Below, one piece after another: positions 1 through 64,000 of a stretch of 64,000 bases of DNA. Where the stretch lies: the NCBI RefSeq assembly GCF_003018115.1, contig NZ_CP027457.1; one strand, written 5' to 3'. The stretch's first letter is position 1; every line of letters starts with the position of its first letter. Below the pieces are notes generated by a model, which saw nothing but the letters and a program-made list of their open reading frames with translations, made no database searches and had not been told where the DNA came from. Origin of the DNA: Escherichia coli. GTDB taxonomy: Bacteria > Pseudomonadota > Gammaproteobacteria > Enterobacterales > Enterobacteriaceae. The position numbers were made by a program, and so were the translations under genes.

Positions 1-2796
1 ATAACCATTAGGGAAAATGCTCGTGTTCGTGCCACCAAATGCACCGGAACTCTTGTGTTGGTGCGCACCGGCACTATTTGCGGTCCCGCTAATACTATGG
101 GTATGCGCCCCGGTGTTATTCGTGGATTTGGTTCCGTAATCAAACGACGATGTGGTTTTCGTCCCCAAATCCGTACTGGATGCGCTGGCGCTGTGGGTGT
201 GCGATTTAATGCCGTCCTGTTCCTGAGATAATACGGCCCGACCACTGGCGGGCTTGCCCTTAATCGTCCAGCCACGCATATCAGGGATCACGCCTGACGG
301 ATAAGCAACTGCAAGTTTCGGGTATGCAGATTTGTCAAAAGTCTGCCCCTGCATCAGGGCATAACCAGACGGAACGGTATCTGATGGCCACGGGATTGGT
401 GCACCGACTGGATAAAACTCTGCAGGAGGATGAGCCGAGGTGTAAAGCTGCGCCCACGGCGACCAGTTTGCGTCGGTCGTATCCCGTCGTGAACGAATAA
501 ATGCCGGAGCATGAGCACCGCTTGTACCACTCCAGCCGATGAGTAACTCACCTTCGCCAACGGCTGTCATCCCTTTCAGGTGAATGATATTTCCATACGC
601 TGTTGGATATCCGTTGTTATACACCTCGTATAACTCAAGACCTGCTGCCCCCTGCGTATTGTCTGTCAGCGCGGTTACCCGACCTTTTGAAGCCAGATTA
701 ACTGATGATACTGCTGTTCCACCTGACGGTAACGCCCCGATCTCTGATGCCGTTGGCTTATTTCTGGAGTTATAGTCCCTTCGCCAGCCAGGTGAATAAT
801 CTGTTCCGTGATTAATATAGGTAAACTGGGCGTTAGTTGTTCCACCACCAGTGGAGGTGGTCGGTGTGGTAATGCGGATCGTCATCGCTGACTTTATCCC
901 CATTACTTCAATGACAGCTCCGGCGAGATGAATATTACCGCAGTCAGTATCAGTAATGATTTTATTATTGCCATAAGACCAGGAACCCTTGCACATCCAG
1001 TATGGATGGTTAAATGCTCCCTGAGAATCCAGCCACTCGATAAACTGTGCAGTCGTCCAGTTTCCTGTTGTTGTGCTTACTGACCCACCGAAGGCACGGC
1101 AGGCACCAATATTTTTCGTAAAGGTATCTTTGCCAGGGATATCCGCACCGTTCTGATCTTTCTGCAGACGTTTCTCAGCATTGTCATTGGCTGCTTTTAC
1201 TGCCTTTGGTGTCGCGGCAAGCGTTTCAGACGTGCTGTTGGTCGCGCTGCTTAGCTGGATTATCCCTTTCTGTGCTGTCGTTGCATCCTGTGCGGTGTAT
1301 TTCCCGTTAGCCAGGTCATACGCGGCCTTAACGGCTTTTGGTGTTGCCGCCAGTGACTCGGAAGTGCTGTTAGTCGCACTACTGAGCTGTACTATCCCCT
1401 TTTTCGTCGTGCTCGCATCCTCAAGCGCCACGGCGGATGCAATATCCTCTGCCCGTTTTGCTGCTGTCTCGGCGCGCGTTGCTGCGGATTCTGCCGTACT
1501 TTTGCTCTGAGCTGCCGCCGTCGCACTGCCAGCAGCCTCTGTCGCCTTCGTGGATGCCGTCGTGGCGCTGCTCTTCGCTGCTGACGCTTGTCTGGTCGCC
1601 TCATCTTTTGAAGCAGACGCCGATGATGCCGATGACGCCGCCGAACTGGCTGACGATGCGGCAGCCGTTTTTGAGGATTCTGCGCTGGTTTCCGACGCTT
1701 TCGCGTTCGTTTCGGATGTCTTCGCTGCGGAAGCAGACCTCGCTGCTGCGCTGGCCTGTTCAGTGGCTTCGCCAGCCTTCGTTGTGGCTGTTGAAGCAGA
1801 CGATGCGGCGCTTTCTGCCGATTTTCCGGCGGCGGTGGCACTGGCTGAGGCCTGCCCGGCACTTGTTGACGCTGCACTGGCAGACGACGCAGCCGCTGTT
1901 TTTGAGCCTGCCGCAGCCGAGGCGCTCTGTCCCGCTGCCGTTTCAGAAGACCTGGCGTTCGTCTCTGACGTTTTTGCCGCCTTCGCGGAATTTCCTGCCG
2001 CTGTTGCCGAGGAAGCTGCGCTACTGGCGCTCGAGGATGCGTTCGTTTCTGATGATTTTGCCGCCTCTTTTGAAGCCGACGCATCCCGGGCTGAGGTGGC
2101 AGCTTCTGACGCTTTCGTGGTCGCGGTGGATGCAGAAGTGGCTGCTGATTGTTGTGACGCTGCAGCATTCGTTTCTGACGTTTTCGCGGCACTGGCACTG
2201 GTAGCTGCCGCGCTTTTTGAGGACTCTGCAGCGGCAGCACTTTTTGATGCTTCAGTGGCCTTTGTTGATGCCGTTCCTGCGCTGGAAGACGCTGACTGAG
2301 CCGACGAAGCGGCCTGTCCGGCTGACGTGCTGGCTGCGCGTGCTGAGCCTGCAGCATCAGTCGCATGGGTTGCCGCCTCACGGGCAGATGTGCCGGCATC
2401 GCCGGCTGACTTCTTCGCGGCTGCCGTGTTCTGTGCCACCGCGGACGCGTTACGCGCCACCTCTTCCACCATCAGTTCAAAACGGCGCAGAGCCTCCGGA
2501 CGGGCATCATCCTCCGTCATGGCACCGAGAAAATCATTCAGCGTACCGGGTCGGGAATCTTCATACACGGTGATGGTCCCGGCATGTGACGGCGGGAATC
2601 CTTCCACCAACAGAATAACGCTGTACTGACCGTACTCAACGTCCATGCTGTAACGCCCGGCTTCATCCGGATTTTCTGAGGCCAGCGTGTTCACCACCAC
2701 CGCGGTGCTGTTACGTTTTGCTTTCAGCTGGATTGTGCAGTTCTGTACCGGTTTTCCTGTGCCGTCTTTCAGTACACCTGAAATCTTTACTGCCAT
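1..2796 (-). CDS. stf: Side tail fibre protein Stf, partial (C-terminal part beyond window start)
   Basis: Minus-strand frame open from ATG near 2796 to window edge; N-terminus [31 protein letters not shown] matches lambda Stf; long Ala/Ser-rich repeats; not in ORF track because no stop inside window. Confidence 0.8.
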
Positions 2797-2805
2797 ATTC
2801 ACCCC

Positions 2806-2832
2806 ACAAAAAAGCCCGCCTGAACAGGCGGG
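2806..2832 (-). terminator. Rho-independent terminator downstream of lom
   Basis: Inverted repeat GCCCGCCTG-loop-CAGGCGGGC followed by T-run on minus strand. Confidence 0.5.
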
Positions 2833-2860
2833 CTGTCATAACACTGTGTTACCTGGCTAA

Positions 2861-3460
2861 TCAGAACTTATAACCGACACCCACGATGAAACCGTCAGTG
2901 CGCCAGTCGCCACTGCCGGAGCCTTCATAAGCAATATCAATGGCCACGGATTCGGTCGGGTTAAACTGCACGCCAGCTCCCCACGCCAGAGACGTGTTGC
3001 TGTGGCGACCGTCATCACTTCCGGTCAGCACGTCGTGCGTTTTCCCCTTGTTGTCAGTTACGCGGAGATAATCCCCGGAGAAAGTCGACACACGGCTGTA
3101 AGCCATACCCGCCATCGCATACGCGCTGAACCATTCATTCACGCGCACAGACGGCCCCACCATCACGCTGAACCAGCGGTTACGCACGGAATCTTCATGC
3201 CAGCGGGTATCGCTGTAACGGGTAAGCTGGCGATTCTTGTCTCCTGCATAGCTGAATGACGTCACCAGCCCCAGTGTGTCCGTAAACTCATAACGGTATT
3301 TCACGTTAATCCCGTTAAGATCATCGCTGCCGGGAACGTTCGTCGAGGCATGAAGATACCCCGCGCTCAGCGTGGACTGATGTTCAGATGCCCATGCAGG
3401 CGCACCGGATACGGCCAGACAAATGGCTGCGGACAAAATGGCGGCATAAAGTTTACGCAT
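2861..3460 (-). CDS. lom: Outer membrane protein Lom (Ail/Lom family)
   Basis: 199 aa, signal peptide, beta-barrel-like sequence recognised as lambda Lom; position after J. Confidence 0.9.
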
Positions 3461-3482
3461 AATTACCTCTCGCTTTTCTGCA

Positions 3483-3512
3483 ATAAAAAAGGCACCATTT
3501 CTGGTGCCCTTA
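3483..3512 (-). terminator. Hairpin plus T-tract between J and lom (candidate terminator)
   Basis: GGCACC-AGAAAT-GGTGCC stem followed by TTTTTT on minus strand. Confidence 0.45.
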
Positions 3513-3529
3513 TATGGGTTATAACAATT

Positions 3530-6500
3530 TCAACGAATACTGATGCCGGAAGCGGCTTTTTTGGTCACAATCACCGTACAGTCGGTGATATTGCCTGCCC
3601 CCTGATTGCCTTTCTGGAAAATCTTAAACTCCAGAGTGACGCTACCACCACCACTAGGCATATCAATAACTGCACTGTAACTACCGGGAATGGCCCCTTT
3701 AGTTTCTCTGGATGCGATTAATACGCCGTTTTTGCGAACTTCAAAACCATAACCCGTGTATCGCGTGCCTCCTGGGTTATTTCCGCTCCCCGGATCGTCA
3801 TACGCTATACCGTTAAAAATAATGGGCGGAATAATAATCTGGCGGTCAAAGTTATGATCATCGCTGATGGTGACTGTAACCGTACCGTTTGGTGTTTCCG
3901 TGTTACCCCACGTACCGACTTTTTTCGGGAAGGCTTTTGATACAGCTTTAACGAAATCCCCTCTGACCTGGGTCGCCTCCAGCATGCCCTTAATCGTACA
4001 GTTCTGGTTAATCGTGACATTGTTGAGCGTTCCTGAGTTCGCATTCACACTACCACTGATATCCGCATTTTTAGCGGTCAGCTTTCCGTCTGATGTCAGG
4101 GAAAATACCGGAGGACTGCCACCGCTGGTAATGGTGGGGGCCGTCAGGCGTTTCAGGAACACTTCATTCATGAATATCTGATCGCCCTGACCAACAAACA
4201 TCGGCTTTGTGTTGCCATTCGCAGGATTAATCATCGCAATCCTGTCTGCTGCCAGCAGCACCTGACTCTGCATGCCGTCAGGGGTGTTCTCAATACCGGC
4301 ACCGATACCCGCAATATAAAGGCGTCCGTCCTGCATCTGCTGCAGCTTCACTGCCCACATGCTGTTCAGGTTATTATTTGTATCAACCTGAACCTTCTGT
4401 ATCTGCTGGATTGCCGCACTCTGGTCTTCCAGTTTCTTATTGACGGTCTGTGTTATTTCATTGCTGACATCCGTTATGGACGTCCTGATTTCAGTCAGGT
4501 CAGGCGCAAGCTGACCGTTATCAATCTGCGTCCACAGCTCCTGAGCCAGATGGGTTTTCCCTATCTCGCCTTTGAAAAAATCCAGATAGCCTGATGCATC
4601 ATCACTCGGCTGACCGACAGCCTCCACGAATGCCGATTTGCCAACGGTGTTCACACTGCGAACGTAAAAATAATAATCATGGCCCGGTTTGATATTGATA
4701 CTGGCGGCTATCCAGTACAGTGCCGTACCAAGATAACGCGCGCTGGTTTCAACCTGCCTGATATCCGCAATCCGTTTTTCCGAGAACCAGAACTCAAACT
4801 GTACCGTCGGGTCATAAACCGCAAGATGCGGCGTGGCGGTTATCTGAAAATAGCCCGGCGTCAGCTCAATCCGCGACGGCGCTGCCGGTGCGGCAATCCG
4901 GAACGATACCGACGCCGGATCGCCCTGCTGCCCCCACGCATTTACTGCCCGGACTGTCAGCCTGTAGTTCCCCAGAGCCAGTTGTGTGAAGCGGTAAGTG
5001 GTTTCCGTCGTCCGGGCCGTGCTGACCAGCCGCTCACGGCCGTCATCCGCTGCCACGGTCAGGCGAAGCAGGAAGCTCACGCCCTTCACCACCTTCGGCG
5101 TGTCCCAGCGCGCCAGCACCTGGTATTCCCCGCTGTCTGCGGTGACTTCTGCGGTCAGGTGCTGCACCGCTGGCGGCGTGACACCATTTACCGTGCCGCT
5201 CTGGTCGCCGTCAAAGTGCGCCCCGTTATCCACGATGGCCTCTTTTTCCGGTACATGCTGCACGGCGGTGATGGCATACGTGCCGTCGTCGTTCTCACGG
5301 ATACTCACGCAGCGGAACAGGCGCTGGCGCAACGTCGACAGCTTCAGCCCCCATACGCTGTATTCAGCAACGCCGTCAGGAACACGGCTCACTTTCACCT
5401 TCACGCCGTCGGTGACGGACTGAACCTCCACGCTGACCGGACTCCCCTGCCCGTCAACCAGGCTTATCAGCGTGGTGCCGGAAGATGGCAGCGTGATTTC
5501 ACGGTCGAGCGTCAGCGTCCGGGTCTGGCTGTTTACCGCCAGCACGCGCCCGCCGGTGCGGATACCGGCATAGTCATCATCGCAGATTTCAATGACATCG
5601 CCCGGTACATGGCGAAGCCCTTCGGCACCCACGCTGAAGTCCACGGTCTGCGTTTCCAGCAGTTCTGTTTTAATCAGCCACAGCCCGGCGCGGTGTGCCT
5701 GCCCCCGGCTGGTACAGCCAAAAGCATCCATCTTCGTGACGTTACGACCGTAACGGGCAATGGCCTGCGTGTCCTCCACAAGCTCTGTCGCCGTCTCCCA
5801 GCCGTTATTCGGGTCAATCCAGTTCACCTCAACGGCATTATGGCGGTCCTTCAGGGCGCTGAAGCTGTAGCGGAACGGCGCACCATCATCCGGCATCACC
5901 ACATTACTGCGGTTATAGGTCCACACCTTATCCGACGGTCGGTCCTGCACGAACGTCAGCGTCTGCCCGTTCCATACCGGCATACAGCGCATCGCAGAGC
6001 AGAAATCACTGAGCACATCCCACGCCTTGCGCTGTGTGGTCAGGTACGCATTACAGGTGATGCGCGGCTCTGTGCCGCCAAAACCGTCCGGCACCGACTG
6101 ATCGCAATGCTGGCCGATGACATACAGCGCCCATTTGTCCACATCCGCCGCACCAAGACGTTTCCCCATGCCGTAGCGCGGATGGGTCAGCATATCCCAC
6201 AGACACCAGGCCATGTTGTTGCTGTATGCTGGCTTAAACGTTCCGTCCCAGATACCGCTGTATTGCCGCGTCTGCGGGTTATAGTTCGACGGCACCTGCA
6301 GAATGCGCCCGCGCAGATGATAATTACGGCTCACCTGCTGGCTGCCGAACTGCTCCGAATCCACCTGCACGCCGACCAGTGCCGTGTTCGGGTAGCACTG
6401 TTTCACATCGATGATTTCGGTGTATGACGACCAGAGCGTTTTGTTCTGCAGCTGGTCTGTGGTGCTGTCCGGCGTCATCCTGCGCATCCGTATATTGAAC

Positions 6501-7027
6501 GGGCGCGGCGGCAGGTTACCCACCACCACCGAGGCCAGATACTGCGAGGTGGTTTTGCCCTTAATGGTGATGTCTTTTTCCGTCACCCAGCCACCATTAC
6601 GCTGGATCTGAACCAGCAGGCGGACTTCCGACGGATTCCGGTCCCCCTTTGAGGTGGTTTCCACCAGTGCCTGCACGCCGAAGGTAAAGCGCAGACGGTC
6701 GATGTTTGCAGACGTAATGGTGCGGGTGATCGGCGTGTCATATTTCACTTCCGTACCCAGCACCGTCTCGGAGCCGGAGGATTCAAACCCCTCCGGCGGT
6801 GTCTGCTCCTGCTCACCGGCACGGAACACCACCGTGACACCGGAGATGTTGGTATTCCCCTCAGTGTCCAGCACCGGCGTACTGTTCAGCAGCACGCTTT
6901 TTAATCCATCCACCGGACCTTCAACCGGCCCTTCGCTGATGGCATCGATCACACTCAGCAGCTGCGTGGACTTCAGGTTGTCCTTCGCTTCGCGCGGGGT
7001 ATGCCCCTTACTGCTGCCTTTACCCAT
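3530..7027 (-). CDS. J: Tail tip / host specificity protein J (central tail fibre), C-terminal domain divergent from lambda
   Basis: 1165 aa; N-terminal ~840 aa recognised as lambda J; last ~320 aa differ. Confidence 0.95.
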
Positions 7028-7087
7028 TCCTCACGCTCCATAAATGACAAAACCGCCCGCAGGCGGTTTCACATAAAACATTTTGCA

Positions 7088-7759
7088 TCAGCGACCAATC
7101 ACCACAACCTGACCACCGTCCCCTTCGTCTGCCGTGCTGATCTCCTGAGAAACCACGCGAGACCCCACGCGCATTTCCCCGTACAGAACAGGCAGAACAT
7201 TGCCCTGGGCAACCATGTTATCCAGTGAGGAGAAATAGGTGTTCTGCTTACCGTTATCCGTTGTCTGTGTACGGGGAGTTCTGGCTTTCGGTGCCAGCAT
7301 CTGCGCCACACCACCGAGCACCATACTGGCACCGAGAGAAAACAGGATGCCGGTCATACCACCGGTCCCAATGGCTGCCCCCCATGCTGCAAGGGTGGCT
7401 CCGGCGGTAAAGAATGATCCGGCAATGGCGGCAGCCCCCAGGACAATCTGGAATACGCCACCTGACTTGGCCCCGGCGACTCTGGGAACAATATGAATCA
7501 CAGCGCCATCAGGCAGAGTCTCATGTAACTGCGCCGTTAACCCGGACGTGCTGACGTCCCGCCCGGCAATCCGTACCTGATACCAGCCGTCGCTCAGTTT
7601 CTGACGAAACGCCGGGAGCTGTGTGGCCAGTGCCCGGATGGCTTCAGCCCCCGTTTTCACACGAAGGTCGATGCGGCGACCAAATCGTTGTAAATCCCCG
7701 TAAAGGCAGATGCGCGCCATGCCCGGTGACGCCAGAGGGAGTGTGTGCGTCGCTGCCAT
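7088..7759 (-). CDS. I: Tail assembly protein I
   Basis: 223 aa, lambda I sequence; overlaps K as in lambda. Confidence 0.9.
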   Translation of the reverse strand: MAATHTLPLASPGMARICLYGDLQRFGRRIDLRVKTGAEAIRALATQLPAFRQKLSDGWYQVRIAGRDVSTSGLTAQLHETLPDGAVIHIVPRVAGAKSGGVFQIVLGAAAIAGSFFTAGATLAAWGAAIGTGGMTGILFSLGASMVLGGVAQMLAPKARTPRTQTTDNGKQNTYFSSLDNMVAQGNVLPVLYGEMRVGSRVVSQEISTADEGDGGQVVVIGR

Positions 7760-8400
7760 TTGTCGGTGTACCTCTCTCGTTTGCTCAGTTGTTCAGGAAT
7801 ATGGTGCAGCAGCTCGCCGTCGCCGCAGTAAATTGCGGCGTGATTCGGCACTGATGAACCAAAACAGCACAGCAGCACATCGCCCGGCTGTGCCGCTGAC
7901 AACGGCACCTGATACAGCCCCGTCGCCTCCAGATTATCCAGATAGAGATTCTGGCCGTTACGCCACCAGTCATCCTCACGATAAAAGTCCGGCATCTCAA
8001 TCCCCGCCAGATGATAAGCATCCCGGAACAGTGTGTAACAGTCCGTCACACCGTGCTCAAAGCGCCGCCCGGTGAGATGCGGCACACAGCGGAACTTATG
8101 AATCGTCCCCCGGCAGACCAGCCACCACGGCAAATCACTCTGCACCTGCAGCCGCCGGTCGGCCTCACTCAGCCAGGGCAGACCACCGGGGTGGCTGTGG
8201 ACCAGCGCCACAATCTCACCCTGCATTTCTGCCTGCAGCCAGTCTTCCGGCGACATACGGAAATACGCCTCCGGCTCACCGGAGATATTCACGCAGGGAA
8301 AATATCTTTCCCCCTCCGGCGTGCTTACCACGAAGCCGCACGACTCCGCTGGCGCACATCGCCGGGCGTGCGCCAGAATCGCTGATTCTGTCTGTGTCAT
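7657..8400 (-). CDS. K: Tail assembly protein K (MPN/JAB plus NlpC/P60-like)
   Basis: 247 aa ORF with HSHPGG motif; lambda K sequence (lambda annotation may use internal start). Confidence 0.9.
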   Translation of the reverse strand: MTQTESAILAHARRCAPAESCGFVVSTPEGERYFPCVNISGEPEAYFRMSPEDWLQAEMQGEIVALVHSHPGGLPWLSEADRRLQVQSDLPWWLVCRGTIHKFRCVPHLTGRRFEHGVTDCYTLFRDAYHLAGIEMPDFYREDDWWRNGQNLYLDNLEATGLYQVPLSAAQPGDVLLCCFGSSVPNHAAIYCGDGELLHHIPEQLSKRERYTDKWQRRTHSLWRHRAWRASAFTGIYNDLVAASTFV

Positions 8401-8405
8401 GGGAT

Positions 8406-9104
8406 TTACTGCGAAAGTTTGTTAATGGAAAGGAAGCTGCCAAAGTTGCCGACATTATTGCGAAACTTACAGCCACTCAGGCATTTGCTGCATTTATCCT
8501 TCGTGATATCGGACGTCGGCTGGTCATATTCATCCGCGACCGCCGGACCGCTATAACCGCACTCATCGCCGCGATAGGTCCAGGTGCAGGTGTTGGCCAG
8601 CATGATACGTCCCGGAAAAACAGCGCCATCCGTTTCCGTCGGCGTGGACAGTACAAAGGAGGCACTCACCGCGCTCAGTTCGCTGCACTGCTCAATGCGC
8701 CAGCGGCTGATCACCTCCTGCTCCGGATCGGCGTAACTGTTTCCGTTGACGAAGTTCACCGCATCCAGAAAACGGGCGTAAACCTTACGCCGGACCACCG
8801 TTCCGCCGACCAGACTCTGCATATCTTCCGCCATCCCGGTGACCATACCGTACAGGTTAGAAACCGTCAGCGTGGGGCGCGTACTGGTGCCTTTGCCATT
8901 CAGTTCAAAACCGCTCCCCTGAATGGGATACGGCTGATACTGTCGCCCCTGCCAGGTGACCGGCTCACCTTTTTCGTTCTGCTCATTACAGAAAAAATAA
9001 CGTTCTCCACCGACCTCTGTCAGGTCGATTTCCCAGAGCACCACGCTGGCCGACTGCTCCGCACGGGTGCATTCATTCAGTGTTTCCTGCCGGATATCCT
9101 GCAT
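8406..9104 (-). CDS. L: Minor tail protein L
   Basis: 232 aa, lambda L sequence. Confidence 0.9.
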   Translation of the reverse strand: MQDIRQETLNECTRAEQSASVVLWEIDLTEVGGERYFFCNEQNEKGEPVTWQGRQYQPYPIQGSGFELNGKGTSTRPTLTVSNLYGMVTGMAEDMQSLVGGTVVRRKVYARFLDAVNFVNGNSYADPEQEVISRWRIEQCSELSAVSASFVLSTPTETDGAVFPGRIMLANTCTWTYRGDECGYSGPAVADEYDQPTSDITKDKCSKCLSGCKFRNNVGNFGSFLSINKLSQ

Positions 9105-9433
9105 CAGTTCACCACCTGTTCAAACTCTGCGCTGAACTCAACACGCAACATACTGACCCGCGACGACCATTTTGCGCAGGTCACCTTTATCTGCCGCCAC
9201 TCATAAGGCGGCGTCCACAGAAAGGATTTCCAGCCCCCGTGCTCTTCCAGAAACGACTCCAGTACCGTGGCCTCCTCACGGGGGACAGAAAGCGTCACGC
9301 TGTACGTTTTCAGGTTGGCATTCAGCCCGGCAGGCGCTCGCTGAGAATAGCCATCACCAAAGCGCACCTTTCTTACAGAAGGGACCGAAGCCACATCCAT
9401 ACCGGGTTTCACTTTCCAGCGGAAGGTCTTCAT
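9104..9433 (-). CDS. M: Minor tail protein M
   Basis: 109 aa, lambda M sequence. Confidence 0.9.
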   Translation of the reverse strand: MKTFRWKVKPGMDVASVPSVRKVRFGDGYSQRAPAGLNANLKTYSVTLSVPREEATVLESFLEEHGGWKSFLWTPPYEWRQIKVTCAKWSSRVSMLRVEFSAEFEQVVN

Positions 9434-11991
9434 CGTCCACCTCCGGAGAACAGGCCACCATCACGCATCTGTGTCTGAATTTCATCACGGGCACCCTTGC
9501 GGGCCATGTCATACACCGCCTTCAGAGCAGCCGGACCTATCTGCCCGTTCGTGCCGTCGTTGTTAATCACCACATGGTTATTCTGCTCAAACGTCCCGGA
9601 CGCCTGCGACCGGCTGTCTGCCATGCTGCCCGGTGTACCGACATAACCGCCGGTGGCATAGCCGCGCATCAGCCGGTAAAGATTCCCCACGCCAATCCGG
9701 CTGGTTGCCTCCTTCGTGAAGACAAATTCACCACGGTGAACAATCCCCGCTGGCTCATATTTGCCGCCGGTTCCCGTAAATCCTCCGGTTGCAAAATGGA
9801 ATTTCGCCGCAGCGGCCTGAATGGCTGTACCGCCTGACGCGGATGCGCCGCCACCAACAGCCCCGCCAATGGCGCTGCCGATACTCCCGACAATCCCCAC
9901 CATTGCCTGCTTAAGCAGAATTTCTGTCATCATGGACAGCACGGAACGGGTGAAGCTGCGCCAGTTCTGCTCACTGCCGGTCAGCATCGCCGCCATATTC
10001 TGTGCAATACCATCAAAGGTCTGCGTGGCTGCACTTTTTACCTGCGACATACTGTCCGTGGCGCTCTCTTCCCACTCACTCCAGCCGGACTTCAGGCCTG
10101 CCATCCAGCTCCCGCGAAGCTGGTCTTCAGCCGCCCAGGTCTTTTTCTGCTCTGACATGACGTTATTCAGCGCCAGCGGATTATCGCCATACTGTTCCTT
10201 CAGGCGCTGTTCCGTGGCTTCCCGTTCTGCCTGCCGGTCAGTCAGCCCCCGGCTTTTCGCATCAATGGCGGCCCGTTTTGCCCGTTGCTGCTGTGCGAAT
10301 TTATCCGCCTGCTGCGCCAGCGCGTTCAGGCGCTCCTGATACGTAACCTTGTCGCCAAGTGCAGCCAGCTGGCGTTTGTACTCCAGCGTCTCATCTTTAT
10401 GCGCCAGCAGGGATTTCTCCTGTGCAGACAGCTGGCGACGTTGCGCCGCCTCCTCCAGTACCGCGAACTGACTCTCCGCCTTCCACAAATCCCGGCGCTG
10501 CTGGCTGATTTTCTCATTTGCTCCGGCATGCTTCTCCAGCGTCCGGAGTTCTGCCTGAAGCGTCAGCAGGGCAGCATGAGCACTGTCTTCCTGACGATCG
10601 CCCGCAGACACCTTCACGCCGGACTGTTTCGGCTTTTTCAGCGTCGCTTCATAATCCTTTTTCGCCGCCGCCATCAGCGTGTTGTAATCCGCCTGCAGGA
10701 TTTTCCCGTCTTTCAGTGCCTTGTTCAGTTCTTCCTGACGGGCGGTATATTTCTCCAGCGGCGTCTGCAGGCGTTCATAAGCCTTCTGCGCCTCTTCGGT
10801 ATATTTCAGCCGTGACGCTTCGGTATCGCTCTGCTGCTGCGCATTTTTGTCCTGTTGACTCTGCTGCTCAGCCTTCTTTCGGGCGGCTTCAAGCGCAAGA
10901 CGGGCCTTTTCACGATCATCCCAGTAACGCGCCCGCGCTTCATCGTTAACAAAATAATCATCCTTGCGCAGATTCCAGATATCGTCCGCTTTCTTAAACG
11001 CGGCCTCTGCCTTAATCAGCATCTCCTGCGCGGTATCAGGACGACCAATATCCAGCACCGCATCCCACATGGATTTGAATGCCCGTGCTGTCCTGTCTGC
11101 CCAGGTTTCCAGCGTGCCCATGTTCTCTTTCAGGCGGCGGGTCTGGTCATCAAACCCTTTCGTTGCGGCCTCGTTCGCCGCCTGCAATGCCCCGGCTTCA
11201 TCGCCGGAACGCTGCAACTGAGCAACATACGCAATCTGCTCCGCCGTCACGTTATGGAACTGGCGTGCCATCGCCGTCAGCCCCGACGTCGGGTCTGTGG
11301 TCAGCTTCCCGAAGGCTTCAGCGACCTTGTCCACCTCCACGCCGGATGCAGAGGAGAAACGCGCCACACTCTGGCTGATGGACGCAATCTGAGCCTCACC
11401 GCTTACCCCCGCCTTAACCAGTGCGCTGAGTGACTCGCTGGTCTGGTTAAACGTCAGCCCTGCCGCCTGCCCGGCTCTGGACAGGACCAGCATACGATCT
11501 GCCGTCAGTCCCGCCTGATTGCCGGAAAGGACCAGCGTTTTGTTGAAATCGGACAGGGTTGAGTTGCCCTGATACCAGGCATACGCCAGCGCTCCGGTCG
11601 CCACCGCCAGCGAGGTAGCCCCCACCATCGGCAGGGTGATCGCACCGGCAAGCCCCCGGAACATGGGGATCATCCCGCCGAAGGAGTCCTTCACCTGACC
11701 CCCCTGTTGCAGCAGGATCAGCCACGGACTTTGCCCGCCTGCAAGCTGCGTGGCCACGTCGGTGAACTGTGCAGGCAGCATACGCATGGCGGCTTTATAC
11801 TGCCCGACGGAAATCCCCGCTTTCTGTGCAGCCAGCGCCTGTCGGCTCAGCGACTGTTCAACGACTGCCGCTGTTTTTTTCGCATCAGTTTCCGTACCGG
11901 AAAAATGACGCCTGACTCTGGCCATCTGCTCGTCAAATCTGGCCGCATCCAGACTTAAATCAACGACCAGATCGCCTACCGGTTCAGCCAT
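9430..11991 (-). CDS. H: Tail tape measure protein H
   Basis: 853 aa, lambda H sequence, coiled-coil rich. Confidence 0.95.
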   Translation of the reverse strand: MAEPVGDLVVDLSLDAARFDEQMARVRRHFSGTETDAKKTAAVVEQSLSRQALAAQKAGISVGQYKAAMRMLPAQFTDVATQLAGGQSPWLILLQQGGQVKDSFGGMIPMFRGLAGAITLPMVGATSLAVATGALAYAWYQGNSTLSDFNKTLVLSGNQAGLTADRMLVLSRAGQAAGLTFNQTSESLSALVKAGVSGEAQIASISQSVARFSSASGVEVDKVAEAFGKLTTDPTSGLTAMARQFHNVTAEQIAYVAQLQRSGDEAGALQAANEAATKGFDDQTRRLKENMGTLETWADRTARAFKSMWDAVLDIGRPDTAQEMLIKAEAAFKKADDIWNLRKDDYFVNDEARARYWDDREKARLALEAARKKAEQQSQQDKNAQQQSDTEASRLKYTEEAQKAYERLQTPLEKYTARQEELNKALKDGKILQADYNTLMAAAKKDYEATLKKPKQSGVKVSAGDRQEDSAHAALLTLQAELRTLEKHAGANEKISQQRRDLWKAESQFAVLEEAAQRRQLSAQEKSLLAHKDETLEYKRQLAALGDKVTYQERLNALAQQADKFAQQQRAKRAAIDAKSRGLTDRQAEREATEQRLKEQYGDNPLALNNVMSEQKKTWAAEDQLRGSWMAGLKSGWSEWEESATDSMSQVKSAATQTFDGIAQNMAAMLTGSEQNWRSFTRSVLSMMTEILLKQAMVGIVGSIGSAIGGAVGGGASASGGTAIQAAAAKFHFATGGFTGTGGKYEPAGIVHRGEFVFTKEATSRIGVGNLYRLMRGYATGGYVGTPGSMADSRSQASGTFEQNNHVVINNDGTNGQIGPAALKAVYDMARKGARDEIQTQMRDGGLFSGGGR

Positions 11992-12418
11992 ACCGGACTC
12001 CTCCTGCGATCCCTTCTGATACTGTCATCAGCATTACGTCATCCTCCGTCATGTCCGCCACATCCGGGGAAGCGGGGATAACTTCATTCCCTTCCGGGCC
12101 AAAGCGGACGCCTCCGGCAAGCCCTGCCGCTTTCTGCATCAGCACATCATCTTCAGGCTCTTCGTCAGCCTCACGCCGGTTCAGCAGACTGAAATCCAGC
12201 GGATGCATATCCGGATCGCTGAAAAACAGGCTGAGCACGGTGTACGTCAGCCCGGAAAAGTGCATATCCAGCAGAACATCATGAAAATAATGGGTACTGT
12301 AAAAGCGGTGCCAGTCGGCATACTCCGTGGATGACATCCCGGCAAGCATGGCACGCCAGTCGGGTCGCCCCATCTCTCGCGCCAGTTTCAGGGCAAAACT
12401 CAGCTCACCATCGAACAC
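11984..12418 (-). CDS. T: Tail assembly chaperone T (expressed as G-T fusion by -1 frameshift)
   Basis: 144 aa ORF in -1 frame overlapping 3' end of G; lambda T sequence. Confidence 0.8.
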   Translation of the reverse strand: MFDGELSFALKLAREMGRPDWRAMLAGMSSTEYADWHRFYSTHYFHDVLLDMHFSGLTYTVLSLFFSDPDMHPLDFSLLNRREADEEPEDDVLMQKAAGLAGGVRFGPEGNEVIPASPDVADMTEDDVMLMTVSEGIAGGVRYG

Positions 12419-12822
12419 TTTCCCGCAGAAACAGGCTCTGCAGGCCCGGCGTCCTCTGTCTGTTCAGGAGCATCATTCACCACAAACTCATACATACCGG
12501 ACAGCCGGTACACCACGTTTTCAGCATGAGAAATTGCCTCCGTGGGCCAGGTGGTAAGCACTTCCTGCTCAATCTGTTTAACGGCTTCATTCATGGAAGG
12601 CAGCTTTGTCTTCTTCGGATGGTTATGCCACAGGGACATCGCCACCAGAAACGCGCCGGTTCTGATGGCGTCTTCCACAGTAAACTTCCGGTTGCTGTCT
12701 GACTCCGCCTGTTCTGCCTGCCGTTTCATCAGGGCGAGATGCTCAATACGCTGCAGGGCTGACAGTTCAGAAAGCGTGACGGTCACACCGTTATGTTCAA
12801 ATGATTCGGTTTTCAGGAACAT
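12400..12822 (-). CDS. G: Tail assembly chaperone G
   Basis: 140 aa, lambda G sequence. Confidence 0.9.
   Translation of the reverse strand: MFLKTESFEHNGVTVTLSELSALQRIEHLALMKRQAEQAESDSNRKFTVEDAIRTGAFLVAMSLWHNHPKKTKLPSMNEAVKQIEQEVLTTWPTEAISHAENVVYRLSGMYEFVVNDAPEQTEDAGPAEPVSAGKCSMVS
12418..12424 (-). other. Programmed -1 ribosomal frameshift slippery heptamer G GGA AAG (G to G-T fusion)
   Basis: GCGGGAAAG read on minus strand 3 codons before end of G; T frame opens here. Confidence 0.7.
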
Positions 12823-12837
12823 CTCTGACTCCCCGGA

Positions 12838-13578
12838 TTAACTGGCGGTGACGGTGATTTCTGCAACCGCAGCAAACTCACCATTACCGGATACAACCGG
12901 AATGTTGACCTTGCCTGCAGCAACGCCGTTCACGGTGATGGTCATACCACTGACCGACACGGTGGCTTTTGTTTTATCCGCAGACACCGCACGAAAGCTC
13001 TTGTCGGTTACGCCCTCCGGCTGGAAGGCCACGGTCAGCGTGGTGCTCTGCCCTTTCACCACCGAGGTGCTGGCAGGCGTCACGGTCATGCCGGTTGCCG
13101 CTGTTACCGTGCTGCGATCTTCTGCCATCGACGGACGTCCCACATTGGTGACTTTCACCGTGCGGGTGATCACTTCCTTCGCCGTCACCGCCTTACCGAT
13201 ACTGCTGACCCAGCCACGGAACACATCGACCGTGCCGTTCGGGAAGCGGATTTTATAGGCACGGGTATCGCCTTCATTAAACCACGCCAGCAGCGCCTGC
13301 TGCCCCTGCTCTCCGGGCATCCACGCCAGCGTGAAGCTGGTATCTCCGGCAGATTTCTGCCCCTGCCCGGTCGCAGTCCAGTCTGCATCTTCATCATCGA
13401 GATAGCTGTCGTCATAGGACTCAGCGGTCAGTTCGCCGGGCGTCAGGTCTTTAACTTTTGCCAGACGCGACCAGTCAACGTCTGAAAGCGGATTCGCATA
13501 AGGGTCACCGCTCCCCTTATAAACCCACAGGGTGGTCCCGGCACCTTTCACCGGCATTGTAGGATTTGGTACAGGCAT
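12838..13578 (-). CDS. V: Major tail protein V (with C-terminal Ig-like domain)
   Basis: ORF track 12838-13608; start trimmed to Met11 to give the 246 aa lambda V. Confidence 0.9.
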
Positions 13579-13585
13579 AGCGTCC

Positions 13586-13981
13586 TCACATTTCATAGGT
13601 AATGACATAAGTCAGATCGGCTGAACTCCACAGGCCCGCATCATCGTCGCGCCGGTAGTCATAGCCGCTGGCCACCATACTGGTGATCAAATCTGACAGT
13701 GCCGGGATATCGCTCATCACCGGATAAATCCGGGACTCCATCCACGCATCCAGCTCTGAATCCGGCACCTGAGCAGGCAGGAAAACTTCGATATGCAGCT
13801 CCGCCTGCCAGGTATCGCTGTCCAGCTCTTCGCCCGTGTATTCAGCGCCGGTGAGATAAACGGCAACTGCCGGAAAATCCGCCTCATCAAAAACAGCGGG
13901 GCGACCATCAAAAAACGTCGCCCCGGTGTCATGCTTCTCCAGTGCATCCAGTACGGCTGCACGGAGTTCAGTATGTTTCAT
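13586..13981 (-). CDS. U: Tail terminator protein U
   Basis: 131 aa, lambda U sequence. Confidence 0.9.
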
Positions 13982-14556
13982 CGCTTTATTACCATCCTCA
14001 GTTGATGCTGCAGCGCATAGCCCAGCTCTTTCGGAAGACGTTCACGCCGTATCCGCTCAATATTCTGTTTAAACGCCGTGGTCAGCGGCACCGCCATCGG
14101 GATTTTCACCACATCAATGGGGTAACGGTTTTTCCCGGCCACACGCTGCATGACATGCCACCGGCCATTTTTCAGTTGCTGAATAAACGCGCCGGGAATA
14201 CGACGGTTACCCACCACAAGCACGCTGCCGCCACCTTTCAGGGATGAACGCTGCCCCTTTTTACGACGCCTGCGGCGCGAAAGGACAACCCGCGCATTAC
14301 CCAGCTTGATTACGGGCAAATCCCCCCGGTTAACTTTGATTCTGGCCTGCGGATTTTTGACCGTGGCCCTTTTCAGCCTGGCCCTTTCCTTTACCAGTTT
14401 CCGGCGTACCTTTGTCTCACGGGCAACTTGTGACGCCGACTGCGATATCGCGGATGAAGCAACGCGGTTAATGGCCATTGCGGCGGCACCAGGCACCGCC
14501 GTTTTGCTGATACGGCTGAGGTTTTCAACGGCCTGCTCAAGACCTTTTATGGCCAT
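13978..14556 (-). CDS. Z: Tail completion protein Z
   Basis: 192 aa, lambda Z sequence. Confidence 0.9.
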   Translation of the reverse strand: MAIKGLEQAVENLSRISKTAVPGAAAMAINRVASSAISQSASQVARETKVRRKLVKERARLKRATVKNPQARIKVNRGDLPVIKLGNARVVLSRRRRRKKGQRSSLKGGGSVLVVGNRRIPGAFIQQLKNGRWHVMQRVAGKNRYPIDVVKIPMAVPLTTAFKQNIERIRRERLPKELGYALQHQLRMVIKR

Positions 14557-14567
14557 ACATCCCCCTT

Positions 14568-14921
14568 TCAGCGGCGACGGTTAACGGCAGGCGGTACGCC
14601 CCGTCCAAGCCAGAGATGACAACTTCCGCCATCATCCGGCGAAACCCGATCTACCCAGAAATTTTCCTCACCGATGGTCAGCGTGTCTCCACGCCGCAGC
14701 TGCCGCACCTCATCAGTCCGGACAAACAGGGACGGGCTGGAGCCTTCAACGCGCACGCCCTGTCCGGCATAGCTGATATTTTCAGGGTCATCAAAAACAC
14801 CACGTATCACCGCACCTGACTGCTCACCGGATGTCATGGTGGCTGACGTTCCCATGTACCCGCGTATCGTTTCATCGGCGCGGGCAATGGCAGCATCGAA
14901 CAGGTTATCGAAATCAGCCAC
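14568..14921 (-). CDS. FII: Head-tail connector protein FII
   Basis: 117 aa, lambda FII sequence. Confidence 0.9.
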   Translation of the reverse strand: MADFDNLFDAAIARADETIRGYMGTSATMTSGEQSGAVIRGVFDDPENISYAGQGVRVEGSSPSLFVRTDEVRQLRRGDTLTIGEENFWVDRVSPDDGGSCHLWLGRGVPPAVNRRR

Positions 14922-14932
14922 AGCGCCTCCCG

Positions 14933-15331
14933 TTATTGCATTCTGGCCAGGCCGCGCTCTGTCATTTCGGCTGCCACACCGGCAGAGACACGAAACGCCG
15001 TTCCCGGCAGCACAAATGCCACAGGTTCATCCCGCGTGGCGTGAAGTGCATCAGTATGCAGCTTCACCAGTGCCACGACCGTGACCAGTTCAGACGTATC
15101 CAGAATCACGGTATCCGGCTGCGCTGATCCCACCTCATTTTCATGTCCGGTCAGCACATTTTCCCGGCTGAGAGGGGTGTCCTGACCGGCAGTTTCATCC
15201 GTGTCATCAAGCTCCTCTTCCAGCTCTGCCACACGGAGCGCCAGTTCTTCTTTCGTCCCCGTCAGGCTGACATCACGGTTCAGTTGTTCACCCAGCGAGC
15301 GGAGACGGGCAATCAGTTCATCTTTCGTCAT
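14933..15331 (-). CDS. FI: DNA packaging protein FI
   Basis: ORF track 14933-15370; trimmed to MTKDELIARL start, 132 aa as lambda FI. Confidence 0.85.
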   Translation of the reverse strand: MTKDELIARLRSLGEQLNRDVSLTGTKEELALRVAELEEELDDTDETAGQDTPLSRENVLTGHENEVGSAQPDTVILDTSELVTVVALVKLHTDALHATRDEPVAFVLPGTAFRVSAGVAAEMTERGLARMQ

Positions 15332-15372
15332 GGACTCCTCCACAGAGAAACAATGGCCCCGAAGGGCCATGA

Positions 15373-16398
15373 TTACGCCAGTTGTACGGACACGAACTCA
15401 TCAGGGTCAGCCAGCAGCATCAGCGGTGCTGACTGAATCATGGTGAACTCACGCGCCGGATCGCCGGTGGTCACCCAGTTTTTCGGGTAACGGGCAGAGG
15501 CGTTAATGCCTTCGCGCTGTGCGTCCGCATCCTGAATGCAGCCATAGGTGCGCAGACCGCGTGCCTGAGTGTTCCCCAGCACCATCGTGTTGTCCGGCAG
15601 GAAGTTCTTTTTGACGCCGTTTTCCACGTACTGTCCGGAATACACGACGATGGCCACATCGCCATACATCCCCTTATAGGACACCGCTTTGCCCAGGTCT
15701 TTCACCGCTGTCTCCAGCTCGGAATGAGAGCCACGACGGGTATCCAGCTTCTCCTTGACGGCTTTGAAGGAACGGAACAGCGCCCAGCCTTTCGGATCGA
15801 ACACGATGATATTCACCACACCGCTGGCGTTCAGCGCGTAGGCTTCGATATCGTCGGTCGGGTCATACGTGGACTTGTCACGCTTGCTCCACTCCGTGCC
15901 GCCGGACTGCGTGATGTTATTCTCCTCACTGCGGCCCATATCCACCTCAACCGGATCGAAGGCTTCACCGGTCATGGTGTATTTGCCCTTAAGCACGGCA
16001 GAAACTGCCTGCATCTCTTCGACCTGAGCAATGGCCAGCTCTTCGTCACGCATGTTCTGCATGATGATGCGACGGCGGCGGTAAGCCGGGTCCGCCAGAT
16101 TCTGCGGATCTTCATCCGGCAGGCGACGCAGGGTCATCTGCGGATTCACTTCATGCTTCGGCTTGACATATCCCGGCGTAAATTCAGAGGTGGAGCCGCC
16201 ACGGGAACGGATAACCTCACCGGAAACAATCGGCGAAACGTACAGCGCCATGTTTACCAGTCCCGGAATTTGTGAGAGATAGACTTTCTCCGTGGTGAAG
16301 GGATAGCTCTCACGGAAAAAGAGACGCAGAAACAGCGGATCAAACTTAAATTTCTGCTCATTTGCCGCCAGCAGTTGGGCGGTTGTGTACATCGACAT
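15373..16398 (-). CDS. E: Major capsid protein E
   Basis: 341 aa, lambda E sequence. Confidence 0.95.
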   Translation of the reverse strand: MSMYTTAQLLAANEQKFKFDPLFLRLFFRESYPFTTEKVYLSQIPGLVNMALYVSPIVSGEVIRSRGGSTSEFTPGYVKPKHEVNPQMTLRRLPDEDPQNLADPAYRRRRIIMQNMRDEELAIAQVEEMQAVSAVLKGKYTMTGEAFDPVEVDMGRSEENNITQSGGTEWSKRDKSTYDPTDDIEAYALNASGVVNIIVFDPKGWALFRSFKAVKEKLDTRRGSHSELETAVKDLGKAVSYKGMYGDVAIVVYSGQYVENGVKKNFLPDNTMVLGNTQARGLRTYGCIQDADAQREGINASARYPKNWVTTGDPAREFTMIQSAPLMLLADPDEFVSVQLA

Positions 16399-16454
16399 AA
16401 AAAAATCCCGTAAAAAAAAGCCGCACAGGCGGCCTTTAGTGATGAAGGGTAAAG

Positions 16455-16787
16455 TTAAACGATGCTGATTGCCGTTCCGGCAAACGCGGTCCGTTTTTTC
16501 GTCTCGTCGCTGGCAGCCTCCGGCCAGAGCACATCCTCATAACGGAACGTGCCGGACTTGTAGAACGTCAGCGTGGTGCTGGTCTGGTCAGCAGCAACCG
16601 CAAGAATGCCAACGGCAGCACCGTCGGTGGTGCCATCCCACGCAACCAGCTTACGGCTGGAGGTGTCCAGCATCAGCGGGGTCATTGCAGGCGCTTTCGC
16701 ACTCAATCCGCCGGGCGCGGTTGCGGTATGAGCCGGGTCACTGTTGCCCAGCGGCTGGTAATGGGTAAAGGTTTCTTTGCTCGTCAT
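16455..16787 (-). CDS. D: Capsid decoration protein D
   Basis: ORF track 16455-16793; trimmed to MTSKETF start, 110 aa as lambda D. Confidence 0.9.
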
Positions 16788-16796
16788 AAACATCCC

Positions 16797-17402
16797 TTAC
16801 ACTGGTGTGTTCAGCAAATCGTTAACGGCATCAGATGCCGGGTTACCTGCAGCCAGCGGTGCCGGTGCCCCCTGCATCAGACGATCCAGCGCAGTGTCAC
16901 TGCGCGCCTGTGCACTCTGTGGTGCTGCGGCCAGAATGCGGCGGGCCGTTTCCACGGTCATACCGGGGGTTTCTGCCAGCACGCGTGCCTGTTCTTCGCG
17001 TCCGTGAGCCTCCTCACAGTTGAGGATCCCCATAATGCGGCTGTTTTCTGCCGCAACCGCTGCGGTGATCTGCGCGTTCACGTCCGGCTGCGCCGCGCTG
17101 GCGTTTTCGCCCTCCGTCGCTGGCACCACGTCAGTAACGTCAGCCTGCGAAGCAGTGGCTGAAACAGTTGTTGATTGAGTCTCTTTGGTCATTCGCCCTC
17201 CTGAGAGACGGGATTTACGTGCATCCAGTGCATCACGCATGACGGTGATCGCATCGGTGCTGTTAACAAGTTCATCAGCCAGTCCGGCATCAATGGCCTC
17301 CTGACCGCTGTACACTGCAGCCTCGGTATCCAGCACAGCCTGCACGGACAGGCCGGTATATGCCGACACCTTCTGCGCAAACATCTGGCGGGTTGCGTCC
17401 AT
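16797..17402 (-). CDS. nu3: Scaffolding protein Nu3 (in-frame internal start within C)
   Basis: C-terminal 201 codons of C beginning MDATRQMFAQK, by analogy with lambda. Confidence 0.65.
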   Translation of the reverse strand: MDATRQMFAQKVSAYTGLSVQAVLDTEAAVYSGQEAIDAGLADELVNSTDAITVMRDALDARKSRLSGGRMTKETQSTTVSATASQADVTDVVPATEGENASAAQPDVNAQITAAVAAENSRIMGILNCEEAHGREEQARVLAETPGMTVETARRILAAAPQSAQARSDTALDRLMQGAPAPLAAGNPASDAVNDLLNTPV

Positions 17403-18096
17403 CCGGGACTGCAGTGTCTCCCGGACGTCATCCGGAAGATGGCTGTAGGGGTTGCCATCCACCTTATGGCTGCCGCTGTAAATCAGAGTGATTTCCACAC
17501 CCTGTTTCTCCAGCGCAGCACCGTAATTACTGTGAGCCATCATGACGCCGATGGAGCCTGTCCGGGCGGTCTGCGTGACCAGACGCCGGGAGGCGGCACT
17601 GGCAAGCAGCTGACCTGCACTGCAGTTCATGTCGTTGGCCAGCGCCCATACCGGTTTTATGTCACGCACACGGGCGATGATGTCAGCGCAGTCAAATGCC
17701 CCCGCCACCATCCCGCCGGGCGTGTCCATATCGAGCAGAATGCCGTCCACCATCGGATCGCTGGCAGCCTGTTGCAGACGGGCGATAATGCCGTTGTAAC
17801 CGGTCATCCCCGAGTACGGCTGCAGCGCCCGCGTCCGGCTGACCAGCGTGCCGGACACCGGCAGCACGGCGATGCCGTTCATGACCTGATAACTGCGGGC
17901 CTGTCGTGGTCCGTCATCATCACCGGATAATGCCAGCGTCGCGAGTGCCTCCTGGGCAGTCAGGCTGTCGCCGGACACCGCATCCATCAGGCGGCTGATC
18001 CCAAGCTGGCCTGCAAGCGCACAAAAGAAAACCCGCGCATAGGCGGGTTCAAGCATCAGCGGCTCATTAAAAGCCATGCTGGCAATATGCGGGAGA

Positions 18097-18116
<20 letters not shown>
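16797..18116 (-). CDS. C: Capsid assembly protease C
   Basis: 439 aa from GTG (CAC on plus strand at 18114-18116); 20-nt overlap with B as in lambda. Confidence 0.9.
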
Positions 18117-21797
<3,681 letters not shown>

Positions 21798-21823
<26 letters not shown>

Positions 21824-22343
21824 TCAGCAACCCCGGTATCAGTTCATCCAGCGCGGCTGCTTTGTTCATGGCTTTGATGATATCCCGTTTCAGGAAATCA
21901 ACATGTCGGTTTTCCAGTTCCGGAAAACGCCGCTGCACCGACAGGGGGATCCCGTCGAGAATACTGGCAATTTCACCTGCGATCCGCGACAGCACGAAAG
22001 TACAGAATGCGGTTTCCACCACTTCAGCGGAGTCTCTGGCATTTTTCAGCTCCTGTGCGTCGGCCTGCGCACGCGTAAGTCGATGGCGTTCGTACTCAAT
22101 AGTCCCTGGCTGGAGATCTGTCTCGCTGGCCTGCCGCAGTTCTTCAACTTCCCGGCGCAGCTTTTCGTTCTCAATTTCAGCATCCCTTTCGGCATACCAT
22201 CTTATAACGGCGGCAGAGTCATAAAGCACCTCATTACCCTTGCCACCGCCTCGCAGAACGGGCATTCCCTGTTCCTGCCAGTTCTGAATGGTACGGATAC
22301 TCGCACCGAAAATGTCAGCCAGCTGCTTTTTGTTGACTTCCAT
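21798..22343 (-). CDS. nu1: Terminase small subunit Nu1
   Basis: 181 aa, lambda Nu1 sequence with N-terminal HTH. Confidence 0.9.
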
Positions 22344-22344
22344 T

Positions 22345-22600
22345 GTTCATTCCACGGCCAAAAACAGAGAAAGGAAACGACAGAGGCCCAAAAGCTCGTT
22401 TTCAGCACCTGTCGTTTCCTTTCTTTTCAGGGGGTATTTTAAATAAAAACATTAAGTTACGACGAAGAAGAACGGAAATGCCTTAAACCGGAAAATTTTC
22501 ATAAATAGCGAAAACCCGCGAGGTCGCCGCCCCGTAACCTGTCGGATCGCCGGAAAGGACCCGCAAAATGATAATAATTATCATCTGCATGTCACAACGT
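22345..22600. other. cos packaging site (cosB / cosN / cosQ); cosN 12-nt cohesive end near 22521-22532
   Basis: Reverse complement of AGGTCGCCGCCC = GGGCGGCGACCT with lambda left-end and right-end flanking sequence on either side. Confidence 0.85.
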
Positions 22601-22731
22601 GCATCTACGCCATCAAACCACGTCAAATAATCAATTATGACGCAGGTATCATATTAATTGATCTGCATCAACTTAACGTAAAAACAACTTCAGACAATAC
22701 AAATCAGCGACACTGAATACGGGGCAACCTC

Positions 22732-22965
22732 ATGTCAACGAAGAACAGAACCCGCAGAACAACAACCCGCAACATCCGCTTTCCTAACCAAATGATTGAA
22801 CAAATTAACATCGCTCTTGAGCAAAAAGGGTCCGGGAATTTCTCAGCCTGGGTCATTGAAGCCTGCCGCCGGAGACTGTGCTCAGAAAAAAGAGTTTCTT
22901 CTGAAGCAAACAAAGAAAAGAGTGACATTACTGAATTGCTCAGAAAACAGGTCAGACCAGATTGA
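22732..22965 (+). CDS. Small prophage protein, YlcI/YnfO-like (DUF3950-type)
   Basis: 77 aa ORF just beyond cos; family assignment from memory only. Confidence 0.45.
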   Translation: MSTKNRTRRTTTRNIRFPNQMIEQINIALEQKGSGNFSAWVIEACRRRLCSEKRVSSEANKEKSDITELLRKQVRPD

Positions 22966-23007
22966 AGCAATTTAGATAATCGTGCAGACTACGCCCCCTC
23001 ATATCAC

Positions 23008-23433
23008 ATGGAAGGTTTATCTATGGATCAGGTAGTCATTTTTAAACAAATATTTGATAAAGTTCGAAACGATTTAAACTATCAATGGTTTTATTCTGAG
23101 CTAAAACGTCACAATGTCTCACATTACATTTACTATTTAGCCACAGAGAATGTTCATATTGTATTAAAAAATGATAATACAGTGTTATTAAAGGGCCTAA
23201 AAAACATTGTGTCTGTCAAATTTTCAAAGGATAGGCATCTTATAGAAACGACCTCTAATAAGCTGAAATCCAGAGAGATCACATTTCAGGAATACAGAAG
23301 AAACCTTGCTAAAGCAGGAGTTTTTCGGTGGGTTACAAATATCCACGAACAAAAAAGATATTACTATACCTTTGATAATTCATTACTATTTACTGAAAGC
23401 ATCCAGAAAACTACACAGATCTTACCACGCTAA
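23008..23433 (+). CDS. ydfO: YdfO/YbcV-like prophage protein (DUF1398-type)
   Basis: 141 aa, position between cos and gnsB as in K-12 Qin. Confidence 0.55.
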
Positions 23434-23584
23434 ACCATAACGTCCGGCTTCTCTCACTCCTGAGCCGGACTGCATTGGTTTAATAAAAACCATCAACAAT
23501 TGTGATTTAGATATTCGGAACCATTCAAATATAACAAAACCCCGTAAAAACGAGGTTTATGGATAAATTTTATTATTGAATACA

Positions 23585-23761
23585 TCAGATTAAATTAATC
23601 TTGACATCATAGCTTTCAAGACCCGTCATTTTTTCCCGTGCGGTAAACTGAATACTGGTAACTTCTTTCCCGGTCTTTTTCTTAAGTTCAATAATTTTTT
23701 TTGTTATATATTCAGAAATATCTGCTTCTGCTTTTGTTTTTAAGTTTTCAATATTCATCAT
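23585..23761 (-). CDS. gnsB: GnsB (GnsA/GnsB family)
   Basis: Hand-translated 58 aa MMNIENLKTKAEADISEYITKKIIELKKKTGKEVTSIQFTAREKMTGLESYDVKINLI; below ORF-track length cutoff. Confidence 0.7.
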   Translation of the reverse strand: MMNIENLKTKAEADISEYITKKIIELKKKTGKEVTSIQFTAREKMTGLESYDVKINLI

Positions 23762-23929
23762 TTCCTCTTTTAGTCTGTTATGACTTTCCAGTTACACAGT
23801 AAGTCGATTATATGGTGCAAACGTGTAAAAGATAAGATGAAACATCGCAATAATCAACATACGATAGTCTAAATTTTACACAAACAGACAAAGAGAATTT
23901 TCCTGAATTATCAATGCAATAGCATCAAA

Positions 23930-24202
23930 TCAACTCAAGAGCCTTATTGCTGCTTCCAGAATTTCTTCTGAAGTAACATGTCGATCCGCGGCTACATAAA
24001 TGACTTTATGATCTCCGGTCAGAGATGGAAACCCTGCGGCCATTACAGTAAGGTGTGTTTTTTCGCCATTTGGATATTCACGCATGATGGTGTTAACTCC
24101 AGTCATCGCTGGCACTACCACTGCTGGTTCAGAGTTAAAAAAAACTATGATTTTTTTCATGATGTTACCGTAGTATGTGAGTATCCATCGAATAGACACC
24201 AA
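23930..24202 (-). CDS. Hypothetical small protein at the ynfN position
   Basis: 90 aa ORF between gnsB and cspI; true start may be internal. Confidence 0.4.
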   Translation of the reverse strand: MVSIRWILTYYGNIMKKIIVFFNSEPAVVVPAMTGVNTIMREYPNGEKTHLTVMAAGFPSLTGDHKVIYVAADRHVTSEEILEAAIRLLS

Positions 24203-24431
24203 GCAAAAAAGCTCCCGAAGGAGCCTTCATTTTCACTTTTTTAAATCCAACGACAGACGGCTGGCATTTAAGTATTGTGAAATATTATCAAATGTAATCA
24301 TCATTGATTTACAAAAGATACATTTTGCCCCGAAAGGATTCATGTCAGAAACATCAAAAGATGATGTTCTATACTGGGAACCATGACAACACGGGCATCT
24401 AAAGTGAATATGGTTTGTAATATTGTCTACC

Positions 24432-24644
24432 TCAAAGCGCCACTACATGAACAGCGGCAGGACCTTTAGGTCCGTTCTCAATACCAAATTCAACTTCCTG
24501 ATTCTCAGTTAATGTTTTGAAATCGTTGCTCTGAATTGCTGAGAAATGGACAAACACATCTTTGCTGCCATCTTTCGGCGTGATGAAACCAAAACCTTTT
24601 TCAGGGTTAAACCATTTCACTAAACCAGTCATTTTGTTAGACAT
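24432..24644 (-). CDS. cspI: Cold shock protein CspI
   Basis: 70 aa CspA-family sequence [23 protein letters not shown]. Confidence 0.9.
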
Positions 24645-25006
24645 AATTATTACCTTTTGAAGAAATTAGCCCTTGGGCAGAATGGTCCGAAAAAAAATAT
24701 CAGAGAGAAAAACCAACAAGGAAATCTCAAGAGGTACAAATAATAAAATTATAACAATGACTGCTTCAGATAAATTTGTAACAAACCAGAACACCATTAA
24801 CGCATGATTAACCACCCATAGCAAGGATTACTTTTGTAAAGAAAAACACAGCAATGAAAGAATAGCTTTATTTATTAATAAAACGTGTCATTCTGATTAA
24901 GACCTTTTATCTTACCCTTAAGATTTCAGGAATTTTGGCTCATGGAAGAGTCCTTTTTATTTAAATTTTACATTCCGCGATGTAAATGTTCCGATTTAAT
25001 ATTACC

Positions 25007-26030
<1,024 letters not shown>

Positions 26031-26034
<4 letters not shown>

Positions 26035-26342
26035 AGATATTTATGATGAGGACGCTCGTGCTTATTGGCAGGATTTTCAATCTTAAAGGAGTACTGATGC
26101 TGCAGATAAGACTCAACTTTTTCTGACAATTTTTCTGCTACTTCCAGGAAGACTTGCCGGACGCTCCTTCTGGCTGCTGCCTCATAAAACTCCAGCGCAG
26201 CTCCTTCAACACGGTCCATGGCGACATCCAGGTCAAAAATTTCACCGTCAAAGCGTTCTTTGTCCTGTAAGGCTACAGTTACCGTAACTTTATTCTCAAA
26301 ATTACGGACTCCTTTCACAACCAGTTCATAGTCTTGAGTCAT
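26031..26342 (-). CDS. ydfR: YdfR-like protein of unknown function between holin and endolysin
   Basis: 103 aa, no TM segment; 4-nt overlap with endolysin start. Confidence 0.75.
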
Positions 26343-26346
26343 TGGA

Positions 26347-26562
26347 TTACTCTCCTCTCGCAGCCTTACGCCTGTCTTCTTTAATCTTGAAATAAAGATT
26401 TGTCAGATACGTCAGCAGGCCAAAAACCAGGCTACCCAGCACACCGATTGCAGCCCACTGTGACGGAGTTACTTTATCGAGTAACTGCAATGCCCAGAAA
26501 CCAGCATTACCCGCCGATGTGCCATAGGCAACACCTGTTGTTAACTTATCCATTGATTTCAT
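26347..26562 (-). CDS. essQ: Holin (S21-type pinholin family)
   Basis: ORF track 26347-26637; trimmed to [18 protein letters not shown] start with GAGGA Shine-Dalgarno, 71 aa, two TM segments. Confidence 0.85.
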
Positions 26563-26781
26563 ATCCTCACCCCGATGTACACGGATGGTGCAATATGTTT
26601 GAAAAGATCGGAGTCTACGGGGTAGTTTTGACAGCACACGTTGTTCTCAACGGCGCTAAAAAAACATACACATTAAAAATGTGGGTAATTATTTTGAAAG
26701 AAAGTCATATATAAAATAATAATACGAGAAATGTTTTCATATTTAGTGTACTGTATACGGCCATTTATACAGGAAAAGCCT

Positions 26782-26952
26782 ATGTCAGAACGTAAAAACT
26801 CAAAATCACGCCGTAATTATCTCGTTAAATGTTCCTGCCCAAACTGCACCCAAGAGTCAGAACACAGTTTTTCAAGAGTACAAAAAGGTGCCCTTTTGAT
26901 CTGCCCTCATTGCAACAAAGTATTCCAGACAAATCTTAAAGCTGTAGCCTGA
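26782..26952 (+). CDS. Small zinc-ribbon protein (C-x2-C ... C-x2-C)
   Basis: 56 aa from ATG after AGGAAAA; CPNC ... CPHC motifs. Confidence 0.5.
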   Translation: MSERKNSKSRRNYLVKCSCPNCTQESEHSFSRVQKGALLICPHCNKVFQTNLKAVA

Positions 26953-27017
26953 TTGATTTTATTAGTAACAAGTATTTTTTATATTTTAATAATATATTTA
27001 AAGCAGATAATAAAAAA

Positions 27018-27045
27018 CCCGCCTGAGCGGGTTTGAGATTGTGGT
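27018..27045 (-). terminator. Rho-independent terminator downstream of cspB
   Basis: GCGGG-loop-CCCGC stem followed by TTTTTT on minus strand. Confidence 0.5.
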
Positions 27046-27315
27046 GCTTTTTGTGGGAGTCATCCACTTACGCACTTTGTTTTGCCATGCCAGCAGTTAG
27101 CTTCTGCTGTAAAACTATTCATGCAGCAAACCTGCACTTCACCACAATGGTTAGCATACTTTTCCTGATTAAGATTTTGCCAAATATGCTAGCCATTGTT
27201 TCATGTATTGGACCTCCTTACTTTTTATTAAAGAGATCCAATATTCACTACTCTGTCCGTATCTCTACTCAGGCATCAGCCTTCTTCGTTATCGTATACA
27301 GACGAGCGATGAATT

Positions 27316-27531
27316 TTAATCAGTAATGATGACATTTGCTGCTGCAGGACCTTTAGCACCACTCTCTATAGAGAAGGTAACCTTTTGACCTTCAAATAAG
27401 GTTCGATAATTATCATTCTGAATCGCAGAAAAATGCACAAACACATCTTTACTACCATCAACAGGAGAAATAAAGCCGAAACCTTTATCAGCGTTAAACC
27501 ATTTTACTAAACCAGTCATTTTATTTGACAT
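27316..27531 (-). CDS. cspB: Cold shock protein CspB
   Basis: 71 aa CspA-family sequence [23 protein letters not shown]. Confidence 0.9.
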
Positions 27532-27831
27532 TCTACATTCCTTAACTTGAGCCTTTCGGCATAAATGGTTTGCATAACAGAAACGACTTCGTACTTAATT
27601 GGAGAGACTCAAAGAAGGAATAAGTGAATAACACCTGAAATGAGAACTGCTTTAGTAAACTACTTCGTATATCGTCTGTTCTTCAAACCGACGCAATCAT
27701 TAACGCATAGTTGAACATATGAAGCAATGTTTATTTTAGACATCCAGCCATCTTCAACCCCATCAAAAAACTATAGCTTTCTTCAGGAACGTGTGTATAG
27801 TGCGCCAAGTTATCAGTATTAAGGAATTTTT

Positions 27832-28044
27832 TTGTCCCGTAAAATGACAGGAATTGTCAAAACCTTTGACGGCAAAAGCGGCAAGGGTCTTATCACCCCA
27901 TCCGATGGTCGTATCGATGTCCAGCTTCATGTTTCAGCGCTCAATCTCCGCGATGCAGAAGAAATTACCACCGGATTACGCGTGGAATTTTGCCGGATAA
28001 ATGGTCTGCGTGGCCCTTCAGCTGCCAATGTTTACCTTTCATGA
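27832..28044 (+). CDS. cspF: Cold shock-like protein CspF
   Basis: 70 aa, [23 protein letters not shown], CspF/CspH subfamily. Confidence 0.85.
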
Positions 28045-28339
28045 GCTATATTAAAGCTTTAATTTCAGGCCCCATCGGATCACACATGGAGAGTTTTTAT
28101 GAATAACCCCGTCTGTCTTGATGACTGGTTGATTGGCTTTAAAAGCTTATGCTGTACTTTGGCCGTAATAGCTCTGCTAATAATATAATAAGCAGACTCA
28201 TTGTGTTTAGGGACATTGTACTGGAAGAAAACATTTTAAACATCAGGCAAATAACCAAGTCACCAGCTAAATAATAAGTTAACAGACATGAGTCCCGGGA
28301 TGAGATTCAACATTACCATTGCCCCATTTAAAGCACAAA

Positions 28340-28368
28340 ACCCGCTCATCAGCGGGTTTTCTACTTTT
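28340..28368. terminator. Bidirectional hairpin terminator between convergent cspF and Q gene
   Basis: CCCGCT-CATC-AGCGGG stem flanked by A-run and T-run. Confidence 0.45.
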
Positions 28369-28465
28369 TCTTAACGTCGGGTATACAAAGCCCATCGTTG
28401 AAAAAATTTTATCCATATTTTTTGAAAAATGCAAACATCATGTCGCCATCTTCAGCAAAAATCAT

Positions 28466-29248
28466 TTATCTCGTCACCTTCCTCAATTGCGCTTCCGCGT
28501 ATGCTTCTTCCTGCCAGCACTTTGTTACCAGTTTACCAATGACGTCCGCATACCCCTTATACCACTGATAATCGGTCAGGTCTGGTACCAGCTTCTGGAC
28601 ATGACGTCGTGCCAGCGTGGTCGGTAAACGACTAAACCGGTTTCCATTACAACGCCCACAAATCTTATATACCGGTACGCCATGAAACCGGGTTCTTTTT
28701 TCATCCAGAACAATCCCTTTACCCTTACACCCTCTGCACGCTGTGCTGGCTTCGCCCTTACCATGGCAATGCTGACATAGTTCCTTCACCCATTCTTCCT
28801 TGATTACAGATTCCCCGCGTCTGTAGTGTTTCACCACTTCGCGCAATACATTATAAAATCCCGTACCTGAACAATGCTCACAGCGAGCCTTACTTGCCGC
28901 AGACCTGGAGTAATCAGCAAAGGCAAAACTCACGAGGTAAGGAATAATCTGTAACCGGATTTCTTCACTCAATTTGTTCAATGTCGGGTTATCCAGTGCC
29001 ATCGCGTAATTTAGCAGGCCTTCAATCGCAAACTGAGGGTCCTGAACACCAACTTTTGCCAGAAATAAGGCCAACCCAAGTGGTGCTTTCGACTGCACCA
29101 TCCCCTGCGCTGCCATTACATCCGTAATTGTTAAACAACCGGTGCCTGTCGCTGGAGCGTCATCGCTCAATTTTGGAGATTTTGGGGAGTAATATTTTGG
29201 TAAGGCTTCAAGGTTCATGCTCGTTCTCCACTTACGCCAGTACGCCAA
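28466..29248 (-). CDS. quuQ: Late-gene antiterminator Q (phage 82/21-type Q family)
   Basis: 260 aa ORF with Cys-rich zinc-binding region; start may be internal Met at about 29218. Confidence 0.85.
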   Translation of the reverse strand: MAYWRKWRTSMNLEALPKYYSPKSPKLSDDAPATGTGCLTITDVMAAQGMVQSKAPLGLALFLAKVGVQDPQFAIEGLLNYAMALDNPTLNKLSEEIRLQIIPYLVSFAFADYSRSAASKARCEHCSGTGFYNVLREVVKHYRRGESVIKEEWVKELCQHCHGKGEASTACRGCKGKGIVLDEKRTRFHGVPVYKICGRCNGNRFSRLPTTLARRHVQKLVPDLTDYQWYKGYADVIGKLVTKCWQEEAYAEAQLRKVTR

Positions 29249-30281
29249 TTGTCAGCGCGCGATCGATAAAACGAAATATCAGCTCCAGTTGGGAGCCATA
29301 CTTATCTTCAAATGCCACTGTATCCGTATGCAGCTCGTTGTGATGCTTTCTGCACAAAGGCAACACAAAGAGATCATGTGCTTTTGTTCCCATTCCGCCC
29401 TGCCCGTGACCAATCAGATGATGCGGATCGTCGGCTGGCATACCGCAGCAAGCACACGGCTGTGTCTTAACCCAACGTGTGTATTTCTCCTTAACCCAGC
29501 GGCGACGTTTAGGCAGCTTCATGAAAGATTCCGGAGACTCTGGATCAACGGTGATGCTTACCACCGTCTTTTCCTGTGGTGATTTTTGTTGCTGGTGGGC
29601 GTAAGGCAACGGTGCAAGATTTTTTGTGCGTTGTTTCAATATGCTGGTGGCGGTCTGCTCTCCCGGTACGATGTCGCTTTCGCGGTACACCGAGCAGATT
29701 TTTTCCGCTGGTAATCCCAGCGAACGACGCGATACAGCCTCAGGTAGTGCATCCACCACCTGATTGCAGACCGCCCACCAGGATAATTCAGCCAAAGATA
29801 ATTCCCGCTCCTGCGTACCGCTTATTGCGTGACGGATGACGTCAATCACCCATGCTGTCAGATTTTGTTGAGCAAGCAGCTCCAGTGATTCCGATGTCTG
29901 GTCACGCAGTTGGTTGTCGCAGTGCCAGCACAACACCATTGCGCCGGTACCATAACGGTGAATGACTGTTTCAGTGTGATGGTAATCGCCATTAGGCCAC
30001 TGGCAGGATGTAACATGACGTAATAGCCAGTCGGACAATGCGCCAACGCCGCCAGCAGCACGAATCACCCGTTCGTTACTAAAAAACGGCAGCAATGTTT
30101 TGTCTTCCGCCAGCGGCTGGCGAACGGCAGGAACGACTCCGGATGGCAGATTACGCATGCTTTTTGGTTCCGGTTCCACCAGCACTCGAGGATTATGAAA
30201 TATCTGTATGGATTCACGGCCCGGCTTAAGGACCACCAGCCCAAGCTCAGGCACCAGAACAGGTCTAAGTAATACCCGCAC
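29232..30281 (-). CDS. ydfU: YdfU-like DUF968 protein with C-terminal HNH-like Cys/His motif
   Basis: ORF track 29232-30320; trimmed to GTG with GGAGG Shine-Dalgarno, giving 349 aa. Confidence 0.75.
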   Translation of the reverse strand: MRVLLRPVLVPELGLVVLKPGRESIQIFHNPRVLVEPEPKSMRNLPSGVVPAVRQPLAEDKTLLPFFSNERVIRAAGGVGALSDWLLRHVTSCQWPNGDYHHTETVIHRYGTGAMVLCWHCDNQLRDQTSESLELLAQQNLTAWVIDVIRHAISGTQERELSLAELSWWAVCNQVVDALPEAVSRRSLGLPAEKICSVYRESDIVPGEQTATSILKQRTKNLAPLPYAHQQQKSPQEKTVVSITVDPESPESFMKLPKRRRWVKEKYTRWVKTQPCACCGMPADDPHHLIGHGQGGMGTKAHDLFVLPLCRKHHNELHTDTVAFEDKYGSQLELIFRFIDRALTIGVLA

Positions 30282-30282
30282 G

Positions 30283-30561
30283 TTACCTCCAGATCCGTTG
30301 CTGGAAAGTGCGGGACGCACGTGGTGGGCGTTCGGAATAAGGCAGCCTGACAGAGATTATCCAGTGCCGATAGTCGAGACTGAGAGCTTTCTTAACCTCG
30401 AACCCGCGCCTGCGGTAAGAATGAATCAGCCATTCGGCCTGTTCTGCAGTGCATGGAGGGTGCTGGAACCATTCAGACTTGAATGCGTGAGAATACCGCC
30501 CGTGCGTGCAGGCAAGAACGGGCGAATTATCAGAATTGTAATATTTTGCGTTGCGTGCCAT
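30283..30561 (-). CDS. Hypothetical 92-aa protein, translationally coupled to ydfU
   Basis: ORF stop lies 1 nt from ydfU GTG start; no family recognised. Confidence 0.4.
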   Translation of the reverse strand: MARNAKYYNSDNSPVLACTHGRYSHAFKSEWFQHPPCTAEQAEWLIHSYRRRGFEVKKALSLDYRHWIISVRLPYSERPPRASRTFQQRIWR

Positions 30562-30627
30562 CGGTTTTCTCCGGTGGCACGGTGTTACTCAGCGGGAGTT
30601 CAGCCCCGCGCAAGATTGTAGATGAGT

Positions 30628-30879
30628 TTATTCTCCTGAAAAAGCAGAAAAGCCAGCTTTTATTCCGATCTCTTTCAATGCCTGTAATGAAGTGACAAAC
30701 TCACCTTCGCGCAAGATAAATCCGTCCGTGACCCGAGCATCCACAAAATTAATTAACGCAGCCCCATTCTTTCGCAAACACATAATGCGGTAATGACTAA
30801 CAAGATTTCCATTTTCAACGCACACAGCATAGAGGCCATCTTCACAAAAAATTTTACGCAGTTCTTCGATGTTCATCAT
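30628..30879 (-). CDS. Small prophage protein, possibly Rem
   Basis: 83 aa MMNIEELRKIFCEDGLYAV; position between ydfU and hokD; identity recalled with low certainty. Confidence 0.45.
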   Translation of the reverse strand: MMNIEELRKIFCEDGLYAVCVENGNLVSHYRIMCLRKNGAALINFVDARVTDGFILREGEFVTSLQALKEIGIKAGFSAFSGE

Positions 30880-31095
30880 CAGAATCCTTCCGGATAATTA
30901 GCTCTCCCCTTTAAGGGACCATCCCTCTTATCCCTGCGCGCTACTTAAGTATTTTTGATTCTATTCCGGCACCGTCCAGAACTTCAAACGCGTTGAAAAT
31001 AAAAACAAAAACCCGCCGAAGCGGGTTAAGTGCGGGTGCGTTGAGGATGCCTGCCACATCAGAGGTGGCGAGGGATTTCTCCCCCGCCGGGTCTC

Positions 31096-31251
31096 TTACT
31101 CCTCAGGTTCGTAAGCTGTGAAGACAGCGACCTCCGTCTGGCCGGTTCGGATTCGTACCTCGCAGAGGTCTTTCCTCGTTACCAGTGCCGTCACTATGAC
31201 GGTTAAACAGATGACGATCAGGGCGATTAACATCGCCTTTTGCTGCTTCAT
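31096..31251 (-). CDS. hokD: Hok-family type I toxin HokD (RelF)
   Basis: Hand-translated 51 aa MKQQKAMLIALIVICLTVIVTALVTRKDLCEVRIRTGQTEVAVFTAYEPEE; antisense Sok RNA expected just upstream on plus strand. Confidence 0.85.
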   Translation of the reverse strand: MKQQKAMLIALIVICLTVIVTALVTRKDLCEVRIRTGQTEVAVFTAYEPEE

Positions 31252-31322
31252 AGCCTGCTTCTCCTGTCAACGCAAAGCAGAAGTGTCACCTTCGGTGCGA
31301 AACAGAGATGTCATGCTTTGGT

Positions 31323-31610
31323 TCAGAGAATGCGTTTGACCGCCTCGCTATATACTTCCGAGCGTTCTCTTTTCCCAACAGAAATCACGAAAACGACAAC
31401 TTTCTCGTCTATAACCTGGTATACAAGGCGATAGCCTGAAGACCGGAGCTTAATCTTGTAACAATCAGGCATACCACGGAGCTTGTTTGCTTCAATCCGG
31501 GGTGACTCAAGTACTTCAACCAGCTTCTTTTTCAACTGTTCACGTACCGTCGAGCCCAGCTTTCGCCATTCCTTTAGTGCCCGCTCGTCAAAATCCAGAA
31601 AATACGCCAT
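31323..31610 (-). CDS. relE: RelE mRNA interferase toxin
   Basis: 95 aa, RelE sequence. Confidence 0.9.
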   Translation of the reverse strand: MAYFLDFDERALKEWRKLGSTVREQLKKKLVEVLESPRIEANKLRGMPDCYKIKLRSSGYRLVYQVIDEKVVVFVISVGKRERSEVYSEAVKRIL

Positions 31611-31849
31611 CAGAGTTCATCCAGCGTCACACGTACTGGCTTAGGATTACGAAGCCGTTCTTTCACTATCTCCACAAGTTCAGCATCTTCATCACTCAGG
31701 AGTGTCTGTTTGAACGGCAAGCGTTCATTGTCAGCGATATACTCGAGCATGAGACGAAGCGCTTCAGAAGGAGTTACACCCATTTTTTCAAGCGCGGCGT
31801 AAGAACGCGCTTTAAGTTCATCGTCAATACGCAGGTTAATGCTACCCAT
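31610..31849 (-). CDS. relB: RelB antitoxin
   Basis: 79 aa, RelB sequence; 1-nt overlap with relE. Confidence 0.9.
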   Translation of the reverse strand: MGSINLRIDDELKARSYAALEKMGVTPSEALRLMLEYIADNERLPFKQTLLSDEDAELVEIVKERLRNPKPVRVTLDEL

Positions 31850-31873
31850 GTCTTACACCTCTTGTAATTACAA

Positions 31874-32179
31874 ATGTCATTACAAGTATCGCACTACAAC
31901 ATGCTTAGGGCAAGTCACGAAGGAAGTCAGAAAGTAGTCGTAAGAACGGTGATCACTGTCCGCTTTGTGCCAGGAGCAGCCATTGCTAAGTCCATCCTGT
32001 ATTGTGCAGGTCAGCTCGTTTTTAAAGAGTCCGGCCATCATCTTACTGGTACAGACACCATATACTTTGTGACGGTCAGGCTACATATGCACAACTCAAC
32101 TTATTCATCTATTTTTTGCTTTAGCATGTCAGTGTTGCTTTCTCGTCGGCGGGTGAGCGGTGACCTGACCTGTCGATAA
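31874..32179 (+). CDS. Hypothetical protein at the ydfV position
   Basis: 101 aa ORF, low-complexity, weak coding appearance. Confidence 0.35.
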   Translation: MSLQVSHYNMLRASHEGSQKVVVRTVITVRFVPGAAIAKSILYCAGQLVFKESGHHLTGTDTIYFVTVRLHMHNSTYSSIFCFSMSVLLSRRRVSGDLTCR

Positions 32180-32381
32180 AGGAACGTAACACGTTTTATG
32201 CAACACCCGCATGCGGCAGAAAATTATTGCCGAACGTTTACCCCTGTCAACAAGCTTTACTTTCTGAGGCGCGCCAGCCCGCGAGGAAAACAATCTGAAC
32301 ATCAAACAATTAATGACACAAGAAATACGATTAAAGATTTTTTTGTGCATGCCGATAGTGCTTTTTTAAAAGGAGAAATCT

Positions 32382-32714
32382 ATGTCTGTCACAATTCAGG
32401 GAAATACCTCAACCGTTATTTCAAACAACTCCGCCCCGGAAGGAACATCAGAAATAGCCAAAATCACAAGACAAATTCAGGTGCTGACTGAAAAGCTTGG
32501 GAAAATCTCATCGGAAGAGGGGATGACGACACAGCAGAAAAAAGAAATGGCTGCATTGGTACAGAAGCAAATTGAAAGCCTCTGGGCTCAACTGGAGCAG
32601 TTGTTAAGGCAGCAGGCAGAGAAAAAGAATGAAGACGCGACAGTTCAGCCTGATAAAAAAGAAGAGAAAAAAGACGATACAAATACCGCTGGCACCATTG
32701 ATATTTACGTCTAA
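32382..32714 (+). CDS. flxA: FlxA (FliA-regulated protein)
   Basis: 110 aa MSVTIQGNTSTVISNNSAPEGTSEIAKITRQIQVLTEKL. Confidence 0.85.
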   Translation: MSVTIQGNTSTVISNNSAPEGTSEIAKITRQIQVLTEKLGKISSEEGMTTQQKKEMAALVQKQIESLWAQLEQLLRQQAEKKNEDATVQPDKKEEKKDDTNTAGTIDIYV

Positions 32715-32724
32715 GTGACAGCCG

Positions 32725-32752
32725 TATTGTGGCCCTCATCGGGCCACTTTTC
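32725..32752 (+). terminator. Rho-independent terminator after flxA
   Basis: TGGCCC-TCATC-GGGCCA stem followed by T-rich run. Confidence 0.5.
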
Positions 32753-32899
32753 GCCATCAGCCTTTTCTTTAAAGACATATTATCTTTGTATCATTTCTGA
32801 TAGTTAACATTACAAGATATAAGTAATGGACGCACTCCCAATTAGTCTATTTAAATCGCCACGAGTTTAACTGACAACCCATGATCAATTATGAATTGC

Positions 32900-34600
32900 A
32901 ACTATTTCTGTAGTCACTTTTGTGGGGACAGTCCACAAAACTGCCAACTTCCGCTTCTTGCTCTTAGCGGACATTAGCATAGGCTATTTACCATAACGCC
33001 TCATTACGCGCACCGCCCAGACTGACTCAGCGCGTTTCTGGCATATCCCCGGTAAAACAAGTAACAAACCACCCGAAAATGAACACCAGAAACGCGACTT
33101 AAGAATCTACCCTATGAATGGATATGCACTCAACCGAATCGATCTTGGTTTCAATCTTTTTTATCGGGATCAGGCTTCTTTTTAGGTAACTTCGGGGGCT
33201 TAACTTGCTGATGACTTTGCGTTCGGCGCGTAAGCCAGGGATGGTCAGCTTTAGGTTTAACATAGTATTTTGAGCGTAAATCAATACGGGCATTATCCAC
33301 TCGTTCATGGACACTCTTTTCATCATCCAGTGGTATAGGCTCCGGGCCATCAACATACTTTTCCCAGCCCAGCGCTTTCCCGTCATACAGAACGTTAATT
33401 TCACCGTCAAAGTTCTCGCATACAGTAACAACCGAATGCCTAAGTCGATATCCCCGGCCCTCACTGCGTACCTGAAACGCACTGCTTTTGTACTGGAAAG
33501 TGAGATTTTTAGACAGAACGCGCTTCGCCTGTAGGCTGAAGATATAACCCAGTTCCTCTTCAGAATGGTGCACATCAAGATGAGCATTATCAGTAGTACG
33601 AGGCGACGTAGCGAACCGGTTGTTATAGGCTTCAATAAAGGTCGGCAACCATGCATTTGCTGTTTCAATATCACTGATATTCTGAAGCCGCATTTCTTTG
33701 ACCAGCCTGTCCTGTAGTGTCTGATTGGCGCGCTCTACCCGCCCTTTTGCCTGCGGGCTGTTGGCATGGATTGGCTCGATGCCCAGTGTCTTTATCGCAC
33801 GAGTGAACTGGGTCAGCTCACCTTCCCGCTCTGGGTTATTTACCCTGAATATACTGTGTCTATCAGAGTAGAGAGCGAGCGGTACGCCATGATCATTAAG
33901 GTAACCCCGGAGGGTTTCCATGTAAGCCCGGGTTGTTTCAGCAGGCACAAAACGCAACGCCATCAACGCACTGGTGGCATCATCAATGAAAACGATCAGT
34001 GTACATCTGGGGCCTCGATTTTCAAACCAGTCATGAGGTGAGCCATCAATCTGGATCAGTTCACCGTAAGATGGTCGTCGCATGCGGCGTTGATATATAC
34101 GGGCAATTTTACGACGGCGTTCACGCCATAACCCCTCTTCTATCATCCACTTTCTGAGAGTTTCAACGGATAAAGATAAACCGTGTATCTCGCGCAATTT
34201 TTCGCACGCAAACGTAGGTCCAAAATCAGCGTAACGGCCTTTGAGGAGTGAAATTACTGTTGCTCTGAATTCAGTAGAAAAGGAATTATTAGGACGCTTT
34301 CCACGTCGGTGGGAAACCAGACCAGAAGGCCCTTCATTTCTATACCGTTGCACCAGACGTTTAACCTGCCGAATAGAAATGCCAATGCGTGCCGCAGCTT
34401 GTTCCTGAATAATCTGAAGTCGGTGGAGTTCCTTATGACTCATCGTAACAGTCTCTTTGATCATGAAAAATCCCCCAGAGAATTGTCTGGGGACATTTTA
34501 GAATGGTTCAAAGGGGACATTACAGCTTGGTGTTAACAATAGCCTGCTTCTCCGTGCCTTTCGGCACGTAAGAGGCTAACCTACATGTGTCTAGCATGAA
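32900..34600 (-). mobile_element. Insertion sequence carrying a single DDE transposase (IS481/ISNCY-type); ends not resolved
   Basis: Single 437-aa transposase ORF; terminal inverted repeats could not be assigned by eye. Confidence 0.55.
33151..34464 (-). CDS. DDE transposase with N-terminal HTH and integrase-core (rve) catalytic domain
   Basis: 437 aa; D (IQIDGS), D (YSDRHS), E (GRVERANQ) triad spacing typical of rve. Confidence 0.85.
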   Translation of the reverse strand: MIKETVTMSHKELHRLQIIQEQAAARIGISIRQVKRLVQRYRNEGPSGLVSHRRGKRPNNSFSTEFRATVISLLKGRYADFGPTFACEKLREIHGLSLSVETLRKWMIEEGLWRERRRKIARIYQRRMRRPSYGELIQIDGSPHDWFENRGPRCTLIVFIDDATSALMALRFVPAETTRAYMETLRGYLNDHGVPLALYSDRHSIFRVNNPEREGELTQFTRAIKTLGIEPIHANSPQAKGRVERANQTLQDRLVKEMRLQNISDIETANAWLPTFIEAYNNRFATSPRTTDNAHLDVHHSEEELGYIFSLQAKRVLSKNLTFQYKSSAFQVRSEGRGYRLRHSVVTVCENFDGEINVLYDGKALGWEKYVDGPEPIPLDDEKSVHERVDNARIDLRSKYYVKPKADHPWLTRRTQSHQQVKPPKLPKKKPDPDKKD

Positions 34601-34798
34601 ATTGGCCTCAGATTAATGTTAAGCGTCTTGCAGGACGCGTAATGTTAACTGGGGCTTTTCTCTATCTGCCGTTGGTGTCCATGCCCGAGGCAGATAGCCT
34701 CAAGCACCCGCAGTCATTCTACTTAACTAAGATTTCCCCGCAAACCGTTTTTGTCCAGCACAGTAAATATCCAACTAAACCAATGGAGTTCGCTGTAT

Positions 34799-34978
34799 TT
34801 ACCGCCAGTATTCAATGCACATGACCGCCATGAACACCCCTAAAAAAAGGGCATTTATATATCCAAATATTAATATCAAAACATCAACTTTTTCCATATA
34901 CCTTGCTGTGAAGATGATGGGCATACATGATGCGAACAACCAGAACGCAACAAACAAAAACTGCAATGCGTTTTTCAT
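34799..34978 (-). CDS. Candidate small two-TM membrane protein (59 aa)
   Basis: AGGAGG Shine-Dalgarno 4 nt before ATG; MKNALQFLFVAFWLFASCMPIIF...; no homolog recognised. Confidence 0.35.
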   Translation of the reverse strand: MKNALQFLFVAFWLFASCMPIIFTARYMEKVDVLILIFGYINALFLGVFMAVMCIEYWR

Positions 34979-35652
34979 TATTCCTCCTACAATCAATGTG
35001 CAATTACATTTAAACACACCTCAATTTGGCCGGACATATAAATATCTAAACCAGAAAAAATCACTTACATAGCGTTACAAACTCTTTAGTCTAAAGGTTC
35101 ATCGTAAAACATTCCCCATACTTATCAGTCCGTTCCGCGCCAGGTAGCTCATTGCCTTATCTGGCAACCTGTAATCAGGTTTCCGCTTTTTCAGTTGGCT
35201 GGTCGTTTAACCGACATAGTTAATCCATTAATCTAGTTGCCGGATGTTGGTGGATTTTCGCGTTTTAGTTGTTCATAAAAGTGCACAGCTTTAACCAGTT
35301 CTTCTGATGTAACTGGGACTGGTGAGGCAGTGAATAAGGCCTGAATTTGATAGTTCGGCCTGTCGTTACAATCCTCTTTTTTCGGTACATATTTCCAGTC
35401 ACCAGACCACTACTTCCCCTGAAAGTCCGTAACGCCTTTTTTCACGTAGCGATATCGCCATGCCACTGGTTTTGCTTGCCCCGCCGTTTCATGCCCTTCC
35501 TGATAATTAATCTCGCTCATTCATCGCCCCACTCATCACAATATGCTTCGACCGGAGTTTTTCCCGCTTCATAGTCATCACGCTAGGATTCGACATCAGC
35601 AGCACTTCCACCGCGTAACTCACCATAGTCCATTAATAGTTCATCCCGCTCT

Positions 35653-35660
35653 TCAAAACT
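35653..35660. repeat. 8-bp target site duplication TCAAAACT (left copy) of IS66-family element
   Basis: Identical 8-mer immediately outside both inverted repeats. Confidence 0.7.
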
Positions 35661-35741
35661 GTAAGCGTCGTCTCAGCACCGTCTGGCAGATCCTGAAATT
35701 CCTGAGAGAATAGTGGACACCAAATATGGTGGACGCAATCC

Positions 35742-36146
35742 ATGAAATCATTAACCGCAGTGCGTAAAAAAAGCCCTAATTATCCCGTTGAGTTCAAAAT
35801 CAAAATGGTTGAACTCTCGCATCGACCAGAGATCTCCGTAGCGCAACTCGCTCGTGAGCATGGGATCAACGATAATTTGCTGTTCAAGTGGCGCCAGTAC
35901 TGGCGCGAAGGAAAACTACGTCCTCCTTCAACAACAGAAAACAACGTGCCTGAGCTGCTCCCGATAACACTTGATGCCGAAGATGTTGTCCCTACAACCT
36001 CCCCCCGGTCACAACCTGTAGCTGCTGCGACACCTGAATCACTCAATATCAGCTGTGAAGTGACGTTCCGGCACGGATCACTCCGTCTGAATGGTGCCAT
36101 CAGCGAAAATATCCTGAACCTGCTGATACGGGAGCTCAAACGTTGA
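35742..36146 (+). CDS. IS66-family accessory protein TnpA (orf1)
   Basis: 134 aa, HTH-like N-terminus, first ORF of element. Confidence 0.85.
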   Translation: MKSLTAVRKKSPNYPVEFKIKMVELSHRPEISVAQLAREHGINDNLLFKWRQYWREGKLRPPSTTENNVPELLPITLDAEDVVPTTSPRSQPVAAATPESLNISCEVTFRHGSLRLNGAISENILNLLIRELKR

Positions 36147-36490
36147 TCCCATTACCATCAGGGACAAAGATCTGGCTGGTCGCTGGCATCACCGATATGA
36201 GAAACGGCTTCAACGGCCTGGCGGCAAAGGTGCAGACGACGCTGAAAGACGATCCGATGTCAGGTCACGTTTTTATCTTCCGTGGGCGTAATGGCAGTCA
36301 GGTAAAGCTCCTCTGGTCTACCGGCGATGGACTGTGTCTGCTGACCAAACGGCTGGAGCGCGGCCGCTTCGCCTGGCCGTCAGCCCGGGATGGCAAAGTG
36401 TTCCTCACACCGGCACAGCTGGCGATGCTGCTGGAAGGTATCGACTGGCGGCAGCCTAAAAGACTGCTTACGTCCCTGACTATGTTGTAA
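36143..36490 (+). CDS. IS66-family TnpB (orf2)
   Basis: 115 aa, 4-nt overlap with tnpA. Confidence 0.85.
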   Translation: MIPLPSGTKIWLVAGITDMRNGFNGLAAKVQTTLKDDPMSGHVFIFRGRNGSQVKLLWSTGDGLCLLTKRLERGRFAWPSARDGKVFLTPAQLAMLLEGIDWRQPKRLLTSLTML

Positions 36491-36538
36491 GCCTCTTTAT
36501 CCTGGTCGACGCTGAATGAGCCTGGTAATATACCCGGT

Positions 36539-38074
36539 ATGAGCAGCTCACTTCCTGACGATATCAATGCACTGAAACGTCTCCTTGCCGAACAGGAGGC
36601 GCTGAACCGTGCCCTGCAGGAAAAGCTGAACGAGCGTGAACGCGAAATAGACCATCTGCAGGCACAGCTGGATAAGCTGCGCCGGATGAACTTCGGCAGC
36701 CGCTCGGAAAAAGTCTCCCGTCGTATCGCACAGATGGAAGCTGACCTGAAGGCACTTCAGAAAGAAAGTGATACCCTTACCGGTCGGGTTGACGACCCGG
36801 CCGTGCAGCGCCCGCTGCGTCAAACCCGCACCCGCAAACCGTTCCCCGAATCACTCCCCCGCGATGAAAAACGGCTGCTGCCGGCAGCGTCATGCTGCCC
36901 GGAATGTGGAGGCTCGCTGAGCTATCTGGGTGAGGATGCCGCCGAACAGCTGGAGCTGATGCGCAGCGCCTTCCGGGTTATCCGGACTGTACGTGAAAAG
37001 CATGCCTGTACTCAGTGCGATGCCATCGTGCAGGCCCCCGCGCCTTCACGGCCCATCGAGCGGGGTATCGCAGGACCGGGGCTGCTGGCCCGCGTGCTGA
37101 TCTCAAAGTATGCAGAGCACACCCCGCTGTACCGCCAGTCTGAAATGTACGGCCGCCAGGGCGTGGAGCTGAGTCGTTCACTGCTGTCGGGCTGGGTGGA
37201 TGCATGCTGCCGGCTACTGTCACCGCTGGAAGAAGCGCTTCAGGACTATGTGCTGACTGACGGTAAGCTCCATGCTGATGACACGCCTGTCCCGGTGCTG
37301 TTGCCAGGCAATAAGAAAACGAAGACCGGGCGGTTATGGACCTACGTTCGTGACGACCGTAACGCCGGGTCAACGCTGGCGCCGGCGGTGTGGTTCGCTT
37401 ACAGCCCGGACAGAAAAGGCATCCATCCGCAGACCCATCTTGCGGGGTTCAGTGGTGTACTGCAGGCGGATGCATACGCCGGGTTCAACGAGCTGTACCG
37501 GGATGGCCGGATAACGGAAGCCGCCTGTTGGGCTCACGCCCGCCGTAAAATCCACGATGTGCACGTTCGCACCCCGTCAGCCCTGACGGAGGAAGCGCTG
37601 AAACGGATCGGCGAACTGTACGCCATCGAGGCAGAGATAAGGGGAATGACGGCGGAGCAGCGCCTTGCCGAACGTCAGTTGAAAACGAAACCGCTGCTGA
37701 AATCCCTGGAAAGCTGGCTGCGTGAAAAGATGAAAACCCTGTCGCGACACTCAGAACTGGCGAAAGCGTTCGCATACGCCCTGAACCAGTGGCCGGCGCT
37801 GACGTACTATGCAGATGATGGCTGGGCTGAGGCGGACAATAACATCGCTGAAAATGCGTTGCGGATGGTCAGTCTGGGCCGCAAAAACTACCTGTTCTTC
37901 GGTTCGGATCATGGAGGAGAGCGGGGAGCGCTGCTGTACAGCCTGATCGGGACGTGCAAACTGAACGGAGTGGAGCCAGAAAGCTACCTCCGCTATGTCC
38001 TTGACGTCATAGCCGACTGGCCGATAAACCGGGTCGGCGAACTGCTCCCCCTGGCGCGTAGCACTGCCGACTGA
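36539..38074 (+). CDS. IS66-family transposase TnpC (orf3)
   Basis: 511 aa, N-terminal leucine zipper, Cys-x2-C zinc motif, DDE core. Confidence 0.9.
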
Positions 38075-38115
38075 ATAACACATCCCCGTCAATACGGTTC
38101 TTGCTGCACGCTTAC

Positions 38116-38123
38116 TCAAAACT
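38116..38123. repeat. 8-bp target site duplication TCAAAACT (right copy)
   Basis: Matches left copy at 35653-35660. Confidence 0.7.
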
Positions 38124-38593
38124 GATGTTATATTTAGCTGAACAAAAATCAGCCACTTTGTTCTTCCTCATCGTCTTTTATTTCGTGGTATGAGTAATTG
38201 CAGTAGTTAAAGAAAATTTCTTATGCTCCGTCATGAATTTCCTCAGGTGTTGCGTCATCGTCCACTTCGAATACATCCTCAAAATCTCCACCAGCTATTC
38301 CCGTTTCAATAATAATTTTGAACTTTCGCATTTCACTACCGCCCTTTCGGGCGGCCTCCTGATGTTCTGAGGGTGCAGAAATCCATCCGGTTAAGGATTA
38401 AATTTTATTTACAGAACTGAATTTAATTATTCAGATATACGTATCTGTAGCCTTACGAATCTACTCACTGGATGCCTCTTTCATAAAAATAATCCAGTGG
38501 GTTTTATCGTTTTTTCCCTGTTCGTTGACAGATAACAGGTTTTCTGTCTGTCAGTGCCAGAATCTGGCTTACCGGTATTTGCGTTTCATTCCA

Positions 38594-38950
38594 TTAAAAA
38601 ATCAGAACGCCGTGCGGCCTCAACACCCGAAAGGCTTCTTTAAATCTCTGTCGCGAATCATCACGCCAGGCATCTTTATTCAGCCGTCCATATTTCTTTC
38701 CCATCCAGGCGTTATCACCAACACTCTCAAGATGCGGAGGGTCTAATACAACCATCGAAAAAGATGCGTCTGCAAATGATAATGCACGAAAATCTGCGAT
38801 AATGTCAGGGCTGATAATCAAGCGTCTCCCATTGCGTAATGTGTATCCTTCTTTTCTGATATCGCTGAATATCGCCCGTTCGTCAGACTTATCGAACCAG
38901 AACATGCGGCTGCCACAGCACATATCAAGAATGGTTGCCGGTGCACTCAC
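38594..38950 (-). pseudogene. Truncated SAM-dependent methyltransferase-like ORF (motif I then DPPH)
   Basis: 118 aa is too short for a full Rossmann MTase; in-frame TAA followed by about 32 further sense codons. Confidence 0.4.
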
Positions 38951-39369
38951 TGCGCCACGTCCTGAAAATTACCCTGATAGAAAGCCAGTATGCGCTGCAT
39001 AACTTCGCTCTTCCGGCACTCGCGACAGATTATGTTTAGGCGACTGTCGTAGCGACGTATTTCTCCGTCAGGTGATGACCAGATAAGGTCCGGATCAACC
39101 ACAGCAGGTTTCTTCACCTTTGCCCTCGAGAGTTTTTTGCGGGCGTTTTGCCAGTCCTTACGCGCCTGTTCAGAGGGGAATAACCCGTAGCCGGAGTTGT
39201 ATACATCGCCACTGGCTACCAGCTCTCTGGCAAGAACGCTCATCAGATATCTAGTCGCACCTGTTTTAGCTTCCAGTTGCCGTAACGTCTCACGGCCGCT
39301 CTGGCGCACGAGTTCCACCACCTGCCATTTAATTTTTTCCCGCTCTTCTTGTGTAAAAACTTTTGCCAC
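38947..39369 (-). CDS. Hypothetical 140-aa prophage early-operon protein
   Basis: Translationally coupled (4-nt overlap) to downstream MTase-like ORF; no family recognised. Confidence 0.45.
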   Translation of the reverse strand: MAKVFTQEEREKIKWQVVELVRQSGRETLRQLEAKTGATRYLMSVLARELVASGDVYNSGYGLFPSEQARKDWQNARKKLSRAKVKKPAVVDPDLIWSSPDGEIRRYDSRLNIICRECRKSEVMQRILAFYQGNFQDVAQ

Positions 39370-39409
39370 AAGTCCCCCTTAAAATTACCTCATGACCTGA
39401 AATCAACAC

Positions 39410-40429
39410 TTATCCTCTGAAACCAGGCGGAATTTCTGTATCCGGTTCAGAAATATGATTAACACAACGCTGTACAGGTGAACGTCCCAGGCGGATGACC
39501 AGTTCGTCCCATTTTTCGCGGAGCTTTGACGGGCTCATGATGTTTTTTACCCAGAATGGATCTCGCTGAACCCGACCAAACATTTCGCAAATTTGTCTGT
39601 GGCTTCTGCCATCCAGCATCCGCATTGTGCGCACGTCATTGGCCCAGGCAGTCCAGTTAGGCTCTTTTGGTCGCATGATCTCGCCATCATCACTGGCTGC
39701 CTGTTCGTAGAGACCCACGATCCGCCCCCAGATCCACTGCGCACACGCCAAATCCTCCCTGCTACCCCACTGGCGTTTTTTCGCACTAAACACAACCGCG
39801 TCGGAGTTCCGGGTTAAAAAATCCTGTTCAGTCGTCTGCGGGTCCGGTTGCGAAGCTTCCGGACGAAAAGTGTTTTTATTCTCTGTAGTAATCTCTGTTG
39901 TATTCTCTGTAAGATCATCAGGCCATTTTGACCCGATGACATTGGGTCGTTTTGAACCAATGGAGCGTTTCATTTTGACCTCTTCCATCGTGTCATTTTG
40001 ACCTGATGGAGCGGCGCATTTTGAACCGATGGATTCGCTCAATTTGCCACCATCTAAAAGCTCGCTCCCATAGTTGATCGTGTAGAAATTGGTCATATCG
40101 CGCTTTGATTTATTGAGCTTTTCACAACGCAAAAGCCCCAGCGTTTTCAGACTTGCAAACGCGCGCTTTAACGTTGACTCTGACCAGAATGGGAACTGTT
40201 CCAGCCATTGTTCCGTTGTGTTATAAATCCAGCGAACACCATCACATTCCATGCCGGAGTTGGTATCTCTCAACCAGTAGTGCAGTTGTTGCAAAACAAT
40301 GGCTTCGTTTAAGCCAATTTTCATTGCCAGCTGCGTGTTTATAACCAGTGGACGTTCAGCAAAAAGAAGGCTCATAATTCCATCCAGCTTTTTGTTGGTA
40401 TTGCTGTCGATACGCAAGTTTGAAAGCAA
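39410..40429 (-). CDS. Replication initiator / replisome organiser (lambda O-like), start uncertain
   Basis: N-terminal HTH-like domain; gene contains five direct iteron repeats encoding (S/V)IGSK repeats; sits in early-right operon after the cro-like dicC. Confidence 0.65.
   Translation of the reverse strand: MLSNLRIDSNTNKKLDGIMSLLFAERPLVINTQLAMKIGLNEAIVLQQLHYWLRDTNSGMECDGVRWIYNTTEQWLEQFPFWSESTLKRAFASLKTLGLLRCEKLNKSKRDMTNFYTINYGSELLDGGKLSESIGSKCAAPSGQNDTMEEVKMKRSIGSKRPNVIGSKWPDDLTENTTEITTENKNTFRPEASQPDPQTTEQDFLTRNSDAVVFSAKKRQWGSREDLACAQWIWGRIVGLYEQAASDDGEIMRPKEPNWTAWANDVRTMRMLDGRSHRQICEMFGRVQRDPFWVKNIMSPSKLREKWDELVIRLGRSPVQRCVNHISEPDTEIPPGFRG
39920..40035. repeat. Candidate replication origin iterons: five direct repeats of about 19 bp (consensus CATTTTGAMCNGATGG) at about 23-bp spacing, AT-rich region adjacent
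   Basis: Repeats read directly in sequence inside the O-like gene, as for lambda ori. Confidence 0.6.
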
Positions 40430-40877
40430 TTGCTTTTTCTATAAGTTCGTCAGTTTCACGATCCACTACGGCAGGATCAGCAAAAAGCAGTCCGGACTCC
40501 ACCACATCGCCATATTCTTTGTTTAACCCGGCGATCATGCACGTGATGCTTTTTCCGTCAGTAATTTCACGATACAACCTGAAATCATTAATCCGGATAG
40601 CCTCCATAATTGCAGGCACTAGCGCCGTGAACTTTTCACGCTTATCCCTGGTGTCGATAGCCTTCCAGCGTTCAAATATCTTCACTCGATTAACGCCAAG
40701 CGCTCGCTGATCAATCGCGCCACCTTCATATGTGACACGCTGAACATCGATGTTCGGGCGCTCTTTCAAAGCCCAGAATGCTTCAGTGATTAATATCGTC
40801 GCCTGCTCCTGTGTCATTCCTGGTCGACATATCCAGGCATCCAGAGCCTCACGAGCCTGTTCAGGAGTGATTTTCAT
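40356..40877 (-). CDS. Hypothetical 173-aa protein directly downstream of dicC (possibly YdaT-like)
   Basis: Position equivalent to ydaT/cII in lambdoid early-right operons; family call from memory only. Confidence 0.45.
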   Translation of the reverse strand: MKITPEQAREALDAWICRPGMTQEQATILITEAFWALKERPNIDVQRVTYEGGAIDQRALGVNRVKIFERWKAIDTRDKREKFTALVPAIMEAIRINDFRLYREITDGKSITCMIAGLNKEYGDVVESGLLFADPAVVDRETDELIEKAIAFKLAYRQQYQQKAGWNYEPSFC

Positions 40878-41091
40878 TGTTCAACCGCCCCGCCCGCTTC
40901 GTCTTACGATATTCATCATAAACTTTGGGATCATACTGAAGCTCCCCGCCAGATGCCTCCTGTAGACGCATCGCGCGACCTTCGGGAACTAAATCCCCTT
41001 TCCAGCTATAAAGCGAAGCCAAACGAATACCTGCTGCTTGTGCAAGTTTTGTTTTTGAACCGAAATACAAAAGAGCGTCAGTTTTAAGCAT
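40861..41091 (-). CDS. dicC: Cro-like repressor DicC
   Basis: 76 aa MLKTDALLYFGSKTKLAQAAGIRLASLYSW. Confidence 0.9.
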   Translation of the reverse strand: MLKTDALLYFGSKTKLAQAAGIRLASLYSWKGDLVPEGRAMRLQEASGGELQYDPKVYDEYRKTKRAGRLNNENHS

Positions 41092-41106
41092 TTAAAACAC
41101 CTTTAT

Positions 41107-41126
41107 TGTTAGTCATAACTAACAAG
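41107..41126. promoter_or_regulatory. Candidate DicA/DicC operator (imperfect palindrome TGTTAGTCATAACTAACA) in the dicC-dicA divergent promoter region
   Basis: Near-palindrome; related motif recurs at 41653-41670 and at the dicA start. Confidence 0.45.
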
Positions 41127-41174
41127 ATAGATGTTAACAAAAACATAGTCAATACGATTTAGCATTAGCTAACT

Positions 41175-41582
41175 ATGGAAACAAAAAATTTAACTATCGG
41201 CGAACGCATCAGGTATCGTCGGAAAAACCTCAAACACACCCAAAGGTCTCTTGCTAAAGCCCTGAAAATCTCCCATGTGTCTGTATCACAATGGGAACGG
41301 GGTGATAGTGAACCTACAGGGAAGAACCTTTTTGCCCTCAGCAAAGTATTGCAATGCTCACCAACATGGATTCTATTTGGCGATGAAGACAAGCAACCAA
41401 CACCACCTGTTGAGAAGCCAGTTGCCTTATCCCCCAAAGAACTAGAGCTCCTTGAGCTGTTTAATGCACTGCCAGAATCAGAACAGGATACCCAGCTCGC
41501 CGAAATGCGAGCTCGAGTAAAAAACTTCAATAAACTCTTTGAAGAATTACTAAAAGCCCGTCAGCGGACAAATAAAAGATAA
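41175..41582 (+). CDS. dicA: Repressor DicA (HTH_XRE, cI-like)
   Basis: 135 aa METKNLTIGERIRYRRKNLKHTQRSLAKALKISHVSVSQWERGD. Confidence 0.95.
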   Translation: METKNLTIGERIRYRRKNLKHTQRSLAKALKISHVSVSQWERGDSEPTGKNLFALSKVLQCSPTWILFGDEDKQPTPPVEKPVALSPKELELLELFNALPESEQDTQLAEMRARVKNFNKLFEELLKARQRTNKR

Positions 41583-41652
41583 CATCATCAATGAGTTATC
41601 TTTTACCACATCAATTATGTTAGCTATAGCATACAAAATCACTTGACCGATA

Positions 41653-41670
41653 TGTTAGTCATGGCTAATC
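41653..41670. promoter_or_regulatory. Second operator-like palindrome (TGTTAGTCATGGCTAATC) upstream of the ydfA-dicB operon
   Basis: Same half-site motif as 41107-41126; lies between dicA stop and ydfA. Confidence 0.4.
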
Positions 41671-41748
41671 TTGTTTGCATCAACACACCGCACGGTGTTC
41701 TCAGCAAACAGTTCCGCTACCCCAGCGTTAAGGGGAAATGAGGTCAGC

Positions 41749-41904
41749 ATGGATACTATCGATCTTGGCAACAACGAATCTCTGGTGTACGGCGTGTTTC
41801 CAAACCAGGACGGCACGTTCACCGCAATGACGTATACCAAAAGCAAAACGTTTAAAACCGAAAATGGTGCCCGTCGCTGGCTGGAAAGAAACTCAGGTGA
41901 GTGA
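41749..41904 (+). CDS. ydfA: YdfA
   Basis: ORF track 41671-41904 trimmed to MDTIDLGNNESLVYGVF, 51 aa. Confidence 0.75.
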   Translation: MDTIDLGNNESLVYGVFPNQDGTFTAMTYTKSKTFKTENGARRWLERNSGE

Positions 41905-41905
41905 T

Positions 41906-42034
41906 ATGGATTTCGACACAATCATGGAAAAGGCTTACGAAGAATACTTCGAAGGCCTTGCCGAAGGCGAAGAAGCTCTCAGCTTCAGTGAGTTTAAACA
42001 GGCGCTTTCCAGTTCGGCAAAATCTAACGGCTGA
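41906..42034 (+). CDS. ydfB: YdfB
   Basis: Hand-translated 42 aa MDFDTIMEKAYEEYFEGLAEGEEALSFSEFKQALSSSAKSNG. Confidence 0.7.
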   Translation: MDFDTIMEKAYEEYFEGLAEGEEALSFSEFKQALSSSAKSNG

Positions 42035-42063
42035 TAAGCGAAACAGCACCGCGAGGAATCAGT

Positions 42064-42282
42064 ATGCAGAAACGAGAACCCGTCATCATCGCGCCAGACT
42101 ATACCGATGATGAACTTTATGAGTGGATGCGCCAGAAAATTAATGCAGCGCAGGATCTGAAATGGGCTAATGAAGCCAGGGCTAAGCAGGCTGAAAATCT
42201 GTCCGCTCTGGAGCAGGATATCACCAATCTGGAAAAAGCAGCGGCATTAAGCATTGCCAGAATGATTACATACCCGCGTTAG
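42064..42282 (+). CDS. ydfC: YdfC
   Basis: 72 aa MQKREPVIIAPDYTDDELYEWMRQKINAAQDLKWANEARAKQAENL. Confidence 0.85.
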   Translation: MQKREPVIIAPDYTDDELYEWMRQKINAAQDLKWANEARAKQAENLSALEQDITNLEKAAALSIARMITYPR

Positions 42283-42620
42283 TAGCTAATCAACAAAGCT
42301 AAGGTTAGTAATTAAGGAGTTCTCCACGGGTGAGGTGGAGTGCGTGCGCCGGACACGGGTGCGCATCCGGAACTGACAGTTTACTGAAAGGATATTTCCC
42401 TGAAAAGTCAGACCATAACGCGAAAGCGCACGGCGAGGTAGCTGGTTCATAGATAGCCTGTCGTTAAATTTTCGTCGACCGTGCGCTTCCGGTTGTGGCA
42501 ACCCGCGAAATGGCGCGGCGGTAAGTATGGCGGGGTTATTCCTTCCCCGTTGAGGACACCGGGTTGTCAGGTTGACCATACGCTTAAGTGACAACCCCGC
42601 TGCAACGCCCTCTGTTATCA

Positions 42621-42679
42621 ATTTTCTGGTGACGTTTGGCGGTATCAGTTTTACTCCGTGACTGCTCTGCCGCCCTTTT
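42621..42679 (+). ncRNA. dicF: DicF small regulatory RNA (antisense inhibitor of ftsZ translation)
   Basis: Sequence TTTCTGGTGACGTTTGGCGGTATCAGTTTTACTCCGTGACTGCTCTGCCGCCCTTTTT with 3' terminator hairpin, between ydfC and dicB. Confidence 0.75.
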
Positions 42680-42849
42680 TAAAGTGAATTTTGTGATGTG
42701 GTGAATGCGGCTGAGCGCACGCGGAACAGTTAAAACCAAAAACAGTGTTATGGGTGGATTCTCTGTATCCGGCGTTAATTGTTAACTAGTTAACGTCACC
42801 TGGAGGCACCAGGCACTGCATCACAAAATTCATTGTTGAGGACGCGATA

Positions 42850-43038
42850 ATGAAAACGTTATTACCAAACGTTAATACGTCTGAAGGTTGTTTTGAAATT
42901 GGTGTCACTATCAGTAACCCAGTATTTACTGAAGATGCCATTAACAAGAGAAAACAAGAACGGGAGCTATTAAATAAAATATGCATTGTTTCAATGCTGG
43001 CTCGTTTACGTCTGATGCCAAAAGGATGTGCACAATGA
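42850..43038 (+). CDS. dicB: Cell division inhibitor DicB
   Basis: 62 aa MKTLLPNVNTSEGCFEIGVTISNPVFTEDAINKRKQERELLNK. Confidence 0.9.
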   Translation: MKTLLPNVNTSEGCFEIGVTISNPVFTEDAINKRKQERELLNKICIVSMLARLRLMPKGCAQ

Positions 43039-43226
43039 ATTCAGCATTTGTGCTTGTTCTGACAGTTTTTCTTGTTTCCGGAGAGCCAGTTGATATTGCA
43101 GTCAGTGTTCACAGGACAATGCAGGAGTGTATGACTGCAGCAACCGAACAGAAAATTCCCGGTAACTGTTACCCGGTCGATAAAGTTATTCACCAGGATA
43201 ATATCGAAATCCCGGCAGGTCTTTAA
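43035..43226 (+). CDS. ydfD: YdfD (small membrane-anchored lysis-type protein)
   Basis: ORF track 42981-43226 trimmed to MNSAFVLVLTVFLVSG, 63 aa; ATGA overlap with dicB stop. Confidence 0.75.
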   Translation: MNSAFVLVLTVFLVSGEPVDIAVSVHRTMQECMTAATEQKIPGNCYPVDKVIHQDNIEIPAGL

Positions 43227-43318
43227 AACAGTTCCGTAATAAATATCCGGTTTCATTCTTATATGCCAGCAATGGCAGGGATTTGTTCATCCTTAAATCT
43301 GTCATGAGGTTAAAACAA

Positions 43319-45790
43319 ATGAGTAAAGTCTTTATTTGCGCCGCTATTCCTGACGAACTGGCAACAAGGGAAGAAGGCGCTGTGGCTGTAGCCACAGCCA
43401 TTGAAGCTGGCGACGAACGCCGTGCTCGAGCAAAATTTCACTGGCAATTCCTGGAACATTATCCGGCTGCTCAGGACTGCGCTTATAAATTTATTGTCTG
43501 CGAGGATAAACCTGGCATACCCCGCCCTGCCCTCGATTCATGGGATGCTGAATATATGCAGGAAAACCGCTGGGATGAGGAGTCTGCTTCTTTTGTCCCG
43601 GTTGAGACTGAATCCGATCCGATGAACGTCACTTTTGACAAGCTGGCCCCTGAAGTACAGAACGCTGTCATGGTTAAGTTCGACACATGTGAAAACATCA
43701 CCGTTGATATGGTTATTAGCGCACAGGAATTGTTGCAGGAAGACATGGCAACATTCGACGGACATATCGTTGAAGCGTTGATGAAAATGCCAGAAGTTAA
43801 CGCCATGTATCCGGAGCTTAAGTTGCACGCCATTGGGTGGGTTAAGCATAAATGTATTCCTGGTGCTAAATGGCCCGAAATTCAGGCAGAGATGCGCATC
43901 TGGAAAAAACGTCGCGAAGGTGAACGCAAGGAAACCGGAAAATACACGTCTGTTGTTGATCTCGCCCGCGCCAGAGCCAATCAACAGTACACTGAAAATT
44001 CAACAGGAAAAATCAGCCCGGTCATTGCTGCCATTCATCGCGAATACAAGCAGACATGGAAAACACTGGATGACGAACTGGCCTACGCTCTCTGGCCTAG
44101 TGATGTGGATGCCGGAAACATTGACGGCAGCATCCATCGCTGGGCAAAAAAAGAAGTTATCGACAACGACCGCGAAGACTGGAAGCGTATCTCGGCATCA
44201 ATGCGCAAACAGCCTGATGCCCTTCGCTACGACCGCCAAACTATTTTTGGCCTTGTCCGTGAGCGTCCGATCGACATTCACAAAGATCCCGTAGCACTGA
44301 ACAAATATATCTGCGAATACCTGACGACAAAGGGCGTGTTTGAGAATGAAGAAACAGACCTGGGCACTGTTGATGTTCTCCAGTCATCAGAAACACAAAC
44401 TGATGCAGTGGAAACTGAGGTATCTGATATCCCAAAAAATGAAACCGCGCCGGAAGCTGAACCATCTGTAGAGCGTGAGGGGCCGTTCTATTTCCTCTTC
44501 GCAGATAAGGACGGAGAAAAATACGGTCGCGCAAACAAACTCTCTGGTCTGGATAAGGCACTGGCTGCTGGCGCCACTGAAATCACAAAAGAAGAATATT
44601 TTGCCCGAAAAAATGGCACATACACGGGCTTACCGCAAAATGTAGATACCGCTGAAGATTCAGAACAACCAGAGCCGATAAAAGTTACCGCTGACGAAGT
44701 AAACAAAATTATGCAGGCAGCCAATATCAGCCAGCCTGACGCCGATAAGTTGCTTGCTGCATCACGTGGTGAATTTGTTGAAGGGATTAGTGACCCGAAT
44801 GATCCGAAATGGGTTAAGGGGCTCCAGACCCGCGATTCTGTGAACCAGAACCAGCATGAATCGGAACGGAACTACCAAAAAGCGGAACAAAACAGTCCAA
44901 ATGCGTTACAAAACGAGCCAGAAACGAAACAGCCTGAACCAGTAGCGCAACAGGAAGTGGAAAAAGTCTGCACCGCCTGCGGTCAGACCGGCGGCGGCAA
45001 CTGCCCTGATTGTGGCGCGGTGATGGGCGACGCAACATACCAAGAAACATTCGATGAAGAGTATCAGGTTGAAGTTCAGGAAGATGATCCGGAGGAAATG
45101 GAAGGCGCTGAACATCCACACAAGGAGAACACTGGCGGCAATCAGCATCACAATAGCGATAATGAAACTGGCGAGACGGCAGATCACCCAATTAAGGTGA
45201 ACGGTCATCACGAAATCACATCCACCAGCAGGACGTGTGACCATCTAATGATCGACCTTGAAACCATGGGAAAAAATCCTGATGCCCCGATCATCTCAAT
45301 AGGTGCAATATTTTTCGATCCGCAAACCGGAGATATGGGACCGGAATTTAGTAAGACTATCGATCTGGAAACTGCTGGCGGAGTCATTGATCGGGACACC
45401 ATTAAATGGTGGCTTAAGCAATCACGCGAAGCGCAATCTGCCATTATGACCGATGAAATCCCGTTAGATGATGCACTGTTACAATTGCGAGAATTTATCG
45501 ACGAAAACTCCGGTGAATTTTTTGTTCAGGTTTGGGGAAATGGAGCCAACTTCGACAACACGATTTTGCGCCGTTCATACGAACGGCAGGGGATCCCCTG
45601 CCCGTGGCGTTACTACAACGATCGCGATGTACGCACAATCGTTGAGCTGGGGAAAGCCATAGACTTCGATGCCAGAACGGCTATTCCATTCGAAGGTGAG
45701 CGCCATAATGCACTTGATGACGCCCGTTACCAGGCAAAATACGTTTCAGTTATCTGGCAAAAACTGATCCCGAGTCAGGCTGATTCTTAA
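43319..45790 (+). CDS. ydfE: Full-length YdfE-type protein: large N-terminal region, acidic linker, Cys4 zinc ribbon, C-terminal DEDDh 3'-5' exonuclease domain
   Basis: ORF track 43283-45790; start chosen at MSKVFICAAIPDEL after GAGG; Exo I DLE, Exo II GNGANFD, Exo III HNALDDARY motifs in the last ~190 aa. Confidence 0.7.
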   Translation: MSKVFICAAIPDELATREEGAVAVATAIEAGDERRARAKFHWQFLEHYPAAQDCAYKFIVCEDKPGIPRPALDSWDAEYMQENRWDEESASFVPVETESDPMNVTFDKLAPEVQNAVMVKFDTCENITVDMVISAQELLQEDMATFDGHIVEALMKMPEVNAMYPELKLHAIGWVKHKCIPGAKWPEIQAEMRIWKKRREGERKETGKYTSVVDLARARANQQYTENSTGKISPVIAAIHREYKQTWKTLDDELAYALWPSDVDAGNIDGSIHRWAKKEVIDNDREDWKRISASMRKQPDALRYDRQTIFGLVRERPIDIHKDPVALNKYICEYLTTKGVFENEETDLGTVDVLQSSETQTDAVETEVSDIPKNETAPEAEPSVEREGPFYFLFADKDGEKYGRANKLSGLDKALAAGATEITKEEYFARKNGTYTGLPQNVDTAEDSEQPEPIKVTADEVNKIMQAANISQPDADKLLAASRGEFVEGISDPNDPKWVKGLQTRDSVNQNQHESERNYQKAEQNSPNALQNEPETKQPEPVAQQEVEKVCTACGQTGGGNCPDCGAVMGDATYQETFDEEYQVEVQEDDPEEMEGAEHPHKENTGGNQHHNSDNETGETADHPIKVNGHHEITSTSRTCDHLMIDLETMGKNPDAPIISIGAIFFDPQTGDMGPEFSKTIDLETAGGVIDRDTIKWWLKQSREAQSAIMTDEIPLDDALLQLREFIDENSGEFFVQVWGNGANFDNTILRRSYERQGIPCPWRYYNDRDVRTIVELGKAIDFDARTAIPFEGERHNALDDARYQAKYVSVIWQKLIPSQADS

Positions 45791-45862
45791 TGTTCAACTG
45801 TCGCCGGTTGTGACTGGTATTCTGCAACCGGCGCTCGTCTGATGTAAGAGATAAAGAAATCG

Positions 45863-46114
45863 ATGAGCGAAGTAATCATGATTGTCTCTCCCGGCAAATG
45901 GGTATCCGAAGAGCAGTTAATTGCGCTGAAAGGAATAAAAAAAGGTACGTTAAAAAAGGCCCGGGAAAAATCGTTTATGGAAGGAAGGGAATATAAGCAT
46001 GTCGCTCATGACGGTATGCCATGGGATAACAGTCCATGCTTTTACAACCTGGAAGAAATTGATCGCTGGATTGAGCGCCAGGCATCAGCGAGACCAAGAC
46101 GTCATCTTACTTGA
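45863..46114 (+). CDS. Excisionase-like protein
   Basis: 83 aa small basic protein immediately upstream of integrase. Confidence 0.55.
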   Translation: MSEVIMIVSPGKWVSEEQLIALKGIKKGTLKKAREKSFMEGREYKHVAHDGMPWDNSPCFYNLEEIDRWIERQASARPRRHLT

Positions 46115-46148
46115 CTAAAAGCCACACTAACTAATGAGAGAAGTTGAA

Positions 46149-47429
46149 ATGAAATATCCGACAGGCGTGGAAAACCATGGAGGGAAATTACGTATCTGGT
46201 TTGTTTATAAAGACGTAAGAGTCAGGGAAAATCTGGGGGTTCCTGACACAGCAAAAAACAGGCGCGTTGCAGGTGAACTACGCTCCTCTGTTTGTTACGC
46301 AATAAAAACTGGTGTTTTCGACTATGCAAAACAGTTTCCCTCCTCACGCAATCTGGAAAAATTTGGTGAGGCCCGACAAGATTTAACCATAAAAGAACTG
46401 GCTGAAAAATTTCTGGCACTGAAAGAAACTGAAGTCGCCAAAACATCACTCAACACATACCGTGCCGTCATCAAAAATATCCTGAGCATAATCGGTGAAA
46501 AAAATCTTGCCTCATCGATTAATAAAGAAAAATTACTGGAGGTTCGTAAAGAGTTACTGACTGGATACCAGATCCCCAAAAGTAACTATATTGTTACACA
46601 ACCAGGGAGATCGGCTGTAACTGTAAATAATTACATGACAAATCTTAACGCCGTGTTCCAGTTTGGTGTTGATAACGGTTACCTGGCAGATAATCCGTTT
46701 AAGGGGATCTCGCCATTAAAGGAATCAAGAACCATTCCGGATCCTCTTTCGCGGGAAGAATTTATCCGTCTTATCGATGCGTGCAGAAATCAGCAAGCAA
46801 AAAATTTATGGTGTGTTTCTGTTTATACTGGAGTTCGCCCTGGTGAGCTGTGTGCACTTGGATGGGAGGACATAGATCTGAAAAATGGAACAATGATGAT
46901 CAGGAGAAATTTAGCAAAAGACCGTTTCACGGTACCAAAAACACAGGCGGGAACCAATCGGGTCATTCATCTTATTAAGCCAGCAATCGACGCTCTCCGG
47001 AGTCAGATGACATTAACGAGACTGAGCAAAGAGCATATCATTGATGTTCACCTCAGAGAGTATGGCAGAACAGAAAAACAAAAATGCACCTTTGTTTTTC
47101 AACCTGAAGTGTCAGCGAGAGTAAAAAATTATGGTGACCATTTTACCGTTGACTCAATAAGGCAGATGTGGGACGCAGCGATAAAACGTGCCGGACTCCG
47201 CCATCGAAAATCATATCAGTCGAGACATACTTATGCCTGCTGGTCGCTGACAGCTGGTGCTAACCCGGCATTTATAGCAAACCAGATGGGCCATGCAGAT
47301 GCGCAAATGGTATTTCAGGTATACGGAAAATGGATGTCTGAAAACAATAATGCACAGGTAGCTTTGTTAAATACACAGTTAAGCGAGTTTGCCCCAACCA
47401 TGCCCCATAACGAAGCAATGAAAAATTAA
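46149..47429 (+). CDS. intQ: Tyrosine recombinase / phage integrase (full-length)
   Basis: ORF track 46134-47429; C-terminal catalytic region with R...HxxR...Y pattern (ending HTYACW). Confidence 0.85.
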   Translation: MKYPTGVENHGGKLRIWFVYKDVRVRENLGVPDTAKNRRVAGELRSSVCYAIKTGVFDYAKQFPSSRNLEKFGEARQDLTIKELAEKFLALKETEVAKTSLNTYRAVIKNILSIIGEKNLASSINKEKLLEVRKELLTGYQIPKSNYIVTQPGRSAVTVNNYMTNLNAVFQFGVDNGYLADNPFKGISPLKESRTIPDPLSREEFIRLIDACRNQQAKNLWCVSVYTGVRPGELCALGWEDIDLKNGTMMIRRNLAKDRFTVPKTQAGTNRVIHLIKPAIDALRSQMTLTRLSKEHIIDVHLREYGRTEKQKCTFVFQPEVSARVKNYGDHFTVDSIRQMWDAAIKRAGLRHRKSYQSRHTYACWSLTAGANPAFIANQMGHADAQMVFQVYGKWMSENNNAQVALLNTQLSEFAPTMPHNEAMKN

Positions 47430-47616
47430 TTTAATATTTATCAAATAGTTAACACGCATGACTCTTGAAATCCATAAATTCAAGCGCAGTGCCCAGCCAT
47501 CCCGATACCGCTGCTTTCACCAAATCCTTAGTGCTTCTTTCGTGTTTTTCTATTGTCATAATGGTTATCTCTAAAAAAGAGGTAAGATGCGTACTACTTA
47601 CTCGCCGTTATTGGTA

Positions 47617-48636
47617 TTATTCAGAAAAAGTGAGTAAGACTTTGCAGCAATGTTTTTGATCCTGTTCAAATAAACTAATGGCATCAGCAACATGCTGGAA
47701 ATCAAACGTATGGGTAATTAATTTTTCTGGTTTAATTAACCCTTTACTTAACCAGTCGATAACGACCGGAAATTTATTTGCATTTAAGCGTGAAGAGAAA
47801 ATAGAGAGTTCTTTTCCGGTAATTCCTTGCTGAATCACTTCAGACGGTTCACTGGAGAACCCCATCAATACAATACGTGCCGCTGGAGAAGCCAGCGTTA
47901 CGGCCTCTTTCAAGATAGAAGGATGACAAGCCGCATCGATAATTAATGTCGGCTTGATGCCTTTTTCAGTGAAAATCTCGCCAAGCGGTGTCTGGCTGTT
48001 ATTAATCGCCCAGTCAGCCCCGCTCTCTTTCGCTTTTTCCAGTCGTTCATCAATGCGATCGGCAACAATCACATTTTTAACGTTATAGACGCCTTTTAAT
48101 ACCTGAACGATCGTCAGGCCGATTGGACCGGCACCATAAACCAGAACGGTATCATTTTCTGTCGGTTGACCATGTCCGGTTACGTTAGCCGCAATGGTAA
48201 AAGGTTCGATCATTACCGCATATTGATCGGCCACTGCTTCAGGAATTTTCCACGCATTTTTTGCCGGAACCACGGCATATTCACTGAAACCACCGTCAGC
48301 GTGCACACCTAATACAGCCAGTGTCATACAAACGTTCGGTTTACCTATAGAGCACGGATAGCAATGCCCACAGCTGACCACCGGATCGACAGCAACACGT
48401 TCACCGACTCTGGCGCTTTCCACGCCGTCACCCACTGCATCAATGACGCCAAAGAATTCATGACCAATGACGCGCGGATATTTCGCAAAAGGATTATGCC
48501 CACGATAAATATGGCTATCTGAACCACAAATTCCGGCAAGTTTCACTTTTACTCGTACTTCACCCGCTGACGGGGTGGGTATTTCACGTTCGACAATCGC
48601 CAGTTGATTCGGTTTTTCAATTAATATGCTTTTCAT
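47617..48636 (-). CDS. rspB: Zn-dependent alcohol dehydrogenase family protein RspB
   Basis: ORF track 47617-48660 trimmed to MKSILIEKPN, 339 aa; GHEFFG and Cys zinc ligands. Confidence 0.9.
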   Translation of the reverse strand: MKSILIEKPNQLAIVEREIPTPSAGEVRVKVKLAGICGSDSHIYRGHNPFAKYPRVIGHEFFGVIDAVGDGVESARVGERVAVDPVVSCGHCYPCSIGKPNVCMTLAVLGVHADGGFSEYAVVPAKNAWKIPEAVADQYAVMIEPFTIAANVTGHGQPTENDTVLVYGAGPIGLTIVQVLKGVYNVKNVIVADRIDERLEKAKESGADWAINNSQTPLGEIFTEKGIKPTLIIDAACHPSILKEAVTLASPAARIVLMGFSSEPSEVIQQGITGKELSIFSSRLNANKFPVVIDWLSKGLIKPEKLITHTFDFQHVADAISLFEQDQKHCCKVLLTFSE

Positions 48637-48647
48637 TATCTTACTCC

Positions 48648-49862
48648 TTACCAGTTCCACAGCGTGCCATCTTCCAGACGTGCGACTGGTAGATAAGCAG
48701 GTTCATAGGGATATTTCGCCGCCAGCTTTTCATCGAATTCGATACCAAGACCCGGTTTGTCTCCCGGATGCATATAGCCGTTATCGAAAGTCCAGTTGTG
48801 CGGGAAGACTTCGAGCATTTGTTCGGAATAACCCATGTATTCCTGGACACCGAAATTGGGGACCCACAGATCAAAATGCAGCGCCGCAGCCATGCAGACT
48901 GGTGACAAATCGGAAGGACCGTGTGAGCCAGTACGTACCTGATACAGCGAAGCAAAATCGGCAATCCGGCGCATACCGGTAATTCCGCCTGTATGGGTCA
49001 GCGTGGTGCGGATATAATCGATAAGTTGCTCTTCAATCAGTTGCTTGCAGTCCCAGATGCTGTTGAAGACTTCACCCACTGCGATGGGTGTGACGGTATG
49101 TTGGCGAATGAGACGGAAGCATTCCTGGTTTTCCGCAGGCGTCGGGTCTTCCATCCAGAACATGCGATAATCTTCAATGCTTTTACCAAAGCGCGCCGCT
49201 TCAATAGGCGTTAAGCGATGGTGCATGTCATGCAGCAAATGTTCATTAAAACCAAACTTGTTACGTACCGCGTCAAACAATTTCGGCATGAAATCGAGGT
49301 ATTTCTCCGTCGACCACAGCTGCTCTTCCGGCCACTGTCCTTTGGTTGCGGGTTCATAAGCCAGACCTTTACCTTTCGACATGCCGTAGGTGGTTTTCAT
49401 ACCAGGGATTCCGCACTGCACGCGGATGGCTTTGAATCCCAGCTCCTGATGACGGGCATAATCATCCAGAGCTTCATCAATACTGTGACCGGTGGTATGG
49501 CAATAAACCATCACCCCTTCACGAGACGCGCCGCCGAGTAACTGGTAAAGCGGCATGTTGGCAGCTTTGGCTTTAATATCCCACAGCGCCATATCAACCG
49601 CTGAAATGGCCGACATCGTAACCGGACCGCGACGCCAGTAAGCACCTTTATAGAAAAACTGCCAGATATCTTCGATACGGTGCGCATCGCGACCAATAAG
49701 CTGCGGACAAAGGTGATCCTGCAAATAAGAGGCCACGGAAAGCTCACGTCCATTGAGGGTGGCATCCCCAAGGCCCGTAATACCGTCCTCAGTGGTGATT
49801 TTTAATGTGACGAAATTACGCCCCGGACAGGTAACAAAAACTTCAGCCTTTACGATCTTCAT
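48648..49862 (-). CDS. rspA: Starvation-sensing protein RspA (enolase superfamily, mannonate dehydratase-like)
   Basis: ORF track 48648-49895 trimmed to [10 protein letters not shown], 404 aa. Confidence 0.9.
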
Positions 49863-50067
49863 GTTCGATTCCTTGCATCGCTTGTCGTGATGCATGAAAT
49901 CTACGCAACTGAGCTACTACCATACAAGTATGAAGATCAAAAAAAGCCGGAGTGATCACAAAAAAAGGCGTATATTTTCGCCATGAATGGTTGACAAAAG
50001 ATGAAATAGAGTACCTTTTATCAGCTGACGCTTCCTCGTATCTTATTGATAAAATGGATTTATGTTC

Positions 50068-50394
50068 CTACGTGCGCCCCCAGCCCGCAACAATGATCAA
50101 CATGCCGCAAAGCGCAATCAACGCACCCATCCAGTCATAAAGAGTCAGTTTCACGCCATCCACAACGCGCAGCCACATCAACGCCGTGCAGACATAAACG
50201 CCACCATAAGCCGCGTAAACACGCCCACTCGCCGCAGGATGCAACGTTAACAACCAGACAAACAGCGCCAGTGAAATCCCCGCCGGAAGCAACAGCCAGA
50301 TACTGGCGTTTCGTTTTAACCACAACCAGGGCAGAAAGCATCCAATAATTTCACACAGCGCAGTAGCAAAAAATAGTAACGTTGTTTTAATCAT
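50068..50394 (-). CDS. ynfA: UPF0060 inner membrane protein YnfA
   Basis: 108 aa, four TM segments. Confidence 0.85.
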
Positions 50395-50528
50395 CTTTGT
50401 CACTTATTGACATCATGTATAGTTATAGGGCCACATAATATCATCAATATAAACACCCTCCTGGTACGTTTTGCGTTCGCAGTGGATGGTGTAGAATCAC
50501 CTTTAATCATTCATACAGGGAATGAATT

Positions 50529-50870
50529 ATGAAAATCACTCTCAGCAAACGAATCGGCCTGCTCGCTTTTCTGCTGCCTTGCGCACTGGCATTGAGCACA
50601 ACTGTTCATGCCGAAACTAACAAACTGGTGATTGAGTCTGGCGACAGTGCACAAAGCCGCCAGCACGCCGCTATGGAAAAAGAGCAATGGAATGACACGC
50701 GCAATCTGCGTCAGAAAGTGAATAAACGCACTGAAAAAGAGTGGGATAAAGCCGACGCCGCTTTTGATAACCGCGATAAATGTGAGCAAAGCGCCAACAT
50801 CAATGCCTACTGGGAGCCCAATACTTTGCGCTGCCTGGACCGTCGAACTGGCCGCGTTATTACCCCCTAA
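50529..50870 (+). CDS. ynfB: Secreted protein YnfB
   Basis: 113 aa with signal peptide. Confidence 0.85.
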
Positions 50871-50904
50871 CCTGTTATTGATTTAAGGAATGTAAGGACA
50901 CGTT

Positions 50905-51465
50905 ATGCCAAGCGCCCACAGTGTTAAGCTACGCCCGCTGGAGCGTGAAGATTTACGCTATGTACATCAACTCGACAATAACGCCAGTGTGATGCGTTAC
51001 TGGTTTGAGGAACCCTACGAAGCCTTTGTTGAACTCTCTGATCTGTATGATAAGCATATTCACGATCAGAGCGAACGGCGCTTTGTGGTGGAATGTGACG
51101 GCGAAAAAGCCGGTCTGGTGGAGCTGGTGGAAATTAACCATGTTCATCGCCGCGCAGAATTTCAGATAATTATCTCCCCGGAGTATCAGGGGAAAGGTCT
51201 GGCAACCCGTGCCGCCAAATTAGCAATGGACTATGGCTTCACCGTTCTCAATCTCTATAAGCTGTATCTGATCGTCGATAAAGAGAATGAAAAAGCGATT
51301 CACATTTACCGCAAGCTTGGCTTTACGGTTGAAGGTGAATTGATGCATGAGTTCTTTATTAATGGTCAATATCGTAATGCCATTCGCATGTGTATATTCC
51401 AGCATCAGTATCTGGCAGAGCACAAAACACCGGGTCAGACTCTCCTGAAGCCGACCGCACAATAG
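50905..51465 (+). CDS. speG: Spermidine N1-acetyltransferase SpeG (GNAT)
   Basis: 186 aa, SpeG sequence. Confidence 0.95.
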
Positions 51466-51467
51466 CA

Positions 51468-52178
51468 TTAATAATAATCGATCGTATTTTTGATGGTGTA
51501 AACCCGTTCGACGGCGGGTTTTACTCCTTCATCAACAATGATCAGCTGACAGTCCACCGGATTGGCGTGACTGTCATATTCACAGCTCTGTTTTACATTA
51601 CCAACTCGTTGATTATTCAGTAAAGTAACCGCTGTGTAATCTAATTTTTTGATCGGGTCCGTTGATGGCGTGGCGCTGACAGATAATGTTTTGTCGTTAC
51701 TTTTCGTGGTTTTACCCAGTGGATAACCCTGATCATCATAGCGATATTCCATCTGCATTTGTTTGCTGCTGGCTTTAATCACGAAGCCATTATCATCGGT
51801 TTCCCAACTCACCCCGGCGGAAGGTAATTCCGCTAGCTGGCATTTTCCCTGTAAACGTACTCTCTTCTCCAGCGTCTCGGCATCACGGTAATAATTGGCG
51901 TCCAGTACCAGAGCGACCACGGTATTATTTTCCAGATCCAGTAATTCGAGTGAATCAAAACAGCCTTCTTCCGACAAAGTCCCCGAAACACGTTTCGTCA
52001 CTTCACCTTGCTCATCCATTAATGTCTGAGTGAAATCTTTTACCGGACCACGCAGCGGATCAAAATCGAATTCATTAGAGAAACTGGCCATCTCAGGAGT
52101 AAATGAAAGTGTTACCTCTGTGCGGTCACATCCTGTGAGGAATATCGCGAGTAAGCATGGTAGTAATTTGTATTTCAC
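51468..52178 (-). CDS. ynfC: Lipoprotein YnfC
   Basis: ORF track 51468-52214; lipobox LTGC; start probably the alternative codon at V13 giving 236 aa. Confidence 0.8.
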   Translation of the reverse strand: MKYKLLPCLLAIFLTGCDRTEVTLSFTPEMASFSNEFDFDPLRGPVKDFTQTLMDEQGEVTKRVSGTLSEEGCFDSLELLDLENNTVVALVLDANYYRDAETLEKRVRLQGKCQLAELPSAGVSWETDDNGFVIKASSKQMQMEYRYDDQGYPLGKTTKSNDKTLSVSATPSTDPIKKLDYTAVTLLNNQRVGNVKQSCEYDSHANPVDCQLIIVDEGVKPAVERVYTIKNTIDYY

Positions 52179-52285
52179 AACAGTCACCAGAGAGTAGAGA
52201 TGATTCTCAATCATAGTAGCAAATACAGTACTTTACACGTTAAATGCTATGCTTAAAGAAGTTATCTTCGCGTAAGGAGCTTATG

Positions 52286-52591
52286 ATGAAACTCTCAACC
52301 TGCTGTGCCGCGCTTCTGCTCGCCCTCGCCTCACCCGCGGTACTTGCCGCGCCGGGATCCTGTGAGCGCATACAGAGCGATATATCACAGCGCATTATCA
52401 ATAATGGCGTACCCGAAAGCAGCTTCACGTTAAGTATTGTACCCAATGACCAGGTTGATCAGCCTGATTCCCAGGTCGTCGGGCATTGTGCTAATGATAC
52501 GCATAAAATTCTCTACACCCGCACCACCAGCGGTAACGTCTCTGCTCCCGCGCAGTCTACCCAGGATGGCGCGCCTGCCGAACCGCAGTAA
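52286..52591 (+). CDS. ynfD: Secreted protein YnfD
   Basis: ORF track 52244-52591 trimmed to MKLSTCCAALLLALASPAVLA, 101 aa. Confidence 0.8.
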   Translation: MKLSTCCAALLLALASPAVLAAPGSCERIQSDISQRIINNGVPESSFTLSIVPNDQVDQPDSQVVGHCANDTHKILYTRTTSGNVSAPAQSTQDGAPAEPQ

Positions 52592-52789
52592 CACATTATC
52601 GACTGAACGCCGGATATGACACATCCGGCGATTTGAACATACAACATAATCCCACCATATTACTCATACCCTTCTATTGATGTGGATTAATAATTCTTAA
52701 CCCAAAATGGGTAGACTTCCTCTATTGTTAGCGCGCTAAATATTCAATATATAAACATTTATATAACGATAAAGAACAGGGAGTGAGTT

Positions 52790-55216
52790 ATGTCAAAAAA
52801 TGACCGAATGGTGGGCATCAGCCGCAGAACACTCGTTAAATCTACCGCGATAGGTTCTCTGGCGCTGGCTGCAGGCGGTTTTTCTTTGCCGTTTACCCTG
52901 CGCAGTGCAGCAGCAGCGGTACAACAGGCCCGCGAAAAAGTGGTCTGGGGTGCCTGTTCCGTCAACTGTGGTAGCCGCTGTGCACTTCGTCTACATGTTA
53001 AAGATAATGAAGTGACCTGGGTGGAAACTGACAATACCGGCAGCGATGAGTACGGCAACCATCAGGTACGCGCCTGTTTGCGCGGTCGCTCCATCCGCCG
53101 GCGTATTAATCATCCCGATCGCTTGAATTACCCAATGAAACGCGTGGGTAAACGCGGTGAAGGCAAATTCGAACGGATTAGCTGGGATGAAGCCCTGGAT
53201 ACTATCGCCAGTAGCCTGAAGAAAACCGTCGAACAATATGGCAATGAGGCTGTATATATTCAGTACTCTTCGGGGATCGTTGGCGGCAATATGACCCGCT
53301 CTTCGCCATCAGCCTCGGCGGTCAAACGCCTGATGAACTGCTACGGCGGTTCACTCAATCAGTATGGCTCCTACAGCACCGCACAAATTTCCTGTGCCAT
53401 GCCCTACACCTACGGCAGTAATGATGGCAACAGCACCACGGATATTGAAAACAGCAAGCTGGTCGTGATGTTTGGTAACAACCCGGCAGAAACCCGCATG
53501 AGCGGCGGTGGCATCACTTATCTTCTTGAAAAAGCGCGCGAGAAATCGAACGCCAAAATGATTGTTATCGATCCGCGATATACCGATACGGCTGCTGGTC
53601 GTGAAGATGAATGGCTTCCTATTCGCCCGGGCACCGATGCCGCGCTGGTTGCGGGGATTGCCTGGGTATTGATTAACGAAAATCTCGTTGATCAACCTTT
53701 TCTCGATAAATACTGCGTCGGCTATGACGAAAATACCTTACCCGCAGATGCACCCAAAAATGGTCACTATAAAGCCTATATTCTTGGTGAAGGAAACGAT
53801 AAAACAGCGAAAACGCCGCAGTGGGCTTCGCAAATTACCGGTATCCCGGTGGACCGTATCATCAAACTGGCGCGTGAAATTGGCACAGCAAAACCCGCTT
53901 ATATCTGCCAGGGCTGGGGGCCACAACGCCAGGCAAACGGCGAGCTGACCGCACGCGCTATTGCTATGTTGCCTATTCTGACGGGCAATGTCGGCATCAG
54001 CGGCGGAAATAGTGGCGCGCGTGAATCGACCTATACCATTACCATAGAACGCCTGCCGGTGCTGGATAATCCGGTCAAAACGTCAATCTCCTGCTTCAGC
54101 TGGACAGATGCTATCGATCATGGCCCGCAAATGACGGCAATCCGCGACGGCGTCCGGGGCAAAGATAAACTGGATGTGCCCATTAAGTTCATCTGGAACT
54201 ACGCGGGAAATACCCTGGTTAATCAGCATTCTGACATCAACAAAACGCATGAAATTCTGCAGGACGAATCGAAATGCGAAATGATTGTGGTCATCGAAAA
54301 CTTTATGACCTCATCGGCAAAATATGCCGACATTCTGCTGCCAGACCTGATGACCGTTGAGCAGGAAGATATTATTCCTAACGACTACGCCGGTAACATG
54401 GGATATCTCATTTTCCTCCAGCCAGTCACCAGCGAAAAATTCGAACGTAAACCGATTTACTGGATCCTGAGTGAAGTCGCGAAACGTCTTGGACCTGACG
54501 TCTATCAAAAGTTCACTGAAGGTCGCACGCAGGAACAATGGTTACAACATCTGTACGCCAAAATGCTTGCCAAAGATCCGGCGTTACCGTCTTACGACGA
54601 ACTGAAAAAAATGGGTATCTATAAGCGTAAAGATCCCAATGGTCATTTTGTCGCCTACAAAGCATTTCGTGACGACCCCGAGGCAAATCCACTTAAAACA
54701 CCTTCCGGTAAGATTGAAATTTATTCCAGCAAGCTGGCTGAAATTGCCCGTACCTGGGAACTGGAAAAAGATGAAGTGATAAGCCCACTGCCAGTTTATG
54801 CCTCTACCTTTGAAGGCTGGGACTCACCTGAACGTAGAACCTTCCCACTGCAACTGTTTGGTTTCCATTACAAATCCCGTACTCACTCGACCTACGGCAA
54901 TATTGATCTCCTGAAGGCTGCCTGCCGTCAGGAGGTGTGGATCAACCCTATAGATGCGCAGAAACGTGGGATTGCCAACGGCGATATGGTGCGGGTGTTT
55001 AACAATCGTGGCGAAGTTCGGCTACCAGCCAAAGTGACACCACGTATTCTCCCTGGAGTTAGCGCTATGGGCCAGGGAGCCTGGCACGAGGCCAATATGT
55101 CTGGCGATAAAATCGACCATGGAGGCTGTGTGAATACGCTAACCACTCTGCGCCCTTCACCACTGGCGAAGGGAAACCCGCAGCATACGAATCTGGTCGA
55201 GATCGAAAAAATATAA
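52790..55216 (+). CDS. ynfE: Molybdopterin oxidoreductase, DMSO/selenate reductase-type catalytic subunit YnfE (Tat signal)
   Basis: 808 aa, twin-arginine motif SRRTLVK, Cys cluster CSVNCGSRC. Confidence 0.9.
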   Translation: MSKNDRMVGISRRTLVKSTAIGSLALAAGGFSLPFTLRSAAAAVQQAREKVVWGACSVNCGSRCALRLHVKDNEVTWVETDNTGSDEYGNHQVRACLRGRSIRRRINHPDRLNYPMKRVGKRGEGKFERISWDEALDTIASSLKKTVEQYGNEAVYIQYSSGIVGGNMTRSSPSASAVKRLMNCYGGSLNQYGSYSTAQISCAMPYTYGSNDGNSTTDIENSKLVVMFGNNPAETRMSGGGITYLLEKAREKSNAKMIVIDPRYTDTAAGREDEWLPIRPGTDAALVAGIAWVLINENLVDQPFLDKYCVGYDENTLPADAPKNGHYKAYILGEGNDKTAKTPQWASQITGIPVDRIIKLAREIGTAKPAYICQGWGPQRQANGELTARAIAMLPILTGNVGISGGNSGARESTYTITIERLPVLDNPVKTSISCFSWTDAIDHGPQMTAIRDGVRGKDKLDVPIKFIWNYAGNTLVNQHSDINKTHEILQDESKCEMIVVIENFMTSSAKYADILLPDLMTVEQEDIIPNDYAGNMGYLIFLQPVTSEKFERKPIYWILSEVAKRLGPDVYQKFTEGRTQEQWLQHLYAKMLAKDPALPSYDELKKMGIYKRKDPNGHFVAYKAFRDDPEANPLKTPSGKIEIYSSKLAEIARTWELEKDEVISPLPVYASTFEGWDSPERRTFPLQLFGFHYKSRTHSTYGNIDLLKAACRQEVWINPIDAQKRGIANGDMVRVFNNRGEVRLPAKVTPRILPGVSAMGQGAWHEANMSGDKIDHGGCVNTLTTLRPSPLAKGNPQHTNLVEIEKI

Positions 55217-55273
55217 CCCACTACAACCATAAATTCTGGCATGACATTTTGTTTGAAAAGCAATAAGTGAGTA

Positions 55274-57700
55274 ATGATGAAAATCCATACCACAGAGGCG
55301 CTCATGAAGGCTGAAATCAGCCGTAGAAGTCTGATGAAAACCTCCGCACTTGGCAGTCTTGCGCTGGCAAGCAGTGCTTTCACTCTGCCATTTTCCCAAA
55401 TGGTCCGAGCGGCAGAGGCACCGGTAGAAGAGAAAGCGGTCTGGAGTTCCTGCACCGTTAACTGCGGGAGCCGCTGTCTGTTACGTTTGCATGTGAAAGA
55501 TGACACCGTGTACTGGGTGGAGTCTGATACGACAGGTGACGACGTCTACGGTAATCATCAGGTTCGTGCGTGTTTACGCGGGCGCTCTATCCGCCGACGG
55601 ATGAATCATCCTGATAGGTTGAAATATCCCATGAAGCGCGTCGGCAAGCGCGGTGAAGGTAAATTTGAACGGATAAGTTGGGACGAAGCCCTGGATACCA
55701 TCAGTGATAATCTTCGGCGGATCCTGAAAGATTACGGCAATGAGGCTGTACATGTCCTGTACGGAACAGGCGTAGATGGCGGAAACATCACCAACTCAAA
55801 CGTCCCGTACCGTCTGATGAACTCATGTGGTGGTTTTCTCAGTCGCTATGGCAGCTACAGTACCGCACAGATCAGTGCCGCAATGAGTTATATGTTCGGT
55901 GCCAATGATGGCAACAGCCCGGATGATATCGCCAATACGAAACTGGTCGTTATGTTCGGAAATAACCCGGCAGAAACACGGATGAGCGGCGGTGGTGTCA
56001 CTTACTACGTCGAGCAAGCCCGCGAACGTTCAAACGCACGCATGATCGTCATCGATCCACGTTATAACGACACAGCTGCCGGGCGTGAAGATGAATGGCT
56101 GCCCATTCGCCCTGGCACCGATGGCGCACTGGCCTGTGCGATTGCCTGGGTACTGATTACTGAAAACATGGTCGATCAGCCATTTCTCGACAAATATTGT
56201 GTTGGTTACGATGAAAAAACGCTGCCCGCCAACGCACCACGTAACGCGCATTATAAAGCCTATATTCTGGGCGAAGGGCCTGACGGCATAGCTAAAACGC
56301 CGGAATGGGCAGCAAAAATCACCAGCATCCCGGCAGAAAAAATTATCCAGTTGGCACGAGAGATCGGTTCAGCAAAACCTGCTTATATTTGTCAGGGTTG
56401 GGGGCCACAACGACACTCCAACGGCGAACAAACATCCCGCGCTATTGCCATGCTTTCCGTTCTCACCGGTAACGTCGGCATAAACGGCGGCAACTCAGGC
56501 GTACGCGAAGGTAGCTGGGATCTGGGGGTAGAATGGTTCCCGATGCTCGAGAATCCTGTTAAAACGCAGATTTCCGTCTTTACATGGACAGATGCCATCG
56601 ACCATGGTACGGAAATGACCGCGACCCGTGATGGTGTTCGTGGAAAAGAAAAACTGGATGTCCCCATCAAGTTTTTATGGTGCTACGCCAGTAACACATT
56701 GATCAATCAACATGGCGACATCAATCACACCCATGAGGTGCTTCAGGATGACAGCAAGTGCGAGATGATTGTTGGCATTGACCACTTCATGACTGCCTCG
56801 GCTAAGTATTGCGATATCCTGTTGCCCGACCTGATGCCAACAGAGCAAGAAGACCTTATCTCTCATGAATCTGCAGGGAATATGGGCTATGTGATCCTCG
56901 CCCAACCCGCAACCTCAGCAAAATTTGAACGCAAACCCATCTACTGGATGCTGAGTGAAGTCGCCAAACGCTTAGGACCAGACGTTTATCAAACCTTTAC
57001 TGAAGGTCGCAGTCAGCATGAATGGATCAAATATCTCCATGCGAAAACGAAGGAACGTAACCCTGAGATGCCCGACTACGAGGAGATGAAAACGACCGGG
57101 ATCTTTAAGAAAAAATGCCCGGAAGAACACTACGTCGCTTTCCGCGCATTCCGTGAAGATCCACAGGCAAACCCGTTGAAAACACCTTCGGGGAAAATCG
57201 AAATTTATTCTGAACGACTGGCGAAGATTGCAGATACCTGGGAATTGAAAAAAGATGAAGTTATTCATCCCCTTCCAGCTTATACGCCAGGTTTTGATGG
57301 CTGGGACGATCCCCTGCGGAAAACCTATCCACTGCAGTTAACGGGCTTCCACTACAAAGCGCGTACCCACTCCAGCTACGGCAATATTGATGTGTTACAG
57401 CAGGCCTGCCCACAAGAGGTGTGGATCAACCCCATTGATGCTCAGGCACGCGGTATCCGTCATGGCGATACCGTGCGGGTATTTAACAATAATGGAGAAA
57501 TGCTGATTGCCGCAAAAGTGACTCCGCGTATTCTGCCTGGCGTTACCGCCATCGGGCAAGGTGCGTGGCTTAAAGCGGATATGTTTGGTGACCGGGTCGA
57601 TCACGGCGGCAGTATTAATATTCTGACCTCTCACCGCCCTTCACCGCTGGCAAAGGGAAACCCGTCGCACAGCAATCTTGTCCAGATCGAAAAGGTTTAA
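55274..57700 (+). CDS. ynfF: DMSO reductase-type catalytic subunit paralog YnfF (Tat signal)
   Basis: 808 aa, tandem paralog of ynfE. Confidence 0.9.
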   Translation: MMKIHTTEALMKAEISRRSLMKTSALGSLALASSAFTLPFSQMVRAAEAPVEEKAVWSSCTVNCGSRCLLRLHVKDDTVYWVESDTTGDDVYGNHQVRACLRGRSIRRRMNHPDRLKYPMKRVGKRGEGKFERISWDEALDTISDNLRRILKDYGNEAVHVLYGTGVDGGNITNSNVPYRLMNSCGGFLSRYGSYSTAQISAAMSYMFGANDGNSPDDIANTKLVVMFGNNPAETRMSGGGVTYYVEQARERSNARMIVIDPRYNDTAAGREDEWLPIRPGTDGALACAIAWVLITENMVDQPFLDKYCVGYDEKTLPANAPRNAHYKAYILGEGPDGIAKTPEWAAKITSIPAEKIIQLAREIGSAKPAYICQGWGPQRHSNGEQTSRAIAMLSVLTGNVGINGGNSGVREGSWDLGVEWFPMLENPVKTQISVFTWTDAIDHGTEMTATRDGVRGKEKLDVPIKFLWCYASNTLINQHGDINHTHEVLQDDSKCEMIVGIDHFMTASAKYCDILLPDLMPTEQEDLISHESAGNMGYVILAQPATSAKFERKPIYWMLSEVAKRLGPDVYQTFTEGRSQHEWIKYLHAKTKERNPEMPDYEEMKTTGIFKKKCPEEHYVAFRAFREDPQANPLKTPSGKIEIYSERLAKIADTWELKKDEVIHPLPAYTPGFDGWDDPLRKTYPLQLTGFHYKARTHSSYGNIDVLQQACPQEVWINPIDAQARGIRHGDTVRVFNNNGEMLIAAKVTPRILPGVTAIGQGAWLKADMFGDRVDHGGSINILTSHRPSPLAKGNPSHSNLVQIEKV

Positions 57701-57710
57701 GGAGTAGCCC

Positions 57711-58328
57711 ATGACCACACAATATGGATTTTTTATCGATTCCAGCCGCTGTACTGGCTGTAAAACCTGCGAACTGGCGTGCAAAGATTTTAAAGATCTT
57801 GGCCCGGAAGTCAGTTTCCGCCGTATTTATGAATATGCTGGCGGCGACTGGCAGGAAGATAATGGCGTCTGGCACCAGAACGTGTTCGCTTATTATCTCT
57901 CCATCTCCTGTAACCATTGCGATGACCCCGCATGTACAAAAGTCTGCCCCAGCGGCGCAATGCATAAGCGTGAAGATGGCTTTGTGGTGGTTGATGAAGA
58001 TGTTTGTATCGGCTGCCGCTACTGCCACATGGCTTGTCCGTACGGCGCGCCACAGTACAATGCTGAAAAAGGACACATGACGAAGTGCGATGGTTGTTAT
58101 TCGCGCGTCGCCGAGGGGAAACAACCCATATGTGTCGAATCCTGCCCACTGCGTGCACTTGAGTTCGGTCCAATTGAAGAGCTGCGCCAGAAGCACGGCA
58201 CTCTTGCTGCCGTCGCGCCACTGCCGCGCGCGCATTTCACAAAACCCAATATCGTTATCAAACCTAACGCCAACAGCCGCCCGACCGGCGATACCACTGG
58301 TTATCTGGCTAATCCGGAGGAAGTGTAA
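57711..58328 (+). CDS. ynfG: 4Fe-4S ferredoxin-type electron transfer subunit YnfG (DmsB-like)
   Basis: 205 aa with four CxxCxxCxxxCP clusters. Confidence 0.9.
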   Translation: MTTQYGFFIDSSRCTGCKTCELACKDFKDLGPEVSFRRIYEYAGGDWQEDNGVWHQNVFAYYLSISCNHCDDPACTKVCPSGAMHKREDGFVVVDEDVCIGCRYCHMACPYGAPQYNAEKGHMTKCDGCYSRVAEGKQPICVESCPLRALEFGPIEELRQKHGTLAAVAPLPRAHFTKPNIVIKPNANSRPTGDTTGYLANPEEV

Positions 58329-58329
58329 A

Positions 58330-59184
58330 ATGGGAAATGGATGGCATGAATGGCCACTGGTTATCTTTACCGTATTGGGTCAATGCGTAGTAGGCGCGCT
58401 GATTGTTAGCGGAATTGGCTGGTTCGCCGCCAAAAATGACGCAGACCGTCAGCGTATTGTCCGTGGCATGTTTTTCCTCTGGCTGTTGATGGGCATCGGG
58501 TTTATTGCCTCTGTCATGCACCTGGGATCGCCACTGCGAGCGTTTAACTCGCTGAATCGAATCGGAGCTTCTGGTCTGAGTAACGAGATTGCTGCCGGTT
58601 CCATATTTTTTGCCGTTGGCGGACTATGGTGGCTGGTGGCGGTCATCGGTAAAATGCCGCAAGCGTTGGGGAAACTCTGGTTACTTGTCAGCATGGCGCT
58701 CGGCGTCATTTTCGTCTGGATGATGACCTGCGTGTATCAAATCGACACCGTGCCAACCTGGCATAACGGTTACACTACGCTGGCTTTCTTCCTGACGGTA
58801 TTGTTGAGCGGTCCAATACTTGCTGCCGCAATTCTACGGGCAGCTCGCGTTACATTTAATACCACACCATTTACCATCATTAGCGTTCTGGCGCTGATCG
58901 CTTGTGCCGGGGTGATTGTGCTGCAAGGTTTGTCTCTGGCGTCTATTCACTCATCCGTGCAACAAGCCAGCGCACTGGTACCAGATTACGCCTCCTTACA
59001 GGTCTGGCGTGTGGTATTGTTATGCGCAGGTCTTGGATGCTGGCTTTGCCCGCTCATTCGTCGCCGTGAACCTCACGTTGCCGGACTTATTCTGGGGCTA
59101 ATCCTCATACTTGGCGGTGAGATGATCGGGCGTGTGCTCTTTTATGGCCTGCACATGACAGTAGGAATGGCTATTGCAGGTTAA
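58330..59184 (+). CDS. ynfH: Membrane anchor subunit YnfH (DmsC-like)
   Basis: ORF track 58090-59184 trimmed to MGNGWHEWPLVIF start 1 nt after ynfG stop, 284 aa polytopic. Confidence 0.85.
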   Translation: MGNGWHEWPLVIFTVLGQCVVGALIVSGIGWFAAKNDADRQRIVRGMFFLWLLMGIGFIASVMHLGSPLRAFNSLNRIGASGLSNEIAAGSIFFAVGGLWWLVAVIGKMPQALGKLWLLVSMALGVIFVWMMTCVYQIDTVPTWHNGYTTLAFFLTVLLSGPILAAAILRAARVTFNTTPFTIISVLALIACAGVIVLQGLSLASIHSSVQQASALVPDYASLQVWRVVLLCAGLGCWLCPLIRRREPHVAGLILGLILILGGEMIGRVLFYGLHMTVGMAIAG

Positions 59185-59226
59185 CAAATTGGTGCGGGGC
59201 AACCCGCACATTTCAGGATGTTAGGA

Positions 59227-59841
59227 ATGACCCATTTTTCACAGCAAGATAATTTTTCTGTCGCGGCGCGCGTGTTGGGCGCGCTGTTTTATTACGCTCC
59301 AGAGAGTGCGGAAGCCGCACCTCTGGTTGCGGTACTCACCCGTGACGGCTGGGAAACTCAGTGGCCTCTACCAGAAGCGTCATTAGCGCCGCTGGTGACG
59401 GCTTTTCAGACACAGTGTGAAGAGACTCACGCCCAGGCCTGGCAGCGTTTGTTTGTCGGCCCGTGGGCACTGCCGTCTCCGCCGTGGGGGTCGGTCTGGC
59501 TGGATCGCGAATCTGTGCTGTTTGGCGATTCAACATTGGCACTTCGTCAGTGGATGCGCGAGAAAGGCATTCAGTTTGAAATGAAGCAAAACGAACCGGA
59601 AGATCATTTTGGTTCACTGCTGTTGATGGCTGCGTGGTTGGCGGAGAATGGTCGCCAGACAGAATGCGAAGAATTGCTGGCATGGCACCTTTTTCCCTGG
59701 TCAACACGTTTTCTTGACGTTTTTATCGAAAAAGCAGAACACCCTTTCTACCGTGCACTGGGTGAACTGGCTCGCTTAACGCTGGCGCAATGGCAATCAC
59801 AACTGTTGATTCCTGTCGCGGTTAAACCACTCTTTCGATAG
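59227..59841 (+). CDS. dmsD: Tat proofreading chaperone DmsD
   Basis: ORF track 59218-59841 trimmed to MTHFSQQDNFS, 204 aa. Confidence 0.9.
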   Translation: MTHFSQQDNFSVAARVLGALFYYAPESAEAAPLVAVLTRDGWETQWPLPEASLAPLVTAFQTQCEETHAQAWQRLFVGPWALPSPPWGSVWLDRESVLFGDSTLALRQWMREKGIQFEMKQNEPEDHFGSLLLMAAWLAENGRQTECEELLAWHLFPWSTRFLDVFIEKAEHPFYRALGELARLTLAQWQSQLLIPVAVKPLFR

Positions 59842-60034
59842 GATGACCGTAATATTGCCGGATAGTGGCGATTACGCGCAATTCGGCAATAATAGGTTAC
59901 AGTGTCACGTTTTTTGTCTCTTAAAGCACGCACTGCTTTTGCAGCTGGCCTCTTTTGCCGCAAAATAGTCGCCCGTGTTTCATTGCCCATTTCTGCTCAT
60001 GCATCATCTACACACCTATCCGGATCTGCGCACT

Positions 60035-61291
60035 ATGTTCCGCCGTCTGCTTATCGCAACAGTCGTCGGTATTCTCGCGGCCTTTGCCGTTGCCGGGTTT
60101 CGTCATGCGATGCTGCTACTGGAGTGGTTGTTCCTCAATAATGACTCCGGCAGTCTGGTCAATGCAGCGACAAACCTTTCCCCCTGGCGACGGCTGCTAA
60201 CTCCGGCGCTCGGCGGACTGGCGGCGGGTTTGTTGCTGATGGGCTGGCAGAAATTTACCCAGCAACGCCCTCATGCGCCGACCGATTACATGGAAGCGTT
60301 GCAAACCGATGTGCAGTTTGATTACGCAGCAAGCCTGGTTAAATCGCTTGCCTCTCTGCTGGTAGTAACCAGCGGCAGTGCAATTGGTCGCGAAGGTGCG
60401 ATGATTCTTTTAGCTGCCCTTGCCGCCTCCTGTTTTGCCCAACGTTTTACGCCACGCCAGGAGTGGAAATTATGGATCGCCTGTGGGGCCGCGGCGGGAA
60501 TGGCTGCGGCCTATCGTGCCCCGCTTGCTGGCAGTTTATTTATAGCCGAAGTGCTGTTTGGCACTATGATGTTGGCCTCTCTCGGCCCGGTGATTATTTC
60601 CGCCGTCGTGGCATTGCTGGTTAGCAATCTGATTAATCATAGCGACGCGTTACTCTACAGCGTACAACTCTCAGTGACGGTTCAGGCTCGTGACTATGCG
60701 CTGATTATCAGTACAGGTGTGCTGGCAGGTCTGTGCGGACCACTGTTGTTAACGTTAATGAACGCCTGTCATCGTGGATTTGTGAGTCTCAAACTTGCGC
60801 CGCCCTGGCAACTGGCACTGGGCGGGTTGATCGTGGGTCTGCTTTCCCTGTTCACACCTGCAGTGTGGGGCAACGGCTATAGCACCGTACAATCCTTTTT
60901 AACCGCCCCGCCACTGTTAATGATCATTGCCGGGATCTTCCTTTGTAAACTGTGTGCCGTGCTGGCGAGTAGCGGTTCCGGCGCACCCGGTGGTGTCTTT
61001 ACACCGACGCTATTTATCGGTCTTGCCATTGGCATGTTGTATGGTCGTAGCCTGGGATTATGGTTCCCTGATGGCGAAGAAATTACGCTTTTACTCGGAT
61101 TGACCGGGATGGCGACACTGTTGGCGGCGACCACGCACGCGCCGATTATGTCGACGTTGATGATATGTGAAATGACCGGGGAGTATCAGCTACTCCCCGG
61201 TTTATTGATTGCCTGCGTAATTGCGTCGGTAATCTCGCGGACGTTACACCGTGAGTCTATCTACCGCCAGCACACTGCGCAGCATAGCTAA
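60035..61291 (+). CDS. clcB: Voltage-gated ClC-type chloride channel ClcB
   Basis: ORF track 59975-61291 trimmed to [14 protein letters not shown], 418 aa; GSGAPGG-type selectivity motifs. Confidence 0.9.
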
Positions 61292-61939
61292 GCGGATGTA
61301 TTGCCCCAGTTCACGCTGTTCGGCGCGCGGCAGATAAGGCAGTTCACCAATGAGCGGTGCCGGAAGTTTTTTACCGAGCACATCAATGATTTCCGCATAA
61401 TGCGCCAGTCCTGGGTTGATTCGGTTAGCCACCCAGCCAATGAGCGGCAGCCCGTCGTTGGCAATCGCCTGAGCTGTTAGCAGCGCATGGTTAATGCAAC
61501 CTTCCTGAATACCGACAACCATCAACACCGGCAGTTGTTCCTGCACCACCCATTCAGAGAGTGGACGCAAATCATTCATCAGACTGCGCCAGCCGCCAGT
61601 CCCTTCTACCACGACATGATCGACTTTATCGGTCAGGTTTGCCAGGCCGTTTGAAATGAGGGTGTAATTGATTGGGCAACTGTGCGCCACGCTACTTTCT
61701 TCTTCGCTTAACGCGATAGGATTAACTGCTTCATAAGGCAGTTCGATGGTTGAAACACTCTGCAACACCAGGGCATCTTTATTACGCAGCCCTTCGGGTG
61801 TCTCTTTGCTCCCCTTCGCTACGGGTTTATATCCCGCAACCGTTTTTCCCTGGGAGGCTAACGCTTGTAGCAATGCGCGGGAAACCACCGTTTTCCCTAC
61901 AGAAGTGTCTGTACCGGTAATAAAGAAACGCTTCAGCAT
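61244..61939 (-). CDS. ynfK: Dethiobiotin synthetase paralog YnfK (BioD-like)
   Basis: ORF track 61244-61951 trimmed to [17 protein letters not shown], 231 aa. Confidence 0.85.
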
Positions 61940-62063
61940 CACTAACTCCACCGTTATGCTTCACAAATATAAACCAGGAAAATAATTAACCTTGAAAGTC
62001 TAAGTTATGCTTTCCTGGCCCAAATTGAGATAGCGCAAATTTTGGTAGAACAGTTAAAAAATG

Positions 62064-63284
62064 TTAACCCTGCAACAGACGAATCAACAAAGAACCGTTA
62101 TACATCGCGTCTTTTACCAGCGCAGCGCCTGCCATCGTGCCCTGGTTAGAGAACTGAGTACTCTCAACGCTAATGTGCTGACTATACGCAGGAAGGGCCT
62201 GCTGACGGATGCTGTCTGAGATCACCGGGAAGAGGATATCTGCCGCTTTACTTAACGGTGAGCCAATCAGTATTTTTTGTGGGTTAAATAAATTCACCAT
62301 GATGGCAAGAATGCGCCCTACATGCGCGCCCACCCCGGTAATGATGTCTTTTGCCAGCAGATCGCCGCGCAATGCCGCCTGACACAATGAGTCCACGGTT
62401 AACGGTTGCCCATGTAACATCGAGCTCATGGATTGATTGAGACGCAGCTGTGCCAGCTCAAGAATACTGTCCACACTGGCGATGGTTTCGAGGCAGCCGT
62501 GGTTCCCGCAATAACAACGTTTCCCATACGGGTCGACCTGTGTGTGGCCTATTTCCACGAGGCTACTGCTGCCTGCGTGTAGCAGATGACCATCGGTAAT
62601 GACGCCCGCCCCCACGTTGTGATCGATAACCACCTGAATCACATCGCGCGCCCCGCGTGAGGCACCAAACAAGGCCTCTGCCATCGTCCATGCGCTGATA
62701 TCATGCTGAATATAAACCGGAACGCCGGTATGCTGCTCCAGAGCCTCGCCGAGCGGCATCTCTTTTACATCCTCGTAGAACGGCATGCGATGTACAATGC
62801 CATTTTCCGTATCAATAATTCCCGGCAGGGTTATGGCAATCGAAGTTAGACGCTCAAGTTTTTTCTGGTGGCGGATAAAAAACTGATCGATATGGGAAAT
62901 GATACGATCCAGCAATGGCGAGTCATCTTTTAACGCCAGTTCCTGCGACTCTTCCACCACCAGTTTGCTGCTCAGATCGCGCAGAGCAAGGAAAATCTCC
63001 CCGCGACTAATGCGCAGAGAAAGATAGTGCCAGGCTTCAGTTTCAACCACCAGCCCCACCGCCGGACGGCCACGGTTCCCCGCTTCTTTGATTTCCAGCT
63101 CTTGCACCAGGTGTGCTTCGAGCATCTCACGGACAATTTTAGTGATACTGGCAGGAGCCAGCTGCGCCAGACGGGAAAGATCGATACGCGAGACTGGACC
63201 AAGCTGATCAATCAGGCGATAAACCGCGCCCGCGTTGGTCTGCTTTATTTGATCAATGTGCCCAGGCTGGTTTTCAGCAACCAC
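62064..63284 (-). CDS. mlc: ROK-family global repressor Mlc (DgsA)
   Basis: 406 aa; N-terminal HTH and ROK sugar-kinase fold with Cys zinc motif; non-ATG start. Confidence 0.9.
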   Translation of the reverse strand: MVAENQPGHIDQIKQTNAGAVYRLIDQLGPVSRIDLSRLAQLAPASITKIVREMLEAHLVQELEIKEAGNRGRPAVGLVVETEAWHYLSLRISRGEIFLALRDLSSKLVVEESQELALKDDSPLLDRIISHIDQFFIRHQKKLERLTSIAITLPGIIDTENGIVHRMPFYEDVKEMPLGEALEQHTGVPVYIQHDISAWTMAEALFGASRGARDVIQVVIDHNVGAGVITDGHLLHAGSSSLVEIGHTQVDPYGKRCYCGNHGCLETIASVDSILELAQLRLNQSMSSMLHGQPLTVDSLCQAALRGDLLAKDIITGVGAHVGRILAIMVNLFNPQKILIGSPLSKAADILFPVISDSIRQQALPAYSQHISVESTQFSNQGTMAGAALVKDAMYNGSLLIRLLQG

Positions 63285-63295
63285 CGCATACTCCC

Positions 63296-63320
63296 TATAT
63301 TTTCGCGCTCCGAAATAATC
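63296..63320. promoter_or_regulatory. Mlc/NagC-type operator (TATTTT-N9-AAATAA) in the mlc promoter
   Basis: CTATATTTTCGCGCTCCGAAATAAT palindrome immediately upstream of mlc; fits known autoregulation. Confidence 0.5.
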
Positions 63321-63418
63321 TGTAGGCTATGGTGAAGCACTTCAATACGTGTCGTCAAATTTTTACTTAGGCATGTGATTAACAGCACATTTTTCGGGCT
63401 TTTTCGCTGAAATTTCCC

Positions 63419-64000
63419 TCACCTGAGAGCATTCAGCAGATGAATACGAAAGTTACGCGCAGCTGGACTTTGTTCATGATGTTTCGGCCAGACCAACCAC
63501 ATTTCAGAAACCGCATCCTCTTCAGCAATCGGCACCCAGCGCATTTCGTTGAGCTGAACACGTTTAAATGACGCAGGCAAAATTGAAACACCCAGACCGG
63601 CGGAAACCAGACCGATGATGGTCATTGCCTCGCCCACCTCCTGAGTGATGACGGGTGTCAAATGGTAACGTCGCATCAGTCCGAGAATATCGTCATACAG
63701 CCCTGTCCCGACGTGCGGATCAAAAAAGACAAAGGGTTCTTTCGCCAGTTCAGCCAGCGTTACATTCGGGTTATTTGCCAGGGGATGATCGTGCGGGATC
63801 ATCGCCATAAGCGGTTCATGGACGATGACTGCGTGTTCAAGCGTCTCCGGTAACGCTGTGTTACGCAGCAATCCCATATCCAGCGTTCCTTCAATGAGCG
63901 GAGCGATTTGCTCGCGAGTGTTCATTTCGCGGGTTTGTAAATGGACATCAGGATAATCTCGGCGAAACAGCGATAACGTATCAGACACCGCCCGAATAAA
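63419..64000 (-). CDS. ynfL: LysR-family transcriptional regulator, partial (N-terminus beyond window end)
   Basis: C-terminal substrate-binding domain sequence; ORF continues past position 64000. Confidence 0.6.
   Translation of the reverse strand, partial: FIRAVSDTLSLFRRDYPDVHLQTREMNTREQIAPLIEGTLDMGLLRNTALPETLEHAVIVHEPLMAMIPHDHPLANNPNVTLAELAKEPFVFFDPHVGTGLYDDILGLMRRYHLTPVITQEVGEAMTIIGLVSAGLGVSILPASFKRVQLNEMRWVPIAEEDAVSEMWLVWPKHHEQSPAARNFRIHLLNALR

What the first reader, a model, noticed from the sequence alone, without database searches (positions are those of the whole stretch)
42850..43226. Overlapping dicB-ydfD pair encodes two host-lethal functions
The ydfD start codon overlaps the dicB stop (ATGA). 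DicB is a division inhibitor and YdfD a small membrane-anchored protein with N-terminal TM segment; together with DicF they form a kil-like cluster kept silent by DicA.
Basis: established knowledge. Interest (0 to 1): 0.2.

Follow-up and report, generated by a model that had tools for sequence, protein, structure and literature searches.

The report
Known dicB–ydfD prophage gene pair
This is the well-studied dicB–ydfD gene pair of the E. coli Qin prophage (a cell-division blocker followed by a small lysis protein), correctly spotted and ordinary, except that the lysis protein's supposed membrane anchor looks more like part of a small soluble fold.

Summary
dicB (42850..43038, 62 aa) and ydfD (43035..43226, 63 aa) overlap by ATGA at 43035-43038. 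Both proteins carry the same RefSeq accessions as those annotated in an E. coli O16:H48 (K-12 serotype) genome. DicF lies upstream at 42624..42675. dicA and a DicA-type operator inside the operon promoter lie further upstream. All of this is published: DicB blocks division through MinC, YdfD lyses cells when overexpressed, DicB or SulA prevents that lysis, and DicA represses the operon.

The overlap itself is unremarkable, since 9 of 57 same-strand neighbour pairs in this stretch overlap by 4 nt. It is conserved, however: 85 of 86 loci, including a lineage with only 45-48% YdfD identity.

My additions are modest:
- All 20 phage records with DicB have a DUF1482 gene abutting it. DUF1482 also follows other small genes, one of them weakly Kil-like.
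- In phage Evi a Rac-type kil gene replaces the whole cassette.
- Two AlphaFold runs place the hydrophobic N-terminus of YdfD in a beta-hairpin of a compact fold, not a membrane helix. The "membrane-anchored" detail is therefore doubtful.
- Published single-copy data suggest YdfD is not lethal at operon-level expression.

Verdict: already known, low interest.

The parts
40861..41091 (-). dicC (Cro-like regulator), divergent from dicA
   Evidence: 76-aa ORF. Annotated dicC at the same offset in the collinear genome L007.
41107..41124 (.). DicA-type operator palindrome TGTTAGTCATAACTAACA in the dicA-dicC intergenic region
   Evidence: Repeat D1 and inverted repeats I1/I2; sequence read. Its function as an operator is inferred from PMC10448788.
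41175..41582 (+). dicA, the CI-like repressor of the dicBF operon (135 aa)
   Evidence: Pfam HTH_3, E = 1.3e-16. Annotated as DicA, WP_000448564.1. Repression is shown in PMC10448788.
41643..41671 (+). Candidate dicBp promoter: -35 TTGACC (41643-41648), 17-nt spacer, -10 TAATCT (41666-41671). An operator copy TGTTAGTCATGGCTAA (41653-41668) lies inside the spacer.
   Evidence: Read from the sequence; operator copy found. The consensus scan did not flag this promoter, so it is my manual reading and is inferred.
41749..42282 (+). ydfA (41749..41904), ydfB (41906..42034) and ydfC (42064..42282), the promoter-proximal small genes of the operon
   Evidence: Annotation of collinear L007 at offset +10000. 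DUF1391 hit for ydfA.
42283..42623 (+). Long untranslated spacer between ydfC and DicF, predicted to be structured
   Evidence: MFE -123.8 kcal/mol, z = -2.83, with 0 of 100 shuffles folding as well. The literature describes RNase III/E processing of this transcript (reference cited in PMC10448788).
42624..42675 (+). DicF sRNA (ftsZ antisense regulator)
   Evidence: Rfam RF00039, 76.7 bits against a gathering score of 48, full model length.
42850..43038 (+). dicB, 62-aa division inhibitor
   Evidence: Pfam DicB, 1.9e-40, positions 1-62 of 62. Carries the same accession, WP_000854559.1, as in an O16:H48 (K-12 serotype) genome.
43035..43038 (+). ATGA start/stop overlap, with Shine-Dalgarno-like AAGGA at 43022-43026
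   Evidence: Conserved in 85 of 86 loci, including the divergent lineage L003/L006.
43035..43226 (+). ydfD, 63-aa DUF1482 protein (lysis protein YdfD)
   Evidence: Pfam DUF1482, 3.9e-26. Accession WP_001083297.1, 'lysis protein YdfD'. AlphaFold2 elements: E4-12, E18-26, H29-38, E44-48.
42834..43235 (+). Exchangeable cassette (dicB with its SD, plus ydfD), replaced as a unit by kilR in phage Evi
   Evidence: blastn of window 42281-43330 against Evi: the left flank is 96.4% identical up to window 42834, and the right flank is 91.8% identical from window 43237. The Evi insert matches PHROG 'Kil protein for bacterial septation inhibition', E = 7.9e-33.
43319..45790 (+). Next gene downstream: intact 823-aa exonuclease (K-12 ydfE is its truncated remnant). 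Listed as context, not as part of the pair.
   Evidence: Annotation. Pfam Rv2179c-like, 2.5e-67, in the C-terminal part. In the K-12-serotype genome the gene is cut short next to an IS2 fragment.

Best explanation
The region is the dicB-ydfD gene pair of the dicBF early-left operon of a Qin-type lambdoid prophage in E. coli. Here the prophage is nearly full length and sits next to rspB.

Proposed mechanism, with the basis for each step:
1. Shown in the literature: DicA binds operators that overlap the operon promoter and keeps the operon off. When repression is lifted, one transcript covers ydfABC, DicF, dicB and ydfD, and it is processed to release DicF.
2. Shown in the literature: DicB binds MinC and sends it to the septum through ZipA, which dismantles the FtsZ ring. 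DicF represses ftsZ translation.
3. Inferred from the sequence: ydfD is translated by ribosomes that terminate at the dicB stop and restart at the overlapping ATG, helped by an AAGGA 8 nt upstream. YdfD is therefore made together with DicB.
4. Shown in the literature for ectopic expression: YdfD lyses dividing cells. One paper reports that it binds and inhibits IspG. Lysis is prevented when division is blocked by DicB or SulA.
5. Inferred: in the native arrangement the net result of derepression is filamentation rather than lysis.
6. New here, prediction only: YdfD is a small soluble beta-beta-alpha-beta protein whose hydrophobic N-terminus is a core strand, not a membrane anchor.
For: Identity of the genes:
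- Pfam DicB 1.9e-40 and DUF1482 3.9e-26.
- The window is 100% identical to annotated E. coli genomes over 25 kb. Both proteins carry the same accessions as in an O16:H48 (K-12 serotype) genome.
- DicF matches Rfam at 76.7 bits.

Regulation:
- DicA has an HTH domain, and an operator copy lies inside the -35/-10 spacer.
- PMC10448788 shows repression by DicA and a 1,608-nt ydfABC-dicFB-ydfD transcript.

Coupling of the two genes:
- The ATGA overlap and Shine-Dalgarno sequence are present.
- The overlap is kept in 85 of 86 loci. This includes a lineage with 61-67% DicB identity and 45-48% YdfD identity, in which no alternative ydfD start exists.
- All 20 phage records with DicB have a DUF1482 gene abutting it.
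- In PPompW-type loci the divergent mosaic block covers the dicB 3' part plus ydfD together.
- In phage Evi the whole cassette is swapped for kilR.

Functions:
- DicB-MinC-ZipA pathway: PMC6832061.
- YdfD lysis, block by DicB/SulA, and IspG binding: PMC8835842.
- YdfD toxicity confirmed: PMC9782134.
- Filamentation when the whole operon is induced: PMC5069750.

Fold of YdfD:
- Two AlphaFold2 runs on different alignments gave the same E4-12/E18-26/H29-38(39)/E44-48 topology, with mean pLDDT 80.9 and 81.1.
- The uncharged hydrophobic run is 14 residues.
- Homologues carry R, Q, N, H or C inside that segment, and many have a second Cys pair at aligned positions 12 and 18.
Against: - Translational coupling is inferred only. 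ydfD has its own good Shine-Dalgarno sequence, 4-nt overlaps are common (9 of 57 pairs), and one locus has a 2-nt gap.
- The Kyte-Doolittle 19-residue maximum for this YdfD is 2.0, above the usual 1.6 TM cut-off. The TM reading attributed to Masuda 2016 is therefore not excluded.
- AlphaFold2 does not model membranes.
- I could not read Masuda 2016, which may hold localisation data.
- The IspG target rests on one paper without enzyme kinetics.
- A Plac-dicBF strain lacking dicF and dicB but retaining ydfD is grouped with the wild-type control for growth. Lethality of YdfD at native dosage is therefore unproven.
Confidence: 0.85

Rival explanations
1. The pairing is incidental. dicB and ydfD are two independent accessory (moron-like) genes packed tightly in a compact phage operon, and the ATGA overlap has no regulatory meaning.
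For: - 4-nt overlaps occur in 16% of same-strand neighbour pairs in this stretch.
- ydfD has its own Shine-Dalgarno sequence.
- One locus has a 2-nt gap instead of an overlap.
- DUF1482 genes occur without DicB in Klebsiella, Citrobacter and Salmonella phages, and as chromosomal yebW.
- There is no special RNA structure at the junction (z = -0.5).
Against: - All 20 DicB-carrying phage records have DUF1482 directly downstream.
- The overlap survives about 50% protein divergence.
- The two genes are exchanged as a unit.
- In other lineages DUF1482 is also joined by ATGA, by TGATG or by a longer overlap to whatever small gene precedes it.
- A published functional interaction exists: DicB blocks YdfD lysis.
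Confidence: 0.25
2. YdfD is a membrane-anchored (or exported) lysis protein. Its N-terminal hydrophobic stretch spans or enters the inner membrane, and its target is at the envelope rather than cytoplasmic IspG.
For: - The Kyte-Doolittle 19-residue maximum is 2.0 at residues 5-23.
- The C-terminal part has two invariant cysteines, which could form a periplasmic disulfide.
- A few relatives have a longer, signal-peptide-like N-terminus with a K or R near the start (P0146, P0166, P0174).
- Lysis is division-dependent, which suggests an envelope target.
Against: - The run free of charged or strongly polar residues is only 14 residues, 12 at the family median.
- Only 11 of 36 relatives pass the hydropathy cut-off.
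- Two AlphaFold2 models make it a beta-strand paired with residues 18-26 at pLDDT about 90.
- Distant relatives begin directly at MFALV with no N-terminal flank, and carry Cys at aligned positions 12 and 18.
- YdfD was studied in solution with IspG by pull-down, size-exclusion chromatography and calorimetry (PMC8835842).
Confidence: 0.25
3. dicB-ydfD works as a toxin-antidote (addiction-like) pair. DicB is a dedicated antidote to YdfD, made upstream and in excess.
For: - The architecture resembles type II toxin-antitoxin operons: small upstream gene, overlapping small downstream toxic gene.
- DicB neutralises YdfD lysis (cited in PMC8835842 and PMC11430063).
- DicB is never seen without DUF1482 in phage records.
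Against: - SulA, an unrelated division inhibitor, neutralises YdfD equally, so protection is indirect and works through division arrest.
- DicB is itself toxic (PMC10448788, PMC5069750).
- The operon is controlled by DicA, not autoregulated by the pair.
- No direct DicB-YdfD binding has been reported.
Confidence: 0.07

Closest known systems
dicBF operon of the Qin cryptic prophage of E. coli K-12 (ydfABC-dicF-dicB-ydfD)
   Same: Same genes in the same order, with the same DicA, DicB and YdfD protein accessions as in an O16:H48 (K-12 serotype) genome. Same DicF, same chromosomal site next to rspB, and the same ATGA overlap.
   Different: The surrounding prophage is far more complete. It has an intact 823-aa exonuclease, xis and int downstream, replication-region genes to the left of dicC, and full-size head and tail ORFs. 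It is 100% identical to phage PhiR42_1 over 90% of a 25-kb query.
kil genes of lambdoid phages (Rac KilR, lambda Kil)
   Same: Same position in the early-left operon, upstream of the exonuclease/recombination genes, and the same effect on FtsZ-dependent division. In phage Evi a KilR-type gene occupies exactly this slot between the same flanks.
   Different: DicB has no sequence similarity to either Kil family, matching only Pfam DicB. By the literature it acts through MinC/ZipA rather than on FtsZ directly. In Evi the replacing kil gene stands alone, with no DUF1482 gene between it and the exonuclease.
Single-gene lysis proteins (phiX174 E, Qbeta A2, phage M LysM)
   Same: A small phage protein that lyses growing cells by starving cell-wall synthesis rather than degrading the wall, as proposed for YdfD-IspG in PMC8835842.
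   Different: YdfD belongs to a tailed temperate phage that also carries holin, endolysin and spanin genes (essD, rrrQ, rzpQ). It lies in the early operon, not the lysis cassette. Its lysis is masked by its own upstream neighbour. Unlike protein E, a membrane helix is not supported here.
YebW (chromosomal DUF1482 protein of E. coli and Salmonella)
   Same: Same family (PF07358), same length, the two invariant cysteines and the same N-terminal FALVL motif.
   Different: It is not next to dicB. It lies in yebV-yebW-pphA, with a gap of about 110 nt after yebV, and it has four cysteines. I found no paper on its function in the library searched.

Membership tests
DicB (Pfam PF05358) | Full-length match to the family profile above the curated cut-off | tested here: met
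   136.8 bits against a cut-off of 27, positions 1-62 of 62. Same accession, WP_000854559.1, as in an O16:H48 (K-12 serotype) genome.
DicB (Pfam PF05358) | MinC-dependent block of septation | not testable with these tools
   Taken from PMC6832061. It applies because the protein sequence is the one annotated as DicB in K-12-type genomes.
YdfD / DUF1482 (Pfam PF07358) | Match to the family profile above the cut-off, plus the two invariant cysteines | tested here: met
   91.1 bits against a cut-off of 25. C32 and C45 are invariant in 36 sequences. Accession WP_001083297.1, 'lysis protein YdfD'.
   For: Kyte-Doolittle 19-residue maximum of 2.0. Against: the uncharged run is 14 residues; only 11 of 36 relatives reach 1.6; AlphaFold2 predicts a beta-strand at 4-12 in two independent runs. 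No dedicated TM or signal-peptide predictor and no experiment were available.
DicF sRNA (Rfam RF00039) | Covariance-model match above the gathering score, located upstream of dicB | tested here: met
   76.7 bits against 48, positions 1-52 of 52, at 42624..42675.
Lambdoid immunity-type control (DicA/DicC) | Divergent HTH repressor genes, with repeated operators overlapping the promoters | tested here: met
   dicA matches HTH_3 at 1.3e-16, and dicC is divergent. The palindrome at 41107-41124 has a copy at 41653-41668 inside the -35/-10 spacer. Repression itself comes from PMC10448788.
Translationally coupled gene pair | Stop/start overlap, with the downstream ribosome-binding site inside the upstream ORF | tested here: met
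   ATGA at 43035-43038 and AAGGA at 43022-43026. Conserved in 85 of 86 loci.
Translationally coupled gene pair | Downstream translation depends on upstream translation | not testable with these tools
   Needs a dicB nonsense mutant with a ydfD reporter. The normal growth of the published dicF/dicB double deletion is compatible with coupling but does not show it.
Kil division inhibitors (Pfam Lambda_Kil; PHROG 294 KilR type) | Sequence match to a Kil profile | tested here: not met
   DicB and YdfD hit only phrog_1251/24763 and phrog_1092, all of unknown function, and no Kil family. The pair is kil-like by position and effect only.
Type II toxin-antitoxin pair | Specific direct neutralisation of the toxin by its cognate upstream partner | not testable with these tools
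   The literature says SulA also prevents YdfD lysis, which argues against a specific antidote.

The most novel reading that the evidence does not exclude
DUF1482 proteins, including YdfD, are soluble beta-beta-alpha-beta mini-proteins rather than membrane proteins. They form the constant downstream half of a two-gene module in the early-left operon of enterobacterial lambdoid phages. The upstream half of that module is exchangeable: DicB in E. coli, a weakly Kil-like protein in one lineage, and two uncharacterised small-protein families (phrog_22279, phrog_3722) in Klebsiella, Citrobacter and Salmonella phages. If all these partners are division inhibitors, the module would be a general 'stop division, and thereby mask a division-dependent lysis factor' device, and two new families of division inhibitors would be predicted.
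Probability: 0.25. Interest if true: 0.4.

Novelty: already known. Interest (0 to 1): 0.12.

Why it matters
As a finding it matters little.

The small residue of value has two parts:
1. The commonly repeated 'N-terminal transmembrane domain' of YdfD is not supported by family-wide analysis or by structure prediction. This bears on whether a cytoplasmic target such as IspG is plausible.
2. DicB never appears without a DUF1482 gene in phage records, while DUF1482 has several other tightly coupled upstream partners. This points to candidate new division inhibitors that are cheap to test.

Tried and rejected
- Masuda et al. 2016 (PMC5975272), the primary YdfD paper, is not held. Its results are cited second-hand.
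- Sequence search of the PDB with the YdfD profile and with DicB found nothing meaningful (best E = 0.59).
- RNA folding of the 121 nt around the junction gave z = -0.5. There is no evidence for a structure controlling ydfD initiation.
- The consensus promoter scan found nothing significant and missed dicBp. The promoter given in the parts list is my manual reading.
- The search for related loci with the distant-homologue alignment A3 failed for lack of a conserved stretch. I used tblastn against phage records and exact-protein contig look-ups instead.
- The first viral-contig scan returned only close relatives, at 92% identity or more. The 85/86 overlap figure is therefore dominated by near-identical loci.
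- The representative search hit long repeat proteins (for example P0132, 848 aa, 13 stretches). I rejected these as composition or repeat artefacts.
- I considered a second dicB/ydfD copy in the window. tblastn found none.
- The Icd-like division inhibitor annotated in L007 is not in the window. The window and L007 are collinear only from window 18864 onward.

Full report
**1. Observation**

The stretch 42850-43226 holds two same-strand ORFs. One runs from ATG 42850 to TGA 43036-43038 (62 aa). The other runs from ATG 43035 to TAA 43224-43226 (63 aa). The bases 43035-43038 are ATGA, so the start of the second gene overlaps the stop of the first by 4 nt.

A GAGGA lies 7 nt before the first ATG, and an AAGGA lies 8 nt before the second, inside the first ORF.

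The first protein matches Pfam DicB over its whole length (E = 1.9e-40). The second matches DUF1482 (E = 3.9e-26).

**2. What the window is**

The 701 bp around the pair occur in 4,625 of 5,426 complete E. coli genomes. A 25-kb query (22001-47000) is 100% identical to several chromosomes.

In strain N921 (locus L007, window = L007 + 10000 from window 18864 onward) RefSeq annotates, in order: dicC, dicA, ydfA, ydfB, ydfC, dicB, ydfD, an 823-aa exonuclease, excisionase, integrase, then rspB and rspA.

DicA, DicB and YdfD carry the same protein accessions as in an O16:H48 (K-12 serotype) genome. That genome differs downstream, where the exonuclease gene is truncated next to an IS2 fragment.

Rfam finds DicF at 42624..42675 (76.7 bits).

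This is therefore the dicBF operon of a Qin-type prophage at the Qin chromosomal site. The prophage is much more complete here:
- It has full-size head and tail ORFs to the left.
- It is 100% identical over 90% of the 25-kb query to phage PhiR42_1.
- Related phage records (Tritos, HannyBb, mEp460) carry the same pair.

**3. Regulation**

dicA (41175..41582) encodes an HTH_3 protein. The perfect palindrome TGTTAGTCATAACTAACA lies in the dicA-dicC intergenic region (41107-41124). A copy, TGTTAGTCATGGCTAA (41653-41668), lies between a TTGACC (41643) and a TAATCT (41666) upstream of ydfA. This fits an operator inside the operon promoter.

The literature shows that DicA represses this promoter. It also shows that a 1,608-nt ydfABC-dicFB-ydfD transcript exists (PMC10448788).

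The 341-nt spacer between ydfC and DicF folds better than all 100 shuffles (z = -2.83). This is in line with the published RNase III/E processing.

**4. Is the overlap meaningful?**

By itself it is not unusual. Nine of 57 same-strand neighbour pairs in the annotated 49 kb overlap by exactly 4 nt. The RNA around the junction is not unusually structured (z = -0.5).

It is conserved, however. Of 86 loci examined, 84 have ATGA, one has GTGA and one has a 2-nt gap. Most of these loci are close relatives.

The informative cases are the PPompW-type loci L003 and L006, with DicB 61-67% and YdfD 45-48% identical to the window. They keep the 4-nt overlap and a GGAG upstream. An in-frame stop lies 27 nt upstream with no other start, which fixes the conserved start at the overlap.

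Both genes are under purifying selection (dN/dS 0.12-0.54).

In those loci the divergent block begins about 75 nt into dicB and ends about 35 nt after the ydfD stop, between near-identical flanks. The DicB C-terminal part and the YdfD type therefore travel together.

**5. Linkage of the two genes**

In the phage collection, 20 records encode DicB, and all 20 have a DUF1482 gene abutting it. Nine further records have DUF1482 without DicB: six Klebsiella, one Salmonella, one Citrobacter and one short fragment.

Reading those loci and metagenomic contigs, the DUF1482 gene is again joined to a preceding small gene in every case:

| Upstream partner | Loci | Junction |
|---|---|---|
| about 40-aa phrog_22279 protein | L090, L097-L099 | ATGA |
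| 65-aa phrog_3722 protein | L094, L100, L101 | TGATG |
| 64-aa protein with weak lambda-Kil similarity (Pfam 9.4e-5, below cut-off; PHROG Kil 3e-3) | L096 | 44-nt overlap |
| 97-aa protein of unknown family | L092 | 13-nt overlap |

The chromosomal yebW of Salmonella is the exception. It follows yebV after a gap of about 110 nt.

The family is small. Only 80 clusters at 50% identity among 1.84 billion representatives reached E <= 0.001.

**6. Kil-like slot**

In phage Evi the sequence is 96% identical to the window up to window 42834, through DicF and the leader. It is 92% identical again from window 43237. The roughly 400 bp between, which is the dicB+ydfD cassette, is replaced by a 73-aa gene that matches the KilR-type PHROG 'Kil protein for bacterial septation inhibition' (E = 7.9e-33).

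By sequence, DicB is not a Kil family member.

**7. Functions from the literature**

- DicB binds MinC, and the complex is targeted to the septum via ZipA. It also blocks ManYZ-dependent phage entry (PMC6832061).
- DicF represses ftsZ (PMC5069750).
- Ectopic ydfD expression lyses cells. Co-expression of dicB or sulA prevents lysis. YdfD was reported to bind IspG, and ispG overexpression or the IspG product rescues cells (PMC8835842).
- YdfD toxicity was confirmed in PMC9782134.

Two qualifications apply. First, the two 'lethal functions' are epistatic, not additive. Second, PMC5069750 groups the induced Plac-dicBF strain lacking dicF and dicB, but still carrying ydfD, with the wild-type control for growth. 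So either YdfD is not lethal at single-copy operon level, or its synthesis depends on dicB translation.

**8. The 'N-terminal TM segment'**

YdfD begins MNSAFVLVLTVFLVSGEPVD. The Kyte-Doolittle 19-residue maximum is 2.0, above the usual 1.6 cut-off. The run free of charged or strongly polar residues is only 14 residues and is followed by E17, P18 and D20.

Across 36 family members, only 11 reach 1.6, and the median such run is 12 residues. R, Q, N, H and C occur inside the segment. Several distant members start directly at MFALV. Many have an extra Cys pair at aligned positions 12 and 18, in addition to the invariant C32 and C45.

I ran AlphaFold2 twice. The first run used the window protein with the 36-sequence alignment. 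The second used a 39%-identical homologue with an alignment that excludes all E. coli YdfD-like sequences. Both gave the same compact topology: strand 4-12, strand 18-26, helix 29-38/39, strand 44-48. Mean pLDDT was 80.9 and 81.1, with about 90 over residues 11-40.

The hydrophobic N-terminus is thus predicted to be the first strand of a beta-hairpin in a small soluble domain. This would fit the published solution work with cytoplasmic IspG.

This remains a prediction. AlphaFold2 ignores membranes, I had no dedicated TM predictor, and I could not read Masuda 2016. I rate the membrane-anchor claim as doubtful, not refuted. Fold searches gave no significant relative.

**9. Verdict**

The membrane-anchor detail is questionable, and 'two lethal functions' needs the epistasis and dosage caveats.

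- Novelty: already known.
- Interest: low (0.12).
- Most novel reading not excluded: DUF1482 proteins are soluble and form the constant half of a module with exchangeable, possibly division-inhibiting, upstream partners. I give this a probability of about 0.25.

Noticed in passing
window 43319..47429: Downstream of ydfD the prophage end is intact: an 823-aa exonuclease (C-terminal Rv2179c-like 3'-5' exonuclease domain, Pfam 2.5e-67), then excisionase (45863..46114) and integrase (46149..47429), then rspB. In the K-12-serotype genome the exonuclease is truncated next to an IS2 fragment and the integrase is partial.
   Followed up: partly
window ~1400..47430: The Qin-site prophage here looks nearly full length. 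It has portal-size (18097..19698), terminase-size (19898..21823), tape-measure-size (9430..11991) and 1165-aa (3530..7027) ORFs. It is 100% identical over 90% of 22001-47000 to Escherichia phage PhiR42_1. The missing 10% appears to correspond to IS elements: an ISEc22 (IS66 family) at about 35742-38078 and an ISNCY remnant at 33421-34443, by offset from L007.
   Followed up: partly
window 42283..42623: The 341-nt untranslated spacer between ydfC and DicF folds markedly better than shuffles (MFE -123.8 kcal/mol, z = -2.83, 0 of 100). This is probably the RNase III/E processing substrate described for DicF maturation. No Rfam family covers it.
   Followed up: partly
window 42670..42834: The leader between DicF and the dicB start is 80-85% conserved in phages that have no dicB (Rac-SA53, P7, D6, Shigella Stx phages). 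In Evi it precedes kilR. It may be a shared 5' leader for division-inhibitor genes or part of DicF paralogue loci.
   Followed up: no
window 34538..34709 (-): An Rfam sok antitoxin hit (104 bits) lies next to the ISNCY remnant. It is about 3 kb from the annotated hokD (31096..31251 by offset) and relBE (31323..31849). This suggests a second hok/sok-type locus or remnant.
   Followed up: no
window 24405..24790 and 27300..27692 (-): Two cspA-type thermoregulator leaders (Rfam 112.8 and 158.8 bits) belong to the prophage cold-shock genes (cspI and cspB by offset).
   Followed up: no
L004 (phage Evi) 2756..2977: A Rac KilR-type gene exactly replaces the dicB-ydfD cassette between conserved flanks. 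This is a clean example of module exchange at the kil slot.
   Followed up: yes
L090, L094, L096-L101: DUF1482 genes in Klebsiella, Citrobacter and Salmonella phages and in metagenomic contigs are joined by ATGA, by TGATG or by a longer overlap to other small upstream genes. These are phrog_22279 (about 40 aa), phrog_3722 (about 65 aa) and one weakly lambda-Kil-like protein. Functions are unknown.
   Followed up: partly
L003, L006 versus window 42925..43260: In PPompW-type loci the divergent mosaic block runs from about 75 nt into dicB to about 35 nt past the ydfD stop. The DicB C-terminal part and the YdfD type therefore co-segregate, while the DicB N-terminus and DicF stay near-identical.
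   Followed up: partly
phage record MT713136.1 (Aeromonas phage AP1), 249906-250152: A 247-nt stretch is 98.4% identical to the E. coli DicF region in a 254-kb Aeromonas phage record, with no annotation there. It looks like contamination or a chimeric assembly rather than biology.
   Followed up: no
L007 1..8864 (not in the window): In strain N921 a P4-like satellite, carrying an Icd-like division inhibitor, is inserted in the Qin portal gene. The window lacks this insertion and has an intact portal-size ORF.
   Followed up: partly

Follow-up and report, generated by a model that had tools for sequence, protein, structure and literature searches.

An Escherichia coli prophage gene joins a RecE-family scaffold to a predicted DEDDh exonuclease domain and may encode the nuclease of a reduced lambdoid recombination module

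RecE of the Rac prophage is encoded by the last large gene of the early-left operon before xis-int, carries a PD-(D/E)XK 5'-3' nuclease domain, and partners RecT; according to reviews, its N-terminal part has no known function (PMC11611040). DnaQ-like 3'-5' nucleases were described as components of Rec modules by Zheng et al. (2025, Genome Res, PMC12315714), and the same study presented phage Tritos, which has many Chi sites, as the prototype of nuclease-only lambdoid Rec modules. Two standalone proteins of ~182 aa that belong to the same Pfam family as the domain described below, epsilon34 gp34 and mEpX2_032, are likewise encoded in lambdoid early-left recombination regions, where they are tightly packed in Erf/Rad52-like - SSB - exonuclease - Abc2 modules. 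T4 DexA and E. coli EcD, both standalone enzymes of this family, have been studied biochemically (PMC12153337). The founder of the Pfam family, Rv2179c of Mycobacterium tuberculosis, has the DEDDh fold and is, by description, a bacterial housekeeping-type exoribonuclease that is standalone and has no phage context.

The window analyzed here is a stretch of 64,000 nucleotides of E. coli DNA, and the element within it is a Qin-type prophage adjoining rspB. Its YdfE-type exonuclease gene is intact and extends from 43319 to 45790 on the + strand, encoding 823 aa plus a stop codon from an ATG start. The open reading frame at 43283..45790 (+) has 835 aa when counted from TTG, and this TTG at 43283 marks only the longest reading frame. 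The ATG at 43319 is the start in all annotated homologues, gives the length of 823 recorded for PHROG 2082, and is preceded, as read off the sequence, by a GAGG ribosome-binding site at 43306..43309 (+) with a 9-nt spacer. The gene closes the dicA-dicF-dicB-ydfD early-left operon directly 5' of xis-int, and its position between dicB-ydfD and xis-int, as originally proposed, is borne out by the open reading frames and by identical loci. All on the + strand, the DicF sRNA (Rfam DicF, 76.7 bits) lies at 42624-42675, dicB at 42850-43038, and ydfD at 43035-43226, the last two being open reading frames for which Pfam DicB/DUF1482 was matched in identical loci; on the other side, the excisionase gene xis (45863-46114, +) starts 72 nt 3' of the ydfE-type gene and is followed by the integrase gene (46149-47429, +) and then by host rspB. 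Between dicB and the ydfE-type gene, no promoter-like or terminator-like site was found on the + strand except a weak 5-bp hairpin at 43264-43277. Being at the end of this dicA-side early-left operon, the gene is placed for co-transcription with dicF, dicB, and ydfD. DicA is the repressor of this operon in lysogens, and the protein would therefore be made on prophage induction or infection.

Judged from its sequence, the protein is a mosaic, in which a non-catalytic scaffold of the RecE family is fused via disordered linkers to a DEDDh domain that looks catalytically intact. The scaffold consists of two N-terminal domains that are specific to YdfE, followed by a helical domain, a mini-domain, a conserved segment, and a zinc ribbon that are common to RecE. 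Residues 1 to 100 (43319..43618, +) form a small alpha/beta domain (Pfam YdfE_N), and residues 105 to 225 (43631..43993, +) form an all-helical domain (Pfam YdfE_C, PF27432; AF2; dN/dS 0.24). For these N-terminal domains, there was no match to a solved fold that hinted at DNA-end or partner binding. Residues 247 to 338 (44057..44332, +) make up a helical domain like that at about residues 278 to 370 of RecE, as supported by BLASTP against K-12 RecE, an NCBIfam profile, and AF2 (pLDDT about 95; dN/dS 0.14). The N-terminal region of ~300 aa that had been described as one domain is therefore present but divided into three folded domains (1-100, 105-225, and 247-338), the third of which is RecE-like. 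A small domain of a beta-hairpin and a helix with a GPFYF...RANK motif occupies residues 390 to 431 (44486..44611, +); it was predicted by AF2 with pLDDT >90, is kept in the family consensus, has a dN/dS of 0.06, and has disordered linkers on either side. The conserved segment at residues 464 to 505, DKLLAASRGEFVEGISDPNDPKWVKG (44708..44833, +; dN/dS 0.14), is nearly identical in RecE and marks the point at which N-terminal types have been exchanged by recombination. A regex scan located the four-cysteine zinc ribbon, CTACGQTGGGNCPDC, at residues 551 to 565 (44969..45013, +), with the pattern C551-x2-C554-x7-C562-x2-C565; within the family it occurs only in K-12 RecE and E. coli-clade variants, more distant members being without it. 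An acidic low-complexity linker follows at residues 566 to 640 (45014..45238, +). Both the ribbon and this linker had been anticipated in the original prediction. Across 74 alleles, dN/dS was 0.25 for the whole gene and 0.06 to 0.24 for the folded domains, versus 0.5 to 0.9 for the linkers, with the acidic linker (0.93) evolving almost neutrally. The folded domains are under purifying selection and the linkers are not.

The central region is homologous to that of RecE, including the conserved segment, the zinc ribbon, and the acidic linker. Residues 261 to 626 align to RecE residues 278 to 592 (BLASTP, E 2e-61) and are near-identical from residue 464 on; the acidic linker can be aligned up to RecE residue 592, by which the alignment ends, and the junction is just N-terminal to the RecE nuclease domain. 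Positions 271 to 600 of the 877 in the NCBIfam RecE profile NF007259 match residues 245 to 622 with a score of 281.6 bits, far below the curated cut-off of 1269 bits, so that the protein is not a RecE equivalog. The RecE PD-(D/E)XK 5'-3' nuclease (564/606-866; PF12684) gave no Pfam hit in the protein and no tblastn hit in the window or in 80 related viral loci; the YdfE-type protein has a DEDDh domain in its place and, unlike RecE, is without RecT. The first 255 residues are also of a different type from the RecE N terminus; for remote homology between the two types, hhalign gave a probability of 18%. Natural proteins were found for every tested pairing of a YdfE- or RecE-type N terminus with a DEDDh or RecE-type nuclease. 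P0123 has the RecE N terminus (100% identical) joined to the DEDDh domain (98%), a gene of vB_EcoS-640R1, which shares the dicB-ydfD setting, has a RecE-type N terminus joined to an identical DEDDh domain, and P0140 has the YdfE N terminus joined to a RecE-type nuclease. In versions with a RecE-type nuclease, a RecT or RecT-like gene comes next, whereas in DEDDh versions, found in four different contexts, xis-int is directly next. The suggestion that this is a domain-swapped recombination nuclease is thus supported at the sequence level, both by the alignment to RecE and by the natural chimeras.

Residues 641 to 823 (45239..45787, +) form a DEDDh 3'-5' exonuclease domain of the Rv2179c-like, T4 DexA family. 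PF16473 matches it end to end (E 5.2e-67, model positions 2 to 177 of 177), and its PDB sequence matches are 8KEL/8KEN (T4 DexA). The predicted catalytic residues D646 and E648 (MIDLET), D746 (WGNGANFD), and H796 and D801 (HNALDD) align to D7, E9, D119, H186, and D191 of T4 DexA. These findings uphold the original identification of an intact DEDDh 3'-5' exonuclease-type gene at the prophage recombination locus, with its motifs as placed, and the five residues are 97 to 100% conserved among 89 homologues of <90% identity, contrary to what would have counted against it. The domain (about 640-820) is 56 to 58% identical to epsilon34 gp34 and mEpX2_032, 37% identical to an EcD-like protein, and 28% identical to DexA. 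A further standalone relative, P0169, lies at a prophage edge beside lysis genes, and a single-protein scan for related loci returned relatives that all had at least 90% identity.

The full-length match to a family named for the exoribonuclease Rv2179c, together with the PGAP name for the protein, "3'-5' exoribonuclease," raises the question of whether it is an RNA 3'-5' exonuclease, either like Rv2179c or like the ISG20-like TONDO enzymes, with host or phage transcripts or RNA phages as targets and with an "auxiliary domain" formed by the N-terminal region. DEDDh exonucleases that are encoded by prophages and carry auxiliary domains do defend against MS2 and Q-beta (PMC13344964). However, TONDOs were drawn from ISG20-like DEDDh hits of <500 aa (PMC13344964), and the present protein, compared with them by description, matches the general exonuclease family PF00929 only at E 0.0014. 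The characterized phage and E. coli members of its own family, DexA and EcD, act on DNA, and its scaffold belongs to a DNA recombination nuclease. We therefore consider an RNA-directed role highly improbable.

The kinship with EcD suggests an alternative in which the protein, like EcD ("HREX"), would serve in defence or superinfection exclusion and would selectively digest incoming phage DNA with modified cytosine, such as the 5hmC of T-even phages, to the benefit of the lysogen or the infected cell. EcD, which shares PF16473 and the same five catalytic residues with DexA and the YdfE-type domain, leaves unmodified DNA intact while digesting that of T4, and it protects E. coli against this phage; homologues of DexA occur widely in Escherichia, though not in K-12 (PMC12153337), which fits the truncated ydfE of that strain. 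The gene is also retained in many defective Qin-like prophages. Its neighbour dicB excludes some phages, which was likewise counted in favor of this reading. Several features of the protein differ from those of EcD, however. The residue tied to EcD-type dimer behaviour is not the same: the tetramer Asp (DexA D90), which is Ala78 in EcD, is retained as D718, so that the EcD-type signature is missing. The residues proposed for 5hmC recognition appear not to be conserved either. DexA W152 aligns to Tyr766, at a position where 54% of homologues have W and 17% have Y. DexA D169 corresponds to Ala780 in an alignment that is uncertain at this point, because the EcD-like sequence is also without the Asp that PMC12153337 reports. 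EcD stands alone, at about 190 aa, whereas the DEDDh domain here is one part of a protein with a RecE-type scaffold of 640 aa; the gene is in a repressor-controlled early-left operon and not in a lysogeny-expressed moron position; PADLOC defence models gave a weak generic DEDDh hit only; and the closest standalone relatives, those of epsilon34 and mEpX2, are located in Rec modules. Taken together, these differences make an EcD-type defence role unlikely. The EcD of PMC12153337 is itself a different protein, since the published EcD forward primer is absent from the window; in viral contigs, this primer retrieves a standalone 189-aa gene whose product is 37% identical to the DEDDh domain.

We searched for the partners that accompany related nucleases. 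Using tblastn, no hit was obtained in the window or in the 80 related viral loci for K-12 RecT, a RecT-like protein, lambda Bet, epsilon34 Erf, or the mEpX2 Rad52-like protein, in keeping with the earlier remark that no bet/recT-like gene is adjacent, and none was obtained there for SSB, Gam, or Abc2. The adjacent annealase of a two-component recombinase such as Red or RecET, in which a 5'-3' exonuclease is paired with a single-strand annealing protein, is thus lacking, the next gene being xis, and the YdfE-type domain differs from epsilon34 gp34 and mEpX2_032 both in being fused to a RecE-type scaffold and in missing all of their annealase, SSB, and Abc2 partners. Five Chi sites were counted on the late-gene strand of the prophage and two on the opposite strand; the whole window has 11, versus 2.5 expected. 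In the nuclease-only class as defined in Table 1 of PMC12315714, an early-left nuclease without annealase, SSB, or anti-RecBCD functions is combined with at least four Chi sites on the "top" (late-gene) strand, and this is what the present prophage has. TRITO_27 of Tritos is 99.0% identical in DNA, stands in the same order of dicF-dicB-ydfD-gene-xis-int, and is also without annealase, SSB, or anti-RecBCD genes, in a genome that is Chi-rich as is the present prophage. There is no material difference between the two, the window copy being a prophage allele of one gene. The domain chimera is not analyzed in PMC12315714, and its main text does not say which type, RecE-like or DnaQ-like, was assigned to the Tritos nuclease.

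What these comparisons point to is a lambdoid recombination module of the Tritos type, reduced to a nuclease that this gene encodes; we give this reading about an even chance, with DNA 3'-end resection in phage recombination as the most likely function. In such a module, the scaffold would deliver the nuclease, either to DNA ends or to a partner from the host, as presumably also happens with the RecE nuclease, and the DEDDh domain is predicted to trim DNA from its 3' ends by two-metal catalysis of the usual kind, with D646, E648, D746, and D801 holding the metals and H796 acting as the general base. Because there is no RecT partner, the steps after resection would be left to the host, that is, to RecA and to RecBCD acting at the prophage Chi sites, or the 5' tails, once exposed, would anneal spontaneously, as they do in in vivo cloning that depends on XthA. 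Resection in the 3'-5' direction by XthA supports end joining that is independent of an annealase (10.1101/454074), and DexA takes part in T4 intron homing (PMC12153337). Against the Tritos-type reading, we counted that the one bacterial family member tested, EcD, is an anti-T4 defence nuclease and that loss of ExoI (xonA) enhances RecET-mediated assembly (PMC13048471). The exoribonuclease after which the Pfam family is named, the loss of the domain from K-12, the lack of an informative fold match for the N-terminal domains, and the doubt that Zheng et al. express about the function of one- and two-gene Rec modules (PMC12315714) were counted on the same side.

That 3'-5' exonucleases generally antagonise recombination (PMC12315714; PMC13048471) also weighs against this role and would instead suit an anti-recombination or anti-defence factor that trims 3' single-strand tails or small defence nucleic acids, with the outcome that RecA loading and SOS are damped, competing recombination is blocked, or a host system is disarmed. 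The missing annealase partner is consistent with such a factor, as is the setting, since early-left operons of lambdoid phages house host-takeover functions (kil, dicB, and ral/lar). However, no specific support for anti-defence was found, as there was neither a hit to anti-defence families nor a consistent neighbouring defence target; a 3' exonuclease would counter the Chi/RecBCD route on which the Chi-rich prophage appears to depend; and the RecE-shared scaffold and the Rec-module setting of the relatives point to a pro-recombination context. We regard this alternative as quite unlikely.

The natural chimeras indicate that the N-terminal two thirds of RecE, a part with no explained function, can be exchanged as an independent scaffold and that replacement of the 5'-3' nuclease is always accompanied by loss of RecT. 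A bolder proposal, which we think rather unlikely, is that the N-terminal and central region of RecE/YdfE can be moved between proteins as a module that holds on to DNA ends or binds a host factor. Enterobacterial prophages would join it to interchangeable effector domains: a 5'-3' PD-(D/E)XK nuclease accompanied by RecT, a 3'-5' DEDDh nuclease acting without a partner, or an unassigned domain that goes with a Gp157-like gene; in some versions, there would be no nuclease. If so, the DEDDh version would be a recombinase made up of one protein, with reversed polarity and no need of an annealase, and would leave 5' tails free to anneal, in the way of XthA during in vivo cloning; the conserved functional core would then be the scaffold rather than the nuclease. 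Such a role of the scaffold could account for the stimulation of linear-linear recombination by full-length RecE. The gene thus offers a handle on two questions, namely the role of the RecE N terminus and whether phage recombination can be sustained by a 3'-5' nuclease working with host RecBCD and Chi.

As an entity, the gene is ordinary, a common E. coli prophage gene in the class of DnaQ-like Rec-module nucleases noted in 2025. Among complete E. coli genomes, ~64% have it. Annotations of the exact protein run to thousands of genomes, and it is already catalogued in PHROG 2082 and Pfam families and named "exonuclease" by RefSeq and PHROGs; records naming it "exodeoxyribonuclease VIII" are wrong on the catalytic domain and, by prediction, on the polarity. 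The view that the intact protein is essentially unstudied holds insofar as we found no paper testing YdfE and no reported phenotype, the listed ydfE papers all dealing with matters other than its function, but not with regard to annotation, and the novelty that this implied is not sustained, given that the nuclease-only Tritos class and DnaQ-like Rec nucleases (PMC12315714) and the biochemistry of DexA and EcD (PMC12153337) had been described.

As stated in the original prediction, the K-12 copy is a disrupted fragment: ydfE there consists of residues 1 to 255 (100% identical) followed by IS2E, and K-12 is without the DEDDh domain. Disruption is frequent elsewhere, with an IS3-family insertion in strain VG888-46E9 (H1), many fragments, and the in-frame deletion variant P0121. 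These cases, and the description of one- and two-gene Rec modules as "somewhat suspect" in function (Zheng et al., PMC12315714), would fit a decaying, hitch-hiking remnant of a RecE-RecT-type module that lost its annealase and gained a DEDDh domain by illegitimate mosaic exchange. Such a remnant is very unlikely in view of the contrast in dN/dS between folded domains and linkers and the retention of the catalytic residues in diverse homologues. In addition, the intact gene is found in the plaque-forming phages Tritos, HannyBb, mEp460_ev081, Evi, and PhiR42_1, and the layout of a DEDDh domain without an annealase recurs in other genera with divergent sequences.

The window contains an uninterrupted ORF at 43283-45790 (+ strand), for which the TTG at 43283 is merely the start of the longest possible reading frame. 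A GAGG motif stands ahead of the ATG at 43319, at a spacing of 9 nt. Translation from this ATG, which is also the start in phage Tritos, RefSeq genomes and PHROG 2082, yields a protein of 823 aa. The gene (43319-45790) belongs to a Qin-type lambdoid prophage adjoining rspB/rspA, in the order dicC (- strand), dicA (+ strand), ydfA/B/C, DicF RNA (42624-42675; Rfam, 76.7 bits), dicB, ydfD, the ydfE-type gene, xis and int, and small genes alone (ydfA/B/C, dicB and ydfD) occupy the 1.7 kb from dicA to the ydfE-type gene. The basic observation of the original prediction, an intact gene with DEDDh motifs between dicB-ydfD and xis-int, was confirmed. Its statement that K-12 carries only a disrupted fragment was also correct, because the K-12 pseudogene ydfE encodes residues 1-255 identically and is then interrupted by IS2E. 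Beginning 13 nt past the stop codon, within the 72-nt gap ahead of xis, an 8-bp inverted repeat (45803-45832) pairs perfectly, GCCGGTTG ... CAACCGGC, around a 14-nt loop. As no T-run follows, it does not have the form of a typical intrinsic terminator; it could serve in processing or retroregulation.

The C-terminal domain (residues ~641-812) matched Pfam PF16473 (Rv2179c-like) from end to end (E 5e-67), and its only solved relatives by sequence were 8KEL and 8KEN, both T4 exonuclease A (DexA), whose structure was reported by Kang et al. (NAR 2025, PMC12153337). A lack of conservation among the acidic DEDDh residues had been named beforehand as a possible refutation; in an alignment of 89 homologues of <90% identity, D646, E648, D746, H796 and D801 were 97-100% conserved, and they align with DexA D7, E9, D119, H186 and D191. 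When the domain was compared with a phage collection by tblastn, 696 records were retrieved. The nearest standalone forms, epsilon34 gp34 and mEpX2_032, were 56-58% identical to it, and their genes are tightly flanked by an SSB gene and abc2 immediately 3' of an Erf/Rad52-like annealase, a place at the centre of a canonical recombination module.

The sole tested bacterial member of this family, the E. coli DexA homologue EcD, is a defence enzyme that degrades 5hmC DNA and gives protection against T4 (PMC12153337), which argues against a recombination role for the YdfE-type protein. The published EcD primer retrieved a standalone 189-aa gene whose Ala78 fits the published description of EcD and whose product is 37% identical to the DEDDh domain of the window protein. 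Because the window protein keeps an aspartate (Asp718) at the EcD Ala78 position and has Tyr766 in place of DexA Trp152, it appears to be without the EcD signature, and we consider it unlikely that it acts as an exclusion nuclease of the EcD kind. The 189-aa DexA-family gene was matched by the EcD forward primer in viral contigs L018, L019, L022, L025, L032 and L033; as merely 21 open codons lie upstream of it, EcD is a separate small gene and not a fragment of a YdfE/RecE-type gene.

The remainder of the protein was assigned to a scaffold partly shared with RecE. The NCBIfam RecE model covered residues 245-622 only (profile positions 271-600 of 877), with 282 bits against a 1269-bit cut-off. 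By BLASTP, residues 261-626 aligned with K-12 RecE 278-592 (E 2e-61), and the two proteins were almost identical from residue 464 on, over a stretch that takes in the CxxC-x7-CxxC zinc ribbon and the acidic linker. The alignment ended immediately ahead of the crystallised RecE nuclease domain, which places the swap junction there. The first 255 residues carry precomputed Pfam matches to YdfE_N and YdfE_C. An AF2 model of residues 1-470, built from a 24-sequence alignment (mean pLDDT 83.5), showed four confident folded units separated by disordered linkers: an alpha/beta unit (residues 1-100), a helical unit (105-225), a helical, RecE-like unit (247-338) and a small hairpin plus helix (390-431). 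The protein can be identified securely as a fusion of a RecE-family scaffold with a DEDDh exonuclease of the DexA family, and this explicit domain map is a modest addition to what was known.

Among 74 distinct alleles, dN/dS tracked the domain map, at 0.06-0.24 in the folded units and zinc ribbon and 0.5-0.9 in the linkers. The gene is under selection and is not a chance ORF. One-gene lambdoid Rec modules may be non-functional, a doubt raised in the survey of such recombination gene sets by Zheng, Casjens, Davidson, Amundsen and Smith (Genome Res 2025, PMC12315714), a point against a recombination role; that the gene is a decaying remnant is, in our view, very unlikely. The zinc ribbon was confined to the E. 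coli clade, and in other clades its position is taken by a G-x-F-S-I/V-D/E-x-L motif. In a natural variant of 527 aa (P0121), an in-frame deletion has removed the mini-domain, conserved segment and zinc ribbon, so that residues 1-388 run straight into the DEDDh domain.

Module-by-module BLAST, after a search through 1.84 billion representative proteins, showed that the modules are freely shuffled across the family. The Rac RecE N-terminus (100% identical) is joined to a DEDDh domain (98%) in P0123, which lies in a kilR-ydaE-gene-xis-int context with no RecT; phage vB_EcoS-640R1 has a RecE-type N-terminus (72%) and an identical DEDDh domain in a dicB-ydfD context, and P0133 (chromosome CP123488.1) has a divergent RecE-type N-terminus and a DEDDh domain in a set that ends at xis-int. 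Conversely, P0140 combines a YdfE-type N-terminus with a RecE-type nuclease and is followed by an overlapping RecT-like gene (PHROG 561, E 3.5e-101), just as K-12 recE is followed by recT. In every case examined, the RecE-type nuclease was accompanied by an annealase, whereas the DEDDh nuclease was not. The recombination of scaffold and nuclease modules in all combinations, and the rule that annealase loss goes with the DEDDh swap, are likewise modest new content; the authors of PMC12315714 declared the shuffling of interaction domains beyond their scope.

Other relatives carry the YdfE-type N-terminus with different C-terminal regions. P0130 (locus L038, 4001-6109), with xis-int downstream, ends in a 260-aa region without a Pfam match; it and P0150 have the scaffold and no recognisable nuclease, and proteins of this type share a conserved short C-terminal motif, LTxxQxLTIAAxxGLCANP... 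RecE-like proteins without a nuclease domain are mentioned in PMC12315714, and these 'RecE-2' proteins may be the counterparts of P0130 and P0150. In P0137, P0153 and their relatives (L122, 4001-6837; L123 and L124, 4001-6927; PHROG 2489, annotated 'exonuclease'), a ~270-aa unassigned domain that contains the motif KKSLTDALKKALSLLGFSADVW is attached to the scaffold, and an overlapping Sipho_Gp157-family gene lies downstream; L122 also has a weak Gam-like gene upstream. The Pfam Rad52_Rad22 match of this domain was just E 0.078; these proteins could be fusions to an annealase instead of exonucleases.

When the window and 80 related viral contigs were searched by tblastn, no match was found to RecT (K-12 and a second RecT-like query), to lambda Bet, Exo or Gam, to epsilon34 Erf, SSB or Abc2, to the mEpX2 Rad52-like protein or to the RecE nuclease domain. 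Tritos, whose gene is 99.0% identical to that of the window and has the same neighbours, stands as prototype for a class of four phages that have a nuclease and many Chi sites but lack annealase, SSB and anti-RecBCD protein (PMC12315714). Chi (GCTGGTGG) occurred 11 times in the window versus 2.5 expected. The prophage sites (25609, 29591, 29643, 30176, 30233, 38288 and 45222; span 25609-45229) were mostly near the Q/lysis end, with five on the late-gene strand and two on the other, and one fell inside the exonuclease gene. This Chi content fits the published class.

We give roughly even chances to the YdfE-type protein being the nuclease of a reduced recombination module, in which it would resect DNA 3' ends after prophage induction and would leave the later steps to the host. 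This role is favoured by the scaffold held in common with RecE, the fixed operon position, the location of the nearest standalone relatives in Rec modules, the Chi-rich genomes of the published nuclease-only class and the precedents for 3'-5' nucleases in recombination-related reactions: DexA takes part in T4 intron homing (PMC12153337), and XthA acts in in vivo cloning (10.1101/454074). Against it, 3'-5' exonucleases usually inhibit recombination (PMC12315714; PMC13048471). A trimmer directed against recombination or against defence is rather improbable. The original interpretation was partly supported: the idea of a domain-swapped nuclease at the recombination locus agrees with the sequence, but the description of the protein as essentially unstudied needs qualifying, as databases and the 2025 literature already contain the gene. 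None of the papers listed as mentioning ydfE deals with what the gene does.

Of the 5,426 complete E. coli genomes, 4,799 had a match and 3,488 had 80% or more of the gene, with up to 10 places per genome, and plaque-forming carriers include PhiR42_1, HannyBb, Tritos, mEp460_ev081, Evi and the PPompW group. Annotation varies among 'exonuclease', '3'-5' exoribonuclease' and 'exodeoxyribonuclease VIII'. An RNase is the least probable of the readings weighed for the protein, and 'exodeoxyribonuclease VIII' is wrong for the catalytic domain. GenBank phage records H26, H28 and H43-H46 (PhiR42_1, Tritos, vB_EcoS-640R1 and others) use the latter name or 'ds DNA exonuclease', a label apparently carried over from the common RecE scaffold; the DEDDh protein differs from RecE in catalytic domain and expected polarity.

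At 35742-38074, in the early-right region of the prophage, the + strand has three ORFs in a row (134, 115 and 511 aa) that look like an inserted IS66-family element (orfA, TnpB, transposase), and in an identical-looking locus (L007) the corresponding position is taken by HTH_Tnp_1 and TnpB_IS66 genes. A second transposase-like ORF (437 aa) lies at 33151-34464 (- strand). Rfam matches on the - strand included a sok antitoxin RNA at 34538-34709, of a hok/sok module like hokD of Qin, and two cspA-type thermoregulator leaders at 24405-24790 and 27300-27692, which imply prophage-borne cold-shock genes like cspB/cspI of Qin.

Follow-up and report, generated by a model that had tools for sequence, protein, structure and literature searches.

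The closest described relatives of the locus considered here are the cryptic prophage Qin of Escherichia coli K-12, the ydfJ prophages of STEC and EPEC, designated PPydfJ, and several free phages. In the annotation of MG1655, Qin occupies 1632277..1652745. Ramisetty and Sudhakari reported that it integrates at the 5' end of ydfJ, 28 N-terminal codons of which are lost, and that it is present in 48% of strains (PMC6379469). PPydfJ, like the prophage discussed below, is a lambdoid prophage put into ydfJ by its own integrase; it carries T3SS effector loci and intra-prophage attB sites, sometimes clustered, and inversions between prophages at ompW and ydfJ were reported for O157 (PMC8112680). In the same paper (S7 Fig), Nakamura et al. 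(2021) derived the att of ydfJ prophages from a comparison of attP, attL, attR and attB and described it as an "18- or 19-bp att sequence". Among the free phages, mEp460_ev081 was called a functional temperate phage (PMC10448788).

The window, i.e., the whole stretch of 64,000 nucleotides of E. coli DNA analysed here, begins within a tail-fibre gene and passes from a prophage into the bacterial chromosome between int and rspB. In our opinion, this interval is, with a probability of about 95%, the integrase-proximal hybrid att site of a full-length Qin/mEp460-type lambdoid prophage of ~50 kb in the 5' end of ydfJ. It is the higher-coordinate prophage end in K-12 numbering. By lambda convention, the int-proximal hybrid site is named attL (B-O-P').

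Comparison with the Described Systems

The K-12 Qin prophage shares with the window the host gene ydfJ, the 11-bp core, the YnfP protein, the neighbours rspB and rspA, and 45 bp of phage arm by the core, which are identical. However, only a remnant is left of Qin, whose annotated ends are ~20.5 kb apart and whose intQ has been reduced to a pseudogene through truncation by IS2, whereas the ~50 kb prophage of the window has intact int and xis and retains the full complement of genes for head, tail, lysis and replication. The cargo of the window prophage is of the Qin type (relBE, hokD, csp genes and dicBF).

The free phages mEp460_ev081, HannyBb, Tritos and PhiR42_1 have an Int 99% identical to that of the window, the same and contiguous P' arm, core and P arm, and the same gene order (tail fibre-pin-ydfK-attP-int-xis-exo). 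At the same time, mEp460_ev081 matches only ~21 of the 47.5 kb of the window prophage (megablast), and its head genes differ (mosaic).

The window resembles lambda in its heterobivalent tyrosine integrase, the N-terminus of which forms an arm-binding domain, in the xis gene beside int, and in the shortness of the common core. Unlike lambda, the window has an Int of 426 aa with an arm domain of the PF12167 type, its core is unrelated (11 bp of identity against 15 bp in lambda), its site lies within a coding sequence (ydfJ) and not in an intergenic attB such as gal-bio, and the arm from the int stop to the core measures only 37 bp; therefore, arm sites would overlap int. In lambda, H' lies on the int-proximal arm and is followed by P'1-P'3, with P1/P2 in the other arm. 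The window has a corresponding order of an IHF-consensus match and then tandem candidate arm sites, and this geometry recalls P'1-P'3 and P1/P2, but these are candidate sites, and their counts are not significant.

Structure of the Interval between int and rspB

The features of the interval and its surroundings are as follows (window positions):

45863-46114, + strand: xis, excisionase of 83 aa (Pfam PF06806, E=1.6e-31)
46149-47429, + strand: int, intact tyrosine integrase of 426 aa (PF12167, E=3.7e-22; PF00589, E=3.9e-18)
47390-47398 and 47401-47409, + strand: candidate pair of arm-type Int sites, TGCCCCAAC and TGCCCCATA (motif search, attP)
47430-47466: phage-derived DNA from the int stop to the core, 37 bp; the core-proximal int-side arm, P' in lambda terms
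47439-47451, + strand: TATCAAATAGTTA, which fits the IHF consensus WATCAANNNNTTR exactly, at 16-28 bp from the core
47449-47559, - strand: ynfP, chimeric 36-aa ORF composed of 31 YdfJ codons, 5 phage codons (KSHAC) and a stop
47467-47477: common core GAAATCCATAA (11 bp), unchanged between attB, attP and the two prophage junctions
47467-47559, - strand: 5' fragment of ydfJ, 31 native codons, start codon at 47559-47557 (translation, EC596 alignment)
47560-47616: native rspB-ydfJ intergenic spacer, host DNA, 57 bp, collinear with empty-site strains
47617-48636, - strand: rspB, Zn-dependent oxidoreductase, host gene (annotation of matching DNA in many genomes)

An earlier sequence-only reading had int ending at 47429 and rspB at 47617 in convergent orientation, with a gap of 187 bp (47430-47616) between them, and these coordinates are correct. 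The TAA of int occupies 47427-47429 on the + strand in the ORF list, and the stop of rspB, a - strand gene, lies at 47617-47619. The longest ORF of int begins at 46134 and its annotated-type start is at 46149; the longest - strand ORF of rspB is 47617..48660 and its annotated form is 47617..48636. From left to right, the interval is made up of the phage arm, the start of ydfJ and the native spacer, and about half of it is coding (ydfJ 5' end/ynfP, - strand) rather than empty spacer. The prophage was described as lying next to rspB; it does not adjoin that gene directly but interrupts ydfJ, the first 31 codons of which stand, as part of the chimeric ynfP, between the core and rspB.

Position of the Junction and the Common Core

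A query of 321 bp across the interval was compared with 5426 complete E. coli genomes and had a match in 5138 of them. The whole junction, flanked by int and rspB, was found in 2691 genomes (49.6%), which agrees with the frequency of 48% reported for Qin (PMC6379469). In genomes with an intact annotated ydfJ beside rspB, the match begins at query base 85-88, that is, at window 47464-47467; base-by-base alignment with one of them, EC596, gives identity from 47467 rightwards and none leftwards. This comparison with empty sites puts the phage/host junction at 47466|47467, inside the interval where the sequence-only reading had expected one att site. A reciprocal query centred on attB matched without interruption in 2009 genomes; in most of the others its match was split. 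The phage arm 47430-47466 has no similarity to empty-site ydfJ, but in K-12 Qin, CE0011b and free-phage attP it recurs with few or no changes. As for ydfJ, its first 96 nt alone (47464-47559) are represented in the window, and the other 1272 nt have no match there.

The 11-mer GAAATCCATAA is all that attB shares with both the window junction and the far junction. It corresponds to ydfJ nt 83-93, codons 28-31 (F-M-D-F), and on the coding strand reads TT-ATG-GAT-TTC within E-F-M-D-F. With both strands searched, it occurs once in the window, the chance expectation for an 11-mer being ~0.03 (128,000 positions / 4^11). Across the empty site, the attB sequence contains AACTGGAAATCCATAAATTCAAGCG. No direct-repeat family touches the interval when a second copy of any 47.4-47.6 kb segment is sought within the window, and an Rfam search of 47.3-47.7 kb gave nothing. 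An att site at the 3' end of a tRNA or tmRNA gene was ruled out: the core lies in codons 28-31 of ydfJ, and ARAGORN found no tRNA or tmRNA in the 64-kb window.

Far Junction in Related Prophages

The opposite end of the prophage was assumed in the sequence-only reading to lie outside the window. Indeed, the core is present once in 64 kb and the rest of ydfJ is missing. The same reading regarded the core repeat as beyond identification here, but the core can be recognised even with that flank missing, by comparison with strains whose site is empty, with sister prophages, with Qin of K-12 and with attP of free phages. The relatives used for the far junction are as follows:

CFS3246: 99.98-99.99% identical to window 1-47521, bar a short gpFI length difference and IS2
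CE0011b: window 1-9000 and 9000-33999 each matched in a single piece at 100.0%
EC11: 96-99.9% identical, varying by segment
K-12 Qin: the same junctions

In all four, the far junction has the form host ...AACTG-GAAATCCATAA-TTCACAGG... phage, the phage side after the core also reads TTCACAGGTG, and the 3' part of ydfJ adjoins ynfT-ydfK-pinQ-tfaQ-stf. The direct repeat of the core beyond the stf side was thus seen in sister prophages, the window's own far junction being located beyond the window. In CFS3246 and CE0011b, the far core precedes window position 1 by 2877 bp, and the prophage would measure ~50.35 kb if the genome of the window is the same there. In MG1655, GAAATCCATAA occurs at 1632277-1632287 and 1652746-1652756. 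Since the second copy comes right after the annotated end of Qin, that end corresponds to 47466|47467 of the window.

None of the complete genomes, searched with three segments of the window, was fully collinear with it. EC11 has stretches at 96-98% identity and is without ISEc22, CFS3246 has an extra IS2, CE0011b an extra ISCro1, and in Ecol_AZ155 the tail region differs and is inverted. The int side of the latter prophage (NZ_CP019005.1) is 99.9% identical to window 33000-50000, and its tail end (5852-11173 of the segment compared) abuts a truncated ompW followed by yciE-yciF-yciG-trpA, not ydfJ. This points to a large inversion, in which a prophage at ompW recombined with one at ydfJ, of the kind reported for O157 (PMC8112680); therefore, the two junctions need not occur as a pair in all genomes.

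Attachment Site of Free Phages

The int side of the window was joined at the core to the phage side of the far junction, and the reconstructed attP of 600 bp was used to search the phage collection. It was found whole and contiguous, with 98.3-99.7% identity, in the virion genomes of four phages (PhiR42_1, mEp460_ev081, HannyBb and Tritos). The context of the core in attP is ...GACTCTT GAAATCCATAA TTCACAGG..., and the sequence across it contains GACTCTTGAAATCCATAATTCACAGG. The core is intact in mEp460_ev081, HannyBb and PhiR42_1 and has one substitution in Tritos. In mEp460_ev081, attP is in the middle of the genome, between tail fibre/pin/ydfK and int-xis-exo. The lambda attP likewise has a mid-genome position.

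In more diverged phages (a Stx2a phage and phi330), the sequence beyond the core was found to be different or deleted. In Stx2a_EH1535 (LC727872.1; about 990-1051 of the segment compared), the int end, arm and core are 90.7% identical, and the core runs directly into sequence located ~200 bp further out in the P arm of the mEp460 type. At the place of this join, attP of the mEp460 type (about 478-500 of the reconstructed site; about 1998-2015 of the phage region) has a core-like CTGGAAATCATTCAATAC, possibly a secondary or pseudo-core at which a deletion ended.

The comparison of attP and attB also bears on the length of the site. Beyond the 11 bp, similarity continues imperfectly over window 47464-47482 (CTTGAAATCCATAAATTCA), where attB has CTGGAAATCCATAAATTCA and attP has CTTGAAATCCATAATTCA (19 and 18 bp, respectively). 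The functional att may then be this longer imperfect segment, in which the 11-bp identity is only the centre and inverted core-type Int-binding half-sites (CTKGAA / TTCA) surround the overlap. In favour of this definition, to which we give a chance slightly below even, attP and attB have CT.GAAATCCATAA(A)TTCA in common, apart from a single mismatch and an indel of one base, and BLAST of attB against the far junctions reaches TTCA with a gap. Moreover, the 19/18-bp similarity fits the length of the att given in PMC8112680 (S7 Fig), although the equivalence of the two would have to be assumed, and strand exchange needs identity, which is present only within the 11 bp. Such a definition refines the reading of the interval as a hybrid att site in ydfJ and does not contradict it.

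Integrase, Excisionase and Probable Mechanism of Integration

PF12167 in Int is the N-terminal arm-DNA-binding domain, and PF00589 is the catalytic phage integrase domain, which aligns to Tn1549 Int, including RHT...H...Y; the motif residues read from the sequence are R230, R359, H382 and Y392. Int of the window and that of mEp460_ev081 are identical in 422 of 426 residues. Counterparts of xis are annotated as "excisionase family protein" in EC11, CFS3246 and CE0011b.

By analogy with lambda, this integrase, which has the arm-binding domain, would have recombined attP with attB within the shared GAAATCCATAA at 47467-47477, leaving phage DNA to the left of 47467 and host DNA from 47467 rightwards. 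At the reciprocal junction, the core would be repeated and the other 427 codons of ydfJ would come after it, ~2.9 kb past the left edge of the window if the closest relatives are followed. In this way, ydfJ would be split, and its promoter-proximal 31 codons would stay downstream of rspB, fused to 5 phage codons to give YnfP. Cleavage is expected inside the 11-bp core, and according to the lambda Int paradigm, strand exchange would take place in a 6-8-bp overlap within it, probably flanked by inverted core-type half-sites (CTTGAA / TTCA(CAG) in attP and CTGGAA / TTCAAG in attB). Excision by Int and Xis would regenerate attB and full ydfJ, and the window copy may still be capable of it.

The candidate arm-type sites were searched for in the reconstructed attP and in that of mEp460_ev081. 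On the int side they are tandem motifs TGCCCCA(A/T)(C/A), the pair being 11 bp apart inside the last codons of int, and a matching candidate pair, TGTCCCATA/TGCCCCAAA, is in the other (P) arm. TGYCCCAWA-like pairs with 11-bp spacing were found 5 times against 3.4 expected in 3.6 kb, which is not significant. The IHF consensus is not rare either: the two strands of the whole window together contain 4 matches, against 2.9 expected. Judging by sequence and position, 47390-47409 may represent arm sites of Int, and 47439-47451 may be an IHF site in the lambda H' position. The sequence-only reading had allowed an overlap of att with the 3' end of int; this is plausible for these candidate arm-type sites only and does not hold for the core. 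If they are real, the functional site would cover ~47390-47485.

Another view of the interval is that the prophage, like K-12 Qin, is "grounded" and no longer excises, so that att is a scar without present function. This is true for K-12, where the same junction accompanies the truncated intQ, and mutations of intQ are frequent (PMC6379469). The window prophage itself carries ISEc22 (about 35.7-38.1 kb) and, going by equivalent positions in sister prophages, an ISNCY transposase fragment and pseudogenes, and in about every second E. coli genome the junction is fixed. However, the window has int and xis at full length, and a functional phage has an Int 99% identical to this one; the core, arm and IHF consensus are unchanged in comparison with free-phage attP, and genes for head, tail, lysis and replication are present. 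Because int, xis, arm and core are intact, a fossil site is less likely in the window than in K-12, and we consider it unlikely.

Fragment of ydfJ and the Chimeric Protein YnfP

Translation of the - strand from 47559 gives MTIEKHERSTKDLVKAAVSGWLGTALEFMDFKSHAC*, residues 1-31 of which are the N-terminus of the MFS transporter YdfJ (in comparison with EC596). The product is identical to K-12 YnfP (b4534), which is among the small proteins detected by VanOrsdel et al. (PMC6001520, Table 1). The remaining 427-codon ORF of ydfJ starts at an ATG inside the far core and is an annotated CDS in K-12. A scan of 47200-47800 gave no promoter-like or terminator-like sites; since none stands between rspB and the ydfJ start, ynfP is probably transcribed with or just after rspAB.

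In CFS3246, an IS2 interrupts ydfJ'/ynfP on the stretch from the att core to rspB; the window does not have this IS2. Its breakpoint corresponds to window 47517-47521 and to about 18418-19646 of the CFS3246 segment compared, and the alignment overlap of 5 bp is consistent with target duplication.

It is conceivable that the insertion is functional rather than a scar, in the form of a reversible ydfJ switch ("active lysogeny"), of an own function of YnfP, or of read-through from rspAB antisense to int. As to the first, the prophage splits the putative sugar-acid cluster rspA-rspB-ydfJ-ydfI (regulator rspR), and excision would restore ydfJ; YnfP, as a conserved, expressed chimeric peptide, may have acquired its own function; and read-through across the junction could tie integrase expression to starvation signals. 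These suggestions have no support other than the way the genes are arranged and the report that YnfP was detected, and we regard them as very improbable.

As to the 11-bp repeat itself, a transposition-type target-site duplication or chance microhomology from illegitimate recombination would look alike, as a short direct repeat flanking an element and present once in the empty site, but it is practically ruled out because the element itself carries the core, inside free-phage attP between the two prophage ends, where a transposable phage would not carry its target, and, moreover, thousands of genomes, and diverged prophages as well, have the insertion at one and the same point, the neighbours are a tyrosine integrase and an excisionase with no transposase, and the 11-mer occurs once in 64 kb, with ~0.03 copies expected by chance.

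Other Features of the Window

The early region of the prophage contains ISEc22 of the IS66 family (tnpA, tnpB, transposase) at about 35662-38115 on the + strand, with ORFs at 35742-36146, 36143-36490 and 36539-38074 (+). It is absent at the same place in the sister prophage of EC11, and the breakpoint overlap is about 8-9 bp. In comparison with CFS3246, the prophage (window 1-47521) is 99.98% identical and the host flank (47518-64000) only 98.9%; for this reason, the prophage and the flanking chromosome have different histories, by recent prophage transfer or recombination. A length difference of ~72 nt at 15257-15314, inside the DNA-packaging gene FI, and the IS2 mentioned above are the only structural differences from CFS3246 in 47 kb.

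Rfam models identified DicF sRNA at 42624-42675 (+), the sok antitoxin RNA of the hokD locus at 34538-34709 (-), and two cspA-type thermoregulator leaders at 24405-24790 (-) and 27300-27692 (-), belonging to prophage cold-shock genes. This DicF/sok/csp cargo is the same as in K-12 Qin, here in a full-length prophage. In the chromosomal part, two adjacent ORFs of 808 aa (52790-55216 and 55274-57700), with 71-77% DNA identity, are the paralogous selenate/DMSO-reductase genes ynfE and ynfF, which account for the largest direct-repeat families in the window.

Conclusions

The att site in ydfJ, the boundary of Qin, YnfP and the prophage inversions between ompW and ydfJ have all been described before, and the reading of the interval as an integrase-proximal hybrid att site brings no new biology. 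It is of use mainly for annotation, as the boundary of the prophage is fixed to the base (47466|47467). The "intergenic" 187 bp are explained as a phage arm, a core, ydfJ'/ynfP and a native spacer, and the prophage is recognised as an intact-looking relative of both the defective Qin of K-12 and the functional phage mEp460_ev081.

What the first reader, a model, noticed from the sequence alone, without database searches (positions are those of the whole stretch)
63285..63418. Mlc-type operator upstream of mlc
A TATTTT-N9-AAATAA palindrome lies a few nucleotides upstream of the mlc start, as expected for autoregulation.
Basis: partly seen in the sequence, partly recalled or inferred. Interest (0 to 1): 0.15.

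Follow-up and report, generated by a model that had tools for sequence, protein, structure and literature searches.

The report
Known Mlc operator before mlc
This is the already described binding site through which the E. coli glucose-uptake repressor Mlc shuts down its own gene; it is real, strongly conserved and ordinary.

Summary
The window is E. coli chromosome. The stretch 63285-63418 is the mlc-ynfL intergenic region and is 134/134 identical to K-12 MG1655. The motif TATTTT-N9-AAATAA is present exactly at 63298-63318. The full 23-bp site is 63297-63319 (ATATTTTCGCGCTCCGAAATAAT, centre 63308), 12 nt upstream of the mlc GTG and abutting the Shine-Dalgarno sequence.

It meets the published criteria for Mlc sites: TT/AA at +/-5,6, AT-rich imperfectly symmetric arms, and A/T rather than C/G at +/-11. 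An arms-only matrix built from five other Mlc sites ranks it first in the 64-kb window (about 0.05 expected by chance).

Across 80 Enterobacteriaceae genomes 17 of 23 columns are invariant and +/-11 stays A/T. None of 49 four-fold degenerate sites in mlc is invariant.

The site sits just downstream of, or over, two weak candidate promoters, with a conserved CRP-like site upstream. This matches the published picture of promoters P1 and P2 plus an Mlc site.

Nothing is new. A second exact motif match inside the mlc coding sequence is explained by an invariant peptide plus Escherichia-specific codon choice.

The parts
63297..63319 (.). 23-bp Mlc operator ATATTTTCGCGCTCCGAAATAAT (on the mlc sense strand: ATTATTTCGGAGCGCGAAAATAT). 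Centre 63308; TT at 63302-63303 and AA at 63313-63314 (positions +/-5,6); A and T at +/-11.
   Evidence: Sequence; pattern match; criteria from PMC4288165 and PMC1874608; arms-only matrix rank 1; 17/23 columns invariant in 81 sequences; identical to MG1655 1668577-1668599.
63374..63389 (.). CRP-like site TGTGATTAACAGCACA, 9 of 10 matches to the TGTGA-N6-TCACA core, centre 63381.5.
   Evidence: the match is not rare by itself (3 found, 2.3 expected). It is strongly conserved in 81 sequences. It lies about -70.5/-71.5 from the candidate P2 start and -58.5 from the candidate P1 start. The functional assignment is inferred.
63329..63358 (-). Candidate promoter P1: -35 TTGACG (63358-63353), 18-bp spacer, -10 CACCAT (63334-63329). 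Predicted start about 63322-63323, which puts the operator centre at about +16.
   Evidence: Relaxed hexamer scan; both hexamers conserved. [quoted passage not shown] The start site was not measured here.
63317..63345 (-). Candidate promoter P2: -35 TTGAAG (63345-63340), 17-bp spacer, -10 CAGATT (63322-63317). Predicted start about 63310-63311, inside the operator, so the operator centre is at about +3/+4.
   Evidence: It lies 12 nt downstream of the P1 candidate, which matches my recollection of P1(+1)/P2(+13) in Shin et al. 2001. The -10 region is only partly conserved. Inferred.
63291..63296 (-). Shine-Dalgarno AGGGAG, 6 nt upstream of the GTG start.
   Evidence: Sequence; conserved.
62064..63284 (-). 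mlc (dgsA) coding sequence, 406 aa, GTG start; a ROK-family repressor.
   Evidence: The GTG start context is conserved in all 81 sequences.

Best explanation
The site at 63297-63319 is the autoregulatory operator of the E. coli mlc gene.

Mlc is a ROK-family repressor with an N-terminal helix-turn-helix. It binds this 23-bp quasi-palindrome. Each half-site contacts the invariant TT/AA at +/-5,6 and the AT-rich arm, and the linker arginine reads the A/T pair at +/-11 in the minor groove.

The operator lies about +5 to +27 relative to the upstream weak promoter P1 and spans the start point of the downstream promoter P2. Bound Mlc would therefore sterically block RNA polymerase binding or open-complex formation at P2, and block initiation or promoter escape at P1. 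The result is negative feedback that keeps Mlc scarce.

When glucose is transported, dephosphorylated EIICB-Glc (PtsG) sequesters Mlc at the membrane. The operator is then vacated and mlc is derepressed along with ptsG, ptsHI, manXYZ and malT. A conserved CRP-like site about 70 bp upstream of P2 adds cAMP-CRP input.

Shown here:
- the presence of the motif and its rarity
- its fit to the Mlc rule
- its identity to the K-12 sequence
- very strong purifying selection

Taken from the literature: autoregulation, the two promoters, sigma-32 use of P2, and sequestration by PtsG.

Inferred: the exact start sites and the steric mechanism.
For: - Exact motif at 63298-63318.
- TT/AA at +/-5,6 and A/T at +/-11, the published signature that separates Mlc sites from high-affinity NagC sites; the TT-9bp-AA motif with AT-rich +/-7 to +/-11 and imperfect dyad symmetry.
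- A leave-one-out arms matrix from the ptsG (x2), ptsH, manX and malT sites, taken from MG1655, ranks the site first in the window. Its score is within the training range and 0.05 are expected by chance.
- In 80 genomes from many Enterobacteriaceae genera (85-99% Mlc identity), every one carries the site at the same place.
- 17/23 columns are invariant, all arm positions are invariant or A<->T only, and the adjacent spacer 63320-63324 varies.
- 0 of 49 four-fold degenerate sites in mlc are invariant in the same genomes, with a mean major-allele frequency of 0.62.
- The intergenic region is 134/134 identical to MG1655.
- The literature states that mlc is repressed by Mlc itself, has promoters P1 and P2 (P2 also read by sigma-32), and has a binding site for its own product. 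Six native Mlc sites are known. The rule scan finds exactly six strong candidates in the five known target regions, counting overlapping one-base-shifted registers as one; it also reports further lower-ranked AT-rich hits and the intragenic mlc match.
- The two best promoter-like hexamer pairs on the mlc strand put the operator centre at +16 and +3/+4.
Against: - No binding experiment can be done here, and the primary papers (Decker et al. 1998, Plumbridge 2001, Shin et al. 2001) were not retrievable. The exact footprint and start sites therefore rest on secondary statements and on my memory.
- A matrix that includes the central nine positions ranks the site only 10th in the window, with about 3 expected by chance. 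The motif is low in information, and AT-rich mobile DNA in the window gives comparable hits.
- The standard promoter scan finds no sigma-70 promoter in the region, so the promoter placement is by weak matches only.
- The five training sites were chosen by my rule-based scan and by recollection, not from a curated table.
Confidence: 0.95

Rival explanations
1. The site is primarily a NagC operator. NagC is the paralogue that recognises nearly the same quasi-palindrome, so mlc would be under amino-sugar control rather than autoregulation.
For: The Mlc and NagC logos are essentially indistinguishable apart from +/-11, and overproduced proteins cross-repress.
Against: High-affinity NagC sites carry C/G at +/-11. 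Here +/-11 are A and T, and they stay A/T in all 81 sequences. No cross-regulation occurs at physiological protein levels. The literature assigns the site to Mlc.
Confidence: 0.02
2. The conserved quasi-palindrome acts at the RNA level. It would form a hairpin, or act as an A/U-rich translational enhancer, in the short mlc 5' leader next to the Shine-Dalgarno sequence, instead of or in addition to binding protein.
For: If P1 starts near 63323 the whole operator is transcribed. Its 3' arm (AAAAUA) abuts the Shine-Dalgarno sequence. The conservation seen cannot by itself tell DNA constraint from RNA constraint.
Against: The predicted leader fold is no more stable than shuffles (-7.7 kcal/mol, z = 0.00) and its minimum-energy structure does not pair the two arms. 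There is no Rfam match. The arms are invariant rather than covarying, and the conserved letters are exactly those of the Mlc rule. Transcripts from P2 would start inside the element.
Confidence: 0.03
3. It is a chance AT-rich near-palindrome with no function.
For: The motif has low information. The full-length matrix gives about 3 equal or better hits per 64 kb of random sequence, and a second exact pattern match inside mlc appears to be coding-driven.
Against: The arms-only score is expected 0.05 times per 64 kb. The site is kept in 80 of 80 other genomes with 17/23 invariant columns, while four-fold sites in the adjacent gene are saturated with change.
Confidence: 0.01

Closest known systems
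The E. coli K-12 mlc (dgsA) autoregulatory operator. From my own knowledge: Decker et al. 1998 Mol Microbiol 27:381 and Shin et al. 2001 J Biol Chem 276:25871. Summarised in PMC2634768 and PMC4393010.
   Same: Same locus, and the intergenic sequence is 134/134 identical to MG1655. The 23-mer corresponds to MG1655 1668577-1668599. The inferred layout also agrees: two weak promoters 12 nt apart with the site centred about +16 of the first.
   Different: Nothing detectable. The window strain differs from K-12 only by 18 nucleotide changes and one amino-acid change (S122 versus L122) inside mlc.
Other native Mlc operators of E. coli: ptsG (two sites), ptsHI P0, manXYZ and malT.
   Same: 23-bp quasi-palindrome, TT-N9-AA, AT-rich arms, A/T at +/-11, and comparable arms scores of 17.5-19.8 against 18.0 here. 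The ptsH site (TTATTTTGATGCGCGAAATTAAT) also shares the GCGCG-type centre.
   Different: This site controls the repressor's own gene. It is a single site, unlike the pair at ptsG. It lies downstream of or over the start points and directly next to the ribosome-binding site.
NagC operators (nagE-nagB, glmU, chb and others).
   Same: Same overall 23-bp architecture and the invariant TT/AA at +/-5,6.
   Different: High-affinity NagC sites have C/G at +/-11. This site has A/T there in every genome examined, so it is not a NagC-type site.

Membership tests
Mlc operator (ROK-family Mlc/NagC 23-bp site) | Invariant TT at -6,-5 and AA at +5,+6 around the centre of symmetry (TT-N9-AA). | tested here: met
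   TT at 63302-63303, nine bases, AA at 63313-63314. These columns are invariant in 81 sequences.
Mlc operator (ROK-family Mlc/NagC 23-bp site) | AT-rich arms at +/-7 to +/-11 with imperfect dyad symmetry. | tested here: met
   All 14 arm positions are A/T; only 4 such 23-mers exist in the 64-kb window. 14 of 23 positions are self-complementary.
Mlc operator (ROK-family Mlc/NagC 23-bp site) | A or T at +/-11, the feature that distinguishes Mlc sites from high-affinity NagC sites. | tested here: met
   A at 63297 and T at 63319. Only A or T occurs at both positions in 81 sequences.
Mlc operator (ROK-family Mlc/NagC 23-bp site) | Scores like the other native sites with a matrix that does not include it. 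| tested here: inconclusive
   Arms-only matrix: rank 1, score 18.0, within the training range, 0.05 expected. Full 23-position matrix from only five sites: rank 10, about 3 expected.
Mlc operator (ROK-family Mlc/NagC 23-bp site) | Overlaps or lies just downstream of the promoter of a gene shown to be Mlc-repressed. | tested here: inconclusive
   Location in the mlc 5' region is shown. The literature says mlc is repressed by Mlc and has P1 and P2. The start sites were only predicted from weak hexamer matches, and the standard scan found none.
Mlc operator (ROK-family Mlc/NagC 23-bp site) | Physical binding of Mlc (gel shift or DNase I footprint), with release by EIICB-Glc sequestration. | not testable with these tools
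   [quoted passage not shown] The primary papers were not retrievable.
Mlc operator (ROK-family Mlc/NagC 23-bp site) | Conserved at the orthologous position in related genomes. | tested here: met
   Present in 80 of 80 Enterobacteriaceae loci with 17/23 invariant columns, against 0/49 invariant four-fold sites.
High-affinity NagC operator | C or G at +/-11. | tested here: not met
   A/T at both positions in all sequences.
CRP (cAMP receptor protein) site, for the accompanying element at 63374-63389 | TGTGA-N6-TCACA core at a class I distance (about -61.5 or -71.5) from a start site. | tested here: inconclusive
   The core matches 9 of 10, but this is not rare by chance (3 found, 2.3 expected). 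It is conserved. It lies -70.5/-71.5 from the predicted, not measured, P2 start.

The most novel reading that the evidence does not exclude
In Escherichia only, the second exact TATTTT-N9-AAATAA match inside the mlc coding sequence (62271-62293, 1,027 bp downstream of the operator) might be a weak auxiliary Mlc site. It could cooperate with the promoter operator by looping through tetrameric Mlc and so tighten autoregulation. Its arms score is third in the window, and it uses the rare codons TTA and ATA. However, its synonymous positions vary freely outside Escherichia, and about 0.5 such hits are expected by chance per 64 kb.
Probability: 0.03. Interest if true: 0.3.

Novelty: already known. 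Interest (0 to 1): 0.05.

Why it matters
It matters little as a discovery. Negative autoregulation of mlc through this operator is textbook E. coli carbohydrate regulation: it keeps Mlc scarce enough for PtsG to titrate it when glucose is present.

The useful outcome is confirmation that the first-stage reader can recognise a real low-information operator from sequence alone. A secondary result is a quantitative view of how strongly the site is conserved across Enterobacteriaceae: the arms and the C-G/G-C flanks of the centre are invariant, while neutral sites are saturated with change.

Tried and rejected
- **Full 23-position matrix.** Built from five other Mlc sites, it ranked the site only 10th. 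I rejected it as a test because the nine central columns, trained on ten half-redundant sequences, add noise. The arms-only version matches the published statement that only the arms carry conserved information.
- **Primary literature.** Plumbridge 2001 (DOI and PMC29661) and Shin et al. 2001 are not held. Thomason et al. start-site maps are not held. A search for the operator sequence in papers found nothing. PMC4288165 has no supplements held, and PMC2238713 gave no detail.
- **Standard promoter and terminator scan.** It found nothing in 63000-63700. I replaced it with a relaxed hexamer scan.
- **RNA-level reading.** The leader fold has z = 0.00 and there is no Rfam family, so I rejected it.
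- **Intragenic second match at 62271-62293.** It encodes the invariant peptide NLFNPQKI, and its third-codon positions change freely in other genera: TTA to TTG/CTG/CTC, TTT to TTC, ATA to ATT/ATC. I rejected it as a conserved site.
- **Other high-scoring 23-mers.** The hit at 38404 lies in mobile DNA next to an IS66-like element, and the hit at 26993 lies in the prophage cspB/ynfU/essD region. I treated both as chance hits in AT-rich acquired DNA.
- **More distant relatives.** I did not extend the comparison beyond Enterobacteriaceae (Yersinia, Vibrio).

Full report
**Where we are.** The last 2 kb of the window is 100% identical to several E. coli chromosomes, and it is present in 5,421 of 5,426 complete E. 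coli genomes. RefSeq annotates mlc ('sugar metabolism global transcriptional regulator Mlc') and the LysR-family gene ynfL there, both on the minus strand of the window. In window coordinates, mlc is 62064-63284 with a GTG start, and ynfL ends at 63419. The finding's coordinates, 63285-63418, are therefore exactly the mlc-ynfL intergenic region. That region is 134/134 identical to K-12 MG1655. The mlc coding sequence differs from K-12 at 18 nucleotides and one amino acid.

**The observation.** TATTTT-N9-AAATAA is present without mismatch at 63298-63318. In the 23-bp frame used for Mlc and NagC sites, it is 63297-63319, ATATTTTCGCGCTCCGAAATAAT, centred on 63308. This corresponds to MG1655 1668577-1668599. 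It is a quasi-palindrome: 14 of 23 positions are self-complementary. It ends 12 nt before the GTG and abuts the Shine-Dalgarno AGGGAG at 63296-63291.

**Is it an Mlc-type site?** Brechemier-Baey et al. (PMC4288165) give the rule:
- Mlc and NagC sites are similar quasi-palindromes.
- The only completely conserved positions are TT/AA at +/-5,6.
- All Mlc sites have A/T at +/-11, whereas high-affinity NagC sites have C/G there.

Lim et al. (PMC1874608) describe the consensus as TT-9bp-AA with AT-rich +/-7 to +/-11 and imperfect dyad symmetry. The site here has TT at 63302-63303, AA at 63313-63314, all 14 arm positions A/T, and A and T at +/-11.

To test it against other native sites, I fetched the ptsG, ptsH, manX and malT upstream regions of MG1655. 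I picked out the strongest 23-mers that fit the rule. There are two at ptsG and one at each of the others. With mlc this gives six, the number of native sites quoted. The choice also agrees with my recollection of Plumbridge's tables, but I selected these sites myself rather than taking them from a curated list.

A symmetric matrix built from those five sites gave two results:
- **Arms only:** it ranks 63297-63319 first of about 64,000 positions, with a score of 18.0 against 17.5-19.8 for the training sites. About 0.05 such hits are expected per 64 kb of first-order random sequence.
- **All 23 columns:** it ranks the site 10th, with about 3 expected.

The motif is thus low in information, and the centre is not a reliable discriminator with so few training sites.

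**Conservation.** One scan of the species-representative genome collection with the Mlc protein returned 80 loci at 85-99% protein identity. The genera include Escherichia, Citrobacter, Salmonella, Enterobacter, Klebsiella, Raoultella, Kosakonia, Leclercia, Lelliottia, Kluyvera and Yokenella, among others.

Every locus carries the site at the same place before a conserved GTG start. In an alignment of the 81 upstream regions:
- 17 of the 23 columns are invariant.
- The arm columns are invariant or switch only between A and T.
- Positions +/-11 are never C or G.
- Change is confined to -11, -2, -1, +2, +3, +4 and the last two arm columns. The gap at +10 is an alignment effect of one A more or less before the Shine-Dalgarno sequence.

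The five bases just upstream of the site (63320-63324) and the 3' flank of ynfL vary freely. As a neutral yardstick, none of the 49 four-fold degenerate sites in invariant codons of mlc is invariant in the same genomes, and the mean major-allele frequency is 0.62. The operator is therefore under strong purifying selection.

**Surroundings.** The alignment also shows conserved blocks at three places:
- 63374-63389 (TGTGATTAACAGCACA, 9 of 10 matches to the CRP core)
- TTGACG at 63358-63353
- GAAGTGCTTCACCATAGC at 63343-63326

The CRP-like match is not rare by itself: there are 3 such matches in the window against 2.3 expected. Its case rests on conservation and position.

[quoted passage not shown] A relaxed scan gives two best candidates on the mlc strand:
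- TTGACG-18-CACCAT, with a start near 63322-63323
- TTGAAG-17-CAGATT, with a start near 63310-63311

These place the operator centre at +16 and +3/+4, and the CRP-like centre at -58.5 and -70.5/-71.5. This agrees with what I recall of the abstract of Shin et al. 2001: P1 at +1, P2 at +13, the Mlc site at +16, and CRP stimulating P2 but not P1. I could not retrieve that paper, so the agreement is with memory, not with a checked source. Open reviews confirm only that mlc is repressed by Mlc, has P1 and P2 (P2 also used by sigma-32 polymerase), and has a binding site for its own product.

**Mechanism.** Mlc bound at 63297-63319 covers the P2 start point and the early transcribed region of P1. It should therefore exclude RNA polymerase from P2 and block initiation or promoter escape at P1. 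This step is an inference from position. Relief comes when dephosphorylated EIICB-Glc sequesters Mlc during glucose uptake, which is established knowledge cited. The loop keeps Mlc levels low.

**Rivals.**
- **NagC site:** excluded as the main reading by A/T at +/-11 in all genomes.
- **RNA hairpin or leader element:** not supported. The leader folds no better than shuffles (z = 0.00), the arms do not pair in the minimum-energy structure, and no Rfam family matches.
- **Chance:** excluded by conservation.

**Side observations.**
- The same 21-nt pattern occurs once more, at 62271-62291 inside mlc, with the third-best arms score. It encodes the invariant peptide NLFNPQKI. Outside Escherichia its third-codon positions change freely. 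It is best explained by an AT-rich peptide-coding constraint plus Escherichia-specific codon choice.
- The other strong 23-mers, at 38404 and 26993, lie in mobile-element and prophage DNA.

**Verdict.** This is the known Mlc autoregulatory operator of E. coli mlc, identical in sequence to the K-12 site. Nothing here is new.

Noticed in passing
window 62271-62293 (inside mlc, codons about 331-338): There is a second exact TATTTT-N9-AAATAA match (TATTTTTTGTGGGTTAAATAAAT), 1,027 bp from the operator, with the third-best arms score in the window. It encodes the invariant NLFNPQKI and uses the rare codons TTA and ATA. Synonymous positions vary freely in other genera, so it looks coding-driven rather than a conserved site.
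   Followed up: yes
window 63374-63389: A CRP-like core, TGTGATTAACAGCACA, is highly conserved across 81 Enterobacteriaceae sequences. It lies about 70.5-71.5 bp upstream of the predicted P2 start. The core match alone is not statistically rare in the window.
   Followed up: partly
window 63326-63343: The block GAAGTGCTTCACCATAGC is almost invariant across genera. This is more conservation than a weak -10 hexamer alone would need. It contains CACCATAG, which resembles a sigma-32 -10 element (CCCCATNT), but it is spaced 18 nt from the nearest -35-like TTGACG.
   Followed up: no
window 63285-63430: No intrinsic-terminator-like hairpin lies between the ynfL stop (63419) and the mlc promoters. Read-through from ynfL into mlc is therefore not excluded.
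   Followed up: no
window 38404-38426 and 26993-27015: Two strong Mlc/NagC-like 23-mers have all arm positions A/T. One lies next to an IS66-like ISEc22 element, a DUF7167 gene and a methyltransferase gene; only 94 genomes cover at least 80% of the 1-kb stretch around it (window 37900-38900). The other lies in the prophage cspB/ynfU/essD region. Both are probably chance hits in AT-rich acquired DNA.
   Followed up: partly
window 61244-61291: The convergent genes clcB (+, ends 61291) and the dethiobiotin synthetase paralogue ynfK/bidA (-, ends 61244) overlap by 48 bp at their 3' ends. RefSeq annotates the same overlap.
   Followed up: no
window 63286-63288: An out-of-frame ATG lies 4 nt upstream of the mlc GTG and opens a 14-codon ORF. 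The ATG is not conserved in other genera, whereas the GTG context is.
   Followed up: partly
window 62920-62922 (mlc codon 122): Mlc of the window strain has Ser at residue 122 where K-12 has Leu. This is the only amino-acid difference.
   Followed up: no
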